Assembly (NCBI GenBank): GCA_008690995.1
Contig: VRMN01000011.1
Span: forward strand, 372,001-436,000
Reading direction: 5' to 3'
Length of the DNA: 64,000 nt
Source: Porphyridium purpureum
Lineage: Eukaryota
The notes beneath the pieces are model-generated. The model did no database searches and had not been told where the DNA came from. It was given only the letters and a program-made list of their open reading frames with translations. Shown here piece by piece: positions 1 to 64,000 of the stretch (positions within the stretch are counted from its first letter, which is position 1; the number at the start of each line of letters is the position of its first letter). A program made the translations under genes and the position numbers.

Positions 1-1517
1 TTGTAAGGATTCAGAATGGCGTTGGGGTCGAACACTTGCTTGAGCTGGCGCATCAGAGCGAGCTCCGGCGCTGTCCGAGAGTAGAGAATGCCGTGGTTCT
101 TCATCTGGCCCAAGCCGTGCTCGGCGGAAATGGACCCGCGATGCTTGCTCACCCACTCGTACACCCACGGCTCGAGCAGCTCGGACAGGCCCTTGCTGGG
201 CGCGCTCAGGTTCAGGTGCAGATTCCCGTCACCAATGTGGCCCCAGCCCACACAGTGCACTCCTTCTTGACCACGCACGCGACTGCGCGTGTCTTCGACA
301 AGTGCGTAAAACGCATCCATGGGGAGCGACACATCGTACTTGAACGTGGCGTTGCCCGACTTTTGCACCGCTTCTGGAAGCGACTCGCGCAGCGCCCACA
401 TCTTGTGCTTCTGGTCGTCATTCTGAGACATCACGCCGTTCACTGCGAGACCGGCCTCAAACGCCTCAGTCACAAACCTGTCCATCAGTTGCTCCACCAC
501 AAAGTTCTCGGCGCTCTCTGCCTCCACAAGCACATAGAACGGATGCTGCTCGCCAGGCATAGGGTCCTCAACATGATGCAGATGTTTCAGCGCAAGCTGA
601 ACAGCTGCTCCATCCATGAACTCGATCGCAGACAGCGTCTCTCCGAGCCGGGTGCGAGCCAACGGAAGCACCTTTTTGACGCTGTCAAACGACTCACACG
701 CAAAGAGAGCAACCTGACTTGCATGCGGCCGCTTGACGCATGCTATCGAAAGCTGCGTGATGATGCCGAGCGTGCCTTCCGAACCTATGAACAGCGATTT
801 GAGGTCGTAGCCTGTATTGTCCTTCTTCAAAACTTTGAGCGAGTCGATGACTGTACCGTCGCCGGTCACGACTTCCATGCCAAGCACCGAATTGCGCAGC
901 GAGCCGTACTTGACAAAGCGACTTCCGCCAGCGTGTGTCGCCACATTTCCGCCAATCTGGCAGGAGCCCTTTGCACCGAGGTCGAGCGGCACACGGTAGC
1001 CACGCTCCCCGACAAATGTATCCAGCGTTTCAAGGACGACACCGGCTTGCGTTACAGCGACGCCGCTGATGTCATCAAAGCTCTCAATCTTATCCATTTT
1101 GCCCAGCGACAGAATAATTTCATCGAATAACGGTACCGAGCCGCCGACAAGGCCCGTATTGCCGCCTTGCGGAACCAGCGCCAGCCTGTGCTCATTGCAG
1201 TACGCGACGACAGCGCTCACTTGCTCGGTCGAGCGTGGCCGCAGCACGAGTTTGGACTGACCATGAAACTTATTCATCCAACAGGAGTTATATGCCTTGA
1301 GGTGCTCCTCGTCTGTGATCACATTCGCGGAGCCGCCCACCAATTGTTCAAGCGCTCCCGCATGCGCGTCAGTCAGAGCGCCGTACCGCGCGTCTCGTTT
1401 CGGCTCCACCTTTCGCACATTCGGCGTCACAGACATCCATCGGCGCCAGGCACCCGCCTTTGGCCCCGTGGACAGGGTCAGACACCTCATCCCCAACCAG
1501 CCTGCCGCCTTCCCCAT
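1..1517 (-). CDS. D2HGDH: D-2-hydroxyglutarate dehydrogenase, mitochondrial (FAD-linked oxidase); stop codon lies just outside the window
   Basis: Absent from the ORF track because it runs off the window edge. I translated both ends of the minus strand by hand and they share one frame: MGKAAGWLGMR..., LVLRPRSTEQVSAVVAYCNEHRLALVPQGGNTGLVGGSVPLFDEIILSL, and C-terminal ALMRQLKQVFDPNAILNPYK. Confidence 0.9.
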   Translation of the reverse strand, partial: MGKAAGWLGMRCLTLSTGPKAGAWRRWMSVTPNVRKVEPKRDARYGALTDAHAGALEQLVGGSANVITDEEHLKAYNSCWMNKFHGQSKLVLRPRSTEQVSAVVAYCNEHRLALVPQGGNTGLVGGSVPLFDEIILSLGKMDKIESFDDISGVAVTQAGVVLETLDTFVGERGYRVPLDLGAKGSCQIGGNVATHAGGSRFVKYGSLRNSVLGMEVVTGDGTVIDSLKVLKKDNTGYDLKSLFIGSEGTLGIITQLSIACVKRPHASQVALFACESFDSVKKVLPLARTRLGETLSAIEFMDGAAVQLALKHLHHVEDPMPGEQHPFYVLVEAESAENFVVEQLMDRFVTEAFEAGLAVNGVMSQNDDQKHKMWALRESLPEAVQKSGNATFKYDVSLPMDAFYALVEDTRSRVRGQEGVHCVGWGHIGDGNLHLNLSAPSKGLSELLEPWVYEWVSKHRGSISAEHGLGQMKNHGILYSRTAPELALMRQLKQVFDPNAILNPY

Positions 1518-1882
1518 CGTTCTTCCCCAACTTTATCGTCCGAGACGCGTGTTCTCGCACTCGCACCCGCCCCCAACCCGGCGACGCGCTCGCGACAAAC
1601 TTGCGCGGCCATGACCGCATTTAAAAAACGCGTGCAGCAACGTTAAACAAGTGGGAGCATGCAAGCACGACACTGTACACCCAAAGTACAGTCCCGGCAT
1701 TCCGGGAGGGGCGTAAAAAGACGGAGCGTTCGAAGTTGCGCATGACAGGGCTGGTTGATGGGATATCCGGCAGGGGACGTCTGGAGTGCGTGTGGGCGTG
1801 AGGGAGGAGCGAGGCGGCGTGGCTGTGTGTGGGGGAAGAACGGGTCGGAAGGAGGAGGAGGGACGTCACGCATAGTGTCGGA

Positions 1883-2746
1883 ATGGACGCGTTGCAGAAT
1901 GAGGCCGTGAAGAAGCGCGTCAAGCAGGTGAACGACTATGTGAAGCGCGTGAGGAAGGTGACCAAGCCGTACTTGCCGATGATCACTCGCGTGCTGATCA
2001 TCGCGACATTTGTGGAGGACGGAATTCGGGTTCTGTTGGATATCAAGCCGCAGGCTAACTTTTTGACGTATCAGTACAGCCTACCGTTTGCGCTGAGCGT
2101 CATGCTCATTGCTTCCACAACGTTGGTGTCGCTGGCCGCTTCGGCGGCGATTTGCAGTAGAAAGCCCAAGCTGGAGCTGTATGGCTGCTACGCTCAGCTC
2201 GGGTACGTCTTTTACCAGCAGGTGCTGTACGGGAGGCACTCGCCAATCGGATCTGGCAATTTTGGCTTCTTGATGAGGAATTTATGCCTGGCGGGAACAC
2301 TGCTCATGCTTATCGTACAGAATCGACTGAGCGAGGGCCACACCGCACTTCCGGGGATTCCTGATCCGGGAGACAAGAGCACAACCATGACGTACATTCA
2401 GTTAGGCGCTCGCGCTCTTCTCGTGCTCCTGTCACTCGAGTTTTTGTCGAATGCGGGCGCTTTTGCCACCCTGGTCACAATACCTGTTCTGCTCGCCGTG
2501 CTTCTCGGCTTCCAGACACAGATCAGTGGCACTGTGCTGCTCATCATGTACTTTTTGCACAATGTGTCGAACAGCGCGTTCTGGGCGATCAAGTCGGACT
2601 CACAAAGAAATTCTTTTGACCGCGAGGTTAAGCGTTACGAGTTTGTGCAGACATTGTCCATCATGGGCGGCCTGATGCTGCTCATTAGCACGGGACCAGG
2701 CCAGCTGAGCGTCGACTCAAAGATGGGAAGACAAAAGAATTTTTAA
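1883..2746 (+). CDS. SURF4: SURF4/Erv29 family ER cargo receptor
   Basis: KPYLPMITRVLIIATFVEDGIR, FLMRNLCLAGTLLML and YEFVQTLSIMGGLMLLISTGPGQLSVD motifs; multi-pass membrane protein. Confidence 0.9.
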   Translation: MDALQNEAVKKRVKQVNDYVKRVRKVTKPYLPMITRVLIIATFVEDGIRVLLDIKPQANFLTYQYSLPFALSVMLIASTTLVSLAASAAICSRKPKLELYGCYAQLGYVFYQQVLYGRHSPIGSGNFGFLMRNLCLAGTLLMLIVQNRLSEGHTALPGIPDPGDKSTTMTYIQLGARALLVLLSLEFLSNAGAFATLVTIPVLLAVLLGFQTQISGTVLLIMYFLHNVSNSAFWAIKSDSQRNSFDREVKRYEFVQTLSIMGGLMLLISTGPGQLSVDSKMGRQKNF

Positions 2747-2940
2747 GGCTACAGTCGATCACGATGATCCTTTGCCTGCGCTGTCCGTATCGTGTCGCTG
2801 AGGTGCCCCGATCGAGTGTGGACTCTTCGGCGTTTGGACAATAAAAACTCCCCCGTACGAACACACGTCAAGTAAAAGAATTGTCTTGTTTACGATCAGG
2901 TAATGCTTGGCTGCCAATTCTGAGGTCACGCTCAGGCTGT

Positions 2941-3570
2941 CTACTTGTCCGCCTTGTCTTCGTCCTCCTTCTCGAGAGCGCGCTTCTTGCGGATGCCCTC
3001 CCACCTGACATTCGCGCGTTCTTGTCGAATTTGAGCGTACGCCTTGAAGTCCTTCTCTTCTGCGGTGATCGCGCGCGACTCTGGTGCGTCCTTCGACCTG
3101 ACAATTGGCATAAGTTTGCCGGTAAACTGCGACGCCGTGGCGAGCTCTGCTGGCTCGCTGTCGCCGGTCTTTGGCTTGCCGGCGCGCTTGGGGAAAATGA
3201 TGAGCTTCGACTTGTACTCCTTCAGCCTCTGCACGTTTTGCTGGAAGCCCTCTACAGATCGGTTCTTCCTGCGGTGATCCACAGAAATGCCAATCGTCTT
3301 GGCCATCTTGCGGGCCACGCCGGCCTCCTTGAGCTCCTCGAGCGTGAAGCCACGGCCCAGGCGCTCCTTCTGGTTGTACTTGACGGTCGGGCAGCGCACC
3401 ACGGGCCGCACCATACCATCCACGGGACGCGGCGCGATGCGCGCGGCCTTTGTCTGGCGCGTGGTGCGTCTGCGCTTCTTGCGCATCGGCTGGTTGAACC
3501 AGGTCTTCACCCGCAACTGCCATTCCTTCTTGAAATGGTTGTTGGGGATCATGTTGTTATGCTTCGTCAT
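2941..3570 (-). CDS. RPL13: 60S ribosomal protein L13 (eL13)
   Basis: [31 protein letters not shown] and [13 protein letters not shown]. Confidence 0.98.
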
Positions 3571-4238
3571 CTTGCCGCCCTACACCCCGCTCTTCCCGCG
3601 CGCCGCGCTCTCTCCCAGCCCCTCTCTTCCCTCCCCACCTTCCCGCGCTCGTTGCCGTGCCCACCGCTCCCCACCTTATGCCATCGCCCTCTACCCCTTC
3701 GCCCGAAACCCTCTGGCTGCATTCGTCTGTATCAAAACAGCCCAATTTCCTTCAGCGCGCGCGTCTCACACACGCACCAAGTCGCCGGCGTCGGCAGCCG
3801 AGTGTCATCTGCGAAACCGCGACGTCATCAATCCGCCGAAGCCGTGTCATCATCTAAAATCGAGGCGCGCGGCTGGTGCGGAACCCTAGAATAACTTGAG
3901 CAGCGGGTTAGCTCGAGGGTTTTCGCTATGATGTGGAGAAGCAGCGCCAGTGCGGGAACAGATGGAGACACAAGAGCTGCGAGCCAACAGCGCAGAGAGA
4001 TGATGAGAGAGAGATTCCGAGATTACGTACGTTGCGTAGTAAAGTGGGAGTGTTTGAGTAGGAACGGCCGGATTTGGTACAGGGGAAGAGCTCAGCGCAG
4101 GCTGTGGCGATGTGGCAGCGAAGAGGGTCGGGGTCGGGGTCGGGGTCGGAGCGGGGGAGAACGGTGCGCGGGGAGGGAGGAGTACGAGAAGTGAGAAGGC
4201 AGAGTTTGAGGCGGACGCGTAGATAGACGGTAGGCAAG

Positions 4239-4694
4239 ATGGCGTTTGTGAGCGGGCATGCGGTAGGAGGGAGGAGCCGTGCGGTCGGCCCTGCGGTCAG
4301 CGTCGCGCCGAAGACCGCGATCGCGCGTGCTGCGCGCAGCGGCTCGAGGCGGGCGCACTTGAACATGATGGTCACGGAAATTGAGTCCAAGGCTGGGTTT
4401 GACGCGGCGTTGTCGAGCGCCGGTGATGCCCTGGTTGTGATCGACTACTCGACCACATGGTGCGGCCCGTGCAAGCTCGTGGCGCCCAAATTTGAGGAAA
4501 TGAGCGATGCGTACAAGAACGTCGTGTTCCTCAAGGTGACGGGCGACAAAAACGCGGAGACTAACCAACTGATGCAGTCGAACGGGATCCGGTCGGTGCC
4601 CACTTTCCACTATTACAAGGCCGGTGAGAAGGTCTACGAGGTGACAGGCGCAAAAGTCGCCGACATCGAAGCTGGCATTAAAAGCCATATGTGA
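4239..4694 (+). CDS. Plastid thioredoxin (f-type-like)
   Basis: WCGPC active site; Ala/Ser/Arg-rich MAF- transit-peptide-like N-terminus. Confidence 0.9.
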   Translation: MAFVSGHAVGGRSRAVGPAVSVAPKTAIARAARSGSRRAHLNMMVTEIESKAGFDAALSSAGDALVVIDYSTTWCGPCKLVAPKFEEMSDAYKNVVFLKVTGDKNAETNQLMQSNGIRSVPTFHYYKAGEKVYEVTGAKVADIEAGIKSHM

Positions 4695-5114
4695 AGAAGA
4701 GCCGTTGTTCGCATAGGGTGTGTTTCCCTCGCATCCCAAGAGGTCCCATGTTTATATTCTTCTGCACGCGGGCGCAAGTGGGGCTGCATTTCGCTTGGGT
4801 CTTGTGGGATCGCGAGCACACACAGGCCCGAATGCCTCGCCATGGTTTATACTTTGGGGGTCAACAGAGGATTGCGGCACTGATAGCTTGGATGAAGCCA
4901 GCGCCAGTGTCCTTTATGAGCTTATCGGTAAACAGACCCACCGACCATTAGTAAATGAGCTCAATTTTGTAAAGAGTCACCGAAACAGTGCGAGAGGTGA
5001 TCCTTGCCAACGGGCGCGTCTGCTGCTCTGATACGGAGAGCACGCTCAAGAAATTAAGGAAAAAGAAAATTACTACGCGGTCCAGGCTGTCCTGCCCAAG
5101 TCTCGCACAGTCAA

Positions 5115-5926
5115 TCACGCCAGCGAAATCTGGCACAGTTGACTGATGGTACCAAGAGAATCACAAGCGCAAAAGTCGTCGTACGAAACCATTCCGTCCT
5201 TATCCATATCAGCATCGCGAATGATCAGCTGGCTGATCTCTTCGAGTTCTCCTTGTGTCAAGTTGCTCCCACACAGCATGAGCAAAATCTCGATAAGATC
5301 GGTGCTACTAACGAAACCATCCTGGTCAATGTCAAAGAAGCGAAACACAAAGTCGCGCTTTGCCTCCTCGCTGGCAGATTCAGAAAAGACACTCAGCAGT
5401 TTCACAAACTCGCGAAAGTTGACGGATTCGAAGATCTGGACTATCCGCGGAAAAAGCGGATTCATTGCGAGCTCAGGAATCATTGTGAGTTCATCGGCCT
5501 GTGGCCATTCCGCACGAACAAAGAAAACAAATCCGCATGTCACGAGGAAAAGCAAGGACGAGCAAAGCAACATCAAGGTCGTAGTGGTCAGTATCGCACT
5601 CAAAACAAAATACCCACCCGAAAATGCAACAAAAACACTGCCTTGTTCCGAGAGGAATCCATCGGCTGGGAAAGAGGTCACGAGCCCCCGCAGTCACTGC
5701 ACAAATCACGTCCAGCTCGGACAAGTACCGAGTCTGAGCCGACAGACGCCCCAGACAAGCAACGAGCTCGAGGGACAAACCAACGTACCTCCAGCGAGCC
5801 CGACTGGTTGCGGTCGAGTTTCTGAAAGCGCTTGTAGAGGCGCTTGATTTCTCTCGGCGAGAGATTGCTTTCGCGCGCCATCTCCTCGATGTCTTCCGAC
5901 ACCAGGGACGACGTATTGGCGCCCAT
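5115..5926 (-). CDS. Calcineurin B-like / CHP EF-hand protein; two exons (5789-5926 and 5115-5498)
   Basis: Exon 1 MGANTSS...EIKRLYKRFQKLDRNQSGSLE joins exon 2 ADELTMIPELAMNPLFPRI...DIDQDGFVS...DMDKDGMVS across a phase-0 GT...AG intron; MG myristoylation start. Confidence 0.88.
5499..5788 (-). other. Spliceosomal intron (290 nt)
   Basis: Donor GAG|GTACGT, acceptor CAG|GCC; removing it gives a continuous calcineurin-B-like protein. Confidence 0.8.
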
Positions 5927-6316
5927 CTTCTCCGCGTCGCGCTTCGTCTCTGCTCCCTCTCCAGGCCTACCGCTCGGCCCCACCCACCTCTGGCTGTTTG
6001 TGCACCCACACGCTCCGGAAACCAGCCATTCCATTGGAATGCGGAATGTTTCGGTTTCCCGTTGCGCCCCGAACGGTTTAATGACTCGTGATTGAGGTTG
6101 TTCGCGGGTGAGCCACAAATTCCGCGCTGGGGCAAAGTGGGACAGCGGGAGTGACCCAATCTCAGAGACACAATAACGTGAGCCAAAGAGAGAGGCAGAT
6201 GGAGTGGCAGACAGAGGCGCAGAGCCTGGCACAGAGACGAGCACGTTATGTGTAGAATTGCAGACACATGGGGCACAGAGAGGCGCCTACACACAGAGAC
6301 ACAGAGTGTGGACTAG

Positions 6317-7276
6317 ATGGCGACACCAGAACGCGCGTCATCGTCCATGGGGGGCAGGGCACGTTGGGAGCTGGAGGGAGGCGGTACGCTAGGCGCTACC
6401 GTACGAGCTCGACTGGCACGAGGAGTGGCAGTGCAGTGTGAGTCCGGCGCGATTGTTACGTGTTCTGAGAATGTGCAGCTGAAAGGTACGATTGGTTCTT
6501 CGTGGATTCAGGCGGCCCTGCGGTCGGCATTTGCACAGGAGAGCTTTTTCTTGTGCGAGTGTCGGGCAAACGACGACTTGGATGCCGATGTGCTTTTCGC
6601 GCCGGCGTCGTTCGGCGATGTAGTGTTGCACAGGCTCGGAGAGACTGATGCCCTGTACTTCATCAAGGGTGCGTTCCTGGCGGCAGATCTTGACGTGCAG
6701 GTTACTGCGGAACTGCAGCCCAATCTCGCCAATTCGATGTTGTCCGGAACGGGATGGGTTATTCTGCGTGCGTCCACCGTGCGACACGCGTCGATGCCCG
6801 GGGCAGCACACATTGCGATAAACGCGTCGGGGCGCATTTTGAGGATGTCGCTGGGCCCACGAGAGTGTCGTGTCGTAGACAACGGCCATATTCTTGCATG
6901 GACCGGAAGTGTGAGGTACGAAATCCGCCTCGCGACGCCAAATTCCCTGGTCCACTCGTTCACGAGTGGCGAAAAGCTAGTGTGTCGATTCTACGGTCCT
7001 GGCACGCTTTACATCCAGACCCACAAGTCTTCTGAAGTACAATTAATCAGCTGTCGCTCATCGCGCGGCGATCGAATGGTCCAGACGCACCGTCATGCTA
7101 GCGGAGTCCTCGGCAGCGTTGCTAGTCTGGTCGGGCTCCTGATATTTGCCTTTTTCTTCGTCGGCGTTGTGTACTCCATATTTTGGCAGTGGACCAGCGC
7201 GTTTCGAACCATAAGTGCGCCAGGTTGGGACCAATGGGAACGTGCACACTGGAGCGGACGTCGCGCGCACCGTTAG
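6317..7276 (+). CDS. AIM24 (TRAP-like) family protein with a C-terminal TM helix
   Basis: VAVQCESGAIV, QESFF, FAPASFGDV, KGAFLA, VVDNGHILAW and SGEKLVCRFYGPGTLYIQT motifs. Confidence 0.85.
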   Translation: MATPERASSSMGGRARWELEGGGTLGATVRARLARGVAVQCESGAIVTCSENVQLKGTIGSSWIQAALRSAFAQESFFLCECRANDDLDADVLFAPASFGDVVLHRLGETDALYFIKGAFLAADLDVQVTAELQPNLANSMLSGTGWVILRASTVRHASMPGAAHIAINASGRILRMSLGPRECRVVDNGHILAWTGSVRYEIRLATPNSLVHSFTSGEKLVCRFYGPGTLYIQTHKSSEVQLISCRSSRGDRMVQTHRHASGVLGSVASLVGLLIFAFFFVGVVYSIFWQWTSAFRTISAPGWDQWERAHWSGRRAHR

Positions 7277-7463
7277 CGACGCCAAGAAACCACGTCAAAA
7301 ATACACATGCAGACACATGCACACAGAAACCCACAGGAAAGGGCGAAATGCCGTCAGCTCGCAGTAAAAGGGAAATTGAAAAATCTGGTTCGGCGCCCGA
7401 GCCGGTCAGAACAAGGAAGTCAACTGACCTTGGACATCGCTGAGACTCTTTGAAGGCTGGGCC

Positions 7464-8606
7464 ATGCTGATTGGTTGGGTAGCTGCTGGCAAAGTGAGTC
7501 GATTGCGCGTCAGCAGAGAATCCGTCCGGACGGCGCAGTACTTGTGCTGGCGGCGACTCCGCACAGGCCAAATACGGCCTACACCTTGTCTGCAAGTGCG
7601 CCGTCGTTGTCGGTATCTGGGGACGAGTGCGGATCGTCGCCCGAAACTTCTGGGGCAAGCCGAAGGGGAAGGCAATATGTCCTCGAATATCCCGATGTCC
7701 GAGTACACGTACATTGACCCGGCGTCGATGCGGCCTGGAAGAAAGGAAATGTTTCCGTCTTTGTTTTCGTCTCCTGCCGAAGTGCGCTTAACCGTCGTAG
7801 TACCAGCCTACAACGAAGAGGCGCGACTTCCAGCCATGATGGATGAGGCACTGGCTTTCCTGGAAAAGTGGGGTGAGGAGGACAATTCGTTCACGTACGA
7901 GATCATTGTCGCGAACGATGGCAGTCGAGATAAAACCGCGCTTGTGGCGCTTGAGTATACGAAGCGCTTCTCGGCTCAGAAGGTGCGCGTACTATCACTT
8001 GCCCAGAACGCCGGCAAGGGTGTGGCCGTTAAAAAGGGAATCATGGCGGCTCGCGGCGCGGTAATTTTATTTTGCGACGCAGATGGCGCGACACGCTTCG
8101 CGGATCTTTCTATTCTGTACCGCCAGCTCGAACTAATCGCGCGTGATCAGCAAGCCGACTCTCTAGAAAATGCACACGCTTGCGTGATTGGCTCGCGCTA
8201 CCACTTGAAATCTTCTGCCGAGCGCTCACTTGTGCGCGAGTTTGTCAGCCGGGTTTTCAATCTGTACGTTCAGTACGTCGGAGGCGTTCGCGGGGTTCGA
8301 GACACGCAGTGCGGCTTCAAGTTATTCACACGGCGCAGTGCGCAGCTAATTTTTCCGTGCATGCATTTGGACCGATGGGCATTCGATGTAGAGGCGCTTT
8401 ATATTGCTCAAGCACATTGCGTTGCCATTTCCGAAGTACCCGTGCAGTGGATGGAGATTCCCGGTAGCAAGCTTAGCGTGGTCAAAGCGTCACTGAATAT
8501 GGCACGTGATATGGCTCTCATGCGCTGGAATTATCTGACTGGTGTGTGGTCCGCCGGTGTTCCAGATCTCGCCCACGTCGGCACGCAAAGTAATAAATTC
8601 CCCTAA
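7464..8606 (+). CDS. ALG5: Dolichyl-phosphate beta-glucosyltransferase (GT2); start uncertain (7464 or 7677)
   Basis: LTVVVPAYNEEARLP, NDGSRDKT, NAGKGVAV, DADGAT, RDTQCGFKLF, RWAFDVE and WMEIPGSKL. Confidence 0.92.
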   Translation: MLIGWVAAGKVSRLRVSRESVRTAQYLCWRRLRTGQIRPTPCLQVRRRCRYLGTSADRRPKLLGQAEGEGNMSSNIPMSEYTYIDPASMRPGRKEMFPSLFSSPAEVRLTVVVPAYNEEARLPAMMDEALAFLEKWGEEDNSFTYEIIVANDGSRDKTALVALEYTKRFSAQKVRVLSLAQNAGKGVAVKKGIMAARGAVILFCDADGATRFADLSILYRQLELIARDQQADSLENAHACVIGSRYHLKSSAERSLVREFVSRVFNLYVQYVGGVRGVRDTQCGFKLFTRRSAQLIFPCMHLDRWAFDVEALYIAQAHCVAISEVPVQWMEIPGSKLSVVKASLNMARDMALMRWNYLTGVWSAGVPDLAHVGTQSNKFP

Positions 8607-8668
8607 GGGATACGCACGCGCCTTGTAATCTGCGTTGGGAGCAGCAAAGAGGAATTGATCGATGAGTC

Positions 8669-9631
8669 ATGCTCGTCCCAAAGATGCATCGCCTTGGGCG
8701 CGTAGTTGTGCGCGCTCGCGTACTGCGCGCGCCTGCAGAGAGCAGAATGATTGGGACTGCTGCCGCGGGCGTGGCCGCGTCGCATGGCGGACTGCACGCG
8801 CGCCGTGGAAACGAGCATAGTGCGTGGGGCCGCTGCACGTCCTATTTCGCGGCTTCGGCTGTGGCTGCGGCGTCTGGATGGTTGCTGTCGAGGAGCCTGG
8901 AATTGAGTTCGCATCCCGCGCAATGCCACGACGAACAGGTGGAAGCAGAAATCCCTGAGGTATCGCCAGACCTCTTGGCTAACAAGAAGGCGTACAGGGT
9001 GGAGAATGGAACGGACATTGAATACCCTTATGTGCGAGATGACGATGGCACGTCGGTTTTGTTGGGTGCCGGTTGGCGCACGATGACACCGATGAAGGTG
9101 CGTGTGTACACGATTGGCGTGTACGCCGATCGAGACGCCATGGAGAAGGACGAAGTTCTGAAAGAGTACCTTGGCGCAAAATCGACCGAGGAATTTATGA
9201 GCGGAGACTGCGATGCATTCTGGGCGCGGTTTCTGGATCCGTCGTGCGATGTGGAAGTCTCCATCCGCATGATTGTGTTCCGACCTGTGGACGGGAAACA
9301 TATGCAGAACGGCTTTGACCGCGCCCTGATCCCGCGCGTCCGTGACGCCGCGAAGAATCGTGACATGCCGAATGGAAAGGCTGGGCTGAAAAAACTGAAT
9401 GGATGCTTCCTCAAAAAGAAGCTTATGAAAGAAGGGACGCAAATCGAATTCGTGCGCCATCCCGGTGGCAAGCTGAGCGTGTTCATCGACGGGCTTGTGT
9501 ACGCTGAAATTGAGAACCGGGCTCTGGTGTGGGCCCTCATGGATATGTTTCTTGGCGCGCAAGCGGTTGCCCCCGAAGTTAAGCTGCACGTTTGCGAAAC
9601 GCTGAGTGCCCAATTACCGCAAACCAGTTAG
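8669..9631 (+). CDS. Chalcone-isomerase-fold protein (AIM18/AIM46/FAP-like), probably organellar
   Basis: LLGAGWRTMTPMKVRVYTIGVY and ALMDMFLGAQAVAPEVK; Arg-rich targeting leader. Confidence 0.8.
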   Translation: MLVPKMHRLGRVVVRARVLRAPAESRMIGTAAAGVAASHGGLHARRGNEHSAWGRCTSYFAASAVAAASGWLLSRSLELSSHPAQCHDEQVEAEIPEVSPDLLANKKAYRVENGTDIEYPYVRDDDGTSVLLGAGWRTMTPMKVRVYTIGVYADRDAMEKDEVLKEYLGAKSTEEFMSGDCDAFWARFLDPSCDVEVSIRMIVFRPVDGKHMQNGFDRALIPRVRDAAKNRDMPNGKAGLKKLNGCFLKKKLMKEGTQIEFVRHPGGKLSVFIDGLVYAEIENRALVWALMDMFLGAQAVAPEVKLHVCETLSAQLPQTS

Positions 9632-9748
9632 TCACCTCTTCTGAGTCCTCAACACTAAATACTGTCGCGCGGCTTCACATCAGCTTCGTTTGGTCGCAAC
9701 CATGGATCACCCACAAAGCCAAGGGGAAACGAGTGGCCTGGAGCGGGG

Positions 9749-10292
9749 ATGGAGAGAACGCAGTCTTTCGAGCATGGCGGTGGCGGCGGAGCGCCGGGAG
9801 CTGGAGGATCAGTCGGCGCTGGGCCCGAGGGCGGGTTGTCTGATCTGCTCGCGGCGCTGGCAAGCGATGAGAGTTTGTGCACTTTTGTGAGTAAAAGCTT
9901 TGACGTCAACGCGCATGTGCAGAATGCGCACAGGAATAGCGAGGTTGCCGCTGCACTGAGCGCAGCGGAGCGCGCGGCGCAGCTCATCACCAAGCAAGTG
10001 CGTGAGGAAGTGATCCGGCGGCAGGACGCGCTTCTCGGTGAGGTAGAGAGCGTGTCGCAGCTCGAAGCACAGATTACGGCGGTCAACGATGGTGTGGGTG
10101 CGGTATCAGCTGCCAGCGATACACTGGTGAAAGCGCTCGCTGATCCGTACAAGCCAATGGAAAGGGCGATGTGTCGCTTGCGCAACATGCATTCCGTCGC
10201 GCAGTTGCTTAGAGACGTGCATCGTTTCAAAGTGTGCACAAAGCGTCTTTATGCGGCTGGGCTATTGCATGGTCCTCAGCAGTAGCAGCAGT

Positions 10293-10326
<34 letters not shown>

Positions 10327-12634
10327 ACAACAACAGTTCACGCTGAACTCTGTCGTGGACGCCGGTTTGACTTCAGTGGCAGATACGGTGGCTGAGCTCG
10401 AGGCGCTGTTGCGCAAGTCTGAGCAGACACTCGAGCGTGTGGATGCGATTCGAGCAGAGATCCCGGCGGTGCGCAAGGCACTTGAAAACGTGCGACCACG
10501 GGCCGAGGCCGCGCTGCGGCAGGCACTTTCGGAGAAGGATAGTATCCGCGCTGTTTCTGCGTTACAAATGATGGAGACGTTGGGCTCCCTCGAAGACTGT
10601 GTGTCTGGCGAGGTTGTGCGGCTTGTCTCTCAAGCTCAAAACGCCATCGCTGAGGGCTTTGATCCGAATCGCAGTGTTCGCGTTGAGTCGGCGCCTTCCT
10701 CGGTGGAAAAGGAAAAAGGTGTGGGGACTACCACTATGCGCCGCGACGCATGGTTACGCATTGACATTATGTTGCGGTCGCTAACCTTATGCTGCAGCCA
10801 GGTCATTTCCTTACAAACGTTTCTAGAGAACACGCTTGGATCACGCACGCATCGCCCACTGATTGAGTCACTTAACAAAGCAGACACGATATCGCTTTCC
10901 AAGCGCGAAGAGAACAGATATGAATTACGCGGTGGCGCATCCGGCTCGTCAACGTCGATCGTGAGCTCATTCCTGCACATCGTATCCGGCTCCCTTTATG
11001 AAGTACTTGACAATCTGATGCGCAGCAAACCCCGCACTGCGGCAGGTGACCTACTGAAAACGCTCGTTGGTGACTATTTTCGTGTGAGAGGGCTGTTTAA
11101 CGCATTCGTTGATGATTTGTACCGTGGATGCGTGATGGTAGCGACAAACATGAACGCAGGTAACAACTTTTCGTCGTTCAGCGCCCCCGTTGTTACTCGA
11201 AAGGAGCTGGACAAATACCTCATTGAGGCCACAGCACCATTGGAAACGACGTACTTTCAAGGCGCAGTGGCCAAAATGCTTGAGTCTGTGCGTAACATAT
11301 TTACAGAGCTGGAACCGATCAAGGACATGCACTCGGGCCTGCAAAAGCAAGAGAGGCATACGTATGCTTTGCTTGCACTTGTGGGTAGAGGCTACCTTGA
11401 TGCGCAGGAGGATGTCCGCATGGTAGTCAAGCTGATGAAAAATGTTTCGCGCGTGCTCGATGCCATGTCGTCGCGCGCAAATGACGTTCTGGCTGTTCAG
11501 AAGGGCCGCCCCCACCCTGTGATCGAGCTCTGCGTGCCGATTTGTAACGCGGTGTCCTGCATCACACAGGTCGTTTCGGATATCTTTTCGCCCCTGGCGG
11601 CCACCGGGGCCACCCCAGGCGCCGCAGAAGGCGATGCAAAGATCAAAGCTTCCGCCGAGGACGTGAAGCCGTTCTCTGAGTCTGGATTTGAGATTTCGGT
11701 CAAGTTTCGGCAGGAAAAACTGGTGCTGCGGGAGTGTGTCAGTGAGCTGCTCGAGAAGACAGGCGGGCTGGGCACGTTGGCCTCAAGCTTCTTAAATCTA
11801 CTCTTGATCCAAACACGCGATCAAACGAGAAAACTATTGGAACAGTATGACTCGTCTGTGCGTGGCTCACAGGTGAGCAGCTCTGATGGCATCGGCACAG
11901 CTCCGTTCCAAGGCGCGCCGTCCAAGCACATCGTGCAGCTTGTAGAGGTGCTACAGAGAACGCATGATCAGTGGCTTTCGTTCTGCGTTGGCTCGGACGA
12001 AATGGATGCCTTGTGCTCTCGTTTCGCGCAGGATACGCTGAGCGAGTTTATGCTTACCGCTGCGCTCGCTGGACTGAATACCGAGAAGTCGCGATTACAG
12101 TTTGCAACCGATGCCACCCAGCTTTCGCTTGCTTTGAGCATGCACATATGCTCGATGCGTGAGCTAGAAGGCCAGCAAGACCAGCTGCAGGCCATGCAGC
12201 AGCTCTTGTTTGTCGAAACGGCGGAGCTGGAGTCCATAGATACTGAGGCTGGCAGCGCAAGTACGCTGGACGTGCTTCGCCGGGCCGGCATCAAAATATG
12301 GCTCCCGCACCTATTATCGCGACACCCTGCTCTATACCGCGCGTTTTTTGTGGACAATCTCAAGCTCAACTCACACGAGCAGCAGACCAAATGGTGTTTG
12401 GAAACCGAGGACTCGGAAATGAGTGCTCGTCTGTTGGCGTACTTTGATTTTCAATCCGATTCCGCTCTGGCTTCCATGACTCCACAAGGCCAAAGTCCAG
12501 TGAAGCAGCACCAGCGGGAACCATCGCTTGCTGTTGGCGACCAGCAGTCAGCAGCCGCCCACTTGACCACGTTGTGCAAGCTTCTCCATCCGTCGGCAAC
12601 AGCAGCCACAAGTGCAAGCGAGGCCTCGTGGTGA
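9749..12634 (+). CDS. COG5: Conserved oligomeric Golgi complex subunit 5; reading frame interrupted by two TAG codons in a polyQ tract
   Basis: ORFs 9749-10285 and 10355-12634 are in the same frame. COG5-like motifs on both sides: FDVNAHV, QVREEVIRRQDALL, LRNMHSVAQLLR..RF....KRL, then SALQMMETLGSL and RLQFATDATQL. Confidence 0.8.
10277..10336 (+). repeat. (CAG/CAA)n polyglutamine tract containing two TAG codons
   Basis: 20 codons: 18 Gln, with TAG at 10283-10285 and 10292-10294. Confidence 0.95.
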
Positions 12635-13679
12635 GATATCCGACGCAGACTACCCTTTTGCCGATAACATGTACGTCAAGCCGCCGTTTGTGGCAATGAC
12701 AGAGAAATAAAGGAAAAGAGCGAACAGGAGGAGGAAGAACAGACGAGGCTGGCACGAGAGACTGCCACCGGTGCGGAGACGAGGGTATCGTGCATCAAGC
12801 CGCCCGAGGCCAAAGCGCTTCAAGGGAGGGTACGCCAAGCATGCCAAGCAAATGGTCCTCAGGAGCATCGCTTGGGATGGTTTGGTGACTTCCAAACGAC
12901 TTGAAATTCCTGCATCGGACGCATCACTACGCGGATGCGCACGGAGAGCCGACGCCCGTGCGTGTGCCGCTCAGACGTACTTCATCCGACGTGAGTGGCA
13001 GCCTCTGGGCCCGCGAACTGCACGGCAGCTTGAGCATTTGCCGAATGGCTCTCGAGGCCTCTGGCGAAGCACGAACGCTCCTACTCTGCGCCATCGGCAC
13101 CCAACTTGTGCACGAGCACACGGTCTTCGGGGACTTGCTCGAAGACCAAGTACAGCGACGACCAGCCGCGGTTCAGTCATCGCTCACGCATGCCCTAAAA
13201 GTATCATCAAACGGGTGCGTTTTATCAGATAGACGCGGGTACAGTGTACCGCGTGTACCCAAGCCGATAGGCGCCGTAGGGTTTCGGCCCAAGTCGGTGC
13301 GGCCGAGGCGCGCGGTGCGTGCGTGCGTTCGGGCAGTGGTACGGATTGAACTCGACACTCGCGGACGGCGACAACGACGACAGGCCGGACGCGAAGGGCA
13401 GTCGTAAGCGCTGATGCCCGACTGCGTCGCTTCACGTTGCTTGTCGCGTGCGCGCTGCGTGTGCCTCCCCTCGTGGTTGCTTGGATACGGCTTGGTCGCG
13501 CCGTGGCGTCGGACCGTGCGGGCGGCGTTGGAATTTTCGATTGCACATTGCGGTGGCTGTTGACGGGGGGTGTAAGGTGCGCCTGTGGTGCTGTAAATGT
13601 GGCAGTGACGGTTGCAAGTACGTCGTCGAAGCGTGAGCGAAAGAACCTGCACCGGGTTTGCACACCAGGGCAAGTCAGG

Positions 13680-16600
13680 ATGTGGGCTGTACTGGGCTTC
13701 ATCACGGCGGGATTTCCACGTCCGTGTGTCTATGTAGCGCACCACGAATGGGCGTCCCACTCGACGTCATCGCTCACGCGATCACCCGCGTGTAGACTTG
13801 GCGTAATCCGTTCTGTCCGGACGAGTCGTACGTATGTGTGCCATTTAACAGGAATGGCAGCCACGCGGACAGGGGCAGCGGGAGGCGATGATTTGGATGC
13901 CTTTATGGAAGACGTGGAGCTGAATGAGTTGAATGAAATGCTAGATTCGGTAGTCCAGGCCACAGCTCCCGAATCAGGTAAAAAAGTTGCCGCCTCGTCC
14001 CGGTCAAGGGGCAGGAAGACAGGCCCTGCAACCAGTTCAAAGAGTGATGCGCGCCGGGGAGCGAGTTTAGACTCCTTTTCGCCATTCGATGATGACGATG
14101 ATGAAAGTATGCCCCGAGCTGGCGGCTCCAGCAGTTTCGACGATGCCGCAGGTCTTTTCAGCACAAGGAAGCGGCGTCCGTCCCCAAAGTCTTCAGATTC
14201 CGGCCAGACTCATGGCAGCAGCGGGGTACCCTCGCCGCAAGCAAGGAGCAGTACTGGCAAGAAGAGTGAGCCCTTGCAGACAGAGGACGAAATTCTGGAT
14301 TTTCTGGACAGTTTCATGAACGAAGACGAATCCGCGGTGCCCGTGCCGACCCCGAACGCCCGGAAAATATCTGGTTCTGTGTCTGGCCGTGCTTCCAAAT
14401 GGGATGAAAGCGAGCTTATATCTGATGAAAGCGACAAAACGGGCGCGAAGAGGGTTCCGGGACGACGTTCTCCACGCGTTGCCGATGCTGATCACGATGA
14501 TGATGGCGATGACAACGACGATGACAACGACGACGACGAAGGCTTTGTTGACGCTTCTGCACCTGAAGAAACGCATACCCTTGATGAGTATGAGGATGAA
14601 GACGATGACGACGATGATGATGACGACGACGATGATGAAAGTTCTTTGTTCACAGCGTATGAGCCGGCAAATGAAAAAAGGAAGATACCTCGATATGATG
14701 GTACGTCTTCATTTGACCCTTCGTTGGATCGCAGGAGGTCATCCATCCACCATGAAGGTCGTGACGGTGCTGCCAACGCTGGTGCTCGTAGCGTTCGATT
14801 TGAGAGCCGAGGCCAGAATCGAAGGGGAGGTGCGGAGACAGATCAAGCTCTCCGCGATGTTGTAACTCAAGTGAAGAGTTTGCGGAAAGATGGGGACACA
14901 GAGAGCGCTCTGAGGTTGCTTGAGAATCATTTTAGTGACCAGTTCCCACCGCCTGTGAATTCCCTTACCTCCTTTGCCTTAGTCGAGTGGTTCATGCTTC
15001 TCGCAAAAGGCCCGACGGCAGAAGCCGCTCATAACAAGGCACGTGCGCAGAATCTGTTTGATTGGTGCGCGCCTCTGCCGCTTCTATTGAACTCGTACGC
15101 AGCTGACGCCTTCTTTAAGGCGTTTGGATCACAATTATCAATCACCGAACTTCGCCAAGCGCTCGACAAATATCGGTCAAGTGGCGGGAGCCACTCGCCG
15201 GATCCTCAGGTGTATAATACATGCATGCACCAGATGAGCTTGCAAGGCGATTTTCAGGCCGTAGAAGAGGTCTTCAGCCTTCTCAAGCAGGACGGCAAGA
15301 AGCTGGACGTGTATTCTTTCACGATCATGATTAATGCATGCGCAGAAGCGCATGCCGTAGAAGCGGCGATCATCGCGTACGAGGGCATGAAGGATTACGG
15401 CGTTGTGCCGAACGCAACCACCAAAAACTCGTTCTTGAAAGTCTTCGCGCGTGTCGGTGATGTGGACCGGCTGCGAAATTACTTTGACGAATTGTTTGTG
15501 CCAGAGATGCTTGAACATATGCAAAAAACGGACAAGCTCGAAACAAAGTACGGAATTAACGGGGAAAGTTCCGAAGGTGATGATGAGGCAGACTTGAGCT
15601 TTTTGGATACCGACGATGATGTCGTTGACGAACAGGCTAATGAAAAGGCGTCTGAAGGCGTTCCGGATTCATATGATCAGGATGACAGCCCGGATACTGT
15701 GACGTACGCAATTTTAATCAACGCATTCGCCAAGGAAGGAAATATTTCTGCCGTACTTGAATTTGTGAGGCACTTGGGTGAAGTGGATGCGCATATTTTA
15801 TGCACGGTTTTGAACGGATGTGCTGAAGCGAAGATGGGTGAACTTGCTCTCGAAATTTTTGCCGACATGACCGCGGCGGATGGTGTGTACAAAGTGGTGC
15901 CAAACATCCAATGCTACAATGCTGTGATCAAGGCGCTTTCCAGTTCAAGAATGTTGGCCGAGGCGGTTCACTTCTTCGTCCGAATGCGCCTCGAAGGGCT
16001 CGTGCAGCCGGGTGAGATCACGTTCAACACCCTTGTGAACATGTTTGGGCGCGAAGGCAAGGTGACAAACGCGCTCGAGGTCATGAAGCAGATGAGGAAG
16101 GATCACGTCGATCCATCATTGTACACATACACGTCACTGCTTAACGCATGCGCCGAGTCCAAGCGGCCAGACTTGGCCGATGCCGTGCTGAAAGAAATGA
16201 AGTATTTCGGTGTCGAGCCAGATATTACGTGCTGGAATGCTGCGCTGAAGGCGCGCGCAGTCTGTGGCCACGCGCGTGAAGCACAGGCATTGTTTACCGA
16301 AATAGGCAAGGCCAAGAAGGGTACTGTGAAAAAGAATACGATTACGTATAACACAATGATCTGGCTGCTTGTACAGCGCGCCAACTTCCGGGCCGCCATC
16401 GAAATGTTGGAACGCATGGAAACCGAGGACCCGCCCGTGCACCCAGACGACATCACATTTGCGGTGTTCTTCCAAGCGTTCAACAATGAGCGCAAGGGCT
16501 GGCTTAGCGTAAAAATGTACAAGGAGAGACGTGCTCAGGTGATAGCGACTGCCTCAATGGATTCGTACGCCCCACTGCTACGATCAGTGCTTTTTTCGCG

Positions 16601-16901
16601 TGAGAGAACGCCGGATGACATTGACTTGGTCCTCAAAGATATGCGCACTACGAGGCTCATTTCGGACGACAGGATATACGCCACGCTGTATGACACTTTT
16701 GTGGGCGGCAATGGTGCATTTCGTGAGGGGCTTCAAATCCTGGACCAACTTGCCAAGCGCGATATCCGGCGGCAGAAGGCTGCACGTCGCAAGCGCGGTG
16801 CCGACAGTTTCTTTGTGTATGGGCAGCTTGAGGCTTCTGTTAAGCAGCCAAACGCGTTCTCCGCAACCTCCCGACCACCACGGTCGTCAACGAGGACGTA
16901 G
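13680..16901 (+). CDS. Pentatricopeptide repeat (PPR) protein with a long acidic low-complexity N-terminal region; probably organellar; start uncertain (13680 or 13854)
   Basis: Repeated ~35-aa units: PDPQVYNTCM, LDVYSFTIMINAC, PNIQCYNAVIKAL, PGEITFNTLVNMFGREG, PSLYTYTSLLNAC, PDITCWNAAL, NTITYNTMI. Confidence 0.92.
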   Translation: MWAVLGFITAGFPRPCVYVAHHEWASHSTSSLTRSPACRLGVIRSVRTSRTYVCHLTGMAATRTGAAGGDDLDAFMEDVELNELNEMLDSVVQATAPESGKKVAASSRSRGRKTGPATSSKSDARRGASLDSFSPFDDDDDESMPRAGGSSSFDDAAGLFSTRKRRPSPKSSDSGQTHGSSGVPSPQARSSTGKKSEPLQTEDEILDFLDSFMNEDESAVPVPTPNARKISGSVSGRASKWDESELISDESDKTGAKRVPGRRSPRVADADHDDDGDDNDDDNDDDEGFVDASAPEETHTLDEYEDEDDDDDDDDDDDDESSLFTAYEPANEKRKIPRYDGTSSFDPSLDRRRSSIHHEGRDGAANAGARSVRFESRGQNRRGGAETDQALRDVVTQVKSLRKDGDTESALRLLENHFSDQFPPPVNSLTSFALVEWFMLLAKGPTAEAAHNKARAQNLFDWCAPLPLLLNSYAADAFFKAFGSQLSITELRQALDKYRSSGGSHSPDPQVYNTCMHQMSLQGDFQAVEEVFSLLKQDGKKLDVYSFTIMINACAEAHAVEAAIIAYEGMKDYGVVPNATTKNSFLKVFARVGDVDRLRNYFDELFVPEMLEHMQKTDKLETKYGINGESSEGDDEADLSFLDTDDDVVDEQANEKASEGVPDSYDQDDSPDTVTYAILINAFAKEGNISAVLEFVRHLGEVDAHILCTVLNGCAEAKMGELALEIFADMTAADGVYKVVPNIQCYNAVIKALSSSRMLAEAVHFFVRMRLEGLVQPGEITFNTLVNMFGREGKVTNALEVMKQMRKDHVDPSLYTYTSLLNACAESKRPDLADAVLKEMKYFGVEPDITCWNAALKARAVCGHAREAQALFTEIGKAKKGTVKKNTITYNTMIWLLVQRANFRAAIEMLERMETEDPPVHPDDITFAVFFQAFNNERKGWLSVKMYKERRAQVIATASMDSYAPLLRSVLFSRERTPDDIDLVLKDMRTTRLISDDRIYATLYDTFVGGNGAFREGLQILDQLAKRDIRRQKAARRKRGADSFFVYGQLEASVKQPNAFSATSRPPRSSTRT

Positions 16902-17078
16902 CGGTGCGTCGCCGCCAGAACGAAATCATGATCTCGAGAGGCTTTGTGTACGTAGGGAAGAAAAGAAGAGAAAAATTAAACGGCAGCAAGAGAGTGGTTG
17001 GGGTACTCGGAGTCTGAACGTTATGAAGCTTCGATTCAGTGGCCTCTGAACGTGAATCGCTGCCAATCTGTGCGGGTC

Positions 17079-18143
17079 ATGAGCTGGGCTTGGTCAGTCT
17101 TCCCCGCCGGGGCGCTGTTCCGCGTGGTTGCTCGTGAGCGTGGAGCTGTCCAGGTGTGTGCACGCTCGCATTCTTTGTTTGCGGCTGCTCCACAACTAAT
17201 CGGAAGCATAGATACTTCGAGAAGAACAGGCGCAAGAAGTCGGCGAAGCGCGTCGTGCGCTGCGATTTCCTCGCCGGCAATGTCTGACGGGGAAGCGGTC
17301 GATGCGGATCTTTCTCAAATTCCCGATTGTCATTTCCTGATCTTGGATAAGCCGTACGGCGAGACGTCAGCGGCAGTGGTCGAGACGGCCAAAAGATGTC
17401 TCGGCAACTTGTACAAGGCCAGCCTGCAGACGCGGTACGATGAATACCAAACTACGCATGCCAGCATCGGACAAAAAGGTGGTAAGCGGCTCAAGTATCT
17501 CAAAGTCGGCCATGGCGGGACGCTGGACCCTTTCGCGACAGGCGTTTTGGTTCTTGGTATCGAGGGCGGAACCAAGCTCTTGGATCGTTTTCTGTCGGGC
17601 TCAAAGGCATACGAGTGCACAGCGCACTTTGGCGTGGCTACAAACACACAAGATGTGACCGGGGATAACATCGAGAATCGTCCTTATTCCCACGTGACCA
17701 AGCAGGCCCTGGACGCGATGATCCATGCGCGCTTTTTAGGAGAGATCATGCAAATCCCACCAATGTACTCGGCGCTCAAGGTGAATGGCAAGCGGTTATA
17801 CGAGTATGCACGTGCCAATCTTTCTGTCAAAGTTGATCCGCGGCCAATTCAAATCCTAGCTCTTGAAGTTCTCGAAGTGGATCTCCCTCGCGTGAAATTC
17901 CGGGTCGAGTGCGGAGGCGGCACATATGTGCGGACACTGATTCACGATCTTGCTCACGCAGTCGACTCGTGCGCCCATCTCACGCAGCTTCGACGCACAC
18001 GATGCGGCATGTTTAGTCTTGAGAATGCCATTTCCGCCGACAGAGATTACTTGCGTAGCCTAGGACCTGAGCTCGCGCGTCACCTTACGCATGCTGACGC
18101 AATCATAGCAGGTAGGTCGGGTCCCACTGATGCCACCCAATAG
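17079..18143 (+). CDS. truB: tRNA pseudouridine(55) synthase TruB family, copy 1 (canonical active site)
   Basis: LDKPYG, KVGHGGTLDPFATGVL, KAY, QIPPMYSALKVNGKRLYEYAR, CGGGTYVRTLIHDL and LRRTRCG. Confidence 0.95.
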   Translation: MSWAWSVFPAGALFRVVARERGAVQVCARSHSLFAAAPQLIGSIDTSRRTGARSRRSASCAAISSPAMSDGEAVDADLSQIPDCHFLILDKPYGETSAAVVETAKRCLGNLYKASLQTRYDEYQTTHASIGQKGGKRLKYLKVGHGGTLDPFATGVLVLGIEGGTKLLDRFLSGSKAYECTAHFGVATNTQDVTGDNIENRPYSHVTKQALDAMIHARFLGEIMQIPPMYSALKVNGKRLYEYARANLSVKVDPRPIQILALEVLEVDLPRVKFRVECGGGTYVRTLIHDLAHAVDSCAHLTQLRRTRCGMFSLENAISADRDYLRSLGPELARHLTHADAIIAGRSGPTDATQ

Positions 18144-18604
18144 CATCATTTTCGCCAGATTCCGCCGCCCGTTGCGAGTCACGGCATGCTAAACAGCCAG
18201 AGAGGTCCTGGACAATGTGCACGTCCAATGAAGACTTAACCATGACGCCTGGTGGCCCAGAATCACGGATGCTGGAGCAACTTGCATTTGGACTGCGGCA
18301 CGTTTCCAACTCTGGAGCTGGCACGGGTGAAAGCCTGCGAGCTTGAACTCTAGCAGGAGCAGGACTCGGTCGCATCTCACTATCCTTTGGTGGATGGAGG
18401 GTGACTAGCTCTTGTCTACCTTCAAGCGCTGAATTTCGGAACGTCGAAGGCATCATTTCGCCCGGCTGCAACGGCAGCCTGGACTCGTCTAACTTGCGGC
18501 TGCCCTGGAACATGACAGAGGTAGCGTATACACTTCGCAGTAAAGAATTCGAAGCTTGCGTAAAATGGTAACAGCGCAGCGATTGAGTGCAGAGGAACGA
18601 TACC

Positions 18605-20135
18605 ATGAGACGTTTTGGGGGATCGCAGTGGTCATCTCTCTTGTCCGCGGCGGGACATGCGGCAGGAGCGGCGTCGCGCGCTCGGAGCGGCGCGATATGG
18701 ATGTATTCGCTGCCGACGTGTTTCTTGCGCGAGCATGGATTCCGGCAACAGGGAAAAAAAACAGAGAAGGAGAAAGATGTCCGTGACGGACGTTCGGAAA
18801 AGGCGAAAGGTGACGGATATCAGGTATGATCGCGCGAAGAAAGGGGCGGAGGAAACGGGTTTGACCAAGGTTCCGGAGTGCTTTTTCTTGGTGCTGGATA
18901 AGCCAAGAGGACGGATGGCGCAGATGGTTGTCAACCAGGCAAGGACAAGCTTGGGAAACGTGTATGAAGACGCGCTGATGATGCGGTACCTGGAGTACCA
19001 AGCCAAACACTTGGTACGCGACAAGCGAACCGGCCTTCGAACCAAGGATGGCAAGAAATTGAAAAGCTTGGCAGTGGACTACGCTGCTGGGCGTAGCGGT
19101 TTGGACCCACTTGTGTCGGGCTTACTTCCACTCGCATTCGAAGGCGCCATAAAGCTCCTGCACCAATTCATGGATGGGATGCAGGAGTATGAATGTACGG
19201 CTCAATTCGGGGTAGGCACAGATGTTGATGACCTGGCAGGGAAAATGGTGGGGACGGGTCCGTTCTTGCACGTTACAAAGGAGTTATTGGAATCGGAAAT
19301 CCAGGCAAATTTCTTGGGCGACATTATGCAAGTACCACCTACATATCCAAGCTTCAAAATGCGAAATCAGGTTCTCGTCATGGTTCCCAATAAGAAGGCA
19401 GCCAAAGAGCACGCACAGCCACAGACAGCACACATTGGAGCATTTGAGGTCCTCGAGGTCGATGTCCCTCGCGCGCGCTTCCGCATCGAGTGCTCTCGCG
19501 GTACATATATTCGTGCCCTTATCCGCGACTTGGCGCTCGCAATCGGCTCGCGTGCCACTTGTACATCGGTGAGGCGCACACGCTGTGGCGTGTTCACTCT
19601 CGAACAGTCCATTTCAGGAGATGAGAATCATCTGAAAGCGCTAGGCAATCAGCTGAGCAACCACATCGTCCATGCTAATAGCCTCGTACCTGGCAGCTGG
19701 AATACAGAGAAACATAGGGTGATGTTTCTATCCAAGGCCAAAGAAGGGGCAGAGGCGAAGGACAAAGAGACAGCTCATAAAGAGCATACAGTCCAGGGAA
19801 ATGCAGAATGCGAAAGTGTGTCAAATTCAGAAACACTCGGGCGCAGCCAAGACGAGTTGGGTATCCCATTTGAATGCGCTGACAAAGACGAGACTCTTTC
19901 CAACCGCCAAGGCCCGGAAAAGGGTGACCAGGAACACAAACCTCGCGTAGTAGAGACAGATAACACAGGCTCTCGGGACCTGGAAGGTCATGCAGAATAC
20001 GGGGAGCAAGATATCGACGACTTTACGACGAGTGACGACGATGCCCATGATGGACAGACTTTCAAGGCCGGCTCGACGGGTCCTGCGGAGGAAGAAAAAC
20101 TGCGCGAATTGTGGGGTTTTATTGGTCGAGGTTGA
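18605..20135 (+). CDS. TruB-like paralogue copy 2; leader is out of frame with the body at the A8 run 18754-18761; acidic tail
   Basis: PECFFLVLDKPRG, SGLDPLVSGLLPL, QVPPTY and CSRGTYIRALIRDL. The leader MRRFGGSQWSSLL...WMYSLPTCFLR is in another frame. Confidence 0.85.
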
Positions 20136-20204
20136 TTAGCATTGTACCAAGGGAAGATAAAGCTGAGTATGCCTGCGTGATAAAGAATTGAATGCCTCTA
20201 CGCC

Positions 20205-21290
20205 ATGAAACGGGTCCTTTGGTCGGTGCCCACCTGCCCACGCCCGCTAGGACGCACGATGGACCCGTGGTGTGCACACGGAAGCGCGATGCGGACGGCG
20301 ACCCCGGCGCTCGTATTCGTGAGGGGGAAGAAGACATTGTCCAAGACCAAACACGCCAAGATCGAAACGATGAAGCGGTGGCAGATCAAGGTGGAGAAAT
20401 GGCATACGCGCGCGAAGGAGAAGGCGCGAGTCATGGGCTTGGAGACAGTTCCTGAATGCCATTTCTTAGTCCTGGATAAACCGGCGGGGGAAATTTGCCA
20501 ACCAATGGTGAACGTAGCCAAGAAGTTGCTTAGACTTGCGTACGGCGCCGCGATGGACATGCGATACTGCGCCTTCCAAAAGTATCGCGTCCAGGAAACG
20601 AAGCAAGAAATTGTCCTGCCCAAGGAAGGAAAGGTGTTGAGAACGCTGCCCCTTGACTATGGCACAACACTTGAAAGGTACGCGTCAGGCCTCATTGTGA
20701 TTGGTATTGAGAAGGGCGTGAAGCTTTTAGGGCAGTTTTTGGACGGTCCACACGTGTACGAATGCACGGCACAGTTTGGTACCGCGACCGACACGCTTCA
20801 CTTACAAGGCAAAGTGATTGAGGAGAGCTCGTACACCCATATTACCAAGGAATTCATGGAGGAGATGATGGAGACTTGCTTCACGGGAGACATCATGCAA
20901 GCACCACCGATAGCAAGCGGAGTTGTCTACCAGGCGATACCAGTGCAGGTTCACGCCTTCAAAGTGATTGAGTACGACTTGCCGCGCGTGCGCTTCCATG
21001 TCCGTTGTAGCGAACGCACACATGTCAGCAAGCTTGTCCACGATCTTGCTCACGCACTGAACTCAAGCGCGCATCTCACTGAGTTGAGGCGCTCACAATG
21101 TGGCTTGTTCAGCCTTGATGGCTCTATTTCTGGTGATCGAAAGTATCTGAATAGCCTGGAACCTAAACAATTGGAGAGCCACTTGAAGCATGCAAACGAC
21201 GTGAAACCTGGTAGCTGGCCTTTTGCTCCTCAGCGCGCGCGAAGGAAAGCAATACCGCGGGTCTCGCCGGCGGTCATAAGAACTGAGTGA
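20205..21290 (+). CDS. TruB-like paralogue copy 3; catalytic Asp replaced by Glu and thumb loop deleted
   Basis: PECHFLVLDKPAG, YGTTLERYASGLIV, CSERTHVSKLVHDL and LRRSQCG. Confidence 0.88.
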   Translation: MKRVLWSVPTCPRPLGRTMDPWCAHGSAMRTATPALVFVRGKKTLSKTKHAKIETMKRWQIKVEKWHTRAKEKARVMGLETVPECHFLVLDKPAGEICQPMVNVAKKLLRLAYGAAMDMRYCAFQKYRVQETKQEIVLPKEGKVLRTLPLDYGTTLERYASGLIVIGIEKGVKLLGQFLDGPHVYECTAQFGTATDTLHLQGKVIEESSYTHITKEFMEEMMETCFTGDIMQAPPIASGVVYQAIPVQVHAFKVIEYDLPRVRFHVRCSERTHVSKLVHDLAHALNSSAHLTELRRSQCGLFSLDGSISGDRKYLNSLEPKQLESHLKHANDVKPGSWPFAPQRARRKAIPRVSPAVIRTE

Positions 21291-21869
21291 GAATGGCCAC
21301 CAGTGGACAAACAGCTGCCGAAGTTTTGATGGCGGAAAGGAAAGCGTAGTATTTCGAGAACCAAGCATCAAGATGAATCGTGCTGTGATTTCAATTTGGC
21401 GAGGTCGAGTACACCGCACAGAACGCCGATGCCAATTCTGGACACACGCGAGCATTTGTATCTGCTGTCCGCTGTGTTCGCTATCACTTTACCGGTGATG
21501 CGTGTCAATTCACCGCTGGCTTGCATTCGAATGGGTGCACAGCGCTTGGCCATCCATGCACAATTATCTACTCAGCTGTCAAGGTTAACCTGCCTGTCTT
21601 GCTTTCAGCCAATGCCGGACGCGGAGACATGGACATCAAGTGATCCGGAGAGTCAATAAAGACAGATTTAAAGGCGGTCGCTCCCTCCGCATGCTGCACC
21701 AGAGCATCGTCGATATGCAGGTGTGGTGACACCCTCTGTGGCAGCCGCCGCGAAAGTGACCGTCAATGCCCTCGCGATCTTTACCGTCGATTGTTTATGA
21801 CTAAGAATTTGCGAAACCAGGCTATTGACGGTCGGCGGTTGGTGACGCAACATTGAGTTGGGCGCAATC

Positions 21870-23171
21870 ATGAAGGGCCTGCCTTCTTGGCCTTTGTTTG
21901 CGCCAGTGCGGCCGCGCGCTACGAGTCCCGTTAGCGCCGAGGTGTCATCCGTATGGTCGTGTTTTCTGCCGCGCGTATTCTCGCGAGGGAGACGCGTCGC
22001 CCACAAGCGCTTGTGGAGGCAAAAAAAGGCGGAGGAGAAAAGAAGAATATTGGATTATGATAAGGCGCGTCGATTGGCGGGGCAGGAGGCACTGCAAACT
22101 GGATTCGAATTCGTTCCGGACTGTCACTTCCTCGTTATCGATAAACCACAGGGCCTCTCGAGTTATACACAAGCAGGGCACATCAAGAAGAGTATGACCA
22201 AAGTATTTGAGTCGATGCTGAAGATGCGCTTCTACGCGTTCCACCAGAGGTATCAAGGAAAGAATGGGAAGTTGCTGAGTCTTAGAATGGGCAAGACTCT
22301 GAAGAAGATCAAAGTTACAGGTTTGGAAACCTTGGATTCTTTCGCGACTGGTGTCTACCCAATAGTCGTGGAGGACGCAATTCGAGTTGCCAAGCATTTC
22401 AAAGACGGTACGAGAGAGTACGAGTGCACGGTTTGCTTTGGAAGCGGTACAGACAATCAGTTTAGTTCCGGGAAGACAGTGGAGGAACGCGAATTTTCCC
22501 ATGTGACAGTGGATGCAATGAAAGAGATGATCAAACAGCGCTTCATTGGCGAGCTCATGCAAGTGCCGCCAATGTACTCTACCGTAAAGTTCGAAGGCAG
22601 ACCGCTGCATGATTACGCAGAGCGAGGAAGAAAGGTAGACATTGAGCCCCTGCCGGTCCATGTGTATGCTTTTGAAGTTCGCAGATTCGAACTTCCTCAC
22701 GTGCGTTTTCACGTCCAATGCGACCCGAAAACATTCATTCGATCACTTGTATGTGACCTTGCGCATGCGCTGGACTCGTGTTGCCATGTTTCGGCACTGA
22801 GGCGCACGCGATGTGGTGTTTTTAGAATCGAGGACGCCGTATACGGGTCACCAGAGAGCTTGGTCGCTCTTGGACCAAAGATAGGCAAGCACCTGATCCA
22901 TGCAAATCAGCTCATTCCTGGGATATGGAAGCAGCCTGACGAATCCAGTCAACCATCGAATACCGAAGGGACATCCGTAAGCGATGGTGAAATGAAGGGT
23001 CAGAACGATGAAGATCACGACGAGCAGCGTGATGAACAGACATCCGAGGAGTATGAAGAGATGACGGATGAAGACGATGAAGACAATGGAGACGATGAGT
23101 ACGACGAAGAGAGCGCAGACAGCGATGATAATACGCTAGATGAAGAGTTCAGATCACGACATGGCTATTGA
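21870..23171 (+). CDS. TruB-like paralogue copy 4 with acidic tail
   Basis: PDCHFLVIDKPQG, LETLDSFATGV, QVPPMYSTVKFEGRPL, TFIRSLVCDL and LRRTRCG. Confidence 0.9.
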   Translation: MKGLPSWPLFAPVRPRATSPVSAEVSSVWSCFLPRVFSRGRRVAHKRLWRQKKAEEKRRILDYDKARRLAGQEALQTGFEFVPDCHFLVIDKPQGLSSYTQAGHIKKSMTKVFESMLKMRFYAFHQRYQGKNGKLLSLRMGKTLKKIKVTGLETLDSFATGVYPIVVEDAIRVAKHFKDGTREYECTVCFGSGTDNQFSSGKTVEEREFSHVTVDAMKEMIKQRFIGELMQVPPMYSTVKFEGRPLHDYAERGRKVDIEPLPVHVYAFEVRRFELPHVRFHVQCDPKTFIRSLVCDLAHALDSCCHVSALRRTRCGVFRIEDAVYGSPESLVALGPKIGKHLIHANQLIPGIWKQPDESSQPSNTEGTSVSDGEMKGQNDEDHDEQRDEQTSEEYEEMTDEDDEDNGDDEYDEESADSDDNTLDEEFRSRHGY

Positions 23172-23788
23172 TCTTGCTGTACGCAAACACGGTATCATGT
23201 GTTCAAGCCTTCCTCACGCCCAAGATTGTCGTTTCTTTCTCATACTGCGTAATGTCTCGGTTCATGATGTTGAAGGAACAGATAGCAGGCTGTTTTCTGA
23301 ACGACAAAGATGAAAAACAAACCTGAGATGGGAGGGTAATCAGGGATTGCGGTTTTGGGTCCGTCTTGTCCAAGAAGCAAGGCAGCAGATTTTGTTTCAT
23401 GATCACTATCGTCCGCCGGCGCTGTTGAGCACGTTCGGGCCAACTCGAGCTCGGATCATTGTGAGATTAGGACGCGTGGACCCATGTCTCCTTGCGCACA
23501 CGCTCTTTCTTGAACTCAGATTACAAACGGCGTAAATATTGGGTCTTACAGATCGGACAAGGCAGCAGTGAAAAGTTGCGTATCCTTCACGTCTCAGTCA
23601 TTACGGCACGATCCATCACTTTCTCGCAAGCTGTAACCCGCACCTTCTAGAGTCATGGTGAAATGCGTCTTTTCGATAGTCCACGGAAACTTTCGTTTGT
23701 TTGCGTCGCTGACGAATGCGTGGGCGAGGAGTACCATAGCACAGGACGTTATGTTGAGTGCCATATACCTTAACTTCGACCTTTTAGC

Positions 23789-25459
23789 TCACCACCAAAC
23801 AGTTGTGTCCGGCTGGTGCTTTGGTTGTGATTTGGGAGGCTTGTACTCCGGTTCGGGACCATCCTCGTCGTCAGAGTCTGTTCTCTGGTCATTGTCGTAA
23901 TGAACATCATCAGAAGCATGGTGATCATCACTATCTTCGTCATCCGTCAGGTCGCTATCCACGTCTGCTGAACGATCACTATCGTCATCAAGAATGTCCT
24001 CAGCTTCGCCCACGTCGCTTGACGATGTGCTGCGCCTGCGGCTAGCCCTTGGCGTCTTATCAACATCATTTCTACTGCCAATTTCTTCTTCGTCCTTCTC
24101 TCCTTCGTCCTTTTCTTCTTCGTCCTTCTGTTCTTCGTCTTGCTCGGCTTCTGAGATGCTTCCGCCCAGCTCCTCCGTGTCGCTAGCCTGGTCCGTCTGG
24201 TGCAATTTTTGTCGCGCGTGCATGTATTGCCGCGCATACTGCACCTCTGGATCCACCTCCGAATTTTCGGGCTCTTCGGAAAATACTGGAACAAAGGGCT
24301 TGGGCTTTCGAGGCTGTGGACTGACAACGCCCGGGATCAGGCTATTTGCATGTCTCGCGTGATTGTGAATATCGGTCCTCAATTTTTTCAACGCTTGCTT
24401 GCTTCCCGAAATGGCGTCCTCCACTTTGAAAGGTCCGATCCTTGTTCGCCTCAAACCAGCAACGCTCGCGCACGAGCCGAGCGCATGTCCCAGATCGTGA
24501 ATGAGCGATCGAATGAAGGTGTGCCTACAGCACTCCACATGAAAAGACGCATACGGAGGCTCAAATTTGATAATTTTGAAGGACATCACCGTCACGGGTC
24601 GTGGCTCAACCTTCATGTCAGATGCCGTCTTTCCTGTTCGTGCATATCTCCACATCGGCTTCCCGAATAGTTTGACTTCAGAAAAAATCGGAGGTACTTG
24701 CATAATATTACCGGTAAACTGCTCCTTAATGATGTCGTCTATTGCCTCTTTCCTGATTTGACGATAGTCGCTTTCTTCGACCACTCGCCCAGTCTGATAG
24801 TGCGTGTTTGTACCCTTTCCGAATAAGGCTACGCACTCATACTCCCGAGTGCCGCCTTCAAAATCTTGAAACTTTTTGACCAGCGCGGTGGCATCTTCAA
24901 GGGCAAAAGCAACAACACCTGACGCGTATGCATCGAGTCCTTCCAGCTGCATACTCTTGATCTTCTTCAGATTCTTCATGTTTTGAAGAGCAAGCTTCTT
25001 TCCCTTGAGCCAAGAGCGCCCTGGTTTCTTCGCATAACCAACCATCCAGTCATACGCGGCGTTGTAATAGCGATTCATTAGCGCCGGACGCAACGCGACT
25101 TTGAGTTTCTTCTCAATATCCTCGCTGAGATTGCTACACATCATGCCTTGCGGCTTGTCGATGATTAAAAAATGGCAGTCGGGCACTCTCACGTCGAGAC
25201 CTTCGTCGTGTATTTTGCCCCAGAGCATCTTGCGCTCTTTTCCAATGAGTTTCATCTGTGTGTTATGCTCGTTCCTCATCTTGATCAGCTCGCGATGGGA
25301 GAATCTTCTGGGACCTCCTCCCTTCGCTCGTGAGAACACTGCAGACACGCCATACCGCCACGCCGCCAACGCCGCGCCGCGCTCGCAGCTCTCATCGCGT
25401 GCCCGTATCGGTGCAAGCAAACGCCAGTTTACTGCTCTCATGATCACTGCCGACGACAT
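23789..25459 (-). CDS. TruB-like paralogue copy 5 with long acidic tail
   Basis: PDCHFLIIDKPQG, LEGLDAYASGV, QVPPIFSEVKLFGKP, TFIRSLIHDL and LRRTRIGPF. Confidence 0.9.
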   Translation of the reverse strand: MSSAVIMRAVNWRLLAPIRARDESCERGAALAAWRYGVSAVFSRAKGGGPRRFSHRELIKMRNEHNTQMKLIGKERKMLWGKIHDEGLDVRVPDCHFLIIDKPQGMMCSNLSEDIEKKLKVALRPALMNRYYNAAYDWMVGYAKKPGRSWLKGKKLALQNMKNLKKIKSMQLEGLDAYASGVVAFALEDATALVKKFQDFEGGTREYECVALFGKGTNTHYQTGRVVEESDYRQIRKEAIDDIIKEQFTGNIMQVPPIFSEVKLFGKPMWRYARTGKTASDMKVEPRPVTVMSFKIIKFEPPYASFHVECCRHTFIRSLIHDLGHALGSCASVAGLRRTRIGPFKVEDAISGSKQALKKLRTDIHNHARHANSLIPGVVSPQPRKPKPFVPVFSEEPENSEVDPEVQYARQYMHARQKLHQTDQASDTEELGGSISEAEQDEEQKDEEEKDEGEKDEEEIGSRNDVDKTPRASRRRSTSSSDVGEAEDILDDDSDRSADVDSDLTDDEDSDDHHASDDVHYDNDQRTDSDDEDGPEPEYKPPKSQPKHQPDTTVWW

Positions 25460-25977
25460 CTTCGCACGGTCCTTCGAGCTTCAGCCATCATCCGGGTCGG
25501 ATCGTCAGCTGGAATGGATGCGCTGCGTCGGGAGGGAAGTAGGACAGACGGCAAAAACAGGACAACAGCTCCCGAACATGGAAGCCAGTCGCTCCAGCCA
25601 GCTCGCTTGGGTGTTCTTTATCCTACGTAACAGTGCAGAGAAGCGCTTCTGGCTGTGCATGCAACGTGCATGGCTCGTTGTTGCGTGTTTTGCTGTATCT
25701 CAGGGCCGCTCACCTACGATTTCGACTTCACTGCGGATTTCGCAGAGAGATAGTGTGAGTCCGTCATGTTTATGATTCGCTCGCGCGCCCCAGATTGCCC
25801 TGCGGTCCGCAGATGCGTCGTATCGGCAAGCGTAGCACTCGGAAGAAAGAAAACCTTCGAACACTAAAAGTCAAAGGCCCTTTTGTCATATCTTGGCTTT
25901 TCTGGACGTTCTGCAAGAATACTTAACATCCAAGCTGCGAGCACATCATCAGGACCGGGTGAAAGTGCCGACACTCG

Positions 25978-27099
25978 TCACCTTTTGTTGATGTGGAAGG
26001 TGACTTCAGGGTTTTCAGAGTTCTCGAGGAAGATCCGCTTGGCATGCTTGAGTTTGTTGAGAACGTAGGGACCCATTGCCTCCAGCGAATCTCGGTCGCC
26101 AGGAATGGCATCCTCGATTTTGAACCAGCCGCGCCGAGTACGCTTCATTTCGGTAAGATGCGCGGCCGACTTGAGCATATCGGCAAGATCAGGAACAAAA
26201 GTCCTGACGAAATGTCCCTTATCAACCACGACACGGAAACGCACGCGAGGAGGCTCAAACTCAATCACCTTGAACTCGTGAACAACATCTCGCTGTGCGC
26301 CAGGGGAAATATCTTTTCCTTCACGTTTCCATTTGTACATTGGTTTCCCGTTGTGTCTCCACGCAGAGTCAGTCGGAGGAAACCACATCACCCTGCCATT
26401 AAATCTGCCGTTGATCATCTTCTCTATTGCTTCGACTGTCACGTGTGAAAACGTCTTCTCCATAATCACCTCACCAGTCGAATACTGGTTACTGGTTGCA
26501 CTACCAAATAAAGCTGTTAGCTCGTATTCTTTCGTGCCTCTGATAAACTCGTGCACAGTGCTTATGACCTGTGTCGCACCTTCGACAGCAAGAACCGTAA
26601 TCCCCGTCTGAAACTTGTCCAGCGTCATCACGTTTCCGGCACTTTCGATCCTCGCGGACTTCAGATGCTTCAAGGTTCTCGCATCTTGCAGAATCTTCTT
26701 CCGGGTTGATGGCTTCCGAAACTTTGGCAGCGTTTTGAGCAGGTGCTTGTAGTACCGCACTTCTAGCGCCGGCGCCAGCCAGGTTCGAAGCGCTCTCACA
26801 CCATTTGCGATACAGTCCTGGTTCGTGATCCCCATTGGCTTGTTCAGGAGCAGAAAATGACATTCAGGAACTTCTTCAACCCCTTTTTCCTTCGCTTCAG
26901 CCAGCGCCTTCTTGCGGAGCTTATCCAGTTTCTCATGCTGCTTTTCCAAGTGCGGTCGCCGCTTTTGGAACTCCGGATCCACCTTCCAACTTTTCAATCC
27001 GCGCGACAGGATGCGCGGCACCGCGCAGGGCCACATCACGCTCGGCAGCTTCCCAGCGTTCGCCAATGGCTGAAAAAACGAGCCACATGTTCGTGCCAT
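25978..27099 (-). CDS. TruB-like paralogue copy 6 (strongly diverged)
   Basis: PECHFLLLNKPMG, VMTLDKFQTGI, KEY, FPPTDSAWRHNGKPMY, HFVRTFVPDL and MKRTRRGWF. Confidence 0.88.
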   Translation of the reverse strand: MARTCGSFFQPLANAGKLPSVMWPCAVPRILSRGLKSWKVDPEFQKRRPHLEKQHEKLDKLRKKALAEAKEKGVEEVPECHFLLLNKPMGITNQDCIANGVRALRTWLAPALEVRYYKHLLKTLPKFRKPSTRKKILQDARTLKHLKSARIESAGNVMTLDKFQTGITVLAVEGATQVISTVHEFIRGTKEYELTALFGSATSNQYSTGEVIMEKTFSHVTVEAIEKMINGRFNGRVMWFPPTDSAWRHNGKPMYKWKREGKDISPGAQRDVVHEFKVIEFEPPRVRFRVVVDKGHFVRTFVPDLADMLKSAAHLTEMKRTRRGWFKIEDAIPGDRDSLEAMGPYVLNKLKHAKRIFLENSENPEVTFHINKR

Positions 27100-27422
27100 T
27101 ACAGGCCGCCCGCGGCGCGCTTAACTTGTCCGTCTTTCAGTTTTTCACGTTCCCTGACGCTCGTCTCTTCGGCATGGCCAGAAGTAAGCGAAAGGAGCGG
27201 TGGGCACTCATGCGAAGACACCGACGGCTGCCGGGATGCGTTCCAGACTTGAGCAAAACCAAGTGATTGCGCAAGCGCTCGATTCACGCATCCGTGTGGT
27301 ACTCTGACGGGCGCGCGGGAGGGTGAAGCACTGGTTGGCGTTGTAGCGCTGCGATAAATGTGTGGCAAGGCATCGTGATCTGACCCGTTTGCCGCCCTTC
27401 GAAGATCTTGAGTTGGCTCTGT

Positions 27423-28916
27423 ATGGCCATGAAGGGGTTATCTTGGTCGGTATTTGCGCCCTTGGTGGCACGCGTCAAAATGTCCGAACGCGTAGGCGTC
27501 CGGAGCTTGTGGCCAAGTTCGCTTCCTACAGTTTTTTCGCGCACAAAGAAGTCAAAGTCCAAGCCGATGACCAAGTCAAAGTTTAAGATGATCAAGAAGC
27601 GGAGCGTTGCGTTCTTGAAAGTTATCGACAGCGAAAGGAAAATCCTTGAGAAGAGAGCCAAGACCAGCGGGCTAGTTCTGGAAGTTCCAGACTGCCACTT
27701 CCTCGTCGTCGACAAGCCGCACGGTATGCTAGCCGGAACACTTACTGAGGAGGTCGAGAGAGGGTTAAGGATCACCATGGCCGCGGCAGTGAATTTTCGA
27801 TATCTCAATGCACGGTATGAGTATGAGAAATTTAATTGGTGGAAGCTCGGTCACGAAAATACAAAGAGAAGAAAGATCACGCTGCAGCATATGAGGGGCC
27901 TCAGGCGAGTCCGATTTATGCAGCTCAGAGGACTGGACTCGTTTACATCAGGTGTAGTGCCGTTCGCCCTTGAGGGCGCTATCGAGCTTATGGACCAGTT
28001 TGAGATCGGTACGAGAGAGTTCGAGTTCACGGCCGAGTTTGGAAAAGCGACGGACTCTTTTTACAGTTCTGGCCAGGTTACTGCCGAAAAGGACTTTGAA
28101 CACATTACAGAAGAAATGGTAGATCAGGTCGTCAGGGACCAGTTTATTGGCGAGCTCCATCAAGTTCCTCCAATGTTCTCAAACGTGAAGCTAAATCGCA
28201 GACCTCTTTGGCTATACGCGCGGAAAGGAAAGACCGCTGCAGAATTGGGAGTTAAAGCACGCCCCATAGAAGTGTTTTCTCTCAAAGTGCTCAAGTTCGA
28301 GCTCCCGCGGATTTGGTTTCACATAGAATGTTGCAGGTCCACATACGTGCAAGTGCTGGTGAACGATCTAGGTCTCGCGCTCGGGTCATACGCGAATGTT
28401 ACCAAACTCAGACGCACTCGTACCGGACCCTTTCATGTCTCGGACGCTATTGCTGGTGACAAGCGGACGCTGCGTAAACTACGCCCAGACATCGGCAGCT
28501 ACTGCAAGCACGCAAATAGCGTCATCCCAGGCAGTTATATCCCACCAGCTCCTGTGGTCGAGGTTAAGAAGAAAAAGCCCAAGATTCGGATAGTCGTGCC
28601 AGACCGGCAGTACGAGCGCCGGTACTTCTATTTGAAGCCGCAGGGCGATGATGATGCTCAGAAGTCGGCATTCATCGATGATCACGAGTTTGCGCCGAAG
28701 AATGCACAGGACTCGAGCACTGACACGCTCGACGCGGATGGCGAAGATGCAACAGTGGAGGAAGAATACGAGCCTGAGCTCGATTCTGAGTCCGATGCCG
28801 AGTCTGAGTCCGAGCTCCACGACGAGCACGATCGGGTCAAAGAGACACCACAGTTCGTAGATGAGGAAGTGCAAATATCCAGGCAGCAGGAAGGAGAGAG
28901 AGGATCCAACGATTAA
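27423..28916 (+). CDS. TruB-like paralogue copy 7 with acidic tail
   Basis: PDCHFLVVDKPHG, LRGLDSFTSGV, QVPPMFSNVKLNRRPL, STYVQVLVNDL and LRRTRTGPF. Confidence 0.9.
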   Translation: MAMKGLSWSVFAPLVARVKMSERVGVRSLWPSSLPTVFSRTKKSKSKPMTKSKFKMIKKRSVAFLKVIDSERKILEKRAKTSGLVLEVPDCHFLVVDKPHGMLAGTLTEEVERGLRITMAAAVNFRYLNARYEYEKFNWWKLGHENTKRRKITLQHMRGLRRVRFMQLRGLDSFTSGVVPFALEGAIELMDQFEIGTREFEFTAEFGKATDSFYSSGQVTAEKDFEHITEEMVDQVVRDQFIGELHQVPPMFSNVKLNRRPLWLYARKGKTAAELGVKARPIEVFSLKVLKFELPRIWFHIECCRSTYVQVLVNDLGLALGSYANVTKLRRTRTGPFHVSDAIAGDKRTLRKLRPDIGSYCKHANSVIPGSYIPPAPVVEVKKKKPKIRIVVPDRQYERRYFYLKPQGDDDAQKSAFIDDHEFAPKNAQDSSTDTLDADGEDATVEEEYEPELDSESDAESESELHDEHDRVKETPQFVDEEVQISRQQEGERGSND

Positions 28917-29213
28917 AGTCTAGAGCCGCTCGTGCCTGCTTGTCTTTGTCTTTGGAAATGTTCCGGTCTCCGCAAAGCCTTTGAGATTGCTAGTCTTTGC
29001 CAAGTGCAATCACGCATGCGCGCACGACCACGGATGTCACCGAGCTGTAGGAGGCCTGTTTTCCCTCGCGACAGCCTCTGGGGCAAAGCGTCGGGTTGCG
29101 CCTGACTCCGAAGTTTAACGCGGTGAAACCGATGACGGGCGGCGCTTGGTGGGGAACCGGAGTGACGGATCGACGCGTTCGTTTCAAAGTGCAAAGCGAC
29201 GGAGACTGGAAGT

Positions 29214-31388
29214 ATGGATATGTACGGCTTGCACAGCACCGAAGAGCAAGCGGACGAACGCCGGCAAGAGCGCAACGAGTATGACAATGGCACGACGAGT
29301 ATTGCACAAAACGGCGGTGCCCAGGCGCACGGGACGGACGTTTTAGATCAGGAGCGGATGGATGATCAAGGATCTACGCCTGCGCCCGTTCATACCGGCA
29401 CATACTTGATTGATGCGATTAGGGAGCAGCTGGACATCGTTTGTTTCAGACCGGGTGGGCTCGAGCTTTTTGCGTCCGGGGCCGTTGTTGATCGGTCGAG
29501 TCTCTTGCACGCATTGGGCCCTTCCGTTTCGCTCGGCGCGGCTCACGCTGCTATCAAGGAGCGTATCAGTGAGCTACGGGCGCTGATGAACTATGTACAA
29601 GGCTTGCATGGGGCGAGCGAGGGTCGCGCGGATGTGCAGCAAAAGTACAATCGGGTCACGCGGATGCGGAAAGACCTTGCGAAGCAAAAGACGTTTCTCG
29701 TTGACGTCTCGAAAACGCTCAAGGGCGCGATCTCAAAGTGCCGCAAAGCGAGCACCAGTAAGGCTGGCGCCAAGTGGCAGAGGTTGGTGAATGGTCTCAA
29801 GGCGAGCGCTGAGAGCGCCAAGTGCGATATGATGGAGTACAGCAATTCAGACCATGAAATTGTGTACAATCTATTCGGAAAGAATTTCATCACAGACGTG
29901 TCCATCTCCAAGCCGTCAGGTGTATGCACAGCGTCATTTCGCGAGCTGCATGGAAGCGAGGAAATCATGGACGCCGTGCTCGACGCAGATCTGAAGATTT
30001 TGATTGAGACCTCTCAATTTGACAAACTGGGCACGGAATTGTCGCGCGTTGTGACGATTGAGTCACTTGAGGATCGCTTTGCCGGTAGTGATGGTGACGA
30101 TGGGACAGCCGAGGAAAGCGCTAAGCAGACACCAGCATCCTTTCCCGTGCGGTTTGCGCTCCGGGCGCTGATCGAAGACATTTTGATTATGTGCGATGCC
30201 GAAGAAGCTATGCTGTTGGGCAAGAAATCGAACTCTACGTGCGAGCGTCTATTCTTTGGGCACGGGCTCGTGCGGAAAGTGCTGTATGGGTTGAGGCTGC
30301 AGTACTTTGGCTCGGCGCTAGCTCATCTCGAGTTGCTTCCCGGCGGGCAGAAAAGGGAGCATCGACAAGACATCCTACTGCCGACGAAGTACGAGCCGTA
30401 CGAGTTGGTTGTCACTGTGCAGCAATCAACTCACCAGGGTAATATCCTTTTGCGAGGCTCGTGCCTACCCGCTCGGGACGCTGAACCCCCGACCGCAAGC
30501 GTGGATGAGACCAAATTACAATTACCGCTTGACTTCCAGTTCGGCATTTCGAGCTGTGCAAGCGCTGCGGATAACGAGAAGGGCGAGGTCGCTTTGGAGT
30601 ACGTATTGCTTTTGGAGCCACGCATTGCTGTAACGCTCGGTATCGCTCAAAAGCTTGAGGGCTTTGGACCCGGAACGGCGCCACACGCACTGAATGATAC
30701 GTTGAAAAACCCCTCCGTGCTCGCGGAGCGCTCGCATGTGACGCTACTTGACTTGCTGACGGAGTCACCGCCTCGCACGGAAGACGAGAAACACCAGTCA
30801 AGCCTAAACACCTATAGTGCCACCATCGCGCGGCCACAAGCAACAGAGCGCTTCCGTTTCTTCCAGCTTCGCGACAGTTTGTGCCCTGGGGTGCTGGTTT
30901 CACGCGTACCATTTTCCCACCCTGCGCAGCTAGCGCCGATTTTGCGGCTTTTGCGGCAGCAGCTGTTGTTCAACGAATTGTACCTCTCCTGCAGTTTGCT
31001 GCGCATCGGAGACGAGCTCAGCAAAGTTCCGTGGGTCGGCACAGATGGCGAGTTCTGCTCGCGAATAGGAGACTGCTCGATGGACAAGGTACTCTCGGTG
31101 GAAATTTGCGTGTTCCAAGCGCCCGAAGTGCTCGAGGCCACACTTCAGTCCGTGCGCTCGGGAGAGGAGCACGTCATTTCTCTAAGTGTGTATGTGGGCT
31201 TGAATGGCATGCTGACCGCGAAGTCAAGAACCCACAAACTGGTGCGAGAGCACCGAGCTCCTTGTGGGTTTCTTGAGACAAGTGTCGACGTTGAGTCTGG
31301 CGTGTCGGATGAGACAGTCACGACTTTACTAGTTTCGTGCCGAAGTATCCCGCTTGTACTTCATCATATTCTTGTGAACGCGCGATAG
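29214..31388 (+). CDS. MED1: Mediator of RNA polymerase II transcription subunit 1-like protein
   Basis: GVLVSRVPFSHPAQLAPILRLLRQQLLFNELYLSC resembles the conserved C-terminal Med1-domain motif; also YVLLLEPRIAV. Confidence 0.65.
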   Translation: MDMYGLHSTEEQADERRQERNEYDNGTTSIAQNGGAQAHGTDVLDQERMDDQGSTPAPVHTGTYLIDAIREQLDIVCFRPGGLELFASGAVVDRSSLLHALGPSVSLGAAHAAIKERISELRALMNYVQGLHGASEGRADVQQKYNRVTRMRKDLAKQKTFLVDVSKTLKGAISKCRKASTSKAGAKWQRLVNGLKASAESAKCDMMEYSNSDHEIVYNLFGKNFITDVSISKPSGVCTASFRELHGSEEIMDAVLDADLKILIETSQFDKLGTELSRVVTIESLEDRFAGSDGDDGTAEESAKQTPASFPVRFALRALIEDILIMCDAEEAMLLGKKSNSTCERLFFGHGLVRKVLYGLRLQYFGSALAHLELLPGGQKREHRQDILLPTKYEPYELVVTVQQSTHQGNILLRGSCLPARDAEPPTASVDETKLQLPLDFQFGISSCASAADNEKGEVALEYVLLLEPRIAVTLGIAQKLEGFGPGTAPHALNDTLKNPSVLAERSHVTLLDLLTESPPRTEDEKHQSSLNTYSATIARPQATERFRFFQLRDSLCPGVLVSRVPFSHPAQLAPILRLLRQQLLFNELYLSCSLLRIGDELSKVPWVGTDGEFCSRIGDCSMDKVLSVEICVFQAPEVLEATLQSVRSGEEHVISLSVYVGLNGMLTAKSRTHKLVREHRAPCGFLETSVDVESGVSDETVTTLLVSCRSIPLVLHHILVNAR

Positions 31389-31467
31389 TGCGTACCAGGG
31401 CAACGTAAAAGTGAAAGATATCTTCGTCTCTCTCTCGCTCGCTCGCTCTTCGTACCTGAGAACTGAT

Positions 31468-32601
31468 TTACTTGAGCGCCATCAGTTTTTCAAGTACCAT
31501 GTCATCTGTCGAGAAATCATTCTTCAGCTTGCCCGCTTTTTGCTTGTGGACGAAGTCGTTTGAGTACGAGTCCTTCAGTCCCGCCTGAATATTGTACTCA
31601 ACGGTCCAGTCGAGGTCGCTCAGCGCGTTTCGCGGACTGGTGAAAAAGTGCACGGGGCGACATGGGAAAGCCTTCTTTTTGCCAAAGTCGAACTCCTTCG
31701 GGTTGTAGTGCACGATTTCGACTGCATCCGGATCTAAGCCCATAGCCGTTGCACATGCCTTCACCATGCCGTCGAATGTGATGGCTTGCTCGTCTTGAAT
31801 GTTGTAGACTTTGCCGATCGCTTTGGGATTGCCCAGGCACGCGCTCATGGCCTTTGCCAGATCCATTACGTGCCCCAGGCCAGTCAAGTGTTGTCCGTGG
31901 CCTGGAACCGGAACCGGGCGCCCCGCCGCAAGACGTTCAAAGAACCACTGCTCCAGTGGGTTGTAATTGAGCGCACCATAAATATACGTCGGTCGGATGG
32001 CCGTGTAAGGCATGCCGGACTGTTTGAGGAACGTTTCCGTGTCGAGCTTGCCTTTGTGTCGGCTTTTCAAGTCCACGGCGTCCGTTTCCAAGTGCGGCAT
32101 GATATCAGACTTAGCATACACTCCTGCGGACGACATGTAAATGTACTGCTCAATTTTGCCGTTGAATAGGTCAATCAACGGTTTCGAATCCGCCAACTCG
32201 CGCCCGTTATTGTCGAAAATTGCGTCGAAAGTCTCTCCCTTCAAGAGCTCGGTCATCTGCGCCGCGTCCGTACGATCGCCCACAATCACCGACGTGTTCT
32301 TGTTGCGCGCTTCGAACTGCGCTTGCGTCTCGCCCGGTACCATCAACGACTTGTCACCTACGGGCTTACTCCCCCGATTAAACAGCACCACTTCATGCCC
32401 GGCGTCCGCCAACACCTTGGTCAGATACAAACCACTGAACCTCGTTCCGCCAATCACCAGCACGCGTTTCTTATCTCCTGCAGCCATCATCACAACCTGT
32501 GGTCGACGCTGCGTGCTGATCCCTCGCGCAGGTGCTCTTCCCGCAGGACTCGTAACGCGTGGGGCATGGCCACCAACAGACCCAACAAACGCCGCCACCA
32601 T
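31468..32601 (-). CDS. CSP41B: Chloroplast stem-loop binding protein 41b (NAD-dependent epimerase/dehydratase fold)
   Basis: GGTRFSG, DNNGRE, SSAGVY, SRHKGKL, RPTYIYGALNYNPLEQWFF and YNPKEFDFGKKKAFP; transit peptide. Confidence 0.9.
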   Translation of the reverse strand: MVAAFVGSVGGHAPRVTSPAGRAPARGISTQRRPQVVMMAAGDKKRVLVIGGTRFSGLYLTKVLADAGHEVVLFNRGSKPVGDKSLMVPGETQAQFEARNKNTSVIVGDRTDAAQMTELLKGETFDAIFDNNGRELADSKPLIDLFNGKIEQYIYMSSAGVYAKSDIMPHLETDAVDLKSRHKGKLDTETFLKQSGMPYTAIRPTYIYGALNYNPLEQWFFERLAAGRPVPVPGHGQHLTGLGHVMDLAKAMSACLGNPKAIGKVYNIQDEQAITFDGMVKACATAMGLDPDAVEIVHYNPKEFDFGKKKAFPCRPVHFFTSPRNALSDLDWTVEYNIQAGLKDSYSNDFVHKQKAGKLKNDFSTDDMVLEKLMALK

Positions 32602-33420
32602 CTTCGCACCACCCCGGTCTAGTCTGCCGCTTCGGCTCAACGCTCAGCTTTCCTGAATCCTTCACACCTCTTGCCACCACAACATCTACTCTCTCTCTCT
32701 CTCTCTGTGGGTCTCTTCTCTTCTCTTCGCTTCTCTCTACGCCTCAAACCTCGAGCTCAGCAACCGGAAAAATCTCATTCCGACTGCATCAACAGCTGTC
32801 ATCTTCAAAACTTGAGCAATGACACATGTCATCTTTGTGCCTGATCACAGCCCTGAAAGATGTCCTTTGCATCTTTAGAGTATTATAATCATGACAAGTC
32901 ATTTTTAAGACGTTCAAAGATGCAAAAGACAATTTTAAAGATGCCAAAACTATTTAAAGATGTTGTCATCATTCAGTTTCGGTGTCGGTTTTGGTTTCCG
33001 TTCTCTGCGGGTCCATTGTGTTGGCTGTTGAACGGGAGCAGCTGGGTGGAAGTGGATGGAATGGAGGTGGTCGTGGATTCTCAAATACAGGCCACGGAAT
33101 GGGTTCTGTGGAGACTTGAAGATGAAAGCGACGCGCCTCTGCTTGCTTGAATGCGGCTGTGGTCTCGATCATGGTCTTTGGAACTTGTGATTCGGCGACG
33201 AGCTTCTGTATTCGTGCTTCGTGCGCGTGTCTCGAAAGAACAGGAAGACAGGGCAGACAGAGGGTATCATTCTTCATAATATTCAATAAAGTATCTCAGC
33301 GTGTATTACTCTAACGACTCTGTGCGCTGCTCATGGGCGAGTGAAAAGGAAAAATGCTGGACGGGCCCGGTGGACCTGTCTGCCAATGTGACTCGGTGCC
33401 GAGACAAGCTCTGAGATCTT

Positions 33421-34344
33421 TCAATATTCCGAACTGAAAACGCTCTCTGAACTGGTTTCCATTCCATGGTGAGGTCTTTTGCGTCCCCTGCGAGTTTCGC
33501 GAATGTCCTTGTCGAGAACCAATGCTCGTTCAGGGCAAATAAACGCGACGAGCGGCTTCCAGAAGCGCATGCGAATATTTATGAACCAATTCGCCACCTG
33601 TGTTTCGCTCAGTCCCGTCTGCCGGGCGAGACTTTTCTTTTCGGCTTTGGTCGGGTACGGCTTCAGAATGTGATCGAACAGCCACAGCCGAAGCTTATTC
33701 GAGCTATGGAGGTCAATGTTGCTCTTGGTGCTTCGGAAGAGCAGCTGATGGACATTTGAAGCCCTCATCTTCATGGCGTGCGAAATATACAGGCGAATGA
33801 GCGTTTGTCGAGCACGCAAGAATGCCTTGACGACTTCGCCCTCGCGTTCGCGAGCCTCCAGCTCGGGAACGAGCCGAAATTTGCTCTGCAGCTCAAGTTC
33901 ATGTGAAACGATTGAGGTATATATCTCGCAGCGCTGGCGAAGCGCGTGAAGCTTTTCTAGTAGCTCCTGTAAGCGCGGATCGTCCGACACGTCAAAGAGC
34001 GTCGCATGAGCCAGCTCTTCTGCGCTGGCGTCCGACCCACTCGCTGGTGCTCGCGTTCTTTTCCCATGCAGCTTTTGTTTGACTAGAAGTTGAACATCCT
34101 CATCTGTGGCAGGATACTCAAGTCGCCGCACATCATCTTGAATGGCGTACGGGAACGCACGAGACTCAATGCTCCCGCGAACAAGAGAGAGCACGTCCGG
34201 CCTGCGTGCGACGCGCTCTTCAAATCTATCGATACTTTCACGTGGCGGCAAGACCACGACACGCAACGGAAGCCTTCGTTGCTCGTGAGGAATTCTCCCG
34301 TGGCACGAACCACTCGTGCTGCTGGCCGACTGCGCCACCGCCAT
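33421..34344 (-). CDS. TALE-class homeodomain transcription factor A (PBX/BELL-like); start uncertain
   Basis: [47 protein letters not shown], with the PYP loop and WFIN. Confidence 0.9.
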
Positions 34345-35064
34345 TTTCGAATCCCTCTTTGTTGGGCTGCGGGTTCGTGCACAGAGTTGGGAGCCACGGT
34401 GGTACAACACGACAACCTCAAGACTCAGCTCCGCAACCTTGTGCTCCTTTCCAAGACCGGCACAATCCTGCCCCATCTGCGGACGCGGCCTTGCGACCTG
34501 AATAAATACCTCCAATCCACCGAGCAGTCTTCAATCAGATTCGGGAATAAAACCAACAGCGGCCAAGTTGTCACCCATCACTCTATCCCATTGAATTCAG
34601 TGGCGCTTATGATGCGGTCCAACCTACTCCGTGGATCGATAGGGGAAACGGCGTTGCGTTTCCAAACCATGCGTCGCCTGTTCCAGTGAGTGCTTCCGGC
34701 GTGTCGACACGAAAACACATGGAGTCTTCTTCTCTGGAATCATGATCCAACCTTCGTCCAAAACCATTGATGTGAGTATTTAAGTAGAAGAAGAATGACG
34801 GAAGCAGAGACAGATGCCGTCTCTCGGTACATACGTGTGTGACGCTCTGGATAAGAGCACCTTCTGTGTTCTGCTATTCACCTGCAGTGATGTCGTGGAC
34901 CAAATGGTGCGATAAATTCGGGCATCCACGACAGAGGGCGCCCTAAATTCATACAAAAGCCAACGAGAAAGGTCCGAGCTCAACACGCATGGCTCACAAA
35001 TGAATTTGGACAGACATTCGCGAGCACGAAACAGACCATGCTTCTCATATTTGACACCTACATA

Positions 35065-35943
35065 TTAAGAAGAGTCCTCCGAAGGGCTCAGGTCATGTTC
35101 ATTAAATGAAATATCCTCAGGCAGAGCAGCGTCTGCGCCACATATGCACTCTGTCAGCTGCCTCCAACCGCGTGAACGGCGGTTCATGCACCAATCTTTG
35201 ATTTGTTTCTCTTTCAGGTTTGTGGCCGTGCACAAGCGCTCAAGCTCAACTTCATCGGGGTAAGGCTTGGTGATGTGCTCAAAGAACCACGTGCTCAGCA
35301 CCCGATGCGTTTCCTCTGAGAATTGGTTCTCCGAGCGGCGTTTCGGATGAAAATCAAATTGTCGGTGAAAGAACTCTTTATGCCATTTGGCCAGCTGCAT
35401 GATGCGCACTCGCTCAGCACGGCAAATGGCTGTGATCCTGTTGTGCCAGAACATCACTTCTACCTTTGACACAGGCCGGAACTCGCGCTGCGCGCAGATT
35501 TCATGCTGTACCTTTTTCATCCACTTGCCATGGACTTCTCTCAGGCGCTGCAGGACGTTTCGGATCTGTTGGAAAACCGCTCGCTCGCTGTAACCTTCCT
35601 CGACAGTGGCGTCGTCCTCGGGCAGACTCCTGTGATCGGCATCATCTGCCGGATACTCGAGCTTCGACAGGGGCACTGTATATTCTCCCCTCTCTTTTCG
35701 TCGCTCTGTTTCATCAGCAAGAAGTGTCCGGGCCTTTCTCAGGAGATTTGACCTCTGTCTGACAGATGCCTCAACGTCTTCAAGCTCCGCTCGGCTCGGG
35801 GGACCATCCAAATCGTCCAAAACAGGATCAATCCAGCCATCATCCAGTGCAGTCTGATCCTTCAGCTCATCACCCTCGTCAAAATAAGTATGCAGAAGCG
35901 GTTGTGGCGGCACTATCGAGAGGAACATGTGTTCCTGGTCCAT
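35065..35943 (-). CDS. TALE-class homeodomain transcription factor B (diverged paralogue)
   Basis: LSTWFFEHITKPYPDEVELERLCTATNLKEKQIKDWCMNRRSRGW. Confidence 0.88.
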   Translation of the reverse strand: MDQEHMFLSIVPPQPLLHTYFDEGDELKDQTALDDGWIDPVLDDLDGPPSRAELEDVEASVRQRSNLLRKARTLLADETERRKERGEYTVPLSKLEYPADDADHRSLPEDDATVEEGYSERAVFQQIRNVLQRLREVHGKWMKKVQHEICAQREFRPVSKVEVMFWHNRITAICRAERVRIMQLAKWHKEFFHRQFDFHPKRRSENQFSEETHRVLSTWFFEHITKPYPDEVELERLCTATNLKEKQIKDWCMNRRSRGWRQLTECICGADAALPEDISFNEHDLSPSEDSS

Positions 35944-36239
35944 TCTTCCCGCAAGCCGGTGTAGCAATGTGCGAATCGCCCAAGCGCCAGACGCAAATCC
36001 CGCCAGTGCGAGCCCGGCACAACTTGCGGACTCATTTTATACTACCCGCACGCCACGCGGCAGCACGCGCGGTGCGCCAGTCCGTCCTCATCCAACATCT
36101 CGCCCCACCGTCAGCGCGCATCATGCGCGTTTCGACCCTTTCGATTTCGACCTGTGGCTTACCCCGCTACGAAAGGGCACGCCATTCAACATTTGAAGCA
36201 CTGGCGAGCGAACGGCAGACCGCTTGCCGGACGGCTGCC

Positions 36240-36839
36240 ATGGCAGGCGAAGAGTCGAGCGCGTCGGTCAAAGTACGTGGCGGCGAATGGCCCAGTCACG
36301 TCGTGTTTTCTTCGGACTATGTGTGGAATGCGTGTGTACGCGAAAGCGACCTATTCGCGAAATACAAGGTGACGAAACGAGTGCGTCTTCGCGGCGCTTG
36401 CAACAAAGTCCGAGTGACAAAGATTGAAGAGCAAACGCACCCGGCGTGCGGGCAGTTTGGATTATGCGCGGCTGCCAAGCTGACACCGGGCGAGCATGTG
36501 ATCGATTACGTTGGTCTAGTGACTCTTTCTGGAAACGAAGACAAAACGTCAGACTACACTGTCGAGTTTGGTGAGCTCAGCGAGTTGTGCGTCGATAGTA
36601 ACCGCATTGGCAATGAAGCTCGCTTCTGCAATGATTTCCGAAACACTGGGAGGAAACCGAATGTCGAGTTCAGACTCTACGTGGACGAGGCAGGGGATGC
36701 ACGGCTCGGCATTTTCGTATTGGGCAGTCTTAAGAAACCTCTGCCGAAGGGTACGGAACTGCTCATTAGCTATGGGAAGGGCTATTGGACCGCGCGCCTA
36801 GGGAGCCTGGATTTCGTCGAAAAGCACCCTGAGCATTGA
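36240..36839 (+). CDS. Small SET-domain lysine methyltransferase
   Basis: GQFGLCA, IDYVG, IGNEARFCNDFR and ELLISYGKGYW. Confidence 0.88.
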   Translation: MAGEESSASVKVRGGEWPSHVVFSSDYVWNACVRESDLFAKYKVTKRVRLRGACNKVRVTKIEEQTHPACGQFGLCAAAKLTPGEHVIDYVGLVTLSGNEDKTSDYTVEFGELSELCVDSNRIGNEARFCNDFRNTGRKPNVEFRLYVDEAGDARLGIFVLGSLKKPLPKGTELLISYGKGYWTARLGSLDFVEKHPEH

Positions 36840-36873
36840 GCGCAAGAAAAGGATACTCGATTCCTCATGTATG

Positions 36874-37016
36874 TCACGACTTGTGTTGGATGCCGTACAG
36901 TTCATACACAAACTTGCGAGCCAGCTGGTAACCTTCTGCATACCCAATAGCGTAAGCAATATCTTCGTCACTGCGGACGTTTGTCAGGGGATCTGTAGCT
37001 TTAGCTGTAGCTGTAG

Positions 37017-37049
<33 letters not shown>

Positions 37050-38964
37050 ACGTGCGCTCGAGTGATTCAGAGCACATTGCAGTCTCAGGCGCGTCGTGCA
37101 CAGGCACGACAGAACCAGACGCCGGAGGCACGGCGGCGCCGATATTTAGAACGCGTGCAAACTCAGGGTCGTGGAGGATGGTTTCAGAAGAGCACGTAAA
37201 GTCAAGGTCATGCAGTGCGAAACCGAGGATGCGCTCCAAGCCCCGCACAAAGTGCGCGTCTGCTGCGCACGTCGGGTCATAAATGAGCACGGACTGCCCC
37301 TCCGACCCGAACCGACCTGCTCGGCCGACGCGGTGCATGTATGTCTCAACATCTGGTGGCAAGTCAGCATGCACTACAAGGCGACAGTCCACAAAGTCCG
37401 CACCACGCGCAAGCAAGTCGGACGCAACAAGAAAGCGCAGCGTACCTGCGGCAAACTCGTTGAAAACCGTGACTCGCTGATCAAAGGTGACGTCACCCCG
37501 GGTAAATCCCACACGCTCGGCGAGCGTTTCGCTCAAGAAATCAGCTAGACGCCTTGCGAGCCGAGCGCGATTGCAGAAAATAAGACATTGCCCACCCGGT
37601 GCCAAGCGATCCGCCGTGAAGCTGATCCTGCTGGCCCTCTCATCACCGTCTCGAGTTTTGCATCGGGCCAGGCCGAGCAGTACAAGCAGCACTGCGTCTT
37701 CGATGGCGCCTGAATCAGATGCGCCTTCCACCTGTAGTGCAGCATGCATGATGGGCGTCGTGTCCGAGAGAGGTCCTGTGTTCTCCTGCTGCGATTGCAA
37801 GATTCCGGCCTGGTGTCGTAGTGACGTGTCGGTCATCTCCAGGAAGAGCGGTTCGCGCATCCACTTCCGCAAGTGAACCAAATCTTGCGGAAGCAGCGTG
37901 GCCGAGAACGCAATTTTTTGAATGGGCTGTGTGCCGATGCACAGGCGAAGGAGCGTCTCGACGTCTGTTCGCATGTTCTTCTCAAAGAGTTTGTCTGCTT
38001 CATCCAGGATAAGCAGTTTGAGACGTGCGAAAGAAAGCGAAGGACGCTGCACTGGACGAGGCCGACCATCTGGCCTCCCTTTCCGACTCTGTGAAAGTAC
38101 ATCATTATTTGCATGGAGCGCAGCCGCCAGGCGACCGGGAGTTCCTACCACAAGTAGAGCCGAGCTTGCAGCGTGCGATTCGGTCAGCTCGCTACCAATC
38201 TGCAGTCCTCCAATAAAGCATGCCACAGCTACCGACACGTCTGGAAGTTGCTTGCACAACTCGCGTGCGAGCGAGTACGTCTGGATAGCGAGTTCGCGGC
38301 CTGGGCACAGAATCAGGGCAGTTGGGACCGCGACCTGCCCAGTTGTTGTCATGGCGTCGCCTTGCACGACGTGGCGCTCACCAAGCGCATGCTGTAGCGC
38401 AAGTAGAACAAACGCGAGCGTCTTCCCGCTGCCCGTGGGCGCACGCACGATCACATCTCCTCCTTGCTGGGCTACGCGAATAAAGTGCTTCTGCACATTC
38501 GCAATCGCGGAGTAACCCAGCTGAATGGTGGCCTGCAGAAGGTCGGGTCGTAGGTTCATTCCGCTGATCGGCTCAATGCTTTGATACGACGCCAGTTCAT
38601 GCGACTGTGGTCCGATTTCGCTTTCACGCCCCACAGTGCGGTTGGCGTTCGAAATTCCACACCGTAACAGTTCCACACCAAGACCTTGCACGTAGCTTTC
38701 CAAGTCCGCATCCGCGCCGCCACTTCTCTCCCTCGCGCGTACGATCTCATCCAGCGTATACACACATCTCGCAGACGAGCCTCCAGTCACTGCTGCTTCG
38801 AAGCGAAGATCGTGCGAGACTTTTCCATGGAGCTCGTCACCCGGCGTGTCGCATTCATGCCCCCACTTCTCTCTGTCTTCATACGCGCATCTGACAGAGC
38901 GCACGTATTCCTGCGCGAATGCGACGTCAGCTTCCAGCTCTAAGCGCCATGCTTCTCCACTCAT
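36874..38964 (-). CDS. DEAD-box RNA helicase (DDX20/eIF4A-like)
   Basis: APTGSGKT, PGRELA, TPGRL, DEAD, SAT, ARGAD and HRVGRAGRFG. Confidence 0.92.
36995..37049 (-). repeat. Hexamer repeat encoding (Ala-Thr)n in the helicase C-terminus
   Basis: gctgta/gctgtc units on the + strand; protein SATATATATATATATAKAT. Confidence 0.85.
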
Positions 38965-39127
38965 CTGCTCTGTAAGACTTGCTCCACCCAGTCACTGCAA
39001 CTCGGTCTTGTCGCGTTTGAGAGGTGTGTCACTGGCTGGGACGAAGGAGCAAGGACGTGTCTGGCGTAGGCGACGGAGGAGCACGAGATTGGGGGGAGGG
39101 CGTGAGGGACAGAGTAGGAGAGGGAGG

Positions 39128-39508
39128 ATGGCGGCGTCATCTTCGAACAAGAATCCGGATACAAACCGATGGATCAAGAAGTTTGAGAATGATGGCGTGG
39201 AGGTGAAGGACAAGTCGGCAGTGGTGAAATCGCAGGCCGACACATACGGGCGCATCGTGCAGGACCAGTCCGCACGTGACGCGCTGAACAAGCAGTTTGC
39301 AAAAGAGGTCGAGCCGTCCGTCGAGGAAATCGTTCAGACCATTGCGGTAATGCGCGTGGTGGATACGAGCGATGTCGCCGTGCTGCAAGGGATTTTGGAT
39401 GAGAAGCTGAAGGAAAAGGAGCGCATTATGGCGGAAGCCGGTGCGCTCGCTCTAAAGCTGGATCAAGCCATCCTGGCTCTGGAAGCATCGCTTCAAGCTG
39501 CAAATTAG
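39128..39508 (+). CDS. Small hypothetical coiled-coil protein
   Basis: 126-aa ORF after a purine-rich leader; helical heptad-like C-terminus; fills the gap between flanking genes. Confidence 0.65.
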   Translation: MAASSSNKNPDTNRWIKKFENDGVEVKDKSAVVKSQADTYGRIVQDQSARDALNKQFAKEVEPSVEEIVQTIAVMRVVDTSDVAVLQGILDEKLKEKERIMAEAGALALKLDQAILALEASLQAAN

Positions 39509-39606
39509 AACAAAGAATGTTTTATGTGAAACCAAATTCTGCTGGCTGTCCCGCATGGCATTCCTCGCTTCTCGCACCTGTCTGACTCATCCCTATCGAC
39601 TACAAG

Positions 39607-41217
39607 CTACGCGAGGTGGCGCAGTCTAAGAATATCGCTGCGCGTAATCATCCCCACCACACGCCCACTTTCTTCTTCGATCACAGGTAGCCGCCCCACC
39701 TGTTGCTCCACCATAATATTTTCAATTTCGTTCGCGGGCGTATCAATGCCCACGCTAATAACCTGAGTGCGATACGCGCCCTTCAGAGGGCGGTCGAGCG
39801 CTTCACTCTCGCCCATGGTCTCGAGGATAAACACGTCACCAGAGGTGACCACACCCAGAAGCTTGCCGTCATCGTCCACGATGGCGAGGCCGGAAATGTT
39901 GTGTGTGACCATGATCTCCTTTGCCTCCCGCAGGGTGGTGTCCTTTCCGCACGTCTTGACATCTGGGGACATGATGTCGCGTGCCACTTTAGGCTCGGGC
40001 AATTTCTCGATCACTTCGGCCATGATGACGTCTAGCAAGCCCAAAATCTCATCGCGCGAGCCGCGCAAGCTGACCGCGGCTGCTTTCGGGTGCCCGCCTC
40101 CCCCGAGCTTGGCGAACACGCTGTGAAAGTCCACGTTCTGTGTCCGAGCTCGCGCGCGCGCAATCACGGAACCTTGCAGTACGTCTCTGTTCTTTTTGTA
40201 CTTGTTGCACATACACAGCACCACGAGGTCGCAGCCAGACAGCTCGAGCAAGTCGGTCGTAACAGCCGACATGCCTTGCACAAATGCTTCTGCGTCGAGC
40301 ACAACTTTGCCAAGAGTTATACCTTTGACGACAATGCGCTCCAGTACGTCGAGCCCCGCAGCCAAATACTTGCGCTGCAGCGGTGTGAGAACTTGCATGA
40401 GAAATTCGCTAATCGTGCGCATGTCCGCACCTTGACCGAGCAGGTAGGCTAGCGCCTCTGCGTCGCGCGGAGTGGTGTTTTCGTACGTTAATGAGCCTGT
40501 GTCTGCGTGAATTGCGAGCGCCATGAGCGTAGCCTCGGAGTCAGTGAGTATGACGTTCGCATCTCGCAGCCGCTCCACAATCATCGTGGTGACGGCCCCG
40601 ACGTCTTCCAGCACTACCTCAAGCTTCGGATTCGAAACATTGCATTCAGCTGCATGGTGATCGTACACTGTGACTCCTCCTGGCGCCATTTCCAGCCATT
40701 CTTTAGCTGTATCTCCTACGCGCTCGGTTCGCTGCGTATCCACCACGCCGACCCAATGGATCCGTTCCTTCTTGATTGCCTTGAGTGGCGTGATTGGAAA
40801 CATCTGCTTGTGCAGAGCCAAAAATCTCTTCACCGACGGGTTTTCACCGCCTGGAAGCACTACTTTGGTTCCATTCCCGCGGAGCTTGGCCAGCCCGACC
40901 GCTGCTGCGAGCGTATCAAAATCTGCCGTAAGATGTGTCACCACGACATCAAGCGTTTTGTTCTTTCTGTTCGCCTCGGAAACCACACTTTCATCTTCGT
41001 CAGTGACGTCGACGTCCAAATCGCTTTCTGTGCCTTCGGTGTCCAAAACAGACGCGCGTATCGTGCAGGACGGCACGAGAATCGCCGGCACGCGAAGCCC
41101 TAGCCGGCGCTTTGCCACGAATCCCGACACGTGTGGTTGACACATCCCGTGTCTTCGTGCAGCAACTGTGAGATGCCTGTTTTGCGCAGGTGCCGTGAGC
41201 GACGCAAAAGCATCCAT
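39607..41217 (-). CDS. Plastid-targeted DHH/DHHA1 phosphoesterase with a CBS domain pair
   Basis: THLTADFD, VVDT, YDHH, IHADTG and GGGGHPKAAA, then two CBS repeats (ISGLAIVDDDGKLLGVVT; VGRLPVIE...VVGMITRSDIL). Confidence 0.88.
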   Translation of the reverse strand: MDAFASLTAPAQNRHLTVAARRHGMCQPHVSGFVAKRRLGLRVPAILVPSCTIRASVLDTEGTESDLDVDVTDEDESVVSEANRKNKTLDVVVTHLTADFDTLAAAVGLAKLRGNGTKVVLPGGENPSVKRFLALHKQMFPITPLKAIKKERIHWVGVVDTQRTERVGDTAKEWLEMAPGGVTVYDHHAAECNVSNPKLEVVLEDVGAVTTMIVERLRDANVILTDSEATLMALAIHADTGSLTYENTTPRDAEALAYLLGQGADMRTISEFLMQVLTPLQRKYLAAGLDVLERIVVKGITLGKVVLDAEAFVQGMSAVTTDLLELSGCDLVVLCMCNKYKKNRDVLQGSVIARARARTQNVDFHSVFAKLGGGGHPKAAAVSLRGSRDEILGLLDVIMAEVIEKLPEPKVARDIMSPDVKTCGKDTTLREAKEIMVTHNISGLAIVDDDGKLLGVVTSGDVFILETMGESEALDRPLKGAYRTQVISVGIDTPANEIENIMVEQQVGRLPVIEEESGRVVGMITRSDILRLRHLA

Positions 41218-41501
41218 GGTGCCGTGCAGCTGACGATTACTGCCGAGGTCTCTGGTGCTTTGCACGTTCTTTTACATGTGACCTCTCCGCAACGTGCGAG
41301 TTCATCGGTTTCTATTGACGTTCTGTGTGGATGAATCGTTAAACCGTTTGCACGCAACCTTGCGCGTGTATTTCGGACCGGCGAGTTGGACGTTTATTCC
41401 ACGGTTTCCCAGGCTCCGAGTTGCGGCTTCTTTCTTGCTCCGCGGAAGCAACGACAACAGCCGCCGCAACTTAAGACGTAAGCACAACTGGTACGTAATA
41501 T

Positions 41502-42500
41502 TTACCTCCACTTATTCTTCTTCTGCATGAAATCGTACACGCTGTTGTTGGTCTCCCTGGGCAAGTAGTATTGCTGCACGACCGAGGTCTGCGACGGATT
41601 CGACGGATTCGACGGCATCGACGCTGACTGGGATGGTTTTCGGCGATCTAACGTGTTATTCCAGTCACGAGGCTTGTCTAGAGGCGGGCTGTACGTGCCT
41701 GAACTGGCGCGGTACGCGTTCGAGGGCGACGATTTACGCACTGCGCTCTTGTACTTGTACGTGGGATCCTTTGGCGAAGATGAGGCAGGGGTCTGCGCCT
41801 TGACAGGAGCCTTCTCGCTTTCAGCCGACTGAGTCACAGAGTCAGAGCCTGCGGCAGCGCTCGTGCGCGTATCCGTGTCCTCCTTACTCGGCGAAAGAGT
41901 GTCTTTGGAACTCACCGATGCCTTCTCGGGAGTTGCATTCGTTGTTTGGGTGCCAGGAGTCGGCGGAGCTTGAATGTTCCACTGGAAGCCCCTTGGAGTC
42001 CAGGAGGGCGCAGCGCCAGCATCAGATGGAGACGCAATCGCCGGCACCGGGGATGCCGCGGACGCAGACGCTAGGGCGAACGCCGAAGTGCTGCGTGCCT
42101 CTGACTCTGCCTGCGCGTCCATTTTTTGTACAATCATCAAGCCCAAATACACCATACTCACTGTGAAGACCACGGCGCTCCAGAACGGCGAGTACACGCG
42201 TGCAAAGACCATGCGCAACGCTGCCTTGACGAATCCCACGACGGGGCGCACGCTTTCGCCAAAGGGCGAGTTGTGCACGGCGCCGGCGCCTGCAAATGCC
42301 AAGAGCACCAGTTTCCTGACATAAGACGGGTCGCGGGTGCTCATCCTGACCGTCCTCACGCGTAGCGCCGACAGGCGCACCTGCGAGGACGCCACAGACA
42401 CGGCCGCAGCGCCTGCGAACCGTCCGCATGACGCGTGGGCCGCGACCGTTCCACCATGCCCGAGGAACGACGAAGACCCAATAGTACCGACGTACGCCAT
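41502..42500 (-). CDS. Hypothetical plastid membrane protein with a Ser/Pro-rich tail
   Basis: MAYVGT.. transit-peptide-like N-terminus, hydrophobic segments and a low-complexity C-terminus. Confidence 0.6.
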   Translation of the reverse strand: MAYVGTIGSSSFLGHGGTVAAHASCGRFAGAAAVSVASSQVRLSALRVRTVRMSTRDPSYVRKLVLLAFAGAGAVHNSPFGESVRPVVGFVKAALRMVFARVYSPFWSAVVFTVSMVYLGLMIVQKMDAQAESEARSTSAFALASASAASPVPAIASPSDAGAAPSWTPRGFQWNIQAPPTPGTQTTNATPEKASVSSKDTLSPSKEDTDTRTSAAAGSDSVTQSAESEKAPVKAQTPASSSPKDPTYKYKSAVRKSSPSNAYRASSGTYSPPLDKPRDWNNTLDRRKPSQSASMPSNPSNPSQTSVVQQYYLPRETNNSVYDFMQKKNKWR

Positions 42501-42842
42501 CACGCGTAAAAAACCCCCCCGACTCTTCTTACTGTTTTCTCTGTCACAAGGCCAGACGAAGCTTCGGAAACGATGAACAACTCGCGCAGGACTTCCGTCC
42601 CCTCCCCTCTCGCCCCCGCTGCCTCTGTTTCTCCGACTTCGAGATAGAACGGAGGTGCCGCGGTGTACTTGAGGTACAGTCACTTCTGGTTATGTTTAAT
42701 CATTCTGGTCATTTATTAATATGCGTTAATTAATTCAGGTCCACAGTGGAAAGCGAGAGGGCGCCGGTGTGAGGAGTGGGAGAATGCGAGGCTCGGGTCT
42801 GAGATTGAGCGCGCACTTGACGGACATGAGCCAGTGGTGAGT

Positions 42843-43619
42843 ATGAGCGCGTCCATGTTTGACCTCGCTGGCCGCGTTGCGATTGTGACGGGTGGAAATG
42901 GCGGGATTGGGTTGGGCATTGCGGAAGGTTTGGCGTCGGCCGGTGCGACAGTTGTGGTGGCCGCACGCGATACAGACAAGTCGTTGAGCGCCGTGGAGCG
43001 TCTGAGTCGAGTGAGCAGTGCACGGCACAGTCATGTGCAGGTCGATGTTGCGGATGAGGCAAGTTGTCGCGCAATGTCGCAGTCTGTGGTGGACGCGCAC
43101 GGCCGCATCGACATTCTGGTCGCGAATGCTGGCATCACAGTGCGGAAAGCCCCCGAGGATCTCACGCCAGGTGATTGGAGCAAGGTTTTGAGCGTGAATC
43201 TCGACGGTACCTTTTTTGCTGCACAAGCAGTCTTCCCATTCATGAAGCAGCAGGGCGGCGGGAAAGTGATCACTGTCGGGAGCATGGCGTCTCTGTTTGG
43301 ACTGCCTTTTGCAGCCGCGTACGCCGCGGCAAAGGGCGGTGTGGTACAGCTAACGCGCTCTCTAGCTACGGCATGGGCCGCAGACAACATCCAGTGCAAC
43401 GCGATTCTGCCCGGCTGGATTGACACCGATCTCACGAGCGCGGCACGCAGCCAGGTCGAGGGCCTGCACGAGCGCGTGGTTGGGCGCACGCCTGCTGGGC
43501 GGTGGGGACGGCCAGACGACTTTGCCGGCGTCGCCGTGTTTCTCGCCAGCCGTGCGTCAGACTTTGTGACTGGCACCGCCCTGCCGGTAGACGGCGGGTA
43601 CTCTGTCAATGCGGGCTAG
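42843..43619 (+). CDS. Short-chain dehydrogenase/reductase (KduD/gluconate 5-dehydrogenase-like)
   Basis: TGGNGGIG, ANAG, YAAAK, NAILPGWIDT, TPAGRWG and DFVTGTALPVDGGY. Confidence 0.92.
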   Translation: MSASMFDLAGRVAIVTGGNGGIGLGIAEGLASAGATVVVAARDTDKSLSAVERLSRVSSARHSHVQVDVADEASCRAMSQSVVDAHGRIDILVANAGITVRKAPEDLTPGDWSKVLSVNLDGTFFAAQAVFPFMKQQGGGKVITVGSMASLFGLPFAAAYAAAKGGVVQLTRSLATAWAADNIQCNAILPGWIDTDLTSAARSQVEGLHERVVGRTPAGRWGRPDDFAGVAVFLASRASDFVTGTALPVDGGYSVNAG

Positions 43620-44490
43620 GCCGACTGAGCGCGCACGTGCCGATGCGCTGGCGAGTCAGCGCCAAAGACGCACATGACCACACCCTTTTATTGTTGTGCT
43701 CGCACATGGCTCGTTTGCACCGCGGACGGCTAAGGATGACGCAGGCGAAGGGTCGAGCGTAGACGAGCCACGAGCCGCCGAGCAGCGGCGTGTGTTGAAA
43801 CTCAGCATCCGCCCGCACGCCACTACCCAAACCTGTTGAAGCGCCGCTCTCCGTGCCGACCCAAACACGACGCGCCGCCCGCAGCTTCTGTGACCCACCA
43901 CCGGGCCCTCACCCTCGCACACGCCACCGCCCCATCGTATGTACAGTTCGACCACAGACCCGCAGCCCCGAAAGTACAGTCGCGCTCCGCCTGGATCCCG
44001 TTTATTGGCCGACACGACAAGAAGGTATTTTGTTGTGTGATGGTCTTACGCGCCGAGGACGCACAACTCAACCCGGAATAGAACGCATAACGCATTATGC
44101 AACTTACGCCGCATTACAAGGTGAACAGCATACACACACAAACACCCAAACCACCAAAATCACCATGAGGTTTATTGTTCCCTTGTTTTTTTGTGGCGGG
44201 TATTGCAGGGGGGGGGGGCTTAAATTTATACGTCCGATCTGAATGAACGTCTTTGTCCACATGTGCATATGCACGCAAGTCATTTCAATATGGAAATGGG
44301 ATGTTTTTGGGTCTATATTAGTATACTAGTATGGACGATCCATCCCTTCGACCATGAGTCCAAAAACTACCCATAGCACTAGTAGGAGTCGTACTAGGAG
44401 GAGTTGTACTAGTAGGCGCGTGCGTGTCGCGTTTTTCCTCCACGTGACGGCGACACTTGAAAACCCCGAGGCCCGAAACTCAAACTCACC

Positions 44491-44499
44491 TATAAAAGG
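44491..44499 (+). promoter_or_regulatory. Candidate TATA box upstream of the C2H2 gene
   Basis: TATAAAAGG in a GC-rich context, ~220 nt before the first plausible ATG. Confidence 0.4.
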
Positions 44500-44711
44500 G
44501 AGCGGCGGCTTTCAGGTAGAAGCGTGCGGGCAGACCGTGGATGGAGGCACAGACCCAAAACGCGTGGGGGCGGGTGGGTGGCTGAGGATGGCAGCGCGTG
44601 CAAGCAAGTGCGAGTGGCAGAAGGAACGGCGGTGACGCGCGACGTGCGGGGCCTGAGGAGAGGGTGTGCCGGGGGGATAGGAGAAGAGAGAGAACGAGTG
44701 GGTTTCGTGAG

Positions 44712-45422
44712 ATGGGAGAGAGAGAAAGGGGGATGGTCTCGTCCATCGCCATGGGGGGTGGACGCGCCTTTGCGTCGTTTTTGGAGCGGCACGACGCCGT
44801 GTCTCGTGGTCACGGACAGGGGCAAGCACATGCTGAGCCGTGTATGCGCGAGGAGAGGGCCCAGCCACATCTGCAGCAGAACGGGGAGGAGTATCAAGGA
44901 CAGCATCGGATCCCGCTGAACAGGGCGAACGTCTTGGAGCAGCCACAGCCGCTGCACCAGCGACAACAACAACCGCAAAGACAAGGCCAAGGCCAAAGCC
45001 AAGCAAGAAATCCGCAGAGGCAAAAACAACAACAACAACAACATGAAGACAGGGAACAAGCTAGTAGTTCTTTAACGCATAGAAGTGACTTTGCCGAGAA
45101 CTCAGAGAGTACCTCGGAAGCGCCGCCCGAGAACACTCATCGCGGCGGCAGAATGGCTCCATACTCAAAGCTGCCCCGCCTGAGGAGTAAGCTCGTGGCG
45201 GAGCAAGGCTCGAGTCTAGCGTGCCGCATGTGCCGCAAACCGTTCCGAAGACGATCGAACCTGAATAAGCACATTCGAAATCATCACGAGAACCTCAAGT
45301 CGTATCGCTGCAATTTGTGTCCGCTCATGTTCAAGCAGAAGAGTGGTGTGGTCAAGCACTTGAACATGAAGCACGACGTATTCATCGGGTCGAGCAGCGC
45401 GGGTAGCACGGCGGGCGAATAA
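44712..45422 (+). CDS. C2H2 zinc-finger transcription factor (two fingers, Gln-rich region); start uncertain
   Basis: CRMCRKPFRRRSNLNKHIRNHH and CNLCPLMFKQKSGVVKHLNMKH. Confidence 0.88.
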   Translation: MGERERGMVSSIAMGGGRAFASFLERHDAVSRGHGQGQAHAEPCMREERAQPHLQQNGEEYQGQHRIPLNRANVLEQPQPLHQRQQQPQRQGQGQSQARNPQRQKQQQQQHEDREQASSSLTHRSDFAENSESTSEAPPENTHRGGRMAPYSKLPRLRSKLVAEQGSSLACRMCRKPFRRRSNLNKHIRNHHENLKSYRCNLCPLMFKQKSGVVKHLNMKHDVFIGSSSAGSTAGE

Positions 45423-45944
45423 TCCTACGCCTTTGTATTTCACTGTGAACATATAACTACATGTCTAGAAAAAAAGGGTGAAAGATAGACAGAAACTGCT
45501 CTCTCTCTCTCATGTGACAACAAGAGCTGTAGAAGCGTGACGACCCCGGCGAGCGATGTTCGAGCGAAACCTTCCGTTGGACGAGGAAGGGCGGGGACAT
45601 CTTGCGCTGCATCTGCTCTTGCTTGACAAGACTTGGGCTTCCGCGCTATCATCGCACCTGGGCCGCGGTTACGATGAGAAGCTCGTTGACAAACTCGTTG
45701 CCTTTAGGTTCGACCGGTGCAAAGATGCGAAACGTCTTGACCTGCGCGACATTCCCGGGTCTATGGTATAGGAGTACAGAAAAGACGCTACATTTGGTGG
45801 CGAGATCGTTCAAGAGCTTTATTCTTATTGAGTGAGAAAGCGGATTTTCTTTTTTAGGAAAAAGGCGGAATGATTACTCGAAAACCAAATGAAGTGTTGC
45901 GCGAATGTGCCATACCTTCTCCATTATTTCTTCTCTTCCCTTTC

Positions 45945-47246
45945 CTACTGTCTGTTCCCGAACAAGCCACCGATCAGATCATTCAGATACGGCGGGACTT
46001 CTTCCGGTACCGAAACAAGAAACCCAGCTAGCTTTTCGTGCGCCACGAAGCGCAACTTGCGCCCTTTGCTTGCACGCCGGTCAACCTCCTTGCGCGACTG
46101 GTGGCGCGTTGAGCGAAGCAGGAGGCTCTGCTGGACACCAGCATCGAGGTGCGCGAATTGGCTCTGCTGGTCGGGCGCCTGCTCAATCACCATGCGCAGT
46201 AATTGTCGGTACAGCTCTCCATCGTCAAAACGAGCGCCTTGACTACCACTGTGATGACCACCTAGCACTTTCCGCAACACCAGCTCGGGCTTTTTGGACA
46301 CCAGTTCTTCCAGTTCCTGCATGGCGTCAAAGCCGTCCGCTCCGAAAGGCGCTGAACCCATCGTGGCTGGCTGTTGGGATGCAAGAAATGCCGAAGGCCG
46401 CGCAAGCTCGGCAGTTTTGCGCTGCCACTGCCGCAGTGTGCGCGCCATCCACGGCCGCGCTGTCGTATATGCCAACTCGAGCTCCTCACCCAGTGCATAA
46501 TCTCGATCACCGCTAGGTGGCCGTCTGTCCGCAAGCACAAACGCATCTGACCTGCTCCCGAGCTTCTGCAGTAGTCTGTAAATATCACGCGAGAGCAACG
46601 CAAGCTCCAGCAATACCTCTGCCTGACTCTCGTCACTGTCATCAGCCTGTCGGTCGGCGAGTCTTTGCGGCTCTTGAACCACACGGGACGAAAGCAGTGC
46701 CTGAATTTGAATTCGTAGTGACAGAACATAGTCAAACATGCGCGACTGGTGGGCAACACATCGCGCTTGTCGGAGCTCGGCTTCATGCTCCCGCCCCAGC
46801 AAATCCGCATGCATGGTGGAGCCGTGCTCGCGCGCAACCTTACCGAGCTCATCAAGAATTCGCAAATCATCCTCTGCGGTGTGGCGCTGCGGGCCTGCAC
46901 CTGTTCTCAAACGCTGCGTCGCGGAGTCGTCCTCCGAATGTGTCTCACTGTCAGAGTACTGTTCGTGCGACGGCGAGGGCGACGGGCCTTGCGCGTCATC
47001 GTCTGATGAAGGAGACGACGATTCTGATTGAAACGATGCTTCTAGCTCATCTTGTTGCGTGTCATCATCTAACGATTCCGATTCTGACTCATGCGCCAAT
47101 GCATCGATCCCTTGTTCCGCCCGCGTTGTGCGCTGCATTGCATACTTGACGCCATCGGGCACCTTCAGTTCGGCGCGCAGCCGGAGGCGCGGCCGACTCG
47201 AGCTTGGCGGCTCGTCATGCTCGGGGCTCTTGCGCTTCTGAACCAT
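45945..47246 (-). CDS. AATF: AATF/Bfr2 (TRAUB) ribosome biogenesis protein
   Basis: Acidic N-terminus, FDDGELYRQLL and VDRRASKGRKLRFVAHEKL. Confidence 0.9.
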   Translation of the reverse strand: MVQKRKSPEHDEPPSSSRPRLRLRAELKVPDGVKYAMQRTTRAEQGIDALAHESESESLDDDTQQDELEASFQSESSSPSSDDDAQGPSPSPSHEQYSDSETHSEDDSATQRLRTGAGPQRHTAEDDLRILDELGKVAREHGSTMHADLLGREHEAELRQARCVAHQSRMFDYVLSLRIQIQALLSSRVVQEPQRLADRQADDSDESQAEVLLELALLSRDIYRLLQKLGSRSDAFVLADRRPPSGDRDYALGEELELAYTTARPWMARTLRQWQRKTAELARPSAFLASQQPATMGSAPFGADGFDAMQELEELVSKKPELVLRKVLGGHHSGSQGARFDDGELYRQLLRMVIEQAPDQQSQFAHLDAGVQQSLLLRSTRHQSRKEVDRRASKGRKLRFVAHEKLAGFLVSVPEEVPPYLNDLIGGLFGNRQ

Positions 47247-47328
47247 GTTGCAACGCTCGGGTGTGTACAAGTCGTGGCCGCGCCGCCATCACCGTCGTCG
47301 CCAGACAACAACGCGCTGGTGATGTAAA

Positions 47329-47356
47329 TTAGGGTTTCAAAGTAGGGTTAGGGTTT
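47329..47356 (-). promoter_or_regulatory. Tandem telo-box elements (AAACCCTAA) upstream of AATF
   Basis: TTAGGGTTT at 47329-47337 and 47348-47356, plus an overlapping TAGGGTT, ~80-110 nt upstream of the ATG. Confidence 0.6.
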
Positions 47357-48052
47357 CTCATTGCGCTGCAGACCGGGCAGAAGTGCGAGGTGGCGTAACG
47401 GCAGCGGCCACGGGTGGCCACAGCCCGAATGGATGAACGGTCAAAACCAAACGTGGACGGGTCCCCATTCCCACCCCCATAACTTCCTTCTCACATGCAC
47501 CATCTTGCAGACTGAGAGTAGCCGTCTCCTCTCGGTGCCGAATAGCTTCAGATGCGCATGAGAAAACAGGGACGATTGTCGTGGCAGTGGACACATGCCG
47601 GCTCGCGAGCACAGAAATGTCAGAGCGCGGCGCGGAGTTCGAGCAGGTTTGGCACTTTGCGCAAAGAGTACTTTTTTTCCCCATCAAGCCTCACTATACA
47701 CATTTACTAAATATCCATATCCACCATACTTATACTAAAGAATTATTATCGGTGTCTCCTACATCCGCGGCCGCCGTGGCGGGCACGGACTCGGGACACA
47801 ATCTTCCACGCCATAGAGCGCACGCTCCTATTCCCCGTGAACCCCACTCTCCTAGGACTCCCAGCATTCCGCGAGACGGGCCATACGGACTTCCATGAAC
47901 CCCGCCTGGTCCCACATCTCGCGCAAGAATCATTTGTACAAGACCACACAAGTCCCACATGCTCAAACAAGCATACACATCATCAACATACACAAGCAAA
48001 TGGAGCCACAACTCGTTCACACGAAGCAAACACGGCGCACCTCAGATTCTGC

Positions 48053-48469
48053 TTAGGGCATGAGCCAAATGTCCTTGTAATCAATCTGCGCCTTGGCGGC
48101 GCGCTCCGTGACCGTGTTGCTCGAGTGCTTCCTGCTCTCTGCAAGTGTTGGCTGCAGCATGCCATGCTCCTCGTTCCTTCCGCCCGCGCCAGGGTACGAG
48201 CCCAAGCCCGGCGACAGCTCCAGGTGTGGCGGCATGGCGCCCGGCGTGGGCAGACTGAACACGCGCGGGAACGATGACACGCCCAGCGAGGGGCTGCGCG
48301 GGATACCCTCCGGCGTTTTCGGGGGCACCTGAATCACATCTGCCTTGCGCACGTACGGCGACATGCGCTCCATGCTCGGCGACATGGGCAGCTGGCTCGA
48401 GAAGTCGCGGAAGCCCCGCGACGAGCTCAGCGAGCGGCCCAGCGCGCTCAAGTCCGGCGACTTGTCCAT
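48053..48469 (-). CDS. Small Ser/Pro-rich hypothetical protein ending in IDYKDIWLMP
   Basis: 138-aa ORF with GC-ending codons and a purine-rich 5' leader. Confidence 0.65.
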   Translation of the reverse strand: MDKSPDLSALGRSLSSSRGFRDFSSQLPMSPSMERMSPYVRKADVIQVPPKTPEGIPRSPSLGVSSFPRVFSLPTPGAMPPHLELSPGLGSYPGAGGRNEEHGMLQPTLAESRKHSSNTVTERAAKAQIDYKDIWLMP

Positions 48470-49352
48470 CTCTGCTGTGCTCTCCTCTTCCGTCCCTTCC
48501 CTCCTCACTCTCTCAGTGAAAACCCGTAGCGTCCTTCACCGTCTTTTTTCTTCTTCACCACGACCCACGCACACTTTGCACACCTCTCCGCTTTCTCCCT
48601 CTCTCCGTCTCGCAATCTGCACGCCCCGCGACACTGACGGCGTGACCGCGATTTTTATATCCAAAAGCCGCATGCGCGCGCGGCGCGTTGACGCCCCCCC
48701 AAAAAACGCCTCGCGCACGAAATCTCGAACGCATCGCGTGTTCATACCAAAACCGCGCCGTTCGATCATGCGTCGACGCTCCGAATGTGCTTTTGTGCGA
48801 CCGGATCATCATGTTGTCGCGATGGCGTCATCACCGAAAACGACAGCGGAAAAACTCGATGAATAAAGGAAGAAAATAAAAAGGAAGGGGGCGTGGGTTA
48901 CAGGGTAGACCACGAAAGGCACGCAAAAGAAGCGTCTCTAGAATAAACCACCCCCAGGTCAGCGCAGACGAACATGATCCCTTGTAAAAGCGTCGTGTTT
49001 CACCAGAACCATTCTGCGTCAGCGGATCCTCCACGGAATCATTAGAATGACAGTGCGTAAGTAGGATGCCGTGAACACACCACAAATGGGTTGTTGTTGG
49101 TGTCTTCTCGCGTGTGCTTTTGTTGTGACAAAGCGGCGCCGCGCGTGACATCGACGCGCGGCGTGAGGTGATAGGGATGGCAGTGGAATGTGGATTCCAG
49201 CTCGCTTCCACGCGCCACGGAGCAGTGTCAGCATGCGTCCACGTGTGGGTCACGCGGTCGAGCGCCGGACTGTACTGCAGTACAGCGCGCGGCGCGGTTC
49301 GGCAAAGCGGTTCAACGGCGCACCGTGCGAGTCGATAAACCGCGGGTCGCCT

Positions 49353-49378
49353 TTTGGCGCGAAAGTTTGGGCGCGAAA
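49353..49378 (+). promoter_or_regulatory. Tandem E2F binding sites upstream of MCMBP
   Basis: TTTGGCGCGAAA followed by TTTGGGCGCGAAA; both contain TTTSSCGC on at least one strand. Confidence 0.6.
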
Positions 49379-49641
49379 GCGTGTTGCGGCTCGTGCGGTT
49401 TTTGGGTGCGGTGGTTTTCCCCCCGGATGGTGGAGCATCGACGAGGAAGAGGCGAGGAACAAGGGGACGTGGGAGCTGGTGCAGTGAGGCAGCAGGAGCA
49501 GGGTGAGACGTGTTCGTGAAGGCGCAGGTGCGGAAGCCTTCACTTGTCGGGGATACACACCGAGCGTCGGGAAGGGTTCGGCGCAAGTCCTTTCGGTTGC
49601 AAATTGAGTTGGTCTCGTTTTTCCACTGAGGCACACTGACG

Positions 49642-51561
49642 ATGGGCGCTCCGTCAGATCAAGGGCGGGATGTGGATGTGATCCACGCGCGCTTTGCGGC
49701 GGTCATGGCGCAGCGCGGTGGGTCGTCACCCGCGGCGCAGCTGAGCGATGTGCTCCCGGAGTTGGTTCGTGACGACGATGTCATGCTGGCGCATGCGCGC
49801 GATCTGGCTGCCGCGCCGCTCGCGCAGTTGCCGGAAGGCTCCATGGTTTCTTTCACGGGCATGATCCAGGATGTCTTTGATCAGCAGCTTTTTGTGTGGC
49901 GCTATGGGCCGTCCAAGCAGCAGACCACGCTGTTCTCTGACTCGCTCTGTGAGATGAGCGAGGAGAGCGTGGCTTCTATTGGGCACGGCGATCTCGCCGA
50001 GCGCTTGCCTGCGTACGTTGTGTCCATTCCCGGGCAGACCGACTGGACTTTGGGACGTGATGAGACACCCGTGGACGTAGATTCAGGAGTCATCACTCGA
50101 GTCGGGGCCGTGGACCAGGCAGATCGCTTGCGCAAGCGATCGCTGAGCTCTGAACAGGTTGCATTGGAAGATGGCGAGGAAATAAGCGCCTCTGATGCGC
50201 GTGCCAACGCGCACAACAAGCGCGCAGCCGGTGCAACAAGCGCTCCGCGACCATACACACAGTCTGCCTCGACTGCGGGAGGCCCTGCGGCATCGCTTGG
50301 TCTTAATTTGCCGCTGCAAGAGGACACAGCGAAGACGAACAGCCGCGGCGTGCTCATCAAGCTGTACCAGCGCGACCAATTTGACCAGCTGTTGCTAAAC
50401 CAAATCGTTCGGGTGCACGGCATTCTGGAGTACCCACAGCAGCCCGCAGCAAGGCAGGAGGCGGACAATAACGACCATCCCAGCGACCAATCCTTTATGG
50501 ACGTTTCCATCGATGATGCCGATGAAGCATTGGCGCGTAACCCACCGAGTGCGCCAATCCTTCATGTGGTCAGGCTCGAGGCGCTCAGCAAGGAGCAAGC
50601 GCAACCCATATTTCGTGGCCTGGACGTTGACAGCGCAAGGCGCGAGCTGCATGCAGTGCTTCCGTCCATGCGTACTTTACTCGCATCGTACCTCACGCGT
50701 AGTTTGGGCGGCGACGCACTCGCCGCAGAGTACCTCCTCGCGACACTCGTGTCTGGCGTCGAGCTGCGCAACGCAAATGTGGTGGCGGGCAAGTGCGTGC
50801 TCAACCTCATTTTGCCAGAAGATGCATCGTCAGCGGGTGACGAGAAGAGCGACAGCAGCATCAGCTTTGATGCGATAGTGCGCGTGGTGAAAAGCCTGGT
50901 TTCCCGGGTGGCCACGTTTGACATGAGCATCGATGCATTGAATACACAGACGCTAACGCCCGCACGCGACCTCGAATGCAACCGACTGCGTGCGACGCGC
51001 CTGCAACTCGCCGACCGAACGTACGTGCTCGTGGACGAAACACATCTGCAGCAAGGCACGCTTAGTGAGCTCGGGATCAAGAATGTACAGACCTTGGGGC
51101 AGCTTGCATCGCGCCAGCTCGTGTCGTACGACTTTAACTTTTACAACACCGAACTTTTCGTTGACTTTCCTATGATCGTCGTGTCGCGCGGCGCCCGCTC
51201 ACTCCTTCCAGCTGACTGCCGAGTTCGAGTGGTGCCGTCGTCAGCGCCTGTCAGTGATGCTGTGGATGCTAGCCCAAGCTTCCAGGAACTGAACAAGATG
51301 CGTCTTGCCTTGGCGCTTCTGTCTTTGCATGACGACCAATTTGATATTCCAGCAGACACGGCGGAGAAAATCGAGCAGCATTTTGTTGCCATGCGCGAGG
51401 CTCATCGGCAGTCGACGTCTTCTGTAGATCCGGTCGATGCTTTGCACAGCCTGCTCAACTTGGCTCGCGTGTTTAGCCGCGCGCACGGAGAGCACAGCCT
51501 CAACATTGAGCGACTCAAAATGGTGCTCGAATGCGAGTCAAATCGTGCGCTCCGAGTCTAG
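49642..51561 (+). CDS. MCMBP: Mini-chromosome maintenance complex-binding protein
   Basis: FTGMIQD, YVVSIPGQTDW, LGGDALAAEYLL, NRLRATRLQL, DETHLQQGTLSELGIKNV and YDFNFY. Confidence 0.92.
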   Translation: MGAPSDQGRDVDVIHARFAAVMAQRGGSSPAAQLSDVLPELVRDDDVMLAHARDLAAAPLAQLPEGSMVSFTGMIQDVFDQQLFVWRYGPSKQQTTLFSDSLCEMSEESVASIGHGDLAERLPAYVVSIPGQTDWTLGRDETPVDVDSGVITRVGAVDQADRLRKRSLSSEQVALEDGEEISASDARANAHNKRAAGATSAPRPYTQSASTAGGPAASLGLNLPLQEDTAKTNSRGVLIKLYQRDQFDQLLLNQIVRVHGILEYPQQPAARQEADNNDHPSDQSFMDVSIDDADEALARNPPSAPILHVVRLEALSKEQAQPIFRGLDVDSARRELHAVLPSMRTLLASYLTRSLGGDALAAEYLLATLVSGVELRNANVVAGKCVLNLILPEDASSAGDEKSDSSISFDAIVRVVKSLVSRVATFDMSIDALNTQTLTPARDLECNRLRATRLQLADRTYVLVDETHLQQGTLSELGIKNVQTLGQLASRQLVSYDFNFYNTELFVDFPMIVVSRGARSLLPADCRVRVVPSSAPVSDAVDASPSFQELNKMRLALALLSLHDDQFDIPADTAEKIEQHFVAMREAHRQSTSSVDPVDALHSLLNLARVFSRAHGEHSLNIERLKMVLECESNRALRV

Positions 51562-52628
51562 TCGGCTTTGAGATCTGCTTGTTTATGCTCGCCCTTGTAC
51601 TTCTTTCGTGAGGGGACGCTTTTGGACGGCGGGGTTGCTGAAACCATGCAGAGAAGCTCACGGTCATCTTTAGCGAGCATGGGGCATGTGCGAAGCGGTA
51701 CGACGGGGATCACGGGTTGCAAAGATGGATGGCAAGGCACCGGCGAACATTCGAGCAATCATAAAGAAGGTCGCCCGAATCCGCGGGATGGTCTGAGACT
51801 CATGTTACGCACCAGACGGACACCTTTTTATTTTCCTCGTGCGATAATGGACAAAGACGGCCAGACGCTTAATCTCGAAAATACCCACGCTGCTGAGAGT
51901 CACAGCAACTTCTCGATTGTGGGCGTCAAGCTCACAGATTGTCAAGGACTCCAAGCTTCGGTGCAAACCGAAAAGCAAAGCAGGCTCCATAGTTTGCATT
52001 GATGCTGTAGTGATAAAGACACGAGTTTCATGATGATGAAATCTTCGCTTGCGTATTGGCGATACTCCGTGGTCCCGTGATCCCTCGTCAAGGTCCTTCC
52101 TAGACCTTTCTTTCTCCAAGCCTCAGTCACCCAATTTGCCAGCGACGGATTGTTTTACTCCTGTAATTGGAATCTCCCGTGTATATGAGACGGTGAACAA
52201 GATTTTCGGAAAGCACAATCACTGCACGGCGGCTCGGCCTTTGCACACTCGGCACGGTCCTACACTAGAGGGCAACTAGCCAGCTGCTGCTCATTCGCCT
52301 GTGTGCTAAATCTCAAACCCTTCCTAAATACTGGCCTGCCCTTTGACTCGAGGGGCCCTACTTTTCTACGCACACTGTGGCAGATAGCAAAGATGATCTA
52401 GAAGTTGCGTCGCTGTCGTCTACTTAAGGGTCAAGTTGTAAATGGACATCGAGGAAAAGCAGATCCTGAGCCAGGATGACGGGCTGGAGGCGGACGCGCT
52501 CAGCGCAACACGTGTCTGCATACGGACTGTGAGAGAAACCTTGGCTGTAGAAAGGCGTGTGTGAGAATGCTAGTGATACCAGGTGCTCGCGAGAGACATA
52601 ACGCGTGATGCCATGTGAGCGTGCGATG

Positions 52629-52629
52629 G

Positions 52630-52676
<47 letters not shown>
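52629..52676 (+). repeat. (GTT)16 microsatellite
   Basis: Perfect trinucleotide run in intergenic DNA. Confidence 0.95.
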
Positions 52677-53187
52677 GCTTTCCTCCTTCGTGGGAATACA
52701 AGAGTGCTGACGCAGGCAGATTTGTGTGTCAGCAGCCATTGGCACTGCGCAGTCCTTCATAAACATCCATGCGCAGCTCTGCTTTTGCGTCCGCGCGCAC
52801 GCAGATCCCGCCGCGCTCCCCAGCACCCGCGTTGGCAGAAGATGAGCACGCCCGCTGTACACCATCATCAGCACTGTACCCATCCCATTGACACCACTGA
52901 ACCTCGTCACACCTGTACCGCGGACTTTCTATGAAAGAAGCGTGTTTTTATATGAAAAGGGCGAATGAGTGTAACGGTAGACGGAAAATGCAGGATGTCG
53001 CTTTTCGTGGTGCGTACAGACAGCGGAGGGCTGAGAGAGCAAGTAGGAGGGAGGGAGAGAGAGAGAGAGAGAGAGGAGAGAGCGAGACGAGCGGGGCGGT
53101 GGACGTGCGAGGAAAGGGCGTTGGTGGTGGTCGTCGTGGTAAGAAGGGTTACGAGTCGACGGCGCACGCCGGCGTTGTGTGGTCGCC

Positions 53188-53784
53188 ATGGGGCAAGGAA
53201 TGAGCCGCGTGTACGTGGAAAAGTACAAGCAGAAAAACGCGCGGACGGGCGGCAAGGGAATTTTGCTGATTGGGTTGGATGGCGCCGGGAAGACGACGGT
53301 ATGCTACCAATTTCTGTTGGGCAAGCACGTGCATACGGTGCCGACAATGGGGCACAATAAGGAGACGCTCAAGCACGAAGGGAAGAAGTACGACTTTTTC
53401 GACGTCGGCGGCTCGATGCTCGTGCGCGAGACATGGCGTTTGTACGCCAAGGCGGCGGATTGTATCATCTTTGTCGTCGATGCGCACGATAGATCTCGCA
53501 TTCCAGAGGCCGCAGAATCGCTCAAGAAACTTTTCTTTGGCGAAGACTACGAAGCCGCCGCCGCAAAGTCCAAATCTGTCAATTCGACCGCTTACGACAT
53601 TCCGTTGCTGGTGCTCGCCAATAAGCAGGACCTCGCTGATCCTATGAACTCGGATGAAATTGAGAAGGCACTGGACCTCGCCTCGCTGCCTGTGCGCAGC
53701 AGGATTGTTATCCCCACCGACGCAAAGAATGGCGAGAACATCCAAGCCGCACTCATGTGGCTCACGGGAGAGCTTGCAAAGTAG
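53188..53784 (+). CDS. ARF/ARL-family small GTPase (atypical switch II)
   Basis: MG start, GLDGAGKT, VPTMG, DVGGS, IIFVVDA and LANKQD. Confidence 0.92.
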   Translation: MGQGMSRVYVEKYKQKNARTGGKGILLIGLDGAGKTTVCYQFLLGKHVHTVPTMGHNKETLKHEGKKYDFFDVGGSMLVRETWRLYAKAADCIIFVVDAHDRSRIPEAAESLKKLFFGEDYEAAAAKSKSVNSTAYDIPLLVLANKQDLADPMNSDEIEKALDLASLPVRSRIVIPTDAKNGENIQAALMWLTGELAK

Positions 53785-54033
53785 CGGCTCAAATTCGCGC
53801 GGAACGACTTTCGGGTCGTCCAGACGCAGCTGAAGCTCTTTTTGTGTCTACTTTATTTCCTTGCCAGAATACGCTCACAAATCCCACCTGCCTTGTCCCT
53901 GGATTTCACAGACATCCCATGGGTCTTTCTGCCGTGCACGGTTTCATGTGTGCCAAGGCAAGCATGTACTGACTGCCATTAAAGTAATTTTTCATAAAGA
54001 CTGTCGAGTCCTTGTATCGTGCTTCGCAAGAGC

Positions 54034-54744
54034 TCATGCTTTTACAGCTTTCAGAGCGTCTTCGATCGCCCGTCGAATCTCATCCCTTGGTGTGGTCAGG
54101 TCGAAGCGGTTGATGGGAAGGCCCTTGTGGTCGAATAAAAGTTGCGTTTCAAAGTTCCACAAAATTTCCGGCTCCCCGAATGCAGCAAATCCCATATTGA
54201 AGGGCTGCGACGTCACCAGATCAATTTGCTTCCACATGATCTTGAACTTGACATTGTACTCGTTGCGCATCGTATCTTCTACATGCTGCGGGGAGCCGCT
54301 TTCGCGCTGTCCGTACCAGTTACTTGGGAACGCGATAATTTCAAACCCGCGCGCGCCATACGCGTCGTACAGCTCATTGAAGAACGAGAACCATTCGTTC
54401 GAGAACTTATCCTCGGTGGCCGTGTTGACAATGAGCACGACTTTTCCCTTCAATGCCGCGAAATCAAATGGCTTGGCCTGGATATCACGCAGCCCCTTCA
54501 CATCATGTAAGCTGTCCGGCAGCTCCACTTTGGTATACGCCGTGGGCCCGTATTCGCCGCGCAACGTCTTGGCCATGTGCACCACATTTGCGCGCGCATG
54601 ACGCACTCGCTGCGTCGGTCTCCACGCACAGCGAGGCAGCGCGGAAGCGGCATGAGCGATTCCGCGGCCATTTGAGCATGATGGACAAAGTGCGCTCCAC
54701 GCCATCACCTCACGACTTCCATGACCCGCTCTCACCTCGTCCAT
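54034..54744 (-). CDS. Glutathione peroxidase-like protein without the catalytic Cys; probable plastid transit peptide; start 54744 or 54705
   Basis: LKGKVVLIVNTATED, GFEIIAFPSNWYG and ILWNFE match the three GPX signature regions. Confidence 0.8.
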   Translation of the reverse strand: MDEVRAGHGSREVMAWSALCPSCSNGRGIAHAASALPRCAWRPTQRVRHARANVVHMAKTLRGEYGPTAYTKVELPDSLHDVKGLRDIQAKPFDFAALKGKVVLIVNTATEDKFSNEWFSFFNELYDAYGARGFEIIAFPSNWYGQRESGSPQHVEDTMRNEYNVKFKIMWKQIDLVTSQPFNMGFAAFGEPEILWNFETQLLFDHKGLPINRFDLTTPRDEIRRAIEDALKAVKA

Positions 54745-55035
54745 CTTGCTTCACCATGCGTTGCCACTCCCGACGTCGACCGGCACATGCGTTCGCCCCG
54801 CCGAGTAACAAAGTCGCGGAAATTACTTGCAAAATTACGCTGGTAGTATCTTGCCTCTGTAATCACACTTTTTTATTTGCTCCGGGTCTTTGCGTGTCAT
54901 CTTTGTGCTGCAGTGGACGAGCAGATACTGGACAGAGAGATACAACTGGAGAAGACTCGGCGTCCATCAACCGTAAAAAGACAGACGACGAGCATTCAGC
55001 CAATATACAGACACGGCTTGAGTGTCGAAACAGCC

Positions 55036-56244
55036 TTAAATGATCTGGTCTGGGAAAACCATGTCGTTCGGGACATAGTACACACACTCAATTTCCTCCA
55101 CGCAAGCTGGAGGAAGCAGGCACAGCCTCTCGACCGGCGAGCACGGAATGGTGCCAGCAGGGTCTGGCAGGTACATCAAAAACACATCGCCGCCACACTG
55201 TGATGTCATCTCAATGGAAATGCACTCAAGATCAACCTCGCAGTCGAGCGACGACGCCAGGTCGGTGAAGGTTCGCAGCATCCCGTTGAAGAAGAAGCGG
55301 GTAAAGTCGACGCCTTCCACGCCCAGTTCACCGTTAGCGCCCGTCGCGGTGTTCACGCGGCTGAAAATGCCACGGTCACTGTCCTGCGAAATCAAGTTCC
55401 CGAGCGACCCGAATGCAAGCTGGTCGGCGGTGGCGAATCCAGTCAGAGCCGTGCCCGGTGGATCAGCGTGAATAAGCCTGTACGAGAAATCGTCATGCAG
55501 CCCACTTGGGAAGATTTCGAAAAAGTACTTGAATCCGCCGCCTGTTCCCACGCTCGACGCATAAAGCCTGCGGTCGCATTGGATGGCCAGATCACCGGCG
55601 CGATATGTAAATGGAAGTGGTGCCATAGGCGCGTTCGGGTCGCTCGTCACATTGCGCCACTGTTCAATTGCCCTTACCTGCCGAACATTCGCCGTGGCAC
55701 GGTCCAAGGTCACGAGCTTCATTCGCAGCCTACCTTCTGGCTGCTGCCGCCCCTCCCTCAGGTAAATAAACTCATAAGACAGCTGGTCGAAGCCCGCGCC
55801 ACTGATCTTGTTCTCGACTAGGTCTGAGACGAAAAGAATGTTCTTGCCGATCAGGTTGTAGTAGCATAGCCTTGCCATGGTGTCACCCATGTCGTCCCAA
55901 GCCACAAAGAAAAGTCGAGCCTGTCCGTCATATGCCAACGCATTGGGGGCAAACAAGTTGAAGGTCCCAATCATGGGATTCAAACCGTTGGCATATCCGT
56001 AGCAATTATACGGAAAGTCAAGCGCTTGCTCCTGCTCGAGCATGCTCATATTCGCCACCAATGAAATCGAGGGCATAGACGCAGTGGAGTTGATCTGAAA
56101 GAACGACTTGTCATTCACACGCTGCTCCACTGCATAAATTGTACCCAAGCCGGTCATTGGCGAGCCTTGGGCGAATGCCCGATGCTGCAGACAGGCGCTA
56201 AGCACCACGAGCAAAAGCACCAGAGATCCGATACTCTTCACCAT
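55036..56244 (-). CDS. Secreted hypothetical protein (signal peptide, beta-rich core, Cys-rich C-terminus)
   Basis: MVKSIGSLVLLLVVLSACLQHRAFA signal peptide; NALAYD, GDLAI and DQLAF blade-like motifs; N-glycosylation sequons. Confidence 0.75.
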   Translation of the reverse strand: MVKSIGSLVLLLVVLSACLQHRAFAQGSPMTGLGTIYAVEQRVNDKSFFQINSTASMPSISLVANMSMLEQEQALDFPYNCYGYANGLNPMIGTFNLFAPNALAYDGQARLFFVAWDDMGDTMARLCYYNLIGKNILFVSDLVENKISGAGFDQLSYEFIYLREGRQQPEGRLRMKLVTLDRATANVRQVRAIEQWRNVTSDPNAPMAPLPFTYRAGDLAIQCDRRLYASSVGTGGGFKYFFEIFPSGLHDDFSYRLIHADPPGTALTGFATADQLAFGSLGNLISQDSDRGIFSRVNTATGANGELGVEGVDFTRFFFNGMLRTFTDLASSLDCEVDLECISIEMTSQCGGDVFLMYLPDPAGTIPCSPVERLCLLPPACVEEIECVYYVPNDMVFPDQII

Positions 56245-58228
56245 TATGTCAAGTTCTCACGTGCGGCCCACTTGCTTTTCTTCCGAGCGGTGCAATCCAC
56301 CACTGCAGCACTGTCACTCGATGTGTACGACTCTTTCTCTTGATGATGCCCTGTTCACCGTCCTCCGACACATGTCTCACCATCTGGCGGGCCATCTTCG
56401 GCAGTATATATACCCGCAGACGCCGGGACGTCGCCGTCGGAATAACACCGCGGAGTAGTGGAGGCCGACGCCATTCAGGACGCGCAACCGGCTTTGGTCA
56501 ACTTGGTCAAACCCCGGCGCCTACGCATGGCTGGCATCGCGAGACCTCGAGACTAAATTCGTAAACATGTGGACTCCGTGCAACATGTTCCACAGCGACA
56601 AATAAGCGCCGCGCATGAGCCTGTGCGTCAATGTAGGATCCATGCAAATGAAAATGTGAGGACACTTACTTTCTTCCATCTTCCAGAGCCGTCGTCTTTG
56701 ACGCTGAACCGCCGAGCAATATCATCCAGGCCTTTCGTCCGCGGCCACAAACACACAGTTAGAGCGCCACGCAACCATCGCATCCGCCTGCCAGCTCTGA
56801 ACCAGCCTTTGGGGTTACAGAGAGGCTTCATTGGGTCATGAGTAATGTAAGTCCAGAAACGTCACCGTGCAGCTTTGATTCAACGCACGCCGCGAGAATA
56901 AAATCGTCGTCACCATCGCCGCTCCGTGTCGCGGCGTGTGGAAACAGAGCATGCACCAACGAAAGCGCTGGTTTCGGGAATGCGACGAGATTGTGACCCG
57001 AGCACGCCGCGCGCGCGCGAATAAACTTTGAGTTTGCGTGATAGAGCTTACATGCATGCTCACCGACGGCGCTCAGTTTTCGGTGACATAACCCGCTGGA
57101 TGAAATTTTGGCGGATCCCTCGCTTTACTACTGTTTGTGAACGTGCATCTGTAGGACCACCATCATCATTCGCCAGGTCCCACGCGCGGCCCATGGACCT
57201 GTTTGATGATGGCGGAGAGTCGTCGTCGCTTGTTGCTTGGCTGTTGCGTGCGGCTCAATTGGGTCGCAGCGCCCCGGCTGAACGCATGTATGGCATGCGA
57301 ACGCGCCAGAATAAGTGGAAACCATGCTGCAAGCCAGAGTTCGCTGCTGCAAGGACCTTCCGTCCTCCTTTCTCGTGCTGTGCGAGTTCTGCACCTAGCG
57401 CGCCGCGGTAGGTACCCATCACTGTAGAACTAGTACGCGCCACAAATGTAAGTCGCTGTTGACGTGGAGAAGCGTCATTCCAGAGTACAATCCACATCCA
57501 AGAACCCCACTCGACAGAAACACGCCAACTGGCTTCCTGAAACAAGCGACATCATTATCGTTATACATCCAAGGTGACGCACTATACGGCTGCGGTTCTA
57601 GGTCCTCAGCGCACGCACACAACCTGTTCGGACATCTCGCACTGCCAATGCGAGGCGCCAATCCCACGCCAGCTTCTCACACACTGGTTGAACGTGCAAC
57701 TTATCCAACTAGCTCTGCCTCCTTACCCACCACCCACCATGGCCGCGCAGTGCGTCATATGTCATGCGCAAGCTGTGTGGATAATCTTTCCGACGCTCAG
57801 CTTGTCCCGTCTTCTGCCCATCTCCACCAACCACCTTATTGCCGGTGCCGCGGTTTCCGGTTCTGCGGTTAACTGGCAGTCGTAAACCGATCCGCGGCTG
57901 TGCACGCAATTCAGTGTAGCCGGCTCGTCGCTGGACTTGCGGCGGACTGTACCTGTATGTAAACGACACCGTTTCGTGGGATCGATGTGGTCGCATTCAA
58001 AACGCCACAAAGTAGAAAACCTAAATAAGAACCACCAAAACACGCTCTCTGTGCCAAGCGCCAACCAAGAAGAAACAAAAACGGTTGTGGGTGTGTGTGG
58101 GTGGGCTGTGCGTGTGTGTGAGGGTGAAGAGAGAGGCGGTCTTGTGCGTCCGTTGGTTGAGAGGGGCAGACGGGGAGGGAGCGAGGGAGAGGGTGGGTGA
58201 AGGGAGGGGTGGGAGAGCAGGGAGCAAG

Positions 58229-58867
58229 ATGCCGGCGCCAGGGTATGCTGCCATAGGCGAGGGGAGCGCAATGGAGGGCGTGTATCAGTATGGCGATGAG
58301 GGCAAGGCCGCCCCCGCCGCGGGCGGCTACCAGAGCATGCCGGGCAACGTCAAGGACGCGGTGTCGGCCATGATGAAGGACGTCAAGATTTACACAGAGC
58401 CAATCCAGCCCGGCTCGGAGATGTCCCTGAAGGACCGCGTCGTCGTGGTTTGGGAGTCGGCGCGCCCGTGGGGCGAGTTCTTTCGCCCCTCCGCCATGAA
58501 TAAGCCGCCCGCGGGAGAAATGGGCGCGCGCTTCAGCCACAATGTGGAGACGTTCTTTTACAACTACGTCCTGCTGGCCGTGCTGTTTCTCGTCAGCATG
58601 TTCTTCATCCATCCAATCGCTACACTCTCGCTCTGTGTGTGTGGTGCGTTCGCCGTGTACGCGTATGTGCTCCACCCAGAACCGATTGAAATTGGTGGGC
58701 GCGTGCTCGAGACACCGGCAAAACATATTGCAATGGCCGTTCTGGCCGGCATCGCGCTGCTGTTTGGTCACATGGGCGGCCTCATTGTGTCGCTCGCGGT
58801 ATTCCTCATGGTGGTCGTCGGCTTGCACGCTGTATTCCGCGATCATGCCGAGGAGCCCCAGGTGTAA
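58229..58867 (+). CDS. PRA1: PRA1 family (prenylated Rab acceptor) protein
   Basis: ARPWGEFF, RFSHNVETFFYNY and VGLHAVFR; hydrophobic hairpins. Confidence 0.92.
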   Translation: MPAPGYAAIGEGSAMEGVYQYGDEGKAAPAAGGYQSMPGNVKDAVSAMMKDVKIYTEPIQPGSEMSLKDRVVVVWESARPWGEFFRPSAMNKPPAGEMGARFSHNVETFFYNYVLLAVLFLVSMFFIHPIATLSLCVCGAFAVYAYVLHPEPIEIGGRVLETPAKHIAMAVLAGIALLFGHMGGLIVSLAVFLMVVVGLHAVFRDHAEEPQV

Positions 58868-59177
58868 GTGGTCCTGCGCAGGGCGGCAAGGGAAGAAACG
58901 GGGGTTGAGTCTTCTATTCTAGTGCCTTTTAGATGAAGGCTCGTCCAGCAGCAGTGCAAAGTACGGCAGACTGCGTGTAAAGCACAATAGTCCATGTTAG
59001 CGCGATCCGCGTTGAGCGGCTACACTAAAAACGAGGAAGAAGCAGTGTATCCTGAAATGTTCAAAATGAGTGCGGGCTGGACAATCTTCTGCTTTTGTAG
59101 AATCCTGCATCAAGGTCTGACGAGGCTGTCTTTAGTATTCACACTCTACTCAATTCCCAGTCTGCTTGGCGCTGAGC

Positions 59178-61421
59178 TTAAAATTGTGCAGCAATCCAGT
59201 TCGCGTCTTGTGGATTATCCGGCCAGAGAGAGCCGCTGGTCATCAGCTCAGAGACGCTTTGCATGAGGTTGTATATTTCCTGGTCGCTGAACACGCTCAG
59301 AAAGTACGGCAAGAGGTGCTCTTCTTCCTTTTCCATGTGCTCCTCATGCACAGCAGCAAAGCTTGAGATCTGGAGAAACAAGTCGGCTGCGTTTGACGCG
59401 TTCACCGAGTTCATGGTCTCCAGGATCTGTGTTAGGTGGTGACTTTGCTTGTAGTGGTCGTACGTGTACGATTCTGCGACGCCTGGTACGCGGCGTGTGA
59501 GTGCAGGAAACAGCAAAGAGTCCTCCACGTGCGCATGGCGCGCCACAGATTCTGTAAACTCATAGTACACCGAGCGAAGATCCATGACGGCCTCGTCCGA
59601 CATGCTCGCGACCACGTTGGACGCTGCGTCGGTGAAGGCATTTAGCAAAGTACGCAGCTCGCTGTGCATCCCAATGTAATACTCACCAAAGCTGGCCTTC
59701 ACTGCACTTTGCGCCTGCTGCCGCACAGTTGCGTTCACATCGATTGCGTTGTTATTTCCGCTGCTTCCGGCCCATATTGTGGGACCCCTTCCGTCTGTGG
59801 TGTCCATCATGCGCGAACCTTCGTTGGCTAAGGCTGCATTTTCACATCCACGCTGCTGCGCCAGTGTGTCTCCGCCACCGCTCGAGTCAGCATCATCCTC
59901 AGAATCTTCCAGCATTTCGCGGCCACGGTACGACGGCAGGTTCTGCGGCAAGGTAGGTTCCTGCATAATATCGGAATCTATCTGGAAGGATGAGCGGGTT
60001 TGCGTCTTGGGTGTTGCCAGCATGTTTGCAACAGAGGGCAAGCTGCCGGCGCCGTGCAAGCTTCCGTCTGTCATTCGGCGCTCGTACCCAGCACCAGTGA
60101 TACCCGGGTCCATGATGACTGGCACAACGTATTTCTGCTGCCCTCCCGACTGATGCGGGGACATATTGTGGAAGCCCGCGAGATCACGATTTGCGTACTC
60201 AAGCGCGTAGATTTTGCAGTACACGTCAATGAGCAAGGACAGGTTTGTGGTCGCAATGAAGTGGCTCGGCAGCAGTTTGCTGTCAGACACGAAGCCGAGC
60301 GACGGCGACTTCACGCAGTTCATGTGCTCCACAAGCCAGCGCATGGCTTCGGGTGGGATACCGAGATCTGCTCGAAAAGTAAACATCCACGAGGTGAGAT
60401 ACTCGCCATCGCCCACGATGCCACTTGACTCGTCGAGCTCTGAGGCGGACTCGTGCAAGCCGCCGCGCGAGCGATGCGGGAAACCACACGCTGCCAGAAG
60501 CCGCCGCAGCGTTGTTTCGTCCTCTATCGGATACTTTTGGCAGTCGCGCATGATTTGGATCACGTTGCTAAATCGTGTCGCCAGCAGGATCGGATGACGC
60601 GACTTGAATCGGATGTTCGGCGCTTGGAAGTAACGCATGAGACCCAGCCACGAGTTGTCAATCACTTCTGTAAGTGTGGTGCCCGAATTGTGATCATTCA
60701 CCTTTTTCACAAATGTTTTTGTGAAGAGCTCGGGCGAGAAAACGTCGTACGCCAGCTCAAACCCGCCGTCGTCCGTTGTCTCAAAGCCGCCCACCTTTTT
60801 CCGCTTCTTGTCCGCGTCTTTCCGCGAGTATACTGAAAAGCCCGTGCTCATCGCACTGGCGACCACTTCTGGGCGCCCCGAGTCAGACCGCCGCGACAGC
60901 AAACTCGCCGCAATGTGGAAACGCTTGCCGCCGTGCGTGTTGGATGTGCCCAGCAACCGCAGACGCGCAAAGCGACACTGTCCGTCCATCACGGGTTGTG
61001 CATCTACGAACGGCTTTCCGTCTGGGCCAACCAAACCCACATCCACGAGCTCCTTTGCGTGCGACCCGGCACACACGACATTGAGACGCACCTCGAGCGC
61101 AACGCCAGCCGGCACGGACGGGCATGTGACGTGTATTGTGATCTCGGGCAACCGCCATGTCTTGTGCCAGCGCCACTCTTGCTTCTCAATATCCCACGTG
61201 AGGGGACGATCTAAAAGCACGCTCATGTTGAGCCCCTGAGGCCAGTTTGCGACGCACTGCATCATGTTCCCGCCTTCCCACTGCCCGACCAGCATGGCGC
61301 TGCACTTTTCCCACGTAAATGGGTGCGCCGCGTACGCCGCGGCCACGTCGTCCCCCAGCATCCCCTCTCCTTTCGGGTGCATCAAATCCCGCCCGTGAGA
61401 CACGGGCTCATGCTTCTCCAT
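59178..61421 (-). CDS. Putative transcription regulator: N-terminal beta-rich domain, NLS and C-terminal hemerythrin (HHE) domain
   Basis: MHSELR, RHAHVEDSLLFPAL, YDH and EEHMEKEEEHLLP hemerythrin ligands; KKRKK NLS; FARLRLLGTSNTHGGKRFHI...STGFSVYSRK. Confidence 0.8.
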   Translation of the reverse strand: MEKHEPVSHGRDLMHPKGEGMLGDDVAAAYAAHPFTWEKCSAMLVGQWEGGNMMQCVANWPQGLNMSVLLDRPLTWDIEKQEWRWHKTWRLPEITIHVTCPSVPAGVALEVRLNVVCAGSHAKELVDVGLVGPDGKPFVDAQPVMDGQCRFARLRLLGTSNTHGGKRFHIAASLLSRRSDSGRPEVVASAMSTGFSVYSRKDADKKRKKVGGFETTDDGGFELAYDVFSPELFTKTFVKKVNDHNSGTTLTEVIDNSWLGLMRYFQAPNIRFKSRHPILLATRFSNVIQIMRDCQKYPIEDETTLRRLLAACGFPHRSRGGLHESASELDESSGIVGDGEYLTSWMFTFRADLGIPPEAMRWLVEHMNCVKSPSLGFVSDSKLLPSHFIATTNLSLLIDVYCKIYALEYANRDLAGFHNMSPHQSGGQQKYVVPVIMDPGITGAGYERRMTDGSLHGAGSLPSVANMLATPKTQTRSSFQIDSDIMQEPTLPQNLPSYRGREMLEDSEDDADSSGGGDTLAQQRGCENAALANEGSRMMDTTDGRGPTIWAGSSGNNNAIDVNATVRQQAQSAVKASFGEYYIGMHSELRTLLNAFTDAASNVVASMSDEAVMDLRSVYYEFTESVARHAHVEDSLLFPALTRRVPGVAESYTYDHYKQSHHLTQILETMNSVNASNAADLFLQISSFAAVHEEHMEKEEEHLLPYFLSVFSDQEIYNLMQSVSELMTSGSLWPDNPQDANWIAAQF

Positions 61422-64000
61422 TCAACAGCTTCCACCTCGATGCGCGCGCGTCGCCTTCCTCGCACCCACCATATCCGACGCCTGCTCGACACCAACCGAA
61501 CTCCACCGCGCACGCCCGTGTCACTCCGCACGCCAACCGGACCAAGCGCCACCGCCGATTCCACCCACCACGAGCATACGGCTCCACGCAGCACACACGA
61601 GGAACCACACCCAGAACTATAAACAAGCCGCGCGCATCCACGAACCACAATCACGCCCGTCGCGCGCCGTCTTCATCCGAGCTCCCTCTCCTCTCTTCCT
61701 TCTCCCACCCACCTCCCCCGTCCCCGTTCTCATCCCCCGTCTCCTCCGCTTCCTTCCGCTCACCCCACCCGACGCGCGCTCGAACCCAATACCCCCCAAG
61801 ACCAACAAATCAACCGGACCGAGTCCAAAACATAATAGAACAGGCGCGTTTCATAGGAAACTGACTTTCGGCCATGCGGGTTGGCGTTCGACTGGTGTGC
61901 GCGCTTCAAGCACAGAGCAACACAGACGCCGATTTTCCTGTGGTTCTTTTTCTCGGTGTTCTGGGTTTTTCGTTTTTCCCCGTTTCCTCTTCTGCGCGGC
62001 TGCGTCTGGACGGGTCGCAGACAACTGGACTGTCTGCGCGGTGTTCTGTTCAGTTGAGCAAGAGTTCGAGCTGTACCGCGCGCGATCGAGCGTCAGAGAG
62101 CGTACTCTGCGCAGGTTCTGTGCGTGCACGCGTTGGCGGCAGCCAGGTGTCCATGAGCTGCCGGGTGCACGGCACGTCTTCTGAAGCGTGGGACGCACGC
62201 GTGCGGCGTGCTTCAGCGGTTCTCGCCGCCGCCGCCGCCGCCGGCGGTGGTTACGGAACACGCCCCGTTCTATCATGGTCAATCGGACGAGCAGGGCTGG
62301 GAGACCTTCGAGAGCGCGTTCAGAAACGACTTTTCGGCAAACCCGAGCAGTCTGGACGCGGTAGTAGGAGACTTCGGGTTCTCTTCTTCGGGATCTCTCG
62401 CAGTAAAGTTGATTAATGGGGCGCGCTCCAACACAGCAGAGTCTTACGAGTTTATAACGTCGTCCTCATCCTCTGCAAAGCTTCCGTTGCTCGCCCAAGT
62501 ATTGACAGCCATCCATTTACGTTGATATACACGACATGTGCAGCTGCTCGGTCCCGCTACCTAGACTCAGCTCTTTGTCCATTTCTTCTACAGGAACTAC
62601 GGATCAGCCTTCAAGCAAATGCCTCGCTTGATCCTCTTCGCGATTCCGATGCCGAAGCTACGGAACACTTGGCGCAAGACCACGTACATTTCCATGAAAC
62701 AGGAGCGAGTGGTTGCTTCTGTTCGAACCGCCAAGGATGACTTTGCTGGGTAGGCGACTTCAATACAAAGATTCGAGTTGTTGGCATGGATAGGTGCTGA
62801 GCTGGGGATACATGGCACCGTTGTTCATACGTGCGATGCGCAAGGCACGCCCCGTATGCTCGCGAATGTTTTTGGCATGCTCCCAACAATCCAGACAGGT
62901 TCATCACAATATTGCGCGCCGCGCCGCTGGCTACACCTTCGAAGCAATCGAATGAAGGAAAGCACCTGGCTTGTAGTCTTTCTCTCTTTTCCTCTGCGCA
63001 CAGTAAAGGCCATTAAAGTTCGCATGCTCGCGCTGCGCACGTCTGACGTTTCATGACAGCTATCGCATGGGCATGATGTAATTGAGCAGCTCCCGGCGCA
63101 TGCAAAAGACGCAAATCTTGTGTGACGAGTGGCATTTCTTCGGACCGCGTCAGATGAAAGATTGAGCGGCGGAGTTTTCGCGCCAAGCCTCGGACCATCA
63201 ACCAGAATCGCGCTCCGTGACTACATCATCTATTCCAGACCCATGCCGAGTCCCAGAGCTGCTTCATATGAACATTGAGCTGTAAGCCCTTGCGCGCACT
63301 CTCATTACGCCCGGTCTGGTTCTCATCCGTTCCACCTGTGACCGCAATGTCCCGTGTTAAAAGTCATGCGCTTGCCGCTTCTTGATGTTCAACGTCACGC
63401 CACCGACGCCTACTTGCAAAGTCACAACTCTGCTCGCCCAATCATTGTCGCCTTTTCATTCCTTCATCGCGGTGTCTAAACGTGGATGATGCGTAAATGA
63501 CATGTACATATGGTTTTGTACAACAGACCTCCCCGAAAATGCAAGCAAGAGAGTGCAGCGTACGCGTCCAAGTTGCCGAGCTTGCTTCGCACTCGTGTCA
63601 CTTTCATTGATCCAAAACGCCCACACTTCAGCCAGCCACTACCATTTCAATTCATACGAGCACAGCCATGAGCGCCGAATCAAGTTCCTTGTGCCAGGCT
63701 TCAAGCGGACCGCTTCCGGCGCTCGAATCATCCCAGTGACTTCTCGGCCTTGCGAAAGATTCTGCCAAGGAGAAGCCTGTCAAGCTGCTTCGAAATTATC
63801 TAGCAATCGAAGCAGACATTCTGAATTCCTCGCATGACTCCTCTCGAGCAAAAGCCCCGCTAGCTGGGAAGAGGGGCGATAGGCACATCGTCAAAGCCAA
63901 GCCCAGTTGCTGCGCTTTGCAGACGATCTTTCGGTCTTTCCGAGATCTCGTTTGTACTTGCTCACCACTCTCAGCGTAAGTGCCTCGAGGTCAACGAGCT

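Follow-up and report, generated by a model that had tools for sequence, protein, structure and literature searches.

Divergent TruB-like proteins in Porphyridium purpureum: a transcribed gene array with a putative role in organellar RNA binding

We found that Porphyridium purpureum contains at least 12 TruB-type proteins: a canonical enzyme (copy 1) and 11 divergent relatives. Copy 1 and six of the relatives (copies 2 to 7) are encoded side by side at positions 17079 to 28916 of the window, that is, the 64,000-nucleotide stretch of contig VRMN01000011.1 that we analyzed. Copies 2 to 7 are under purifying selection. Most of the divergent proteins are probably non-catalytic RNA-binding proteins of the organelles. 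By analogy with Raa2, a TruB-like splicing factor of Chlamydomonas, our preferred but tentative explanation is that copies 2 to 7 are transcribed and selectively kept derivatives of the enzyme that bind organellar RNA without catalysis and help group II introns to fold and splice.

The array and selection on its genes

The seven genes are consecutive long open reading frames in the strand order + + + + - - + (Table 1), and all seven products exceed the Pfam cut-off of 27.3 for TruB_N (76 to 171 bits). The gene order and orientations of the original prediction were borne out. The frames stay open over about 360 to 560 codons, the pairwise identity of the proteins is 32 to 44%, and a Pfam scan found TruB_N and TruB_C_2 and no match to a PUA-type domain. 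No splice joints were seen between positions 15501 and 30500 in four RNA runs. DNA repeats between the copies are confined to short coding motifs and are no more than 60 to 83% alike, so the duplication is not recent. A PPR-protein gene lies next to the array; this is adjacency only, and we draw no functional link from it.

Table 1. Genes of the TruB array and the flanking gene (positions in the window)
Gene	Position	Strand	Description
PPR-protein gene, flanking	13680..16901	+	Pfam PPR_2 3e-50; stop 177 bp before copy 1
Copy 1 (T1)	17079..18143	+	canonical TRUB1/Pus4-type pseudouridine-55 synthase; TruB_N 171 bits
Copy 2 (T2)	18605..20135	+	keeps D48, Y76, D90, Y179, R181; lacks H43 and thumb consensus; acidic tail
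Copy 3 (T3)	20205..21290	+	D48E, D90H, Y179H, R181S; about 20 thumb residues deleted
Copy 4 (T4)	21870..23171	+	keeps D48, Y76, R181; D90F, G177K; acidic tail, net -29
Copy 5 (T5)	23789..25459	-	keeps D48, Y76, R181; D90Y, G177H; acidic tail, net -37
Copy 6 (T6)	25978..27099	-	keeps D48, Y76, R181; D90Y; motif II carries an insertion of 6 residues; basic core with net charge +16
Copy 7 (T7)	27423..28916	+	keeps D48; Y76F, D90Y, R181Q; TruB-fold model

Copy 1 carries every catalytic and tRNA-binding residue that we tested, has a second ATG at 17280, and is 60% identical to its orthologue P0002. In copy 2, the window has an extra A in the A-run near 18754, relative to all five contig runs that cover it (X7, X10, X1, X4, and X16); run X9 starts at 18755 and hence lies outside this comparison. 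Raw reads are split: the shorter form accounts for 2 of 7 in one case and 4 of 7 in another. Removing the extra A places the ATG at 18605 in frame with copy 2, and the resulting N terminus resembles those of the other copies; this ATG is likely the start. The database models for four of the seven array genes begin downstream of the presequence.

All seven copies have sense-strand RNA in two stranded runs from one study. Among the SNPs listed for copies 2 to 7 (40 of 89 and 40 of 77 rows), at least 16 are synonymous and at least 14 are non-synonymous, and the within-species pN/pS ratio is 0.25 to 0.34 (P = 0.0002 to 0.003). The long frames had been taken as a sign of selection rather than decay, and open frames, sense RNA over every copy, and pN/pS ratios well away from 1 all agree with that view.

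Relatives and descent

Protein searches identified five more degenerate relatives, which carry the name P. purpureum and are spread over three further scaffolds, and all five pass the gathering score for TruB_N. The array described in the original prediction is real, but the family extends beyond it by at least five dispersed members, and our total (copy 1, six divergent array members, and five dispersed ones) is a minimum. To our knowledge, an organism usually has one or a few TRUB1/Pus4-type members, versus 12 here.

The 11 divergent proteins form a single clade (support 97/88), which is sister to copy 1 plus P0002; an orthologue from Timspurckia branches outside these. Every divergent protein falls with copy 1 (SH-aLRT of 99 in one tree and 99/98 in another) and has its P[DE]CHFL signature; within the clade, copy 5 is the sister of copy 7. 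In the unrooted tree, the Porphyridiales sequences branch between a bacterial-like and a eukaryotic-like group. The first duplication precedes the divergence of copy 1 and P0002 in this tree, and an AU test did not reject the alternative (P = 0.085). The grouping supports the local, lineage-specific expansion that had been proposed, here placed inside the Porphyridiales, and not a set of separate ancient subfamilies, in trees in which no TRUB2 row was knowingly included. We infer that copy 1 is the parent of the family.

Searches for relatives elsewhere were limited in sensitivity. Among the best 150 of 25,580 profile matches, in which relatives of over 50% identity are hidden under a representative and below which strongly diverged relatives could rank, Timspurckia had the canonical copy only and there was no divergent copy from P. 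aerugineum, whose presence in the library is unconfirmed. A word-index search for orthologues of the divergent copies, which recovered 10 of 14 known members, returned just proteins from the window or P. purpureum and ordinary TruB. None of 155 pattern matches in metagenome contigs was confirmed as a family member, and the N terminus of copy 4 had no match at 0.9 or above in the ESM Atlas. In the literature searched, at the level of titles and the beginnings of abstracts, no description of this family came to light.

Residues lost and segments gained

The best match for the family, by both sequence and fold, is human TRUB1 (PDB 8JFX), which likewise has TruB_N and TruB_C_2 and no PUA domain. 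Compared to the TRUB1/Pus4 type, the 11 relatives lack H43 and mostly lack D90 and G177, the catalytic Asp is not firm in six of them, and a charged N-terminal segment has been added in every one. Within the family, GHxGxLD with both H43 and D48 is found in copy 1 only and in none of the 11; as first reported, it reads GHGGTLDP in copy 1, and copies 2 to 7 have GRSGLDP, YGTTLER, GLETLDS, QLEGLDA, NVMTLDK, and QLRGLDS in its place. The divergent proteins keep G177 in two cases and Y179 in three, versus 99 to 100% conservation of H43, G177, and Y179 in 269 other TruB sequences. K19, L47, G53, G83, and G93 are kept in all 11, D48 is firm in five, and D90 is firm in one.

In the array, the losses that recur in copies 2 to 7 are His43, Asp90 (except in copy 2), and Gly177 or thumb residues. 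The catalytic Asp (D48) persists in copies 2, 4, 5, 6, and 7 and is replaced, by Glu, in copy 3 only. The active sites of the six copies are therefore remodeled as originally claimed at the former positions, but not at the catalytic Asp in five of the six. We take the role of H43 to be tied to the tRNA T arm. Judging from residue conservation, T-arm recognition and Asp90 are the first to go, not the catalytic Asp. In E. coli TruB, R181K is reported to slow catalysis 2500-fold, and D90E or D90N 30- to 50-fold, with tRNA binding unharmed; D90 is described as contacting C56 of the tRNA (PMC3973310).

The full set of D48, Y76, D90, Y179, and R181 is present in copies 1 and 2 and absent as a set from the other 10 proteins, so that copy 2 might have kept its activity. 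D48 or R181 is missing from copies 3 and 7 and from the five dispersed members (with an ambiguous residue at D48 in P0148), and these seven are predicted to be dead or nearly so. Databases call these dispersed members tRNA pseudouridine synthases.

A charged segment precedes the core in all 11 divergent proteins and in none of three canonical ones (K+R+E+Q fraction of 0.37 to 0.63 versus 0.13 to 0.26). A structural model of copy 7 has a TruB fold (mean pLDDT of 88) with an ordered N-terminal helix at residues 49 to 80, and its best Foldseek matches are 8JFX (9e-21) and 1K8W, although its alignment is rich in TruB rows, which biases the model towards this fold. In the model of copy 1, residues 1 to 74 are low confidence, free of helices, and presequence-like. 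Ten of the 11 divergent proteins have presequence-like N termini; the gene model for P0150 does not. An early basic residue is found in 8 of these 10, and 7 of the 10 have the motif [FL][SV]R[GAT]; both features look mitochondrial. Phe, Trp, or Tyr also occurs early in each of the 10, in line with the plastid targeting motif reported for red algae (PMC7038456, PMC12531127). By hydrophobic moment, the N termini were inseparable from plastid-like or mitochondrion-like controls from the window, whose labels were themselves inferred. The targeting signals thus appear mixed and ambiguous.

Possible roles in the organelles

Only 14 intron-encoded proteins accompany the 46 introns of the P. purpureum mitochondrial genome, and no nuclear matches to these proteins were reported; 43 introns are given for its plastid, along with a count of 42 group II introns, and the P. 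aerugineum mitogenome has 9 introns (PMC8742464). The literature that we searched describes no host splicing factors for red-algal organellar introns. In Chlamydomonas, splicing of psaA intron 2 is reported to require the TruB-like protein Raa2 (Maa2), which binds intron domains I to III (PMC7912774) and is counted among splicing factors whose enzyme activity is no longer needed or has been lost (PMC13172542). Like Raa2, the divergent proteins would be TruB-like factors with an organellar role without catalysis; splicing is a prediction here, and the likeness is drawn from published descriptions. Raa2 is one factor for one plastid intron, whereas this family has 11 members, and the descent of the divergent clade from the lineage of copy 1 points to convergence. 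In published accounts, T. brucei mt-LAF3 and the human TRUB2 module also use a pseudouridine-synthase fold as a mitochondrial RNA scaffold, but mt-LAF3 is of the RluA family, TRUB2 is of an older subfamily, and neither is described as expanded within a species. The PPR and OPR proteins of green plants and algae are likewise described as expanded, gene-specific organellar RNA factors; these are helical repeats, unlike the enzyme fold of the Porphyridium family.

Our preferred explanation starts from the tree, in which a single duplication of a TRUB1/Pus4-type gene inside the Porphyridiales gave rise to the derived clade, which then multiplied locally and onto the other scaffolds. As the sequences show, its members lost H43 and mostly D90 and G177, with the catalytic Asp going later, in later members, while structural residues were retained and the Lys/Arg/Glu-rich segment and, often, an acidic tail were gained. 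The presequences would carry the proteins into an organelle: slightly favoring the mitochondrion, with the plastid less probable and both together unlikely. There, an RNA stem-loop could be held in the TruB cleft but left unmodified, the added helix could broaden contact with RNA or partners, and each paralogue could serve separate introns, as Raa2 serves psaA intron 2. We infer the organellar RNA role from N-terminal sequences and precedent. Non-catalytic RNA binding fits most members better than RNA modification does. It is doubtful that P. purpureum met a recent explosion of mitochondrial introns by turning a tRNA-modifying enzyme into 11 intron-specific splicing factors, and equally doubtful, as part of the same reading, that red algae thereby have an equivalent, derived from an enzyme, of the PPR and CRM splicing factors of plants. 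The Timspurckia plastome is highly intron-rich and Erythrolobus coxiae has 34 mitochondrial introns (PMC8995046); since Timspurckia had only a canonical copy among the matches listed, intron load does not demand a divergent TruB family.

A rather unlikely alternative is that the proteins bind rRNA or mRNA, without catalysis, as assembly factors or subunits of organellar ribosomes or as general RNA-stabilizing scaffolds. There is precedent in mt-LAF3, which acts in mitoribosome assembly and is reported not to need its catalytic Asp (bioRxiv 10.1101/2023.02.23.529727); ribosomal-protein genes are absent from lists for the P. purpureum mitogenome (PMC8742464); and the reported scarcity of PPR proteins in red algae, under 10 per species (PMC13126933), leaves scope for a further family of factors specific to individual genes. 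Basic N-terminal helices would also suit rRNA contact. However, P. aerugineum has also lost nearly all of these ribosomal-protein genes, yet had no divergent copy among the best 150 of 25,580 matches, and 11 fast-diverging paralogues better match many targets than one ribosome. A role as tRNA chaperones or import carriers is quite improbable: the mitogenome has just 13 tRNA genes (PMC8742464) and TruB is reported to fold tRNA independently of catalysis (PMC11301382), but it is the T-arm-linked residues that have been lost, and P. aerugineum, with only 9 tRNA genes, again lacked a divergent copy among those best 150 of 25,580 matches.

Catalysis itself might have been kept and redirected. Copies 2, 4, 5, and 6 each retain D48, Y76, and R181, more than a purely non-catalytic role calls for, and might isomerize uridines in organellar rRNA, mRNA, or introns; copy 2 has D90 and Y179 as well. 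We think this unlikely, as the seven members without D48 or R181 carry the same gained features and D90 is firm in just one divergent protein. Finally, the copies could be redundant duplicates drifting towards loss. The branches are long (0.5 to 1.3 changes per site), in one run, 5 of 21 reads show an insertion in an A-run of copy 4, and 7 of the 15 core SNPs listed are non-synonymous (5 of these 7 are in copy 2, from one run). Against drift, the frames are open despite the low identity, the pN/pS ratios are low, both indels in coding sequence, at 23066 and 28780, preserve the frame, and the gains are common to all 11 proteins, which makes this explanation very improbable.

Dozens of the organellar introns of red algae encode no maturase, and this family provides 11 concrete candidate factors for their splicing in a laboratory-grown species. 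P. purpureum can be transformed. Whatever the target, the family forms a graded series, from an intact enzyme (copy 1) through a possibly active one (copy 2) to predicted dead ones (copy 3 and the dispersed five), that is useful for tracing how an RNA-modifying enzyme becomes an RNA-binding factor. If the divergent proteins are splicing factors, then the array would preserve steps between an active enzyme and a pseudoenzyme.

The array and its dispersed relatives

The array consists of seven long open reading frames, placed head to tail or inverted and spaced by 69-617 bp. All seven copies score above the TruB_N threshold of Pfam, and they are 32-44% identical to each other. The orientation and the motif II strings in the original prediction were both reproduced from the reading frames. 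DNA similarity between copies is confined to short coding motifs, so the duplications are old. The upstream neighbor is a PPR gene; according to a passage in PMC13126933, red-algal species each have under 10 such genes.

Genes in and around the array (window coordinates)
Feature	Position	Strand	Remark
Large PPR gene	13680-16901	+	Acidic N-terminal region; upstream, directly adjoining the array
Seven TruB-family genes	17079-28916	+ + + + - - +	Copies 1-7
Epimerase-fold gene	31471-32601		Near the array; presumably CSP41-like
TALE-class (Homeobox_KN) homeobox gene	33424-34476	-	Adjacent to the next
TALE-class (Homeobox_KN) homeobox gene	35068-35943	-	
DEAD-box helicase gene	36877-38964	-	Near the array
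DHH/CBS-domain gene	39610-41217	-	Near the array; presequence-like N-terminus
Med1-like gene			Downstream of the array; Pfam

The database models of copies 1, 2, 3, and 5 (287, 452, 333, and 488 amino acids) start at internal ATGs and omit presequence-like N-termini. In copy 2, whose model starts at 18777, the presequence is cut off by one surplus A in a homopolymer near 18754. None of the five contig runs that cover the site has this A, so it probably arose in the assembly, and 18605 is the likely start of copy 2. Translation from the second ATG of copy 1 (17280) could produce a genuine form of the protein in the cytosol or nucleus. Within copy 3, 41 bases (21039-21079) also align with the copy 1 portion of one contig at no less than 95%, owing either to motif conservation or to gene conversion long ago.

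We ran a profile of the seven array cores against 1.84 billion protein representatives. Among the best 150 of 25,580 matches, the array proteins came first, followed by six proteins at 207-327 bits, and ordinary TruB proteins formed a continuum from 202 bits downward. Five of the six are from P. purpureum, on three scaffolds (KAA8494070.1, KAA8499676.1, KAA8500026.1, KAA8494809.1, and KAA8494811.1); the remaining one, from Timspurckia oligopyrenoides (taxon 708627), is canonical. By these protein searches, the P. purpureum family has at least 12 members (7 in the array and 5 dispersed). Two of the dispersed proteins, KAA8494809.1 (P0150) and KAA8494811.1 (P0152), form a sister pair in the tree and carry nearly consecutive accessions from the same scaffold, which suggests a second small cluster.

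Transcription, selection, and phylogeny

In two stranded RNA-seq runs of one study, every copy is covered on the sense strand, and the read strand flips over copies 5 and 6, matching their orientation. This asymmetry argues against a DNA origin of the reads. Mean depth per 500-base bin is about 4-51 for the copies, 49-72 for the PPR gene, and 4-13 for Med1; no splice joints were seen in the copies among the RNA reads mapped over the array. Convergent copies 4 and 5 have overlapping transcripts: between 23001 and 24500, both strands have reads across the intervening gap and the terminal part of copy 5, and many of the listed SNPs fall in this gap.

Selection on the copies, as originally proposed from their intact frames, is supported: among the SNPs listed (40 of 89 plus 40 of 77 rows), copies 2-7 have 30 distinct ones, 16 synonymous and 14 non-synonymous. 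The resulting pN/pS (p 0.0002-0.003) is 0.25, or 0.34 when transitions are given a fourfold bias. One SNP of this set lies in copy 3, and copy 2 accounts for five of the seven non-synonymous changes in the cores, all from one run. Both multi-base coding indels are in frame. At an A run in copy 4 (22020), run X24 shows a one-base insertion in 5 of its 21 reads and the second run shows it in none of 14; this reflects either slippage or a minor frameshift allele.

The copies group with copy 1, which supports local expansion. A quick tree of 96 rows places all seven with P0002, the canonical orthologue, in one group (SH-aLRT 99). In a careful tree of 36 rows, the 11 divergent proteins (copies 2-7 and the dispersed five) form a single clade (97/88) whose sister is copy 1 plus P0002 (97/87), with the Timspurckia protein outside (99/98); together these stand apart from the 22 remaining TruB rows (99/94). 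As far as is known, the trees are without Raa2 or TRUB2 rows. Within the divergent clade, copies 4, 5, and 7 fall together; copies 2 and 3 branch first and the dispersed five cluster weakly (81/82 in the 36-row tree), which suggests that the array is the family's birthplace. An alternative tree that joins copy 1 to the divergent proteins was not rejected (p 0.085), so the first duplication fits either before or after the P0002 split. Long branches may also pull the 11 proteins together.

Losses and gains in the divergent proteins

In E. coli numbering (from an alignment with 1R3F), H43, D48, Y76, D90, G177, Y179, and R181 are conserved in 99-100% of 269 other TruB hits. Among the 11 divergent proteins, H43 is retained in none, G177 in 2, Y179 in 3, R181 in 7, and Y76 in 8. 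D48 is firmly retained in 5 and D90 in 1; the raw counts of 6 and 2 each include one case (in the dispersed P0148 and P0152, respectively) due to a shifted alignment and absent on a second reading. A passage in PMC3973310 describes R181 and D90 as needed for catalysis rather than binding. All 11 keep the structural residues K19, L47, G53, G83, and G93, as well as a number of Phe, Gly, and Pro residues. Copy 2 has the five catalytic residues (D48, Y76, D90, Y179, and R181) and lacks H43 and the thumb consensus; copies 4-6 have D48, Y76, and R181. The claim of remodeled active sites holds for H43 everywhere and for D90 and G177 in most proteins, but not for D48 in copies 2 and 4-7. Loss of all or nearly all activity is predicted for copy 3 (D48E, R181S, and a thumb deletion), copy 7 (Y76F and R181Q), and the dispersed five.

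A Lys/Arg/Glu-rich segment lies immediately N-terminal of the core in all 11 divergent proteins and in none of three canonical ones. The copy 7 model shows this segment as an ordered helix (residues 49-80, block pLDDT 79-95); the copy 1 model, from a shallower alignment, has no ordered element there. Acidic tails (net -12 to -37) are present in 7 of the 11. Because these gains are shared, the sequences argue for a common new function over separate decay.

Presequence-like N-termini (40-50 residues, few of them acidic) are found in 10 of the 11. Eight of the 10 have Lys or Arg within the first 10 residues, and seven have [FL][SV]R[GAT] followed by basic residues, a pattern that we take to be mitochondrial. 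The early basic residue is absent from five of six plastid-like controls in the window. All 10 also have an early aromatic residue, as does a mitochondrion-like control (Trp at position 7); passages in PMC7038456 and PMC12531127 describe this residue as a mark of red-algal plastid import. The signals are mixed, and the target organelle appears ambiguous.

Candidate roles

This combination fits RNA-binding pseudoenzymes: the TruB fold would have been retained, tRNA recognition dropped, and catalysis lost stepwise, a basic helix was gained, and the N-terminus is presequence-like. There are two precedents: Raa2, a TruB-like protein of Chlamydomonas that binds a plastid group II intron and aids its splicing (passages in PMC7912774 and PMC13172542), and the trypanosome factor mt-LAF3 (in part of bioRxiv 10.1101/2023.02.23.529727). 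According to sections of PMC8742464, P. purpureum has 46 introns in its mitochondrial genome, where 14 intron-encoded proteins are found, and 43 in its plastid; no nuclear homologue of these proteins is reported, and P. aerugineum has 9 mitochondrial introns. A passage in PMC4476101 records degenerate plastid intron proteins. Many introns without maturases would be a reason for many paralogues, and on this ground we tentatively favor a role in helping organellar introns fold and splice. Counting against splicing, the Timspurckia plastome is intron rich and E. coxiae has 34 mitochondrial introns (parts of PMC8995046), and among the matches listed, Timspurckia has a canonical copy and no divergent one.

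The D48-Y76-R181 set in four divergent copies is another point against splicing; re-targeted catalysis is itself improbable. Scaffolding of organellar ribosomes, consistent with a mitogenome that lacks ribosomal-protein genes, is doubtful but deserves consideration, and carrying tRNAs, which the mere 13 mitochondrial tRNAs might call for, is quite unlikely (both features from a section of PMC8742464). Given the shared gains, simple decay is very hard to credit.

Pseudouridine synthases turned organellar RNA factors are already known as single genes. The original prediction knew of no such array, and among the titles and opening abstracts of open-access papers we found no description of a family of 11 such proteins founded in a tandem array.
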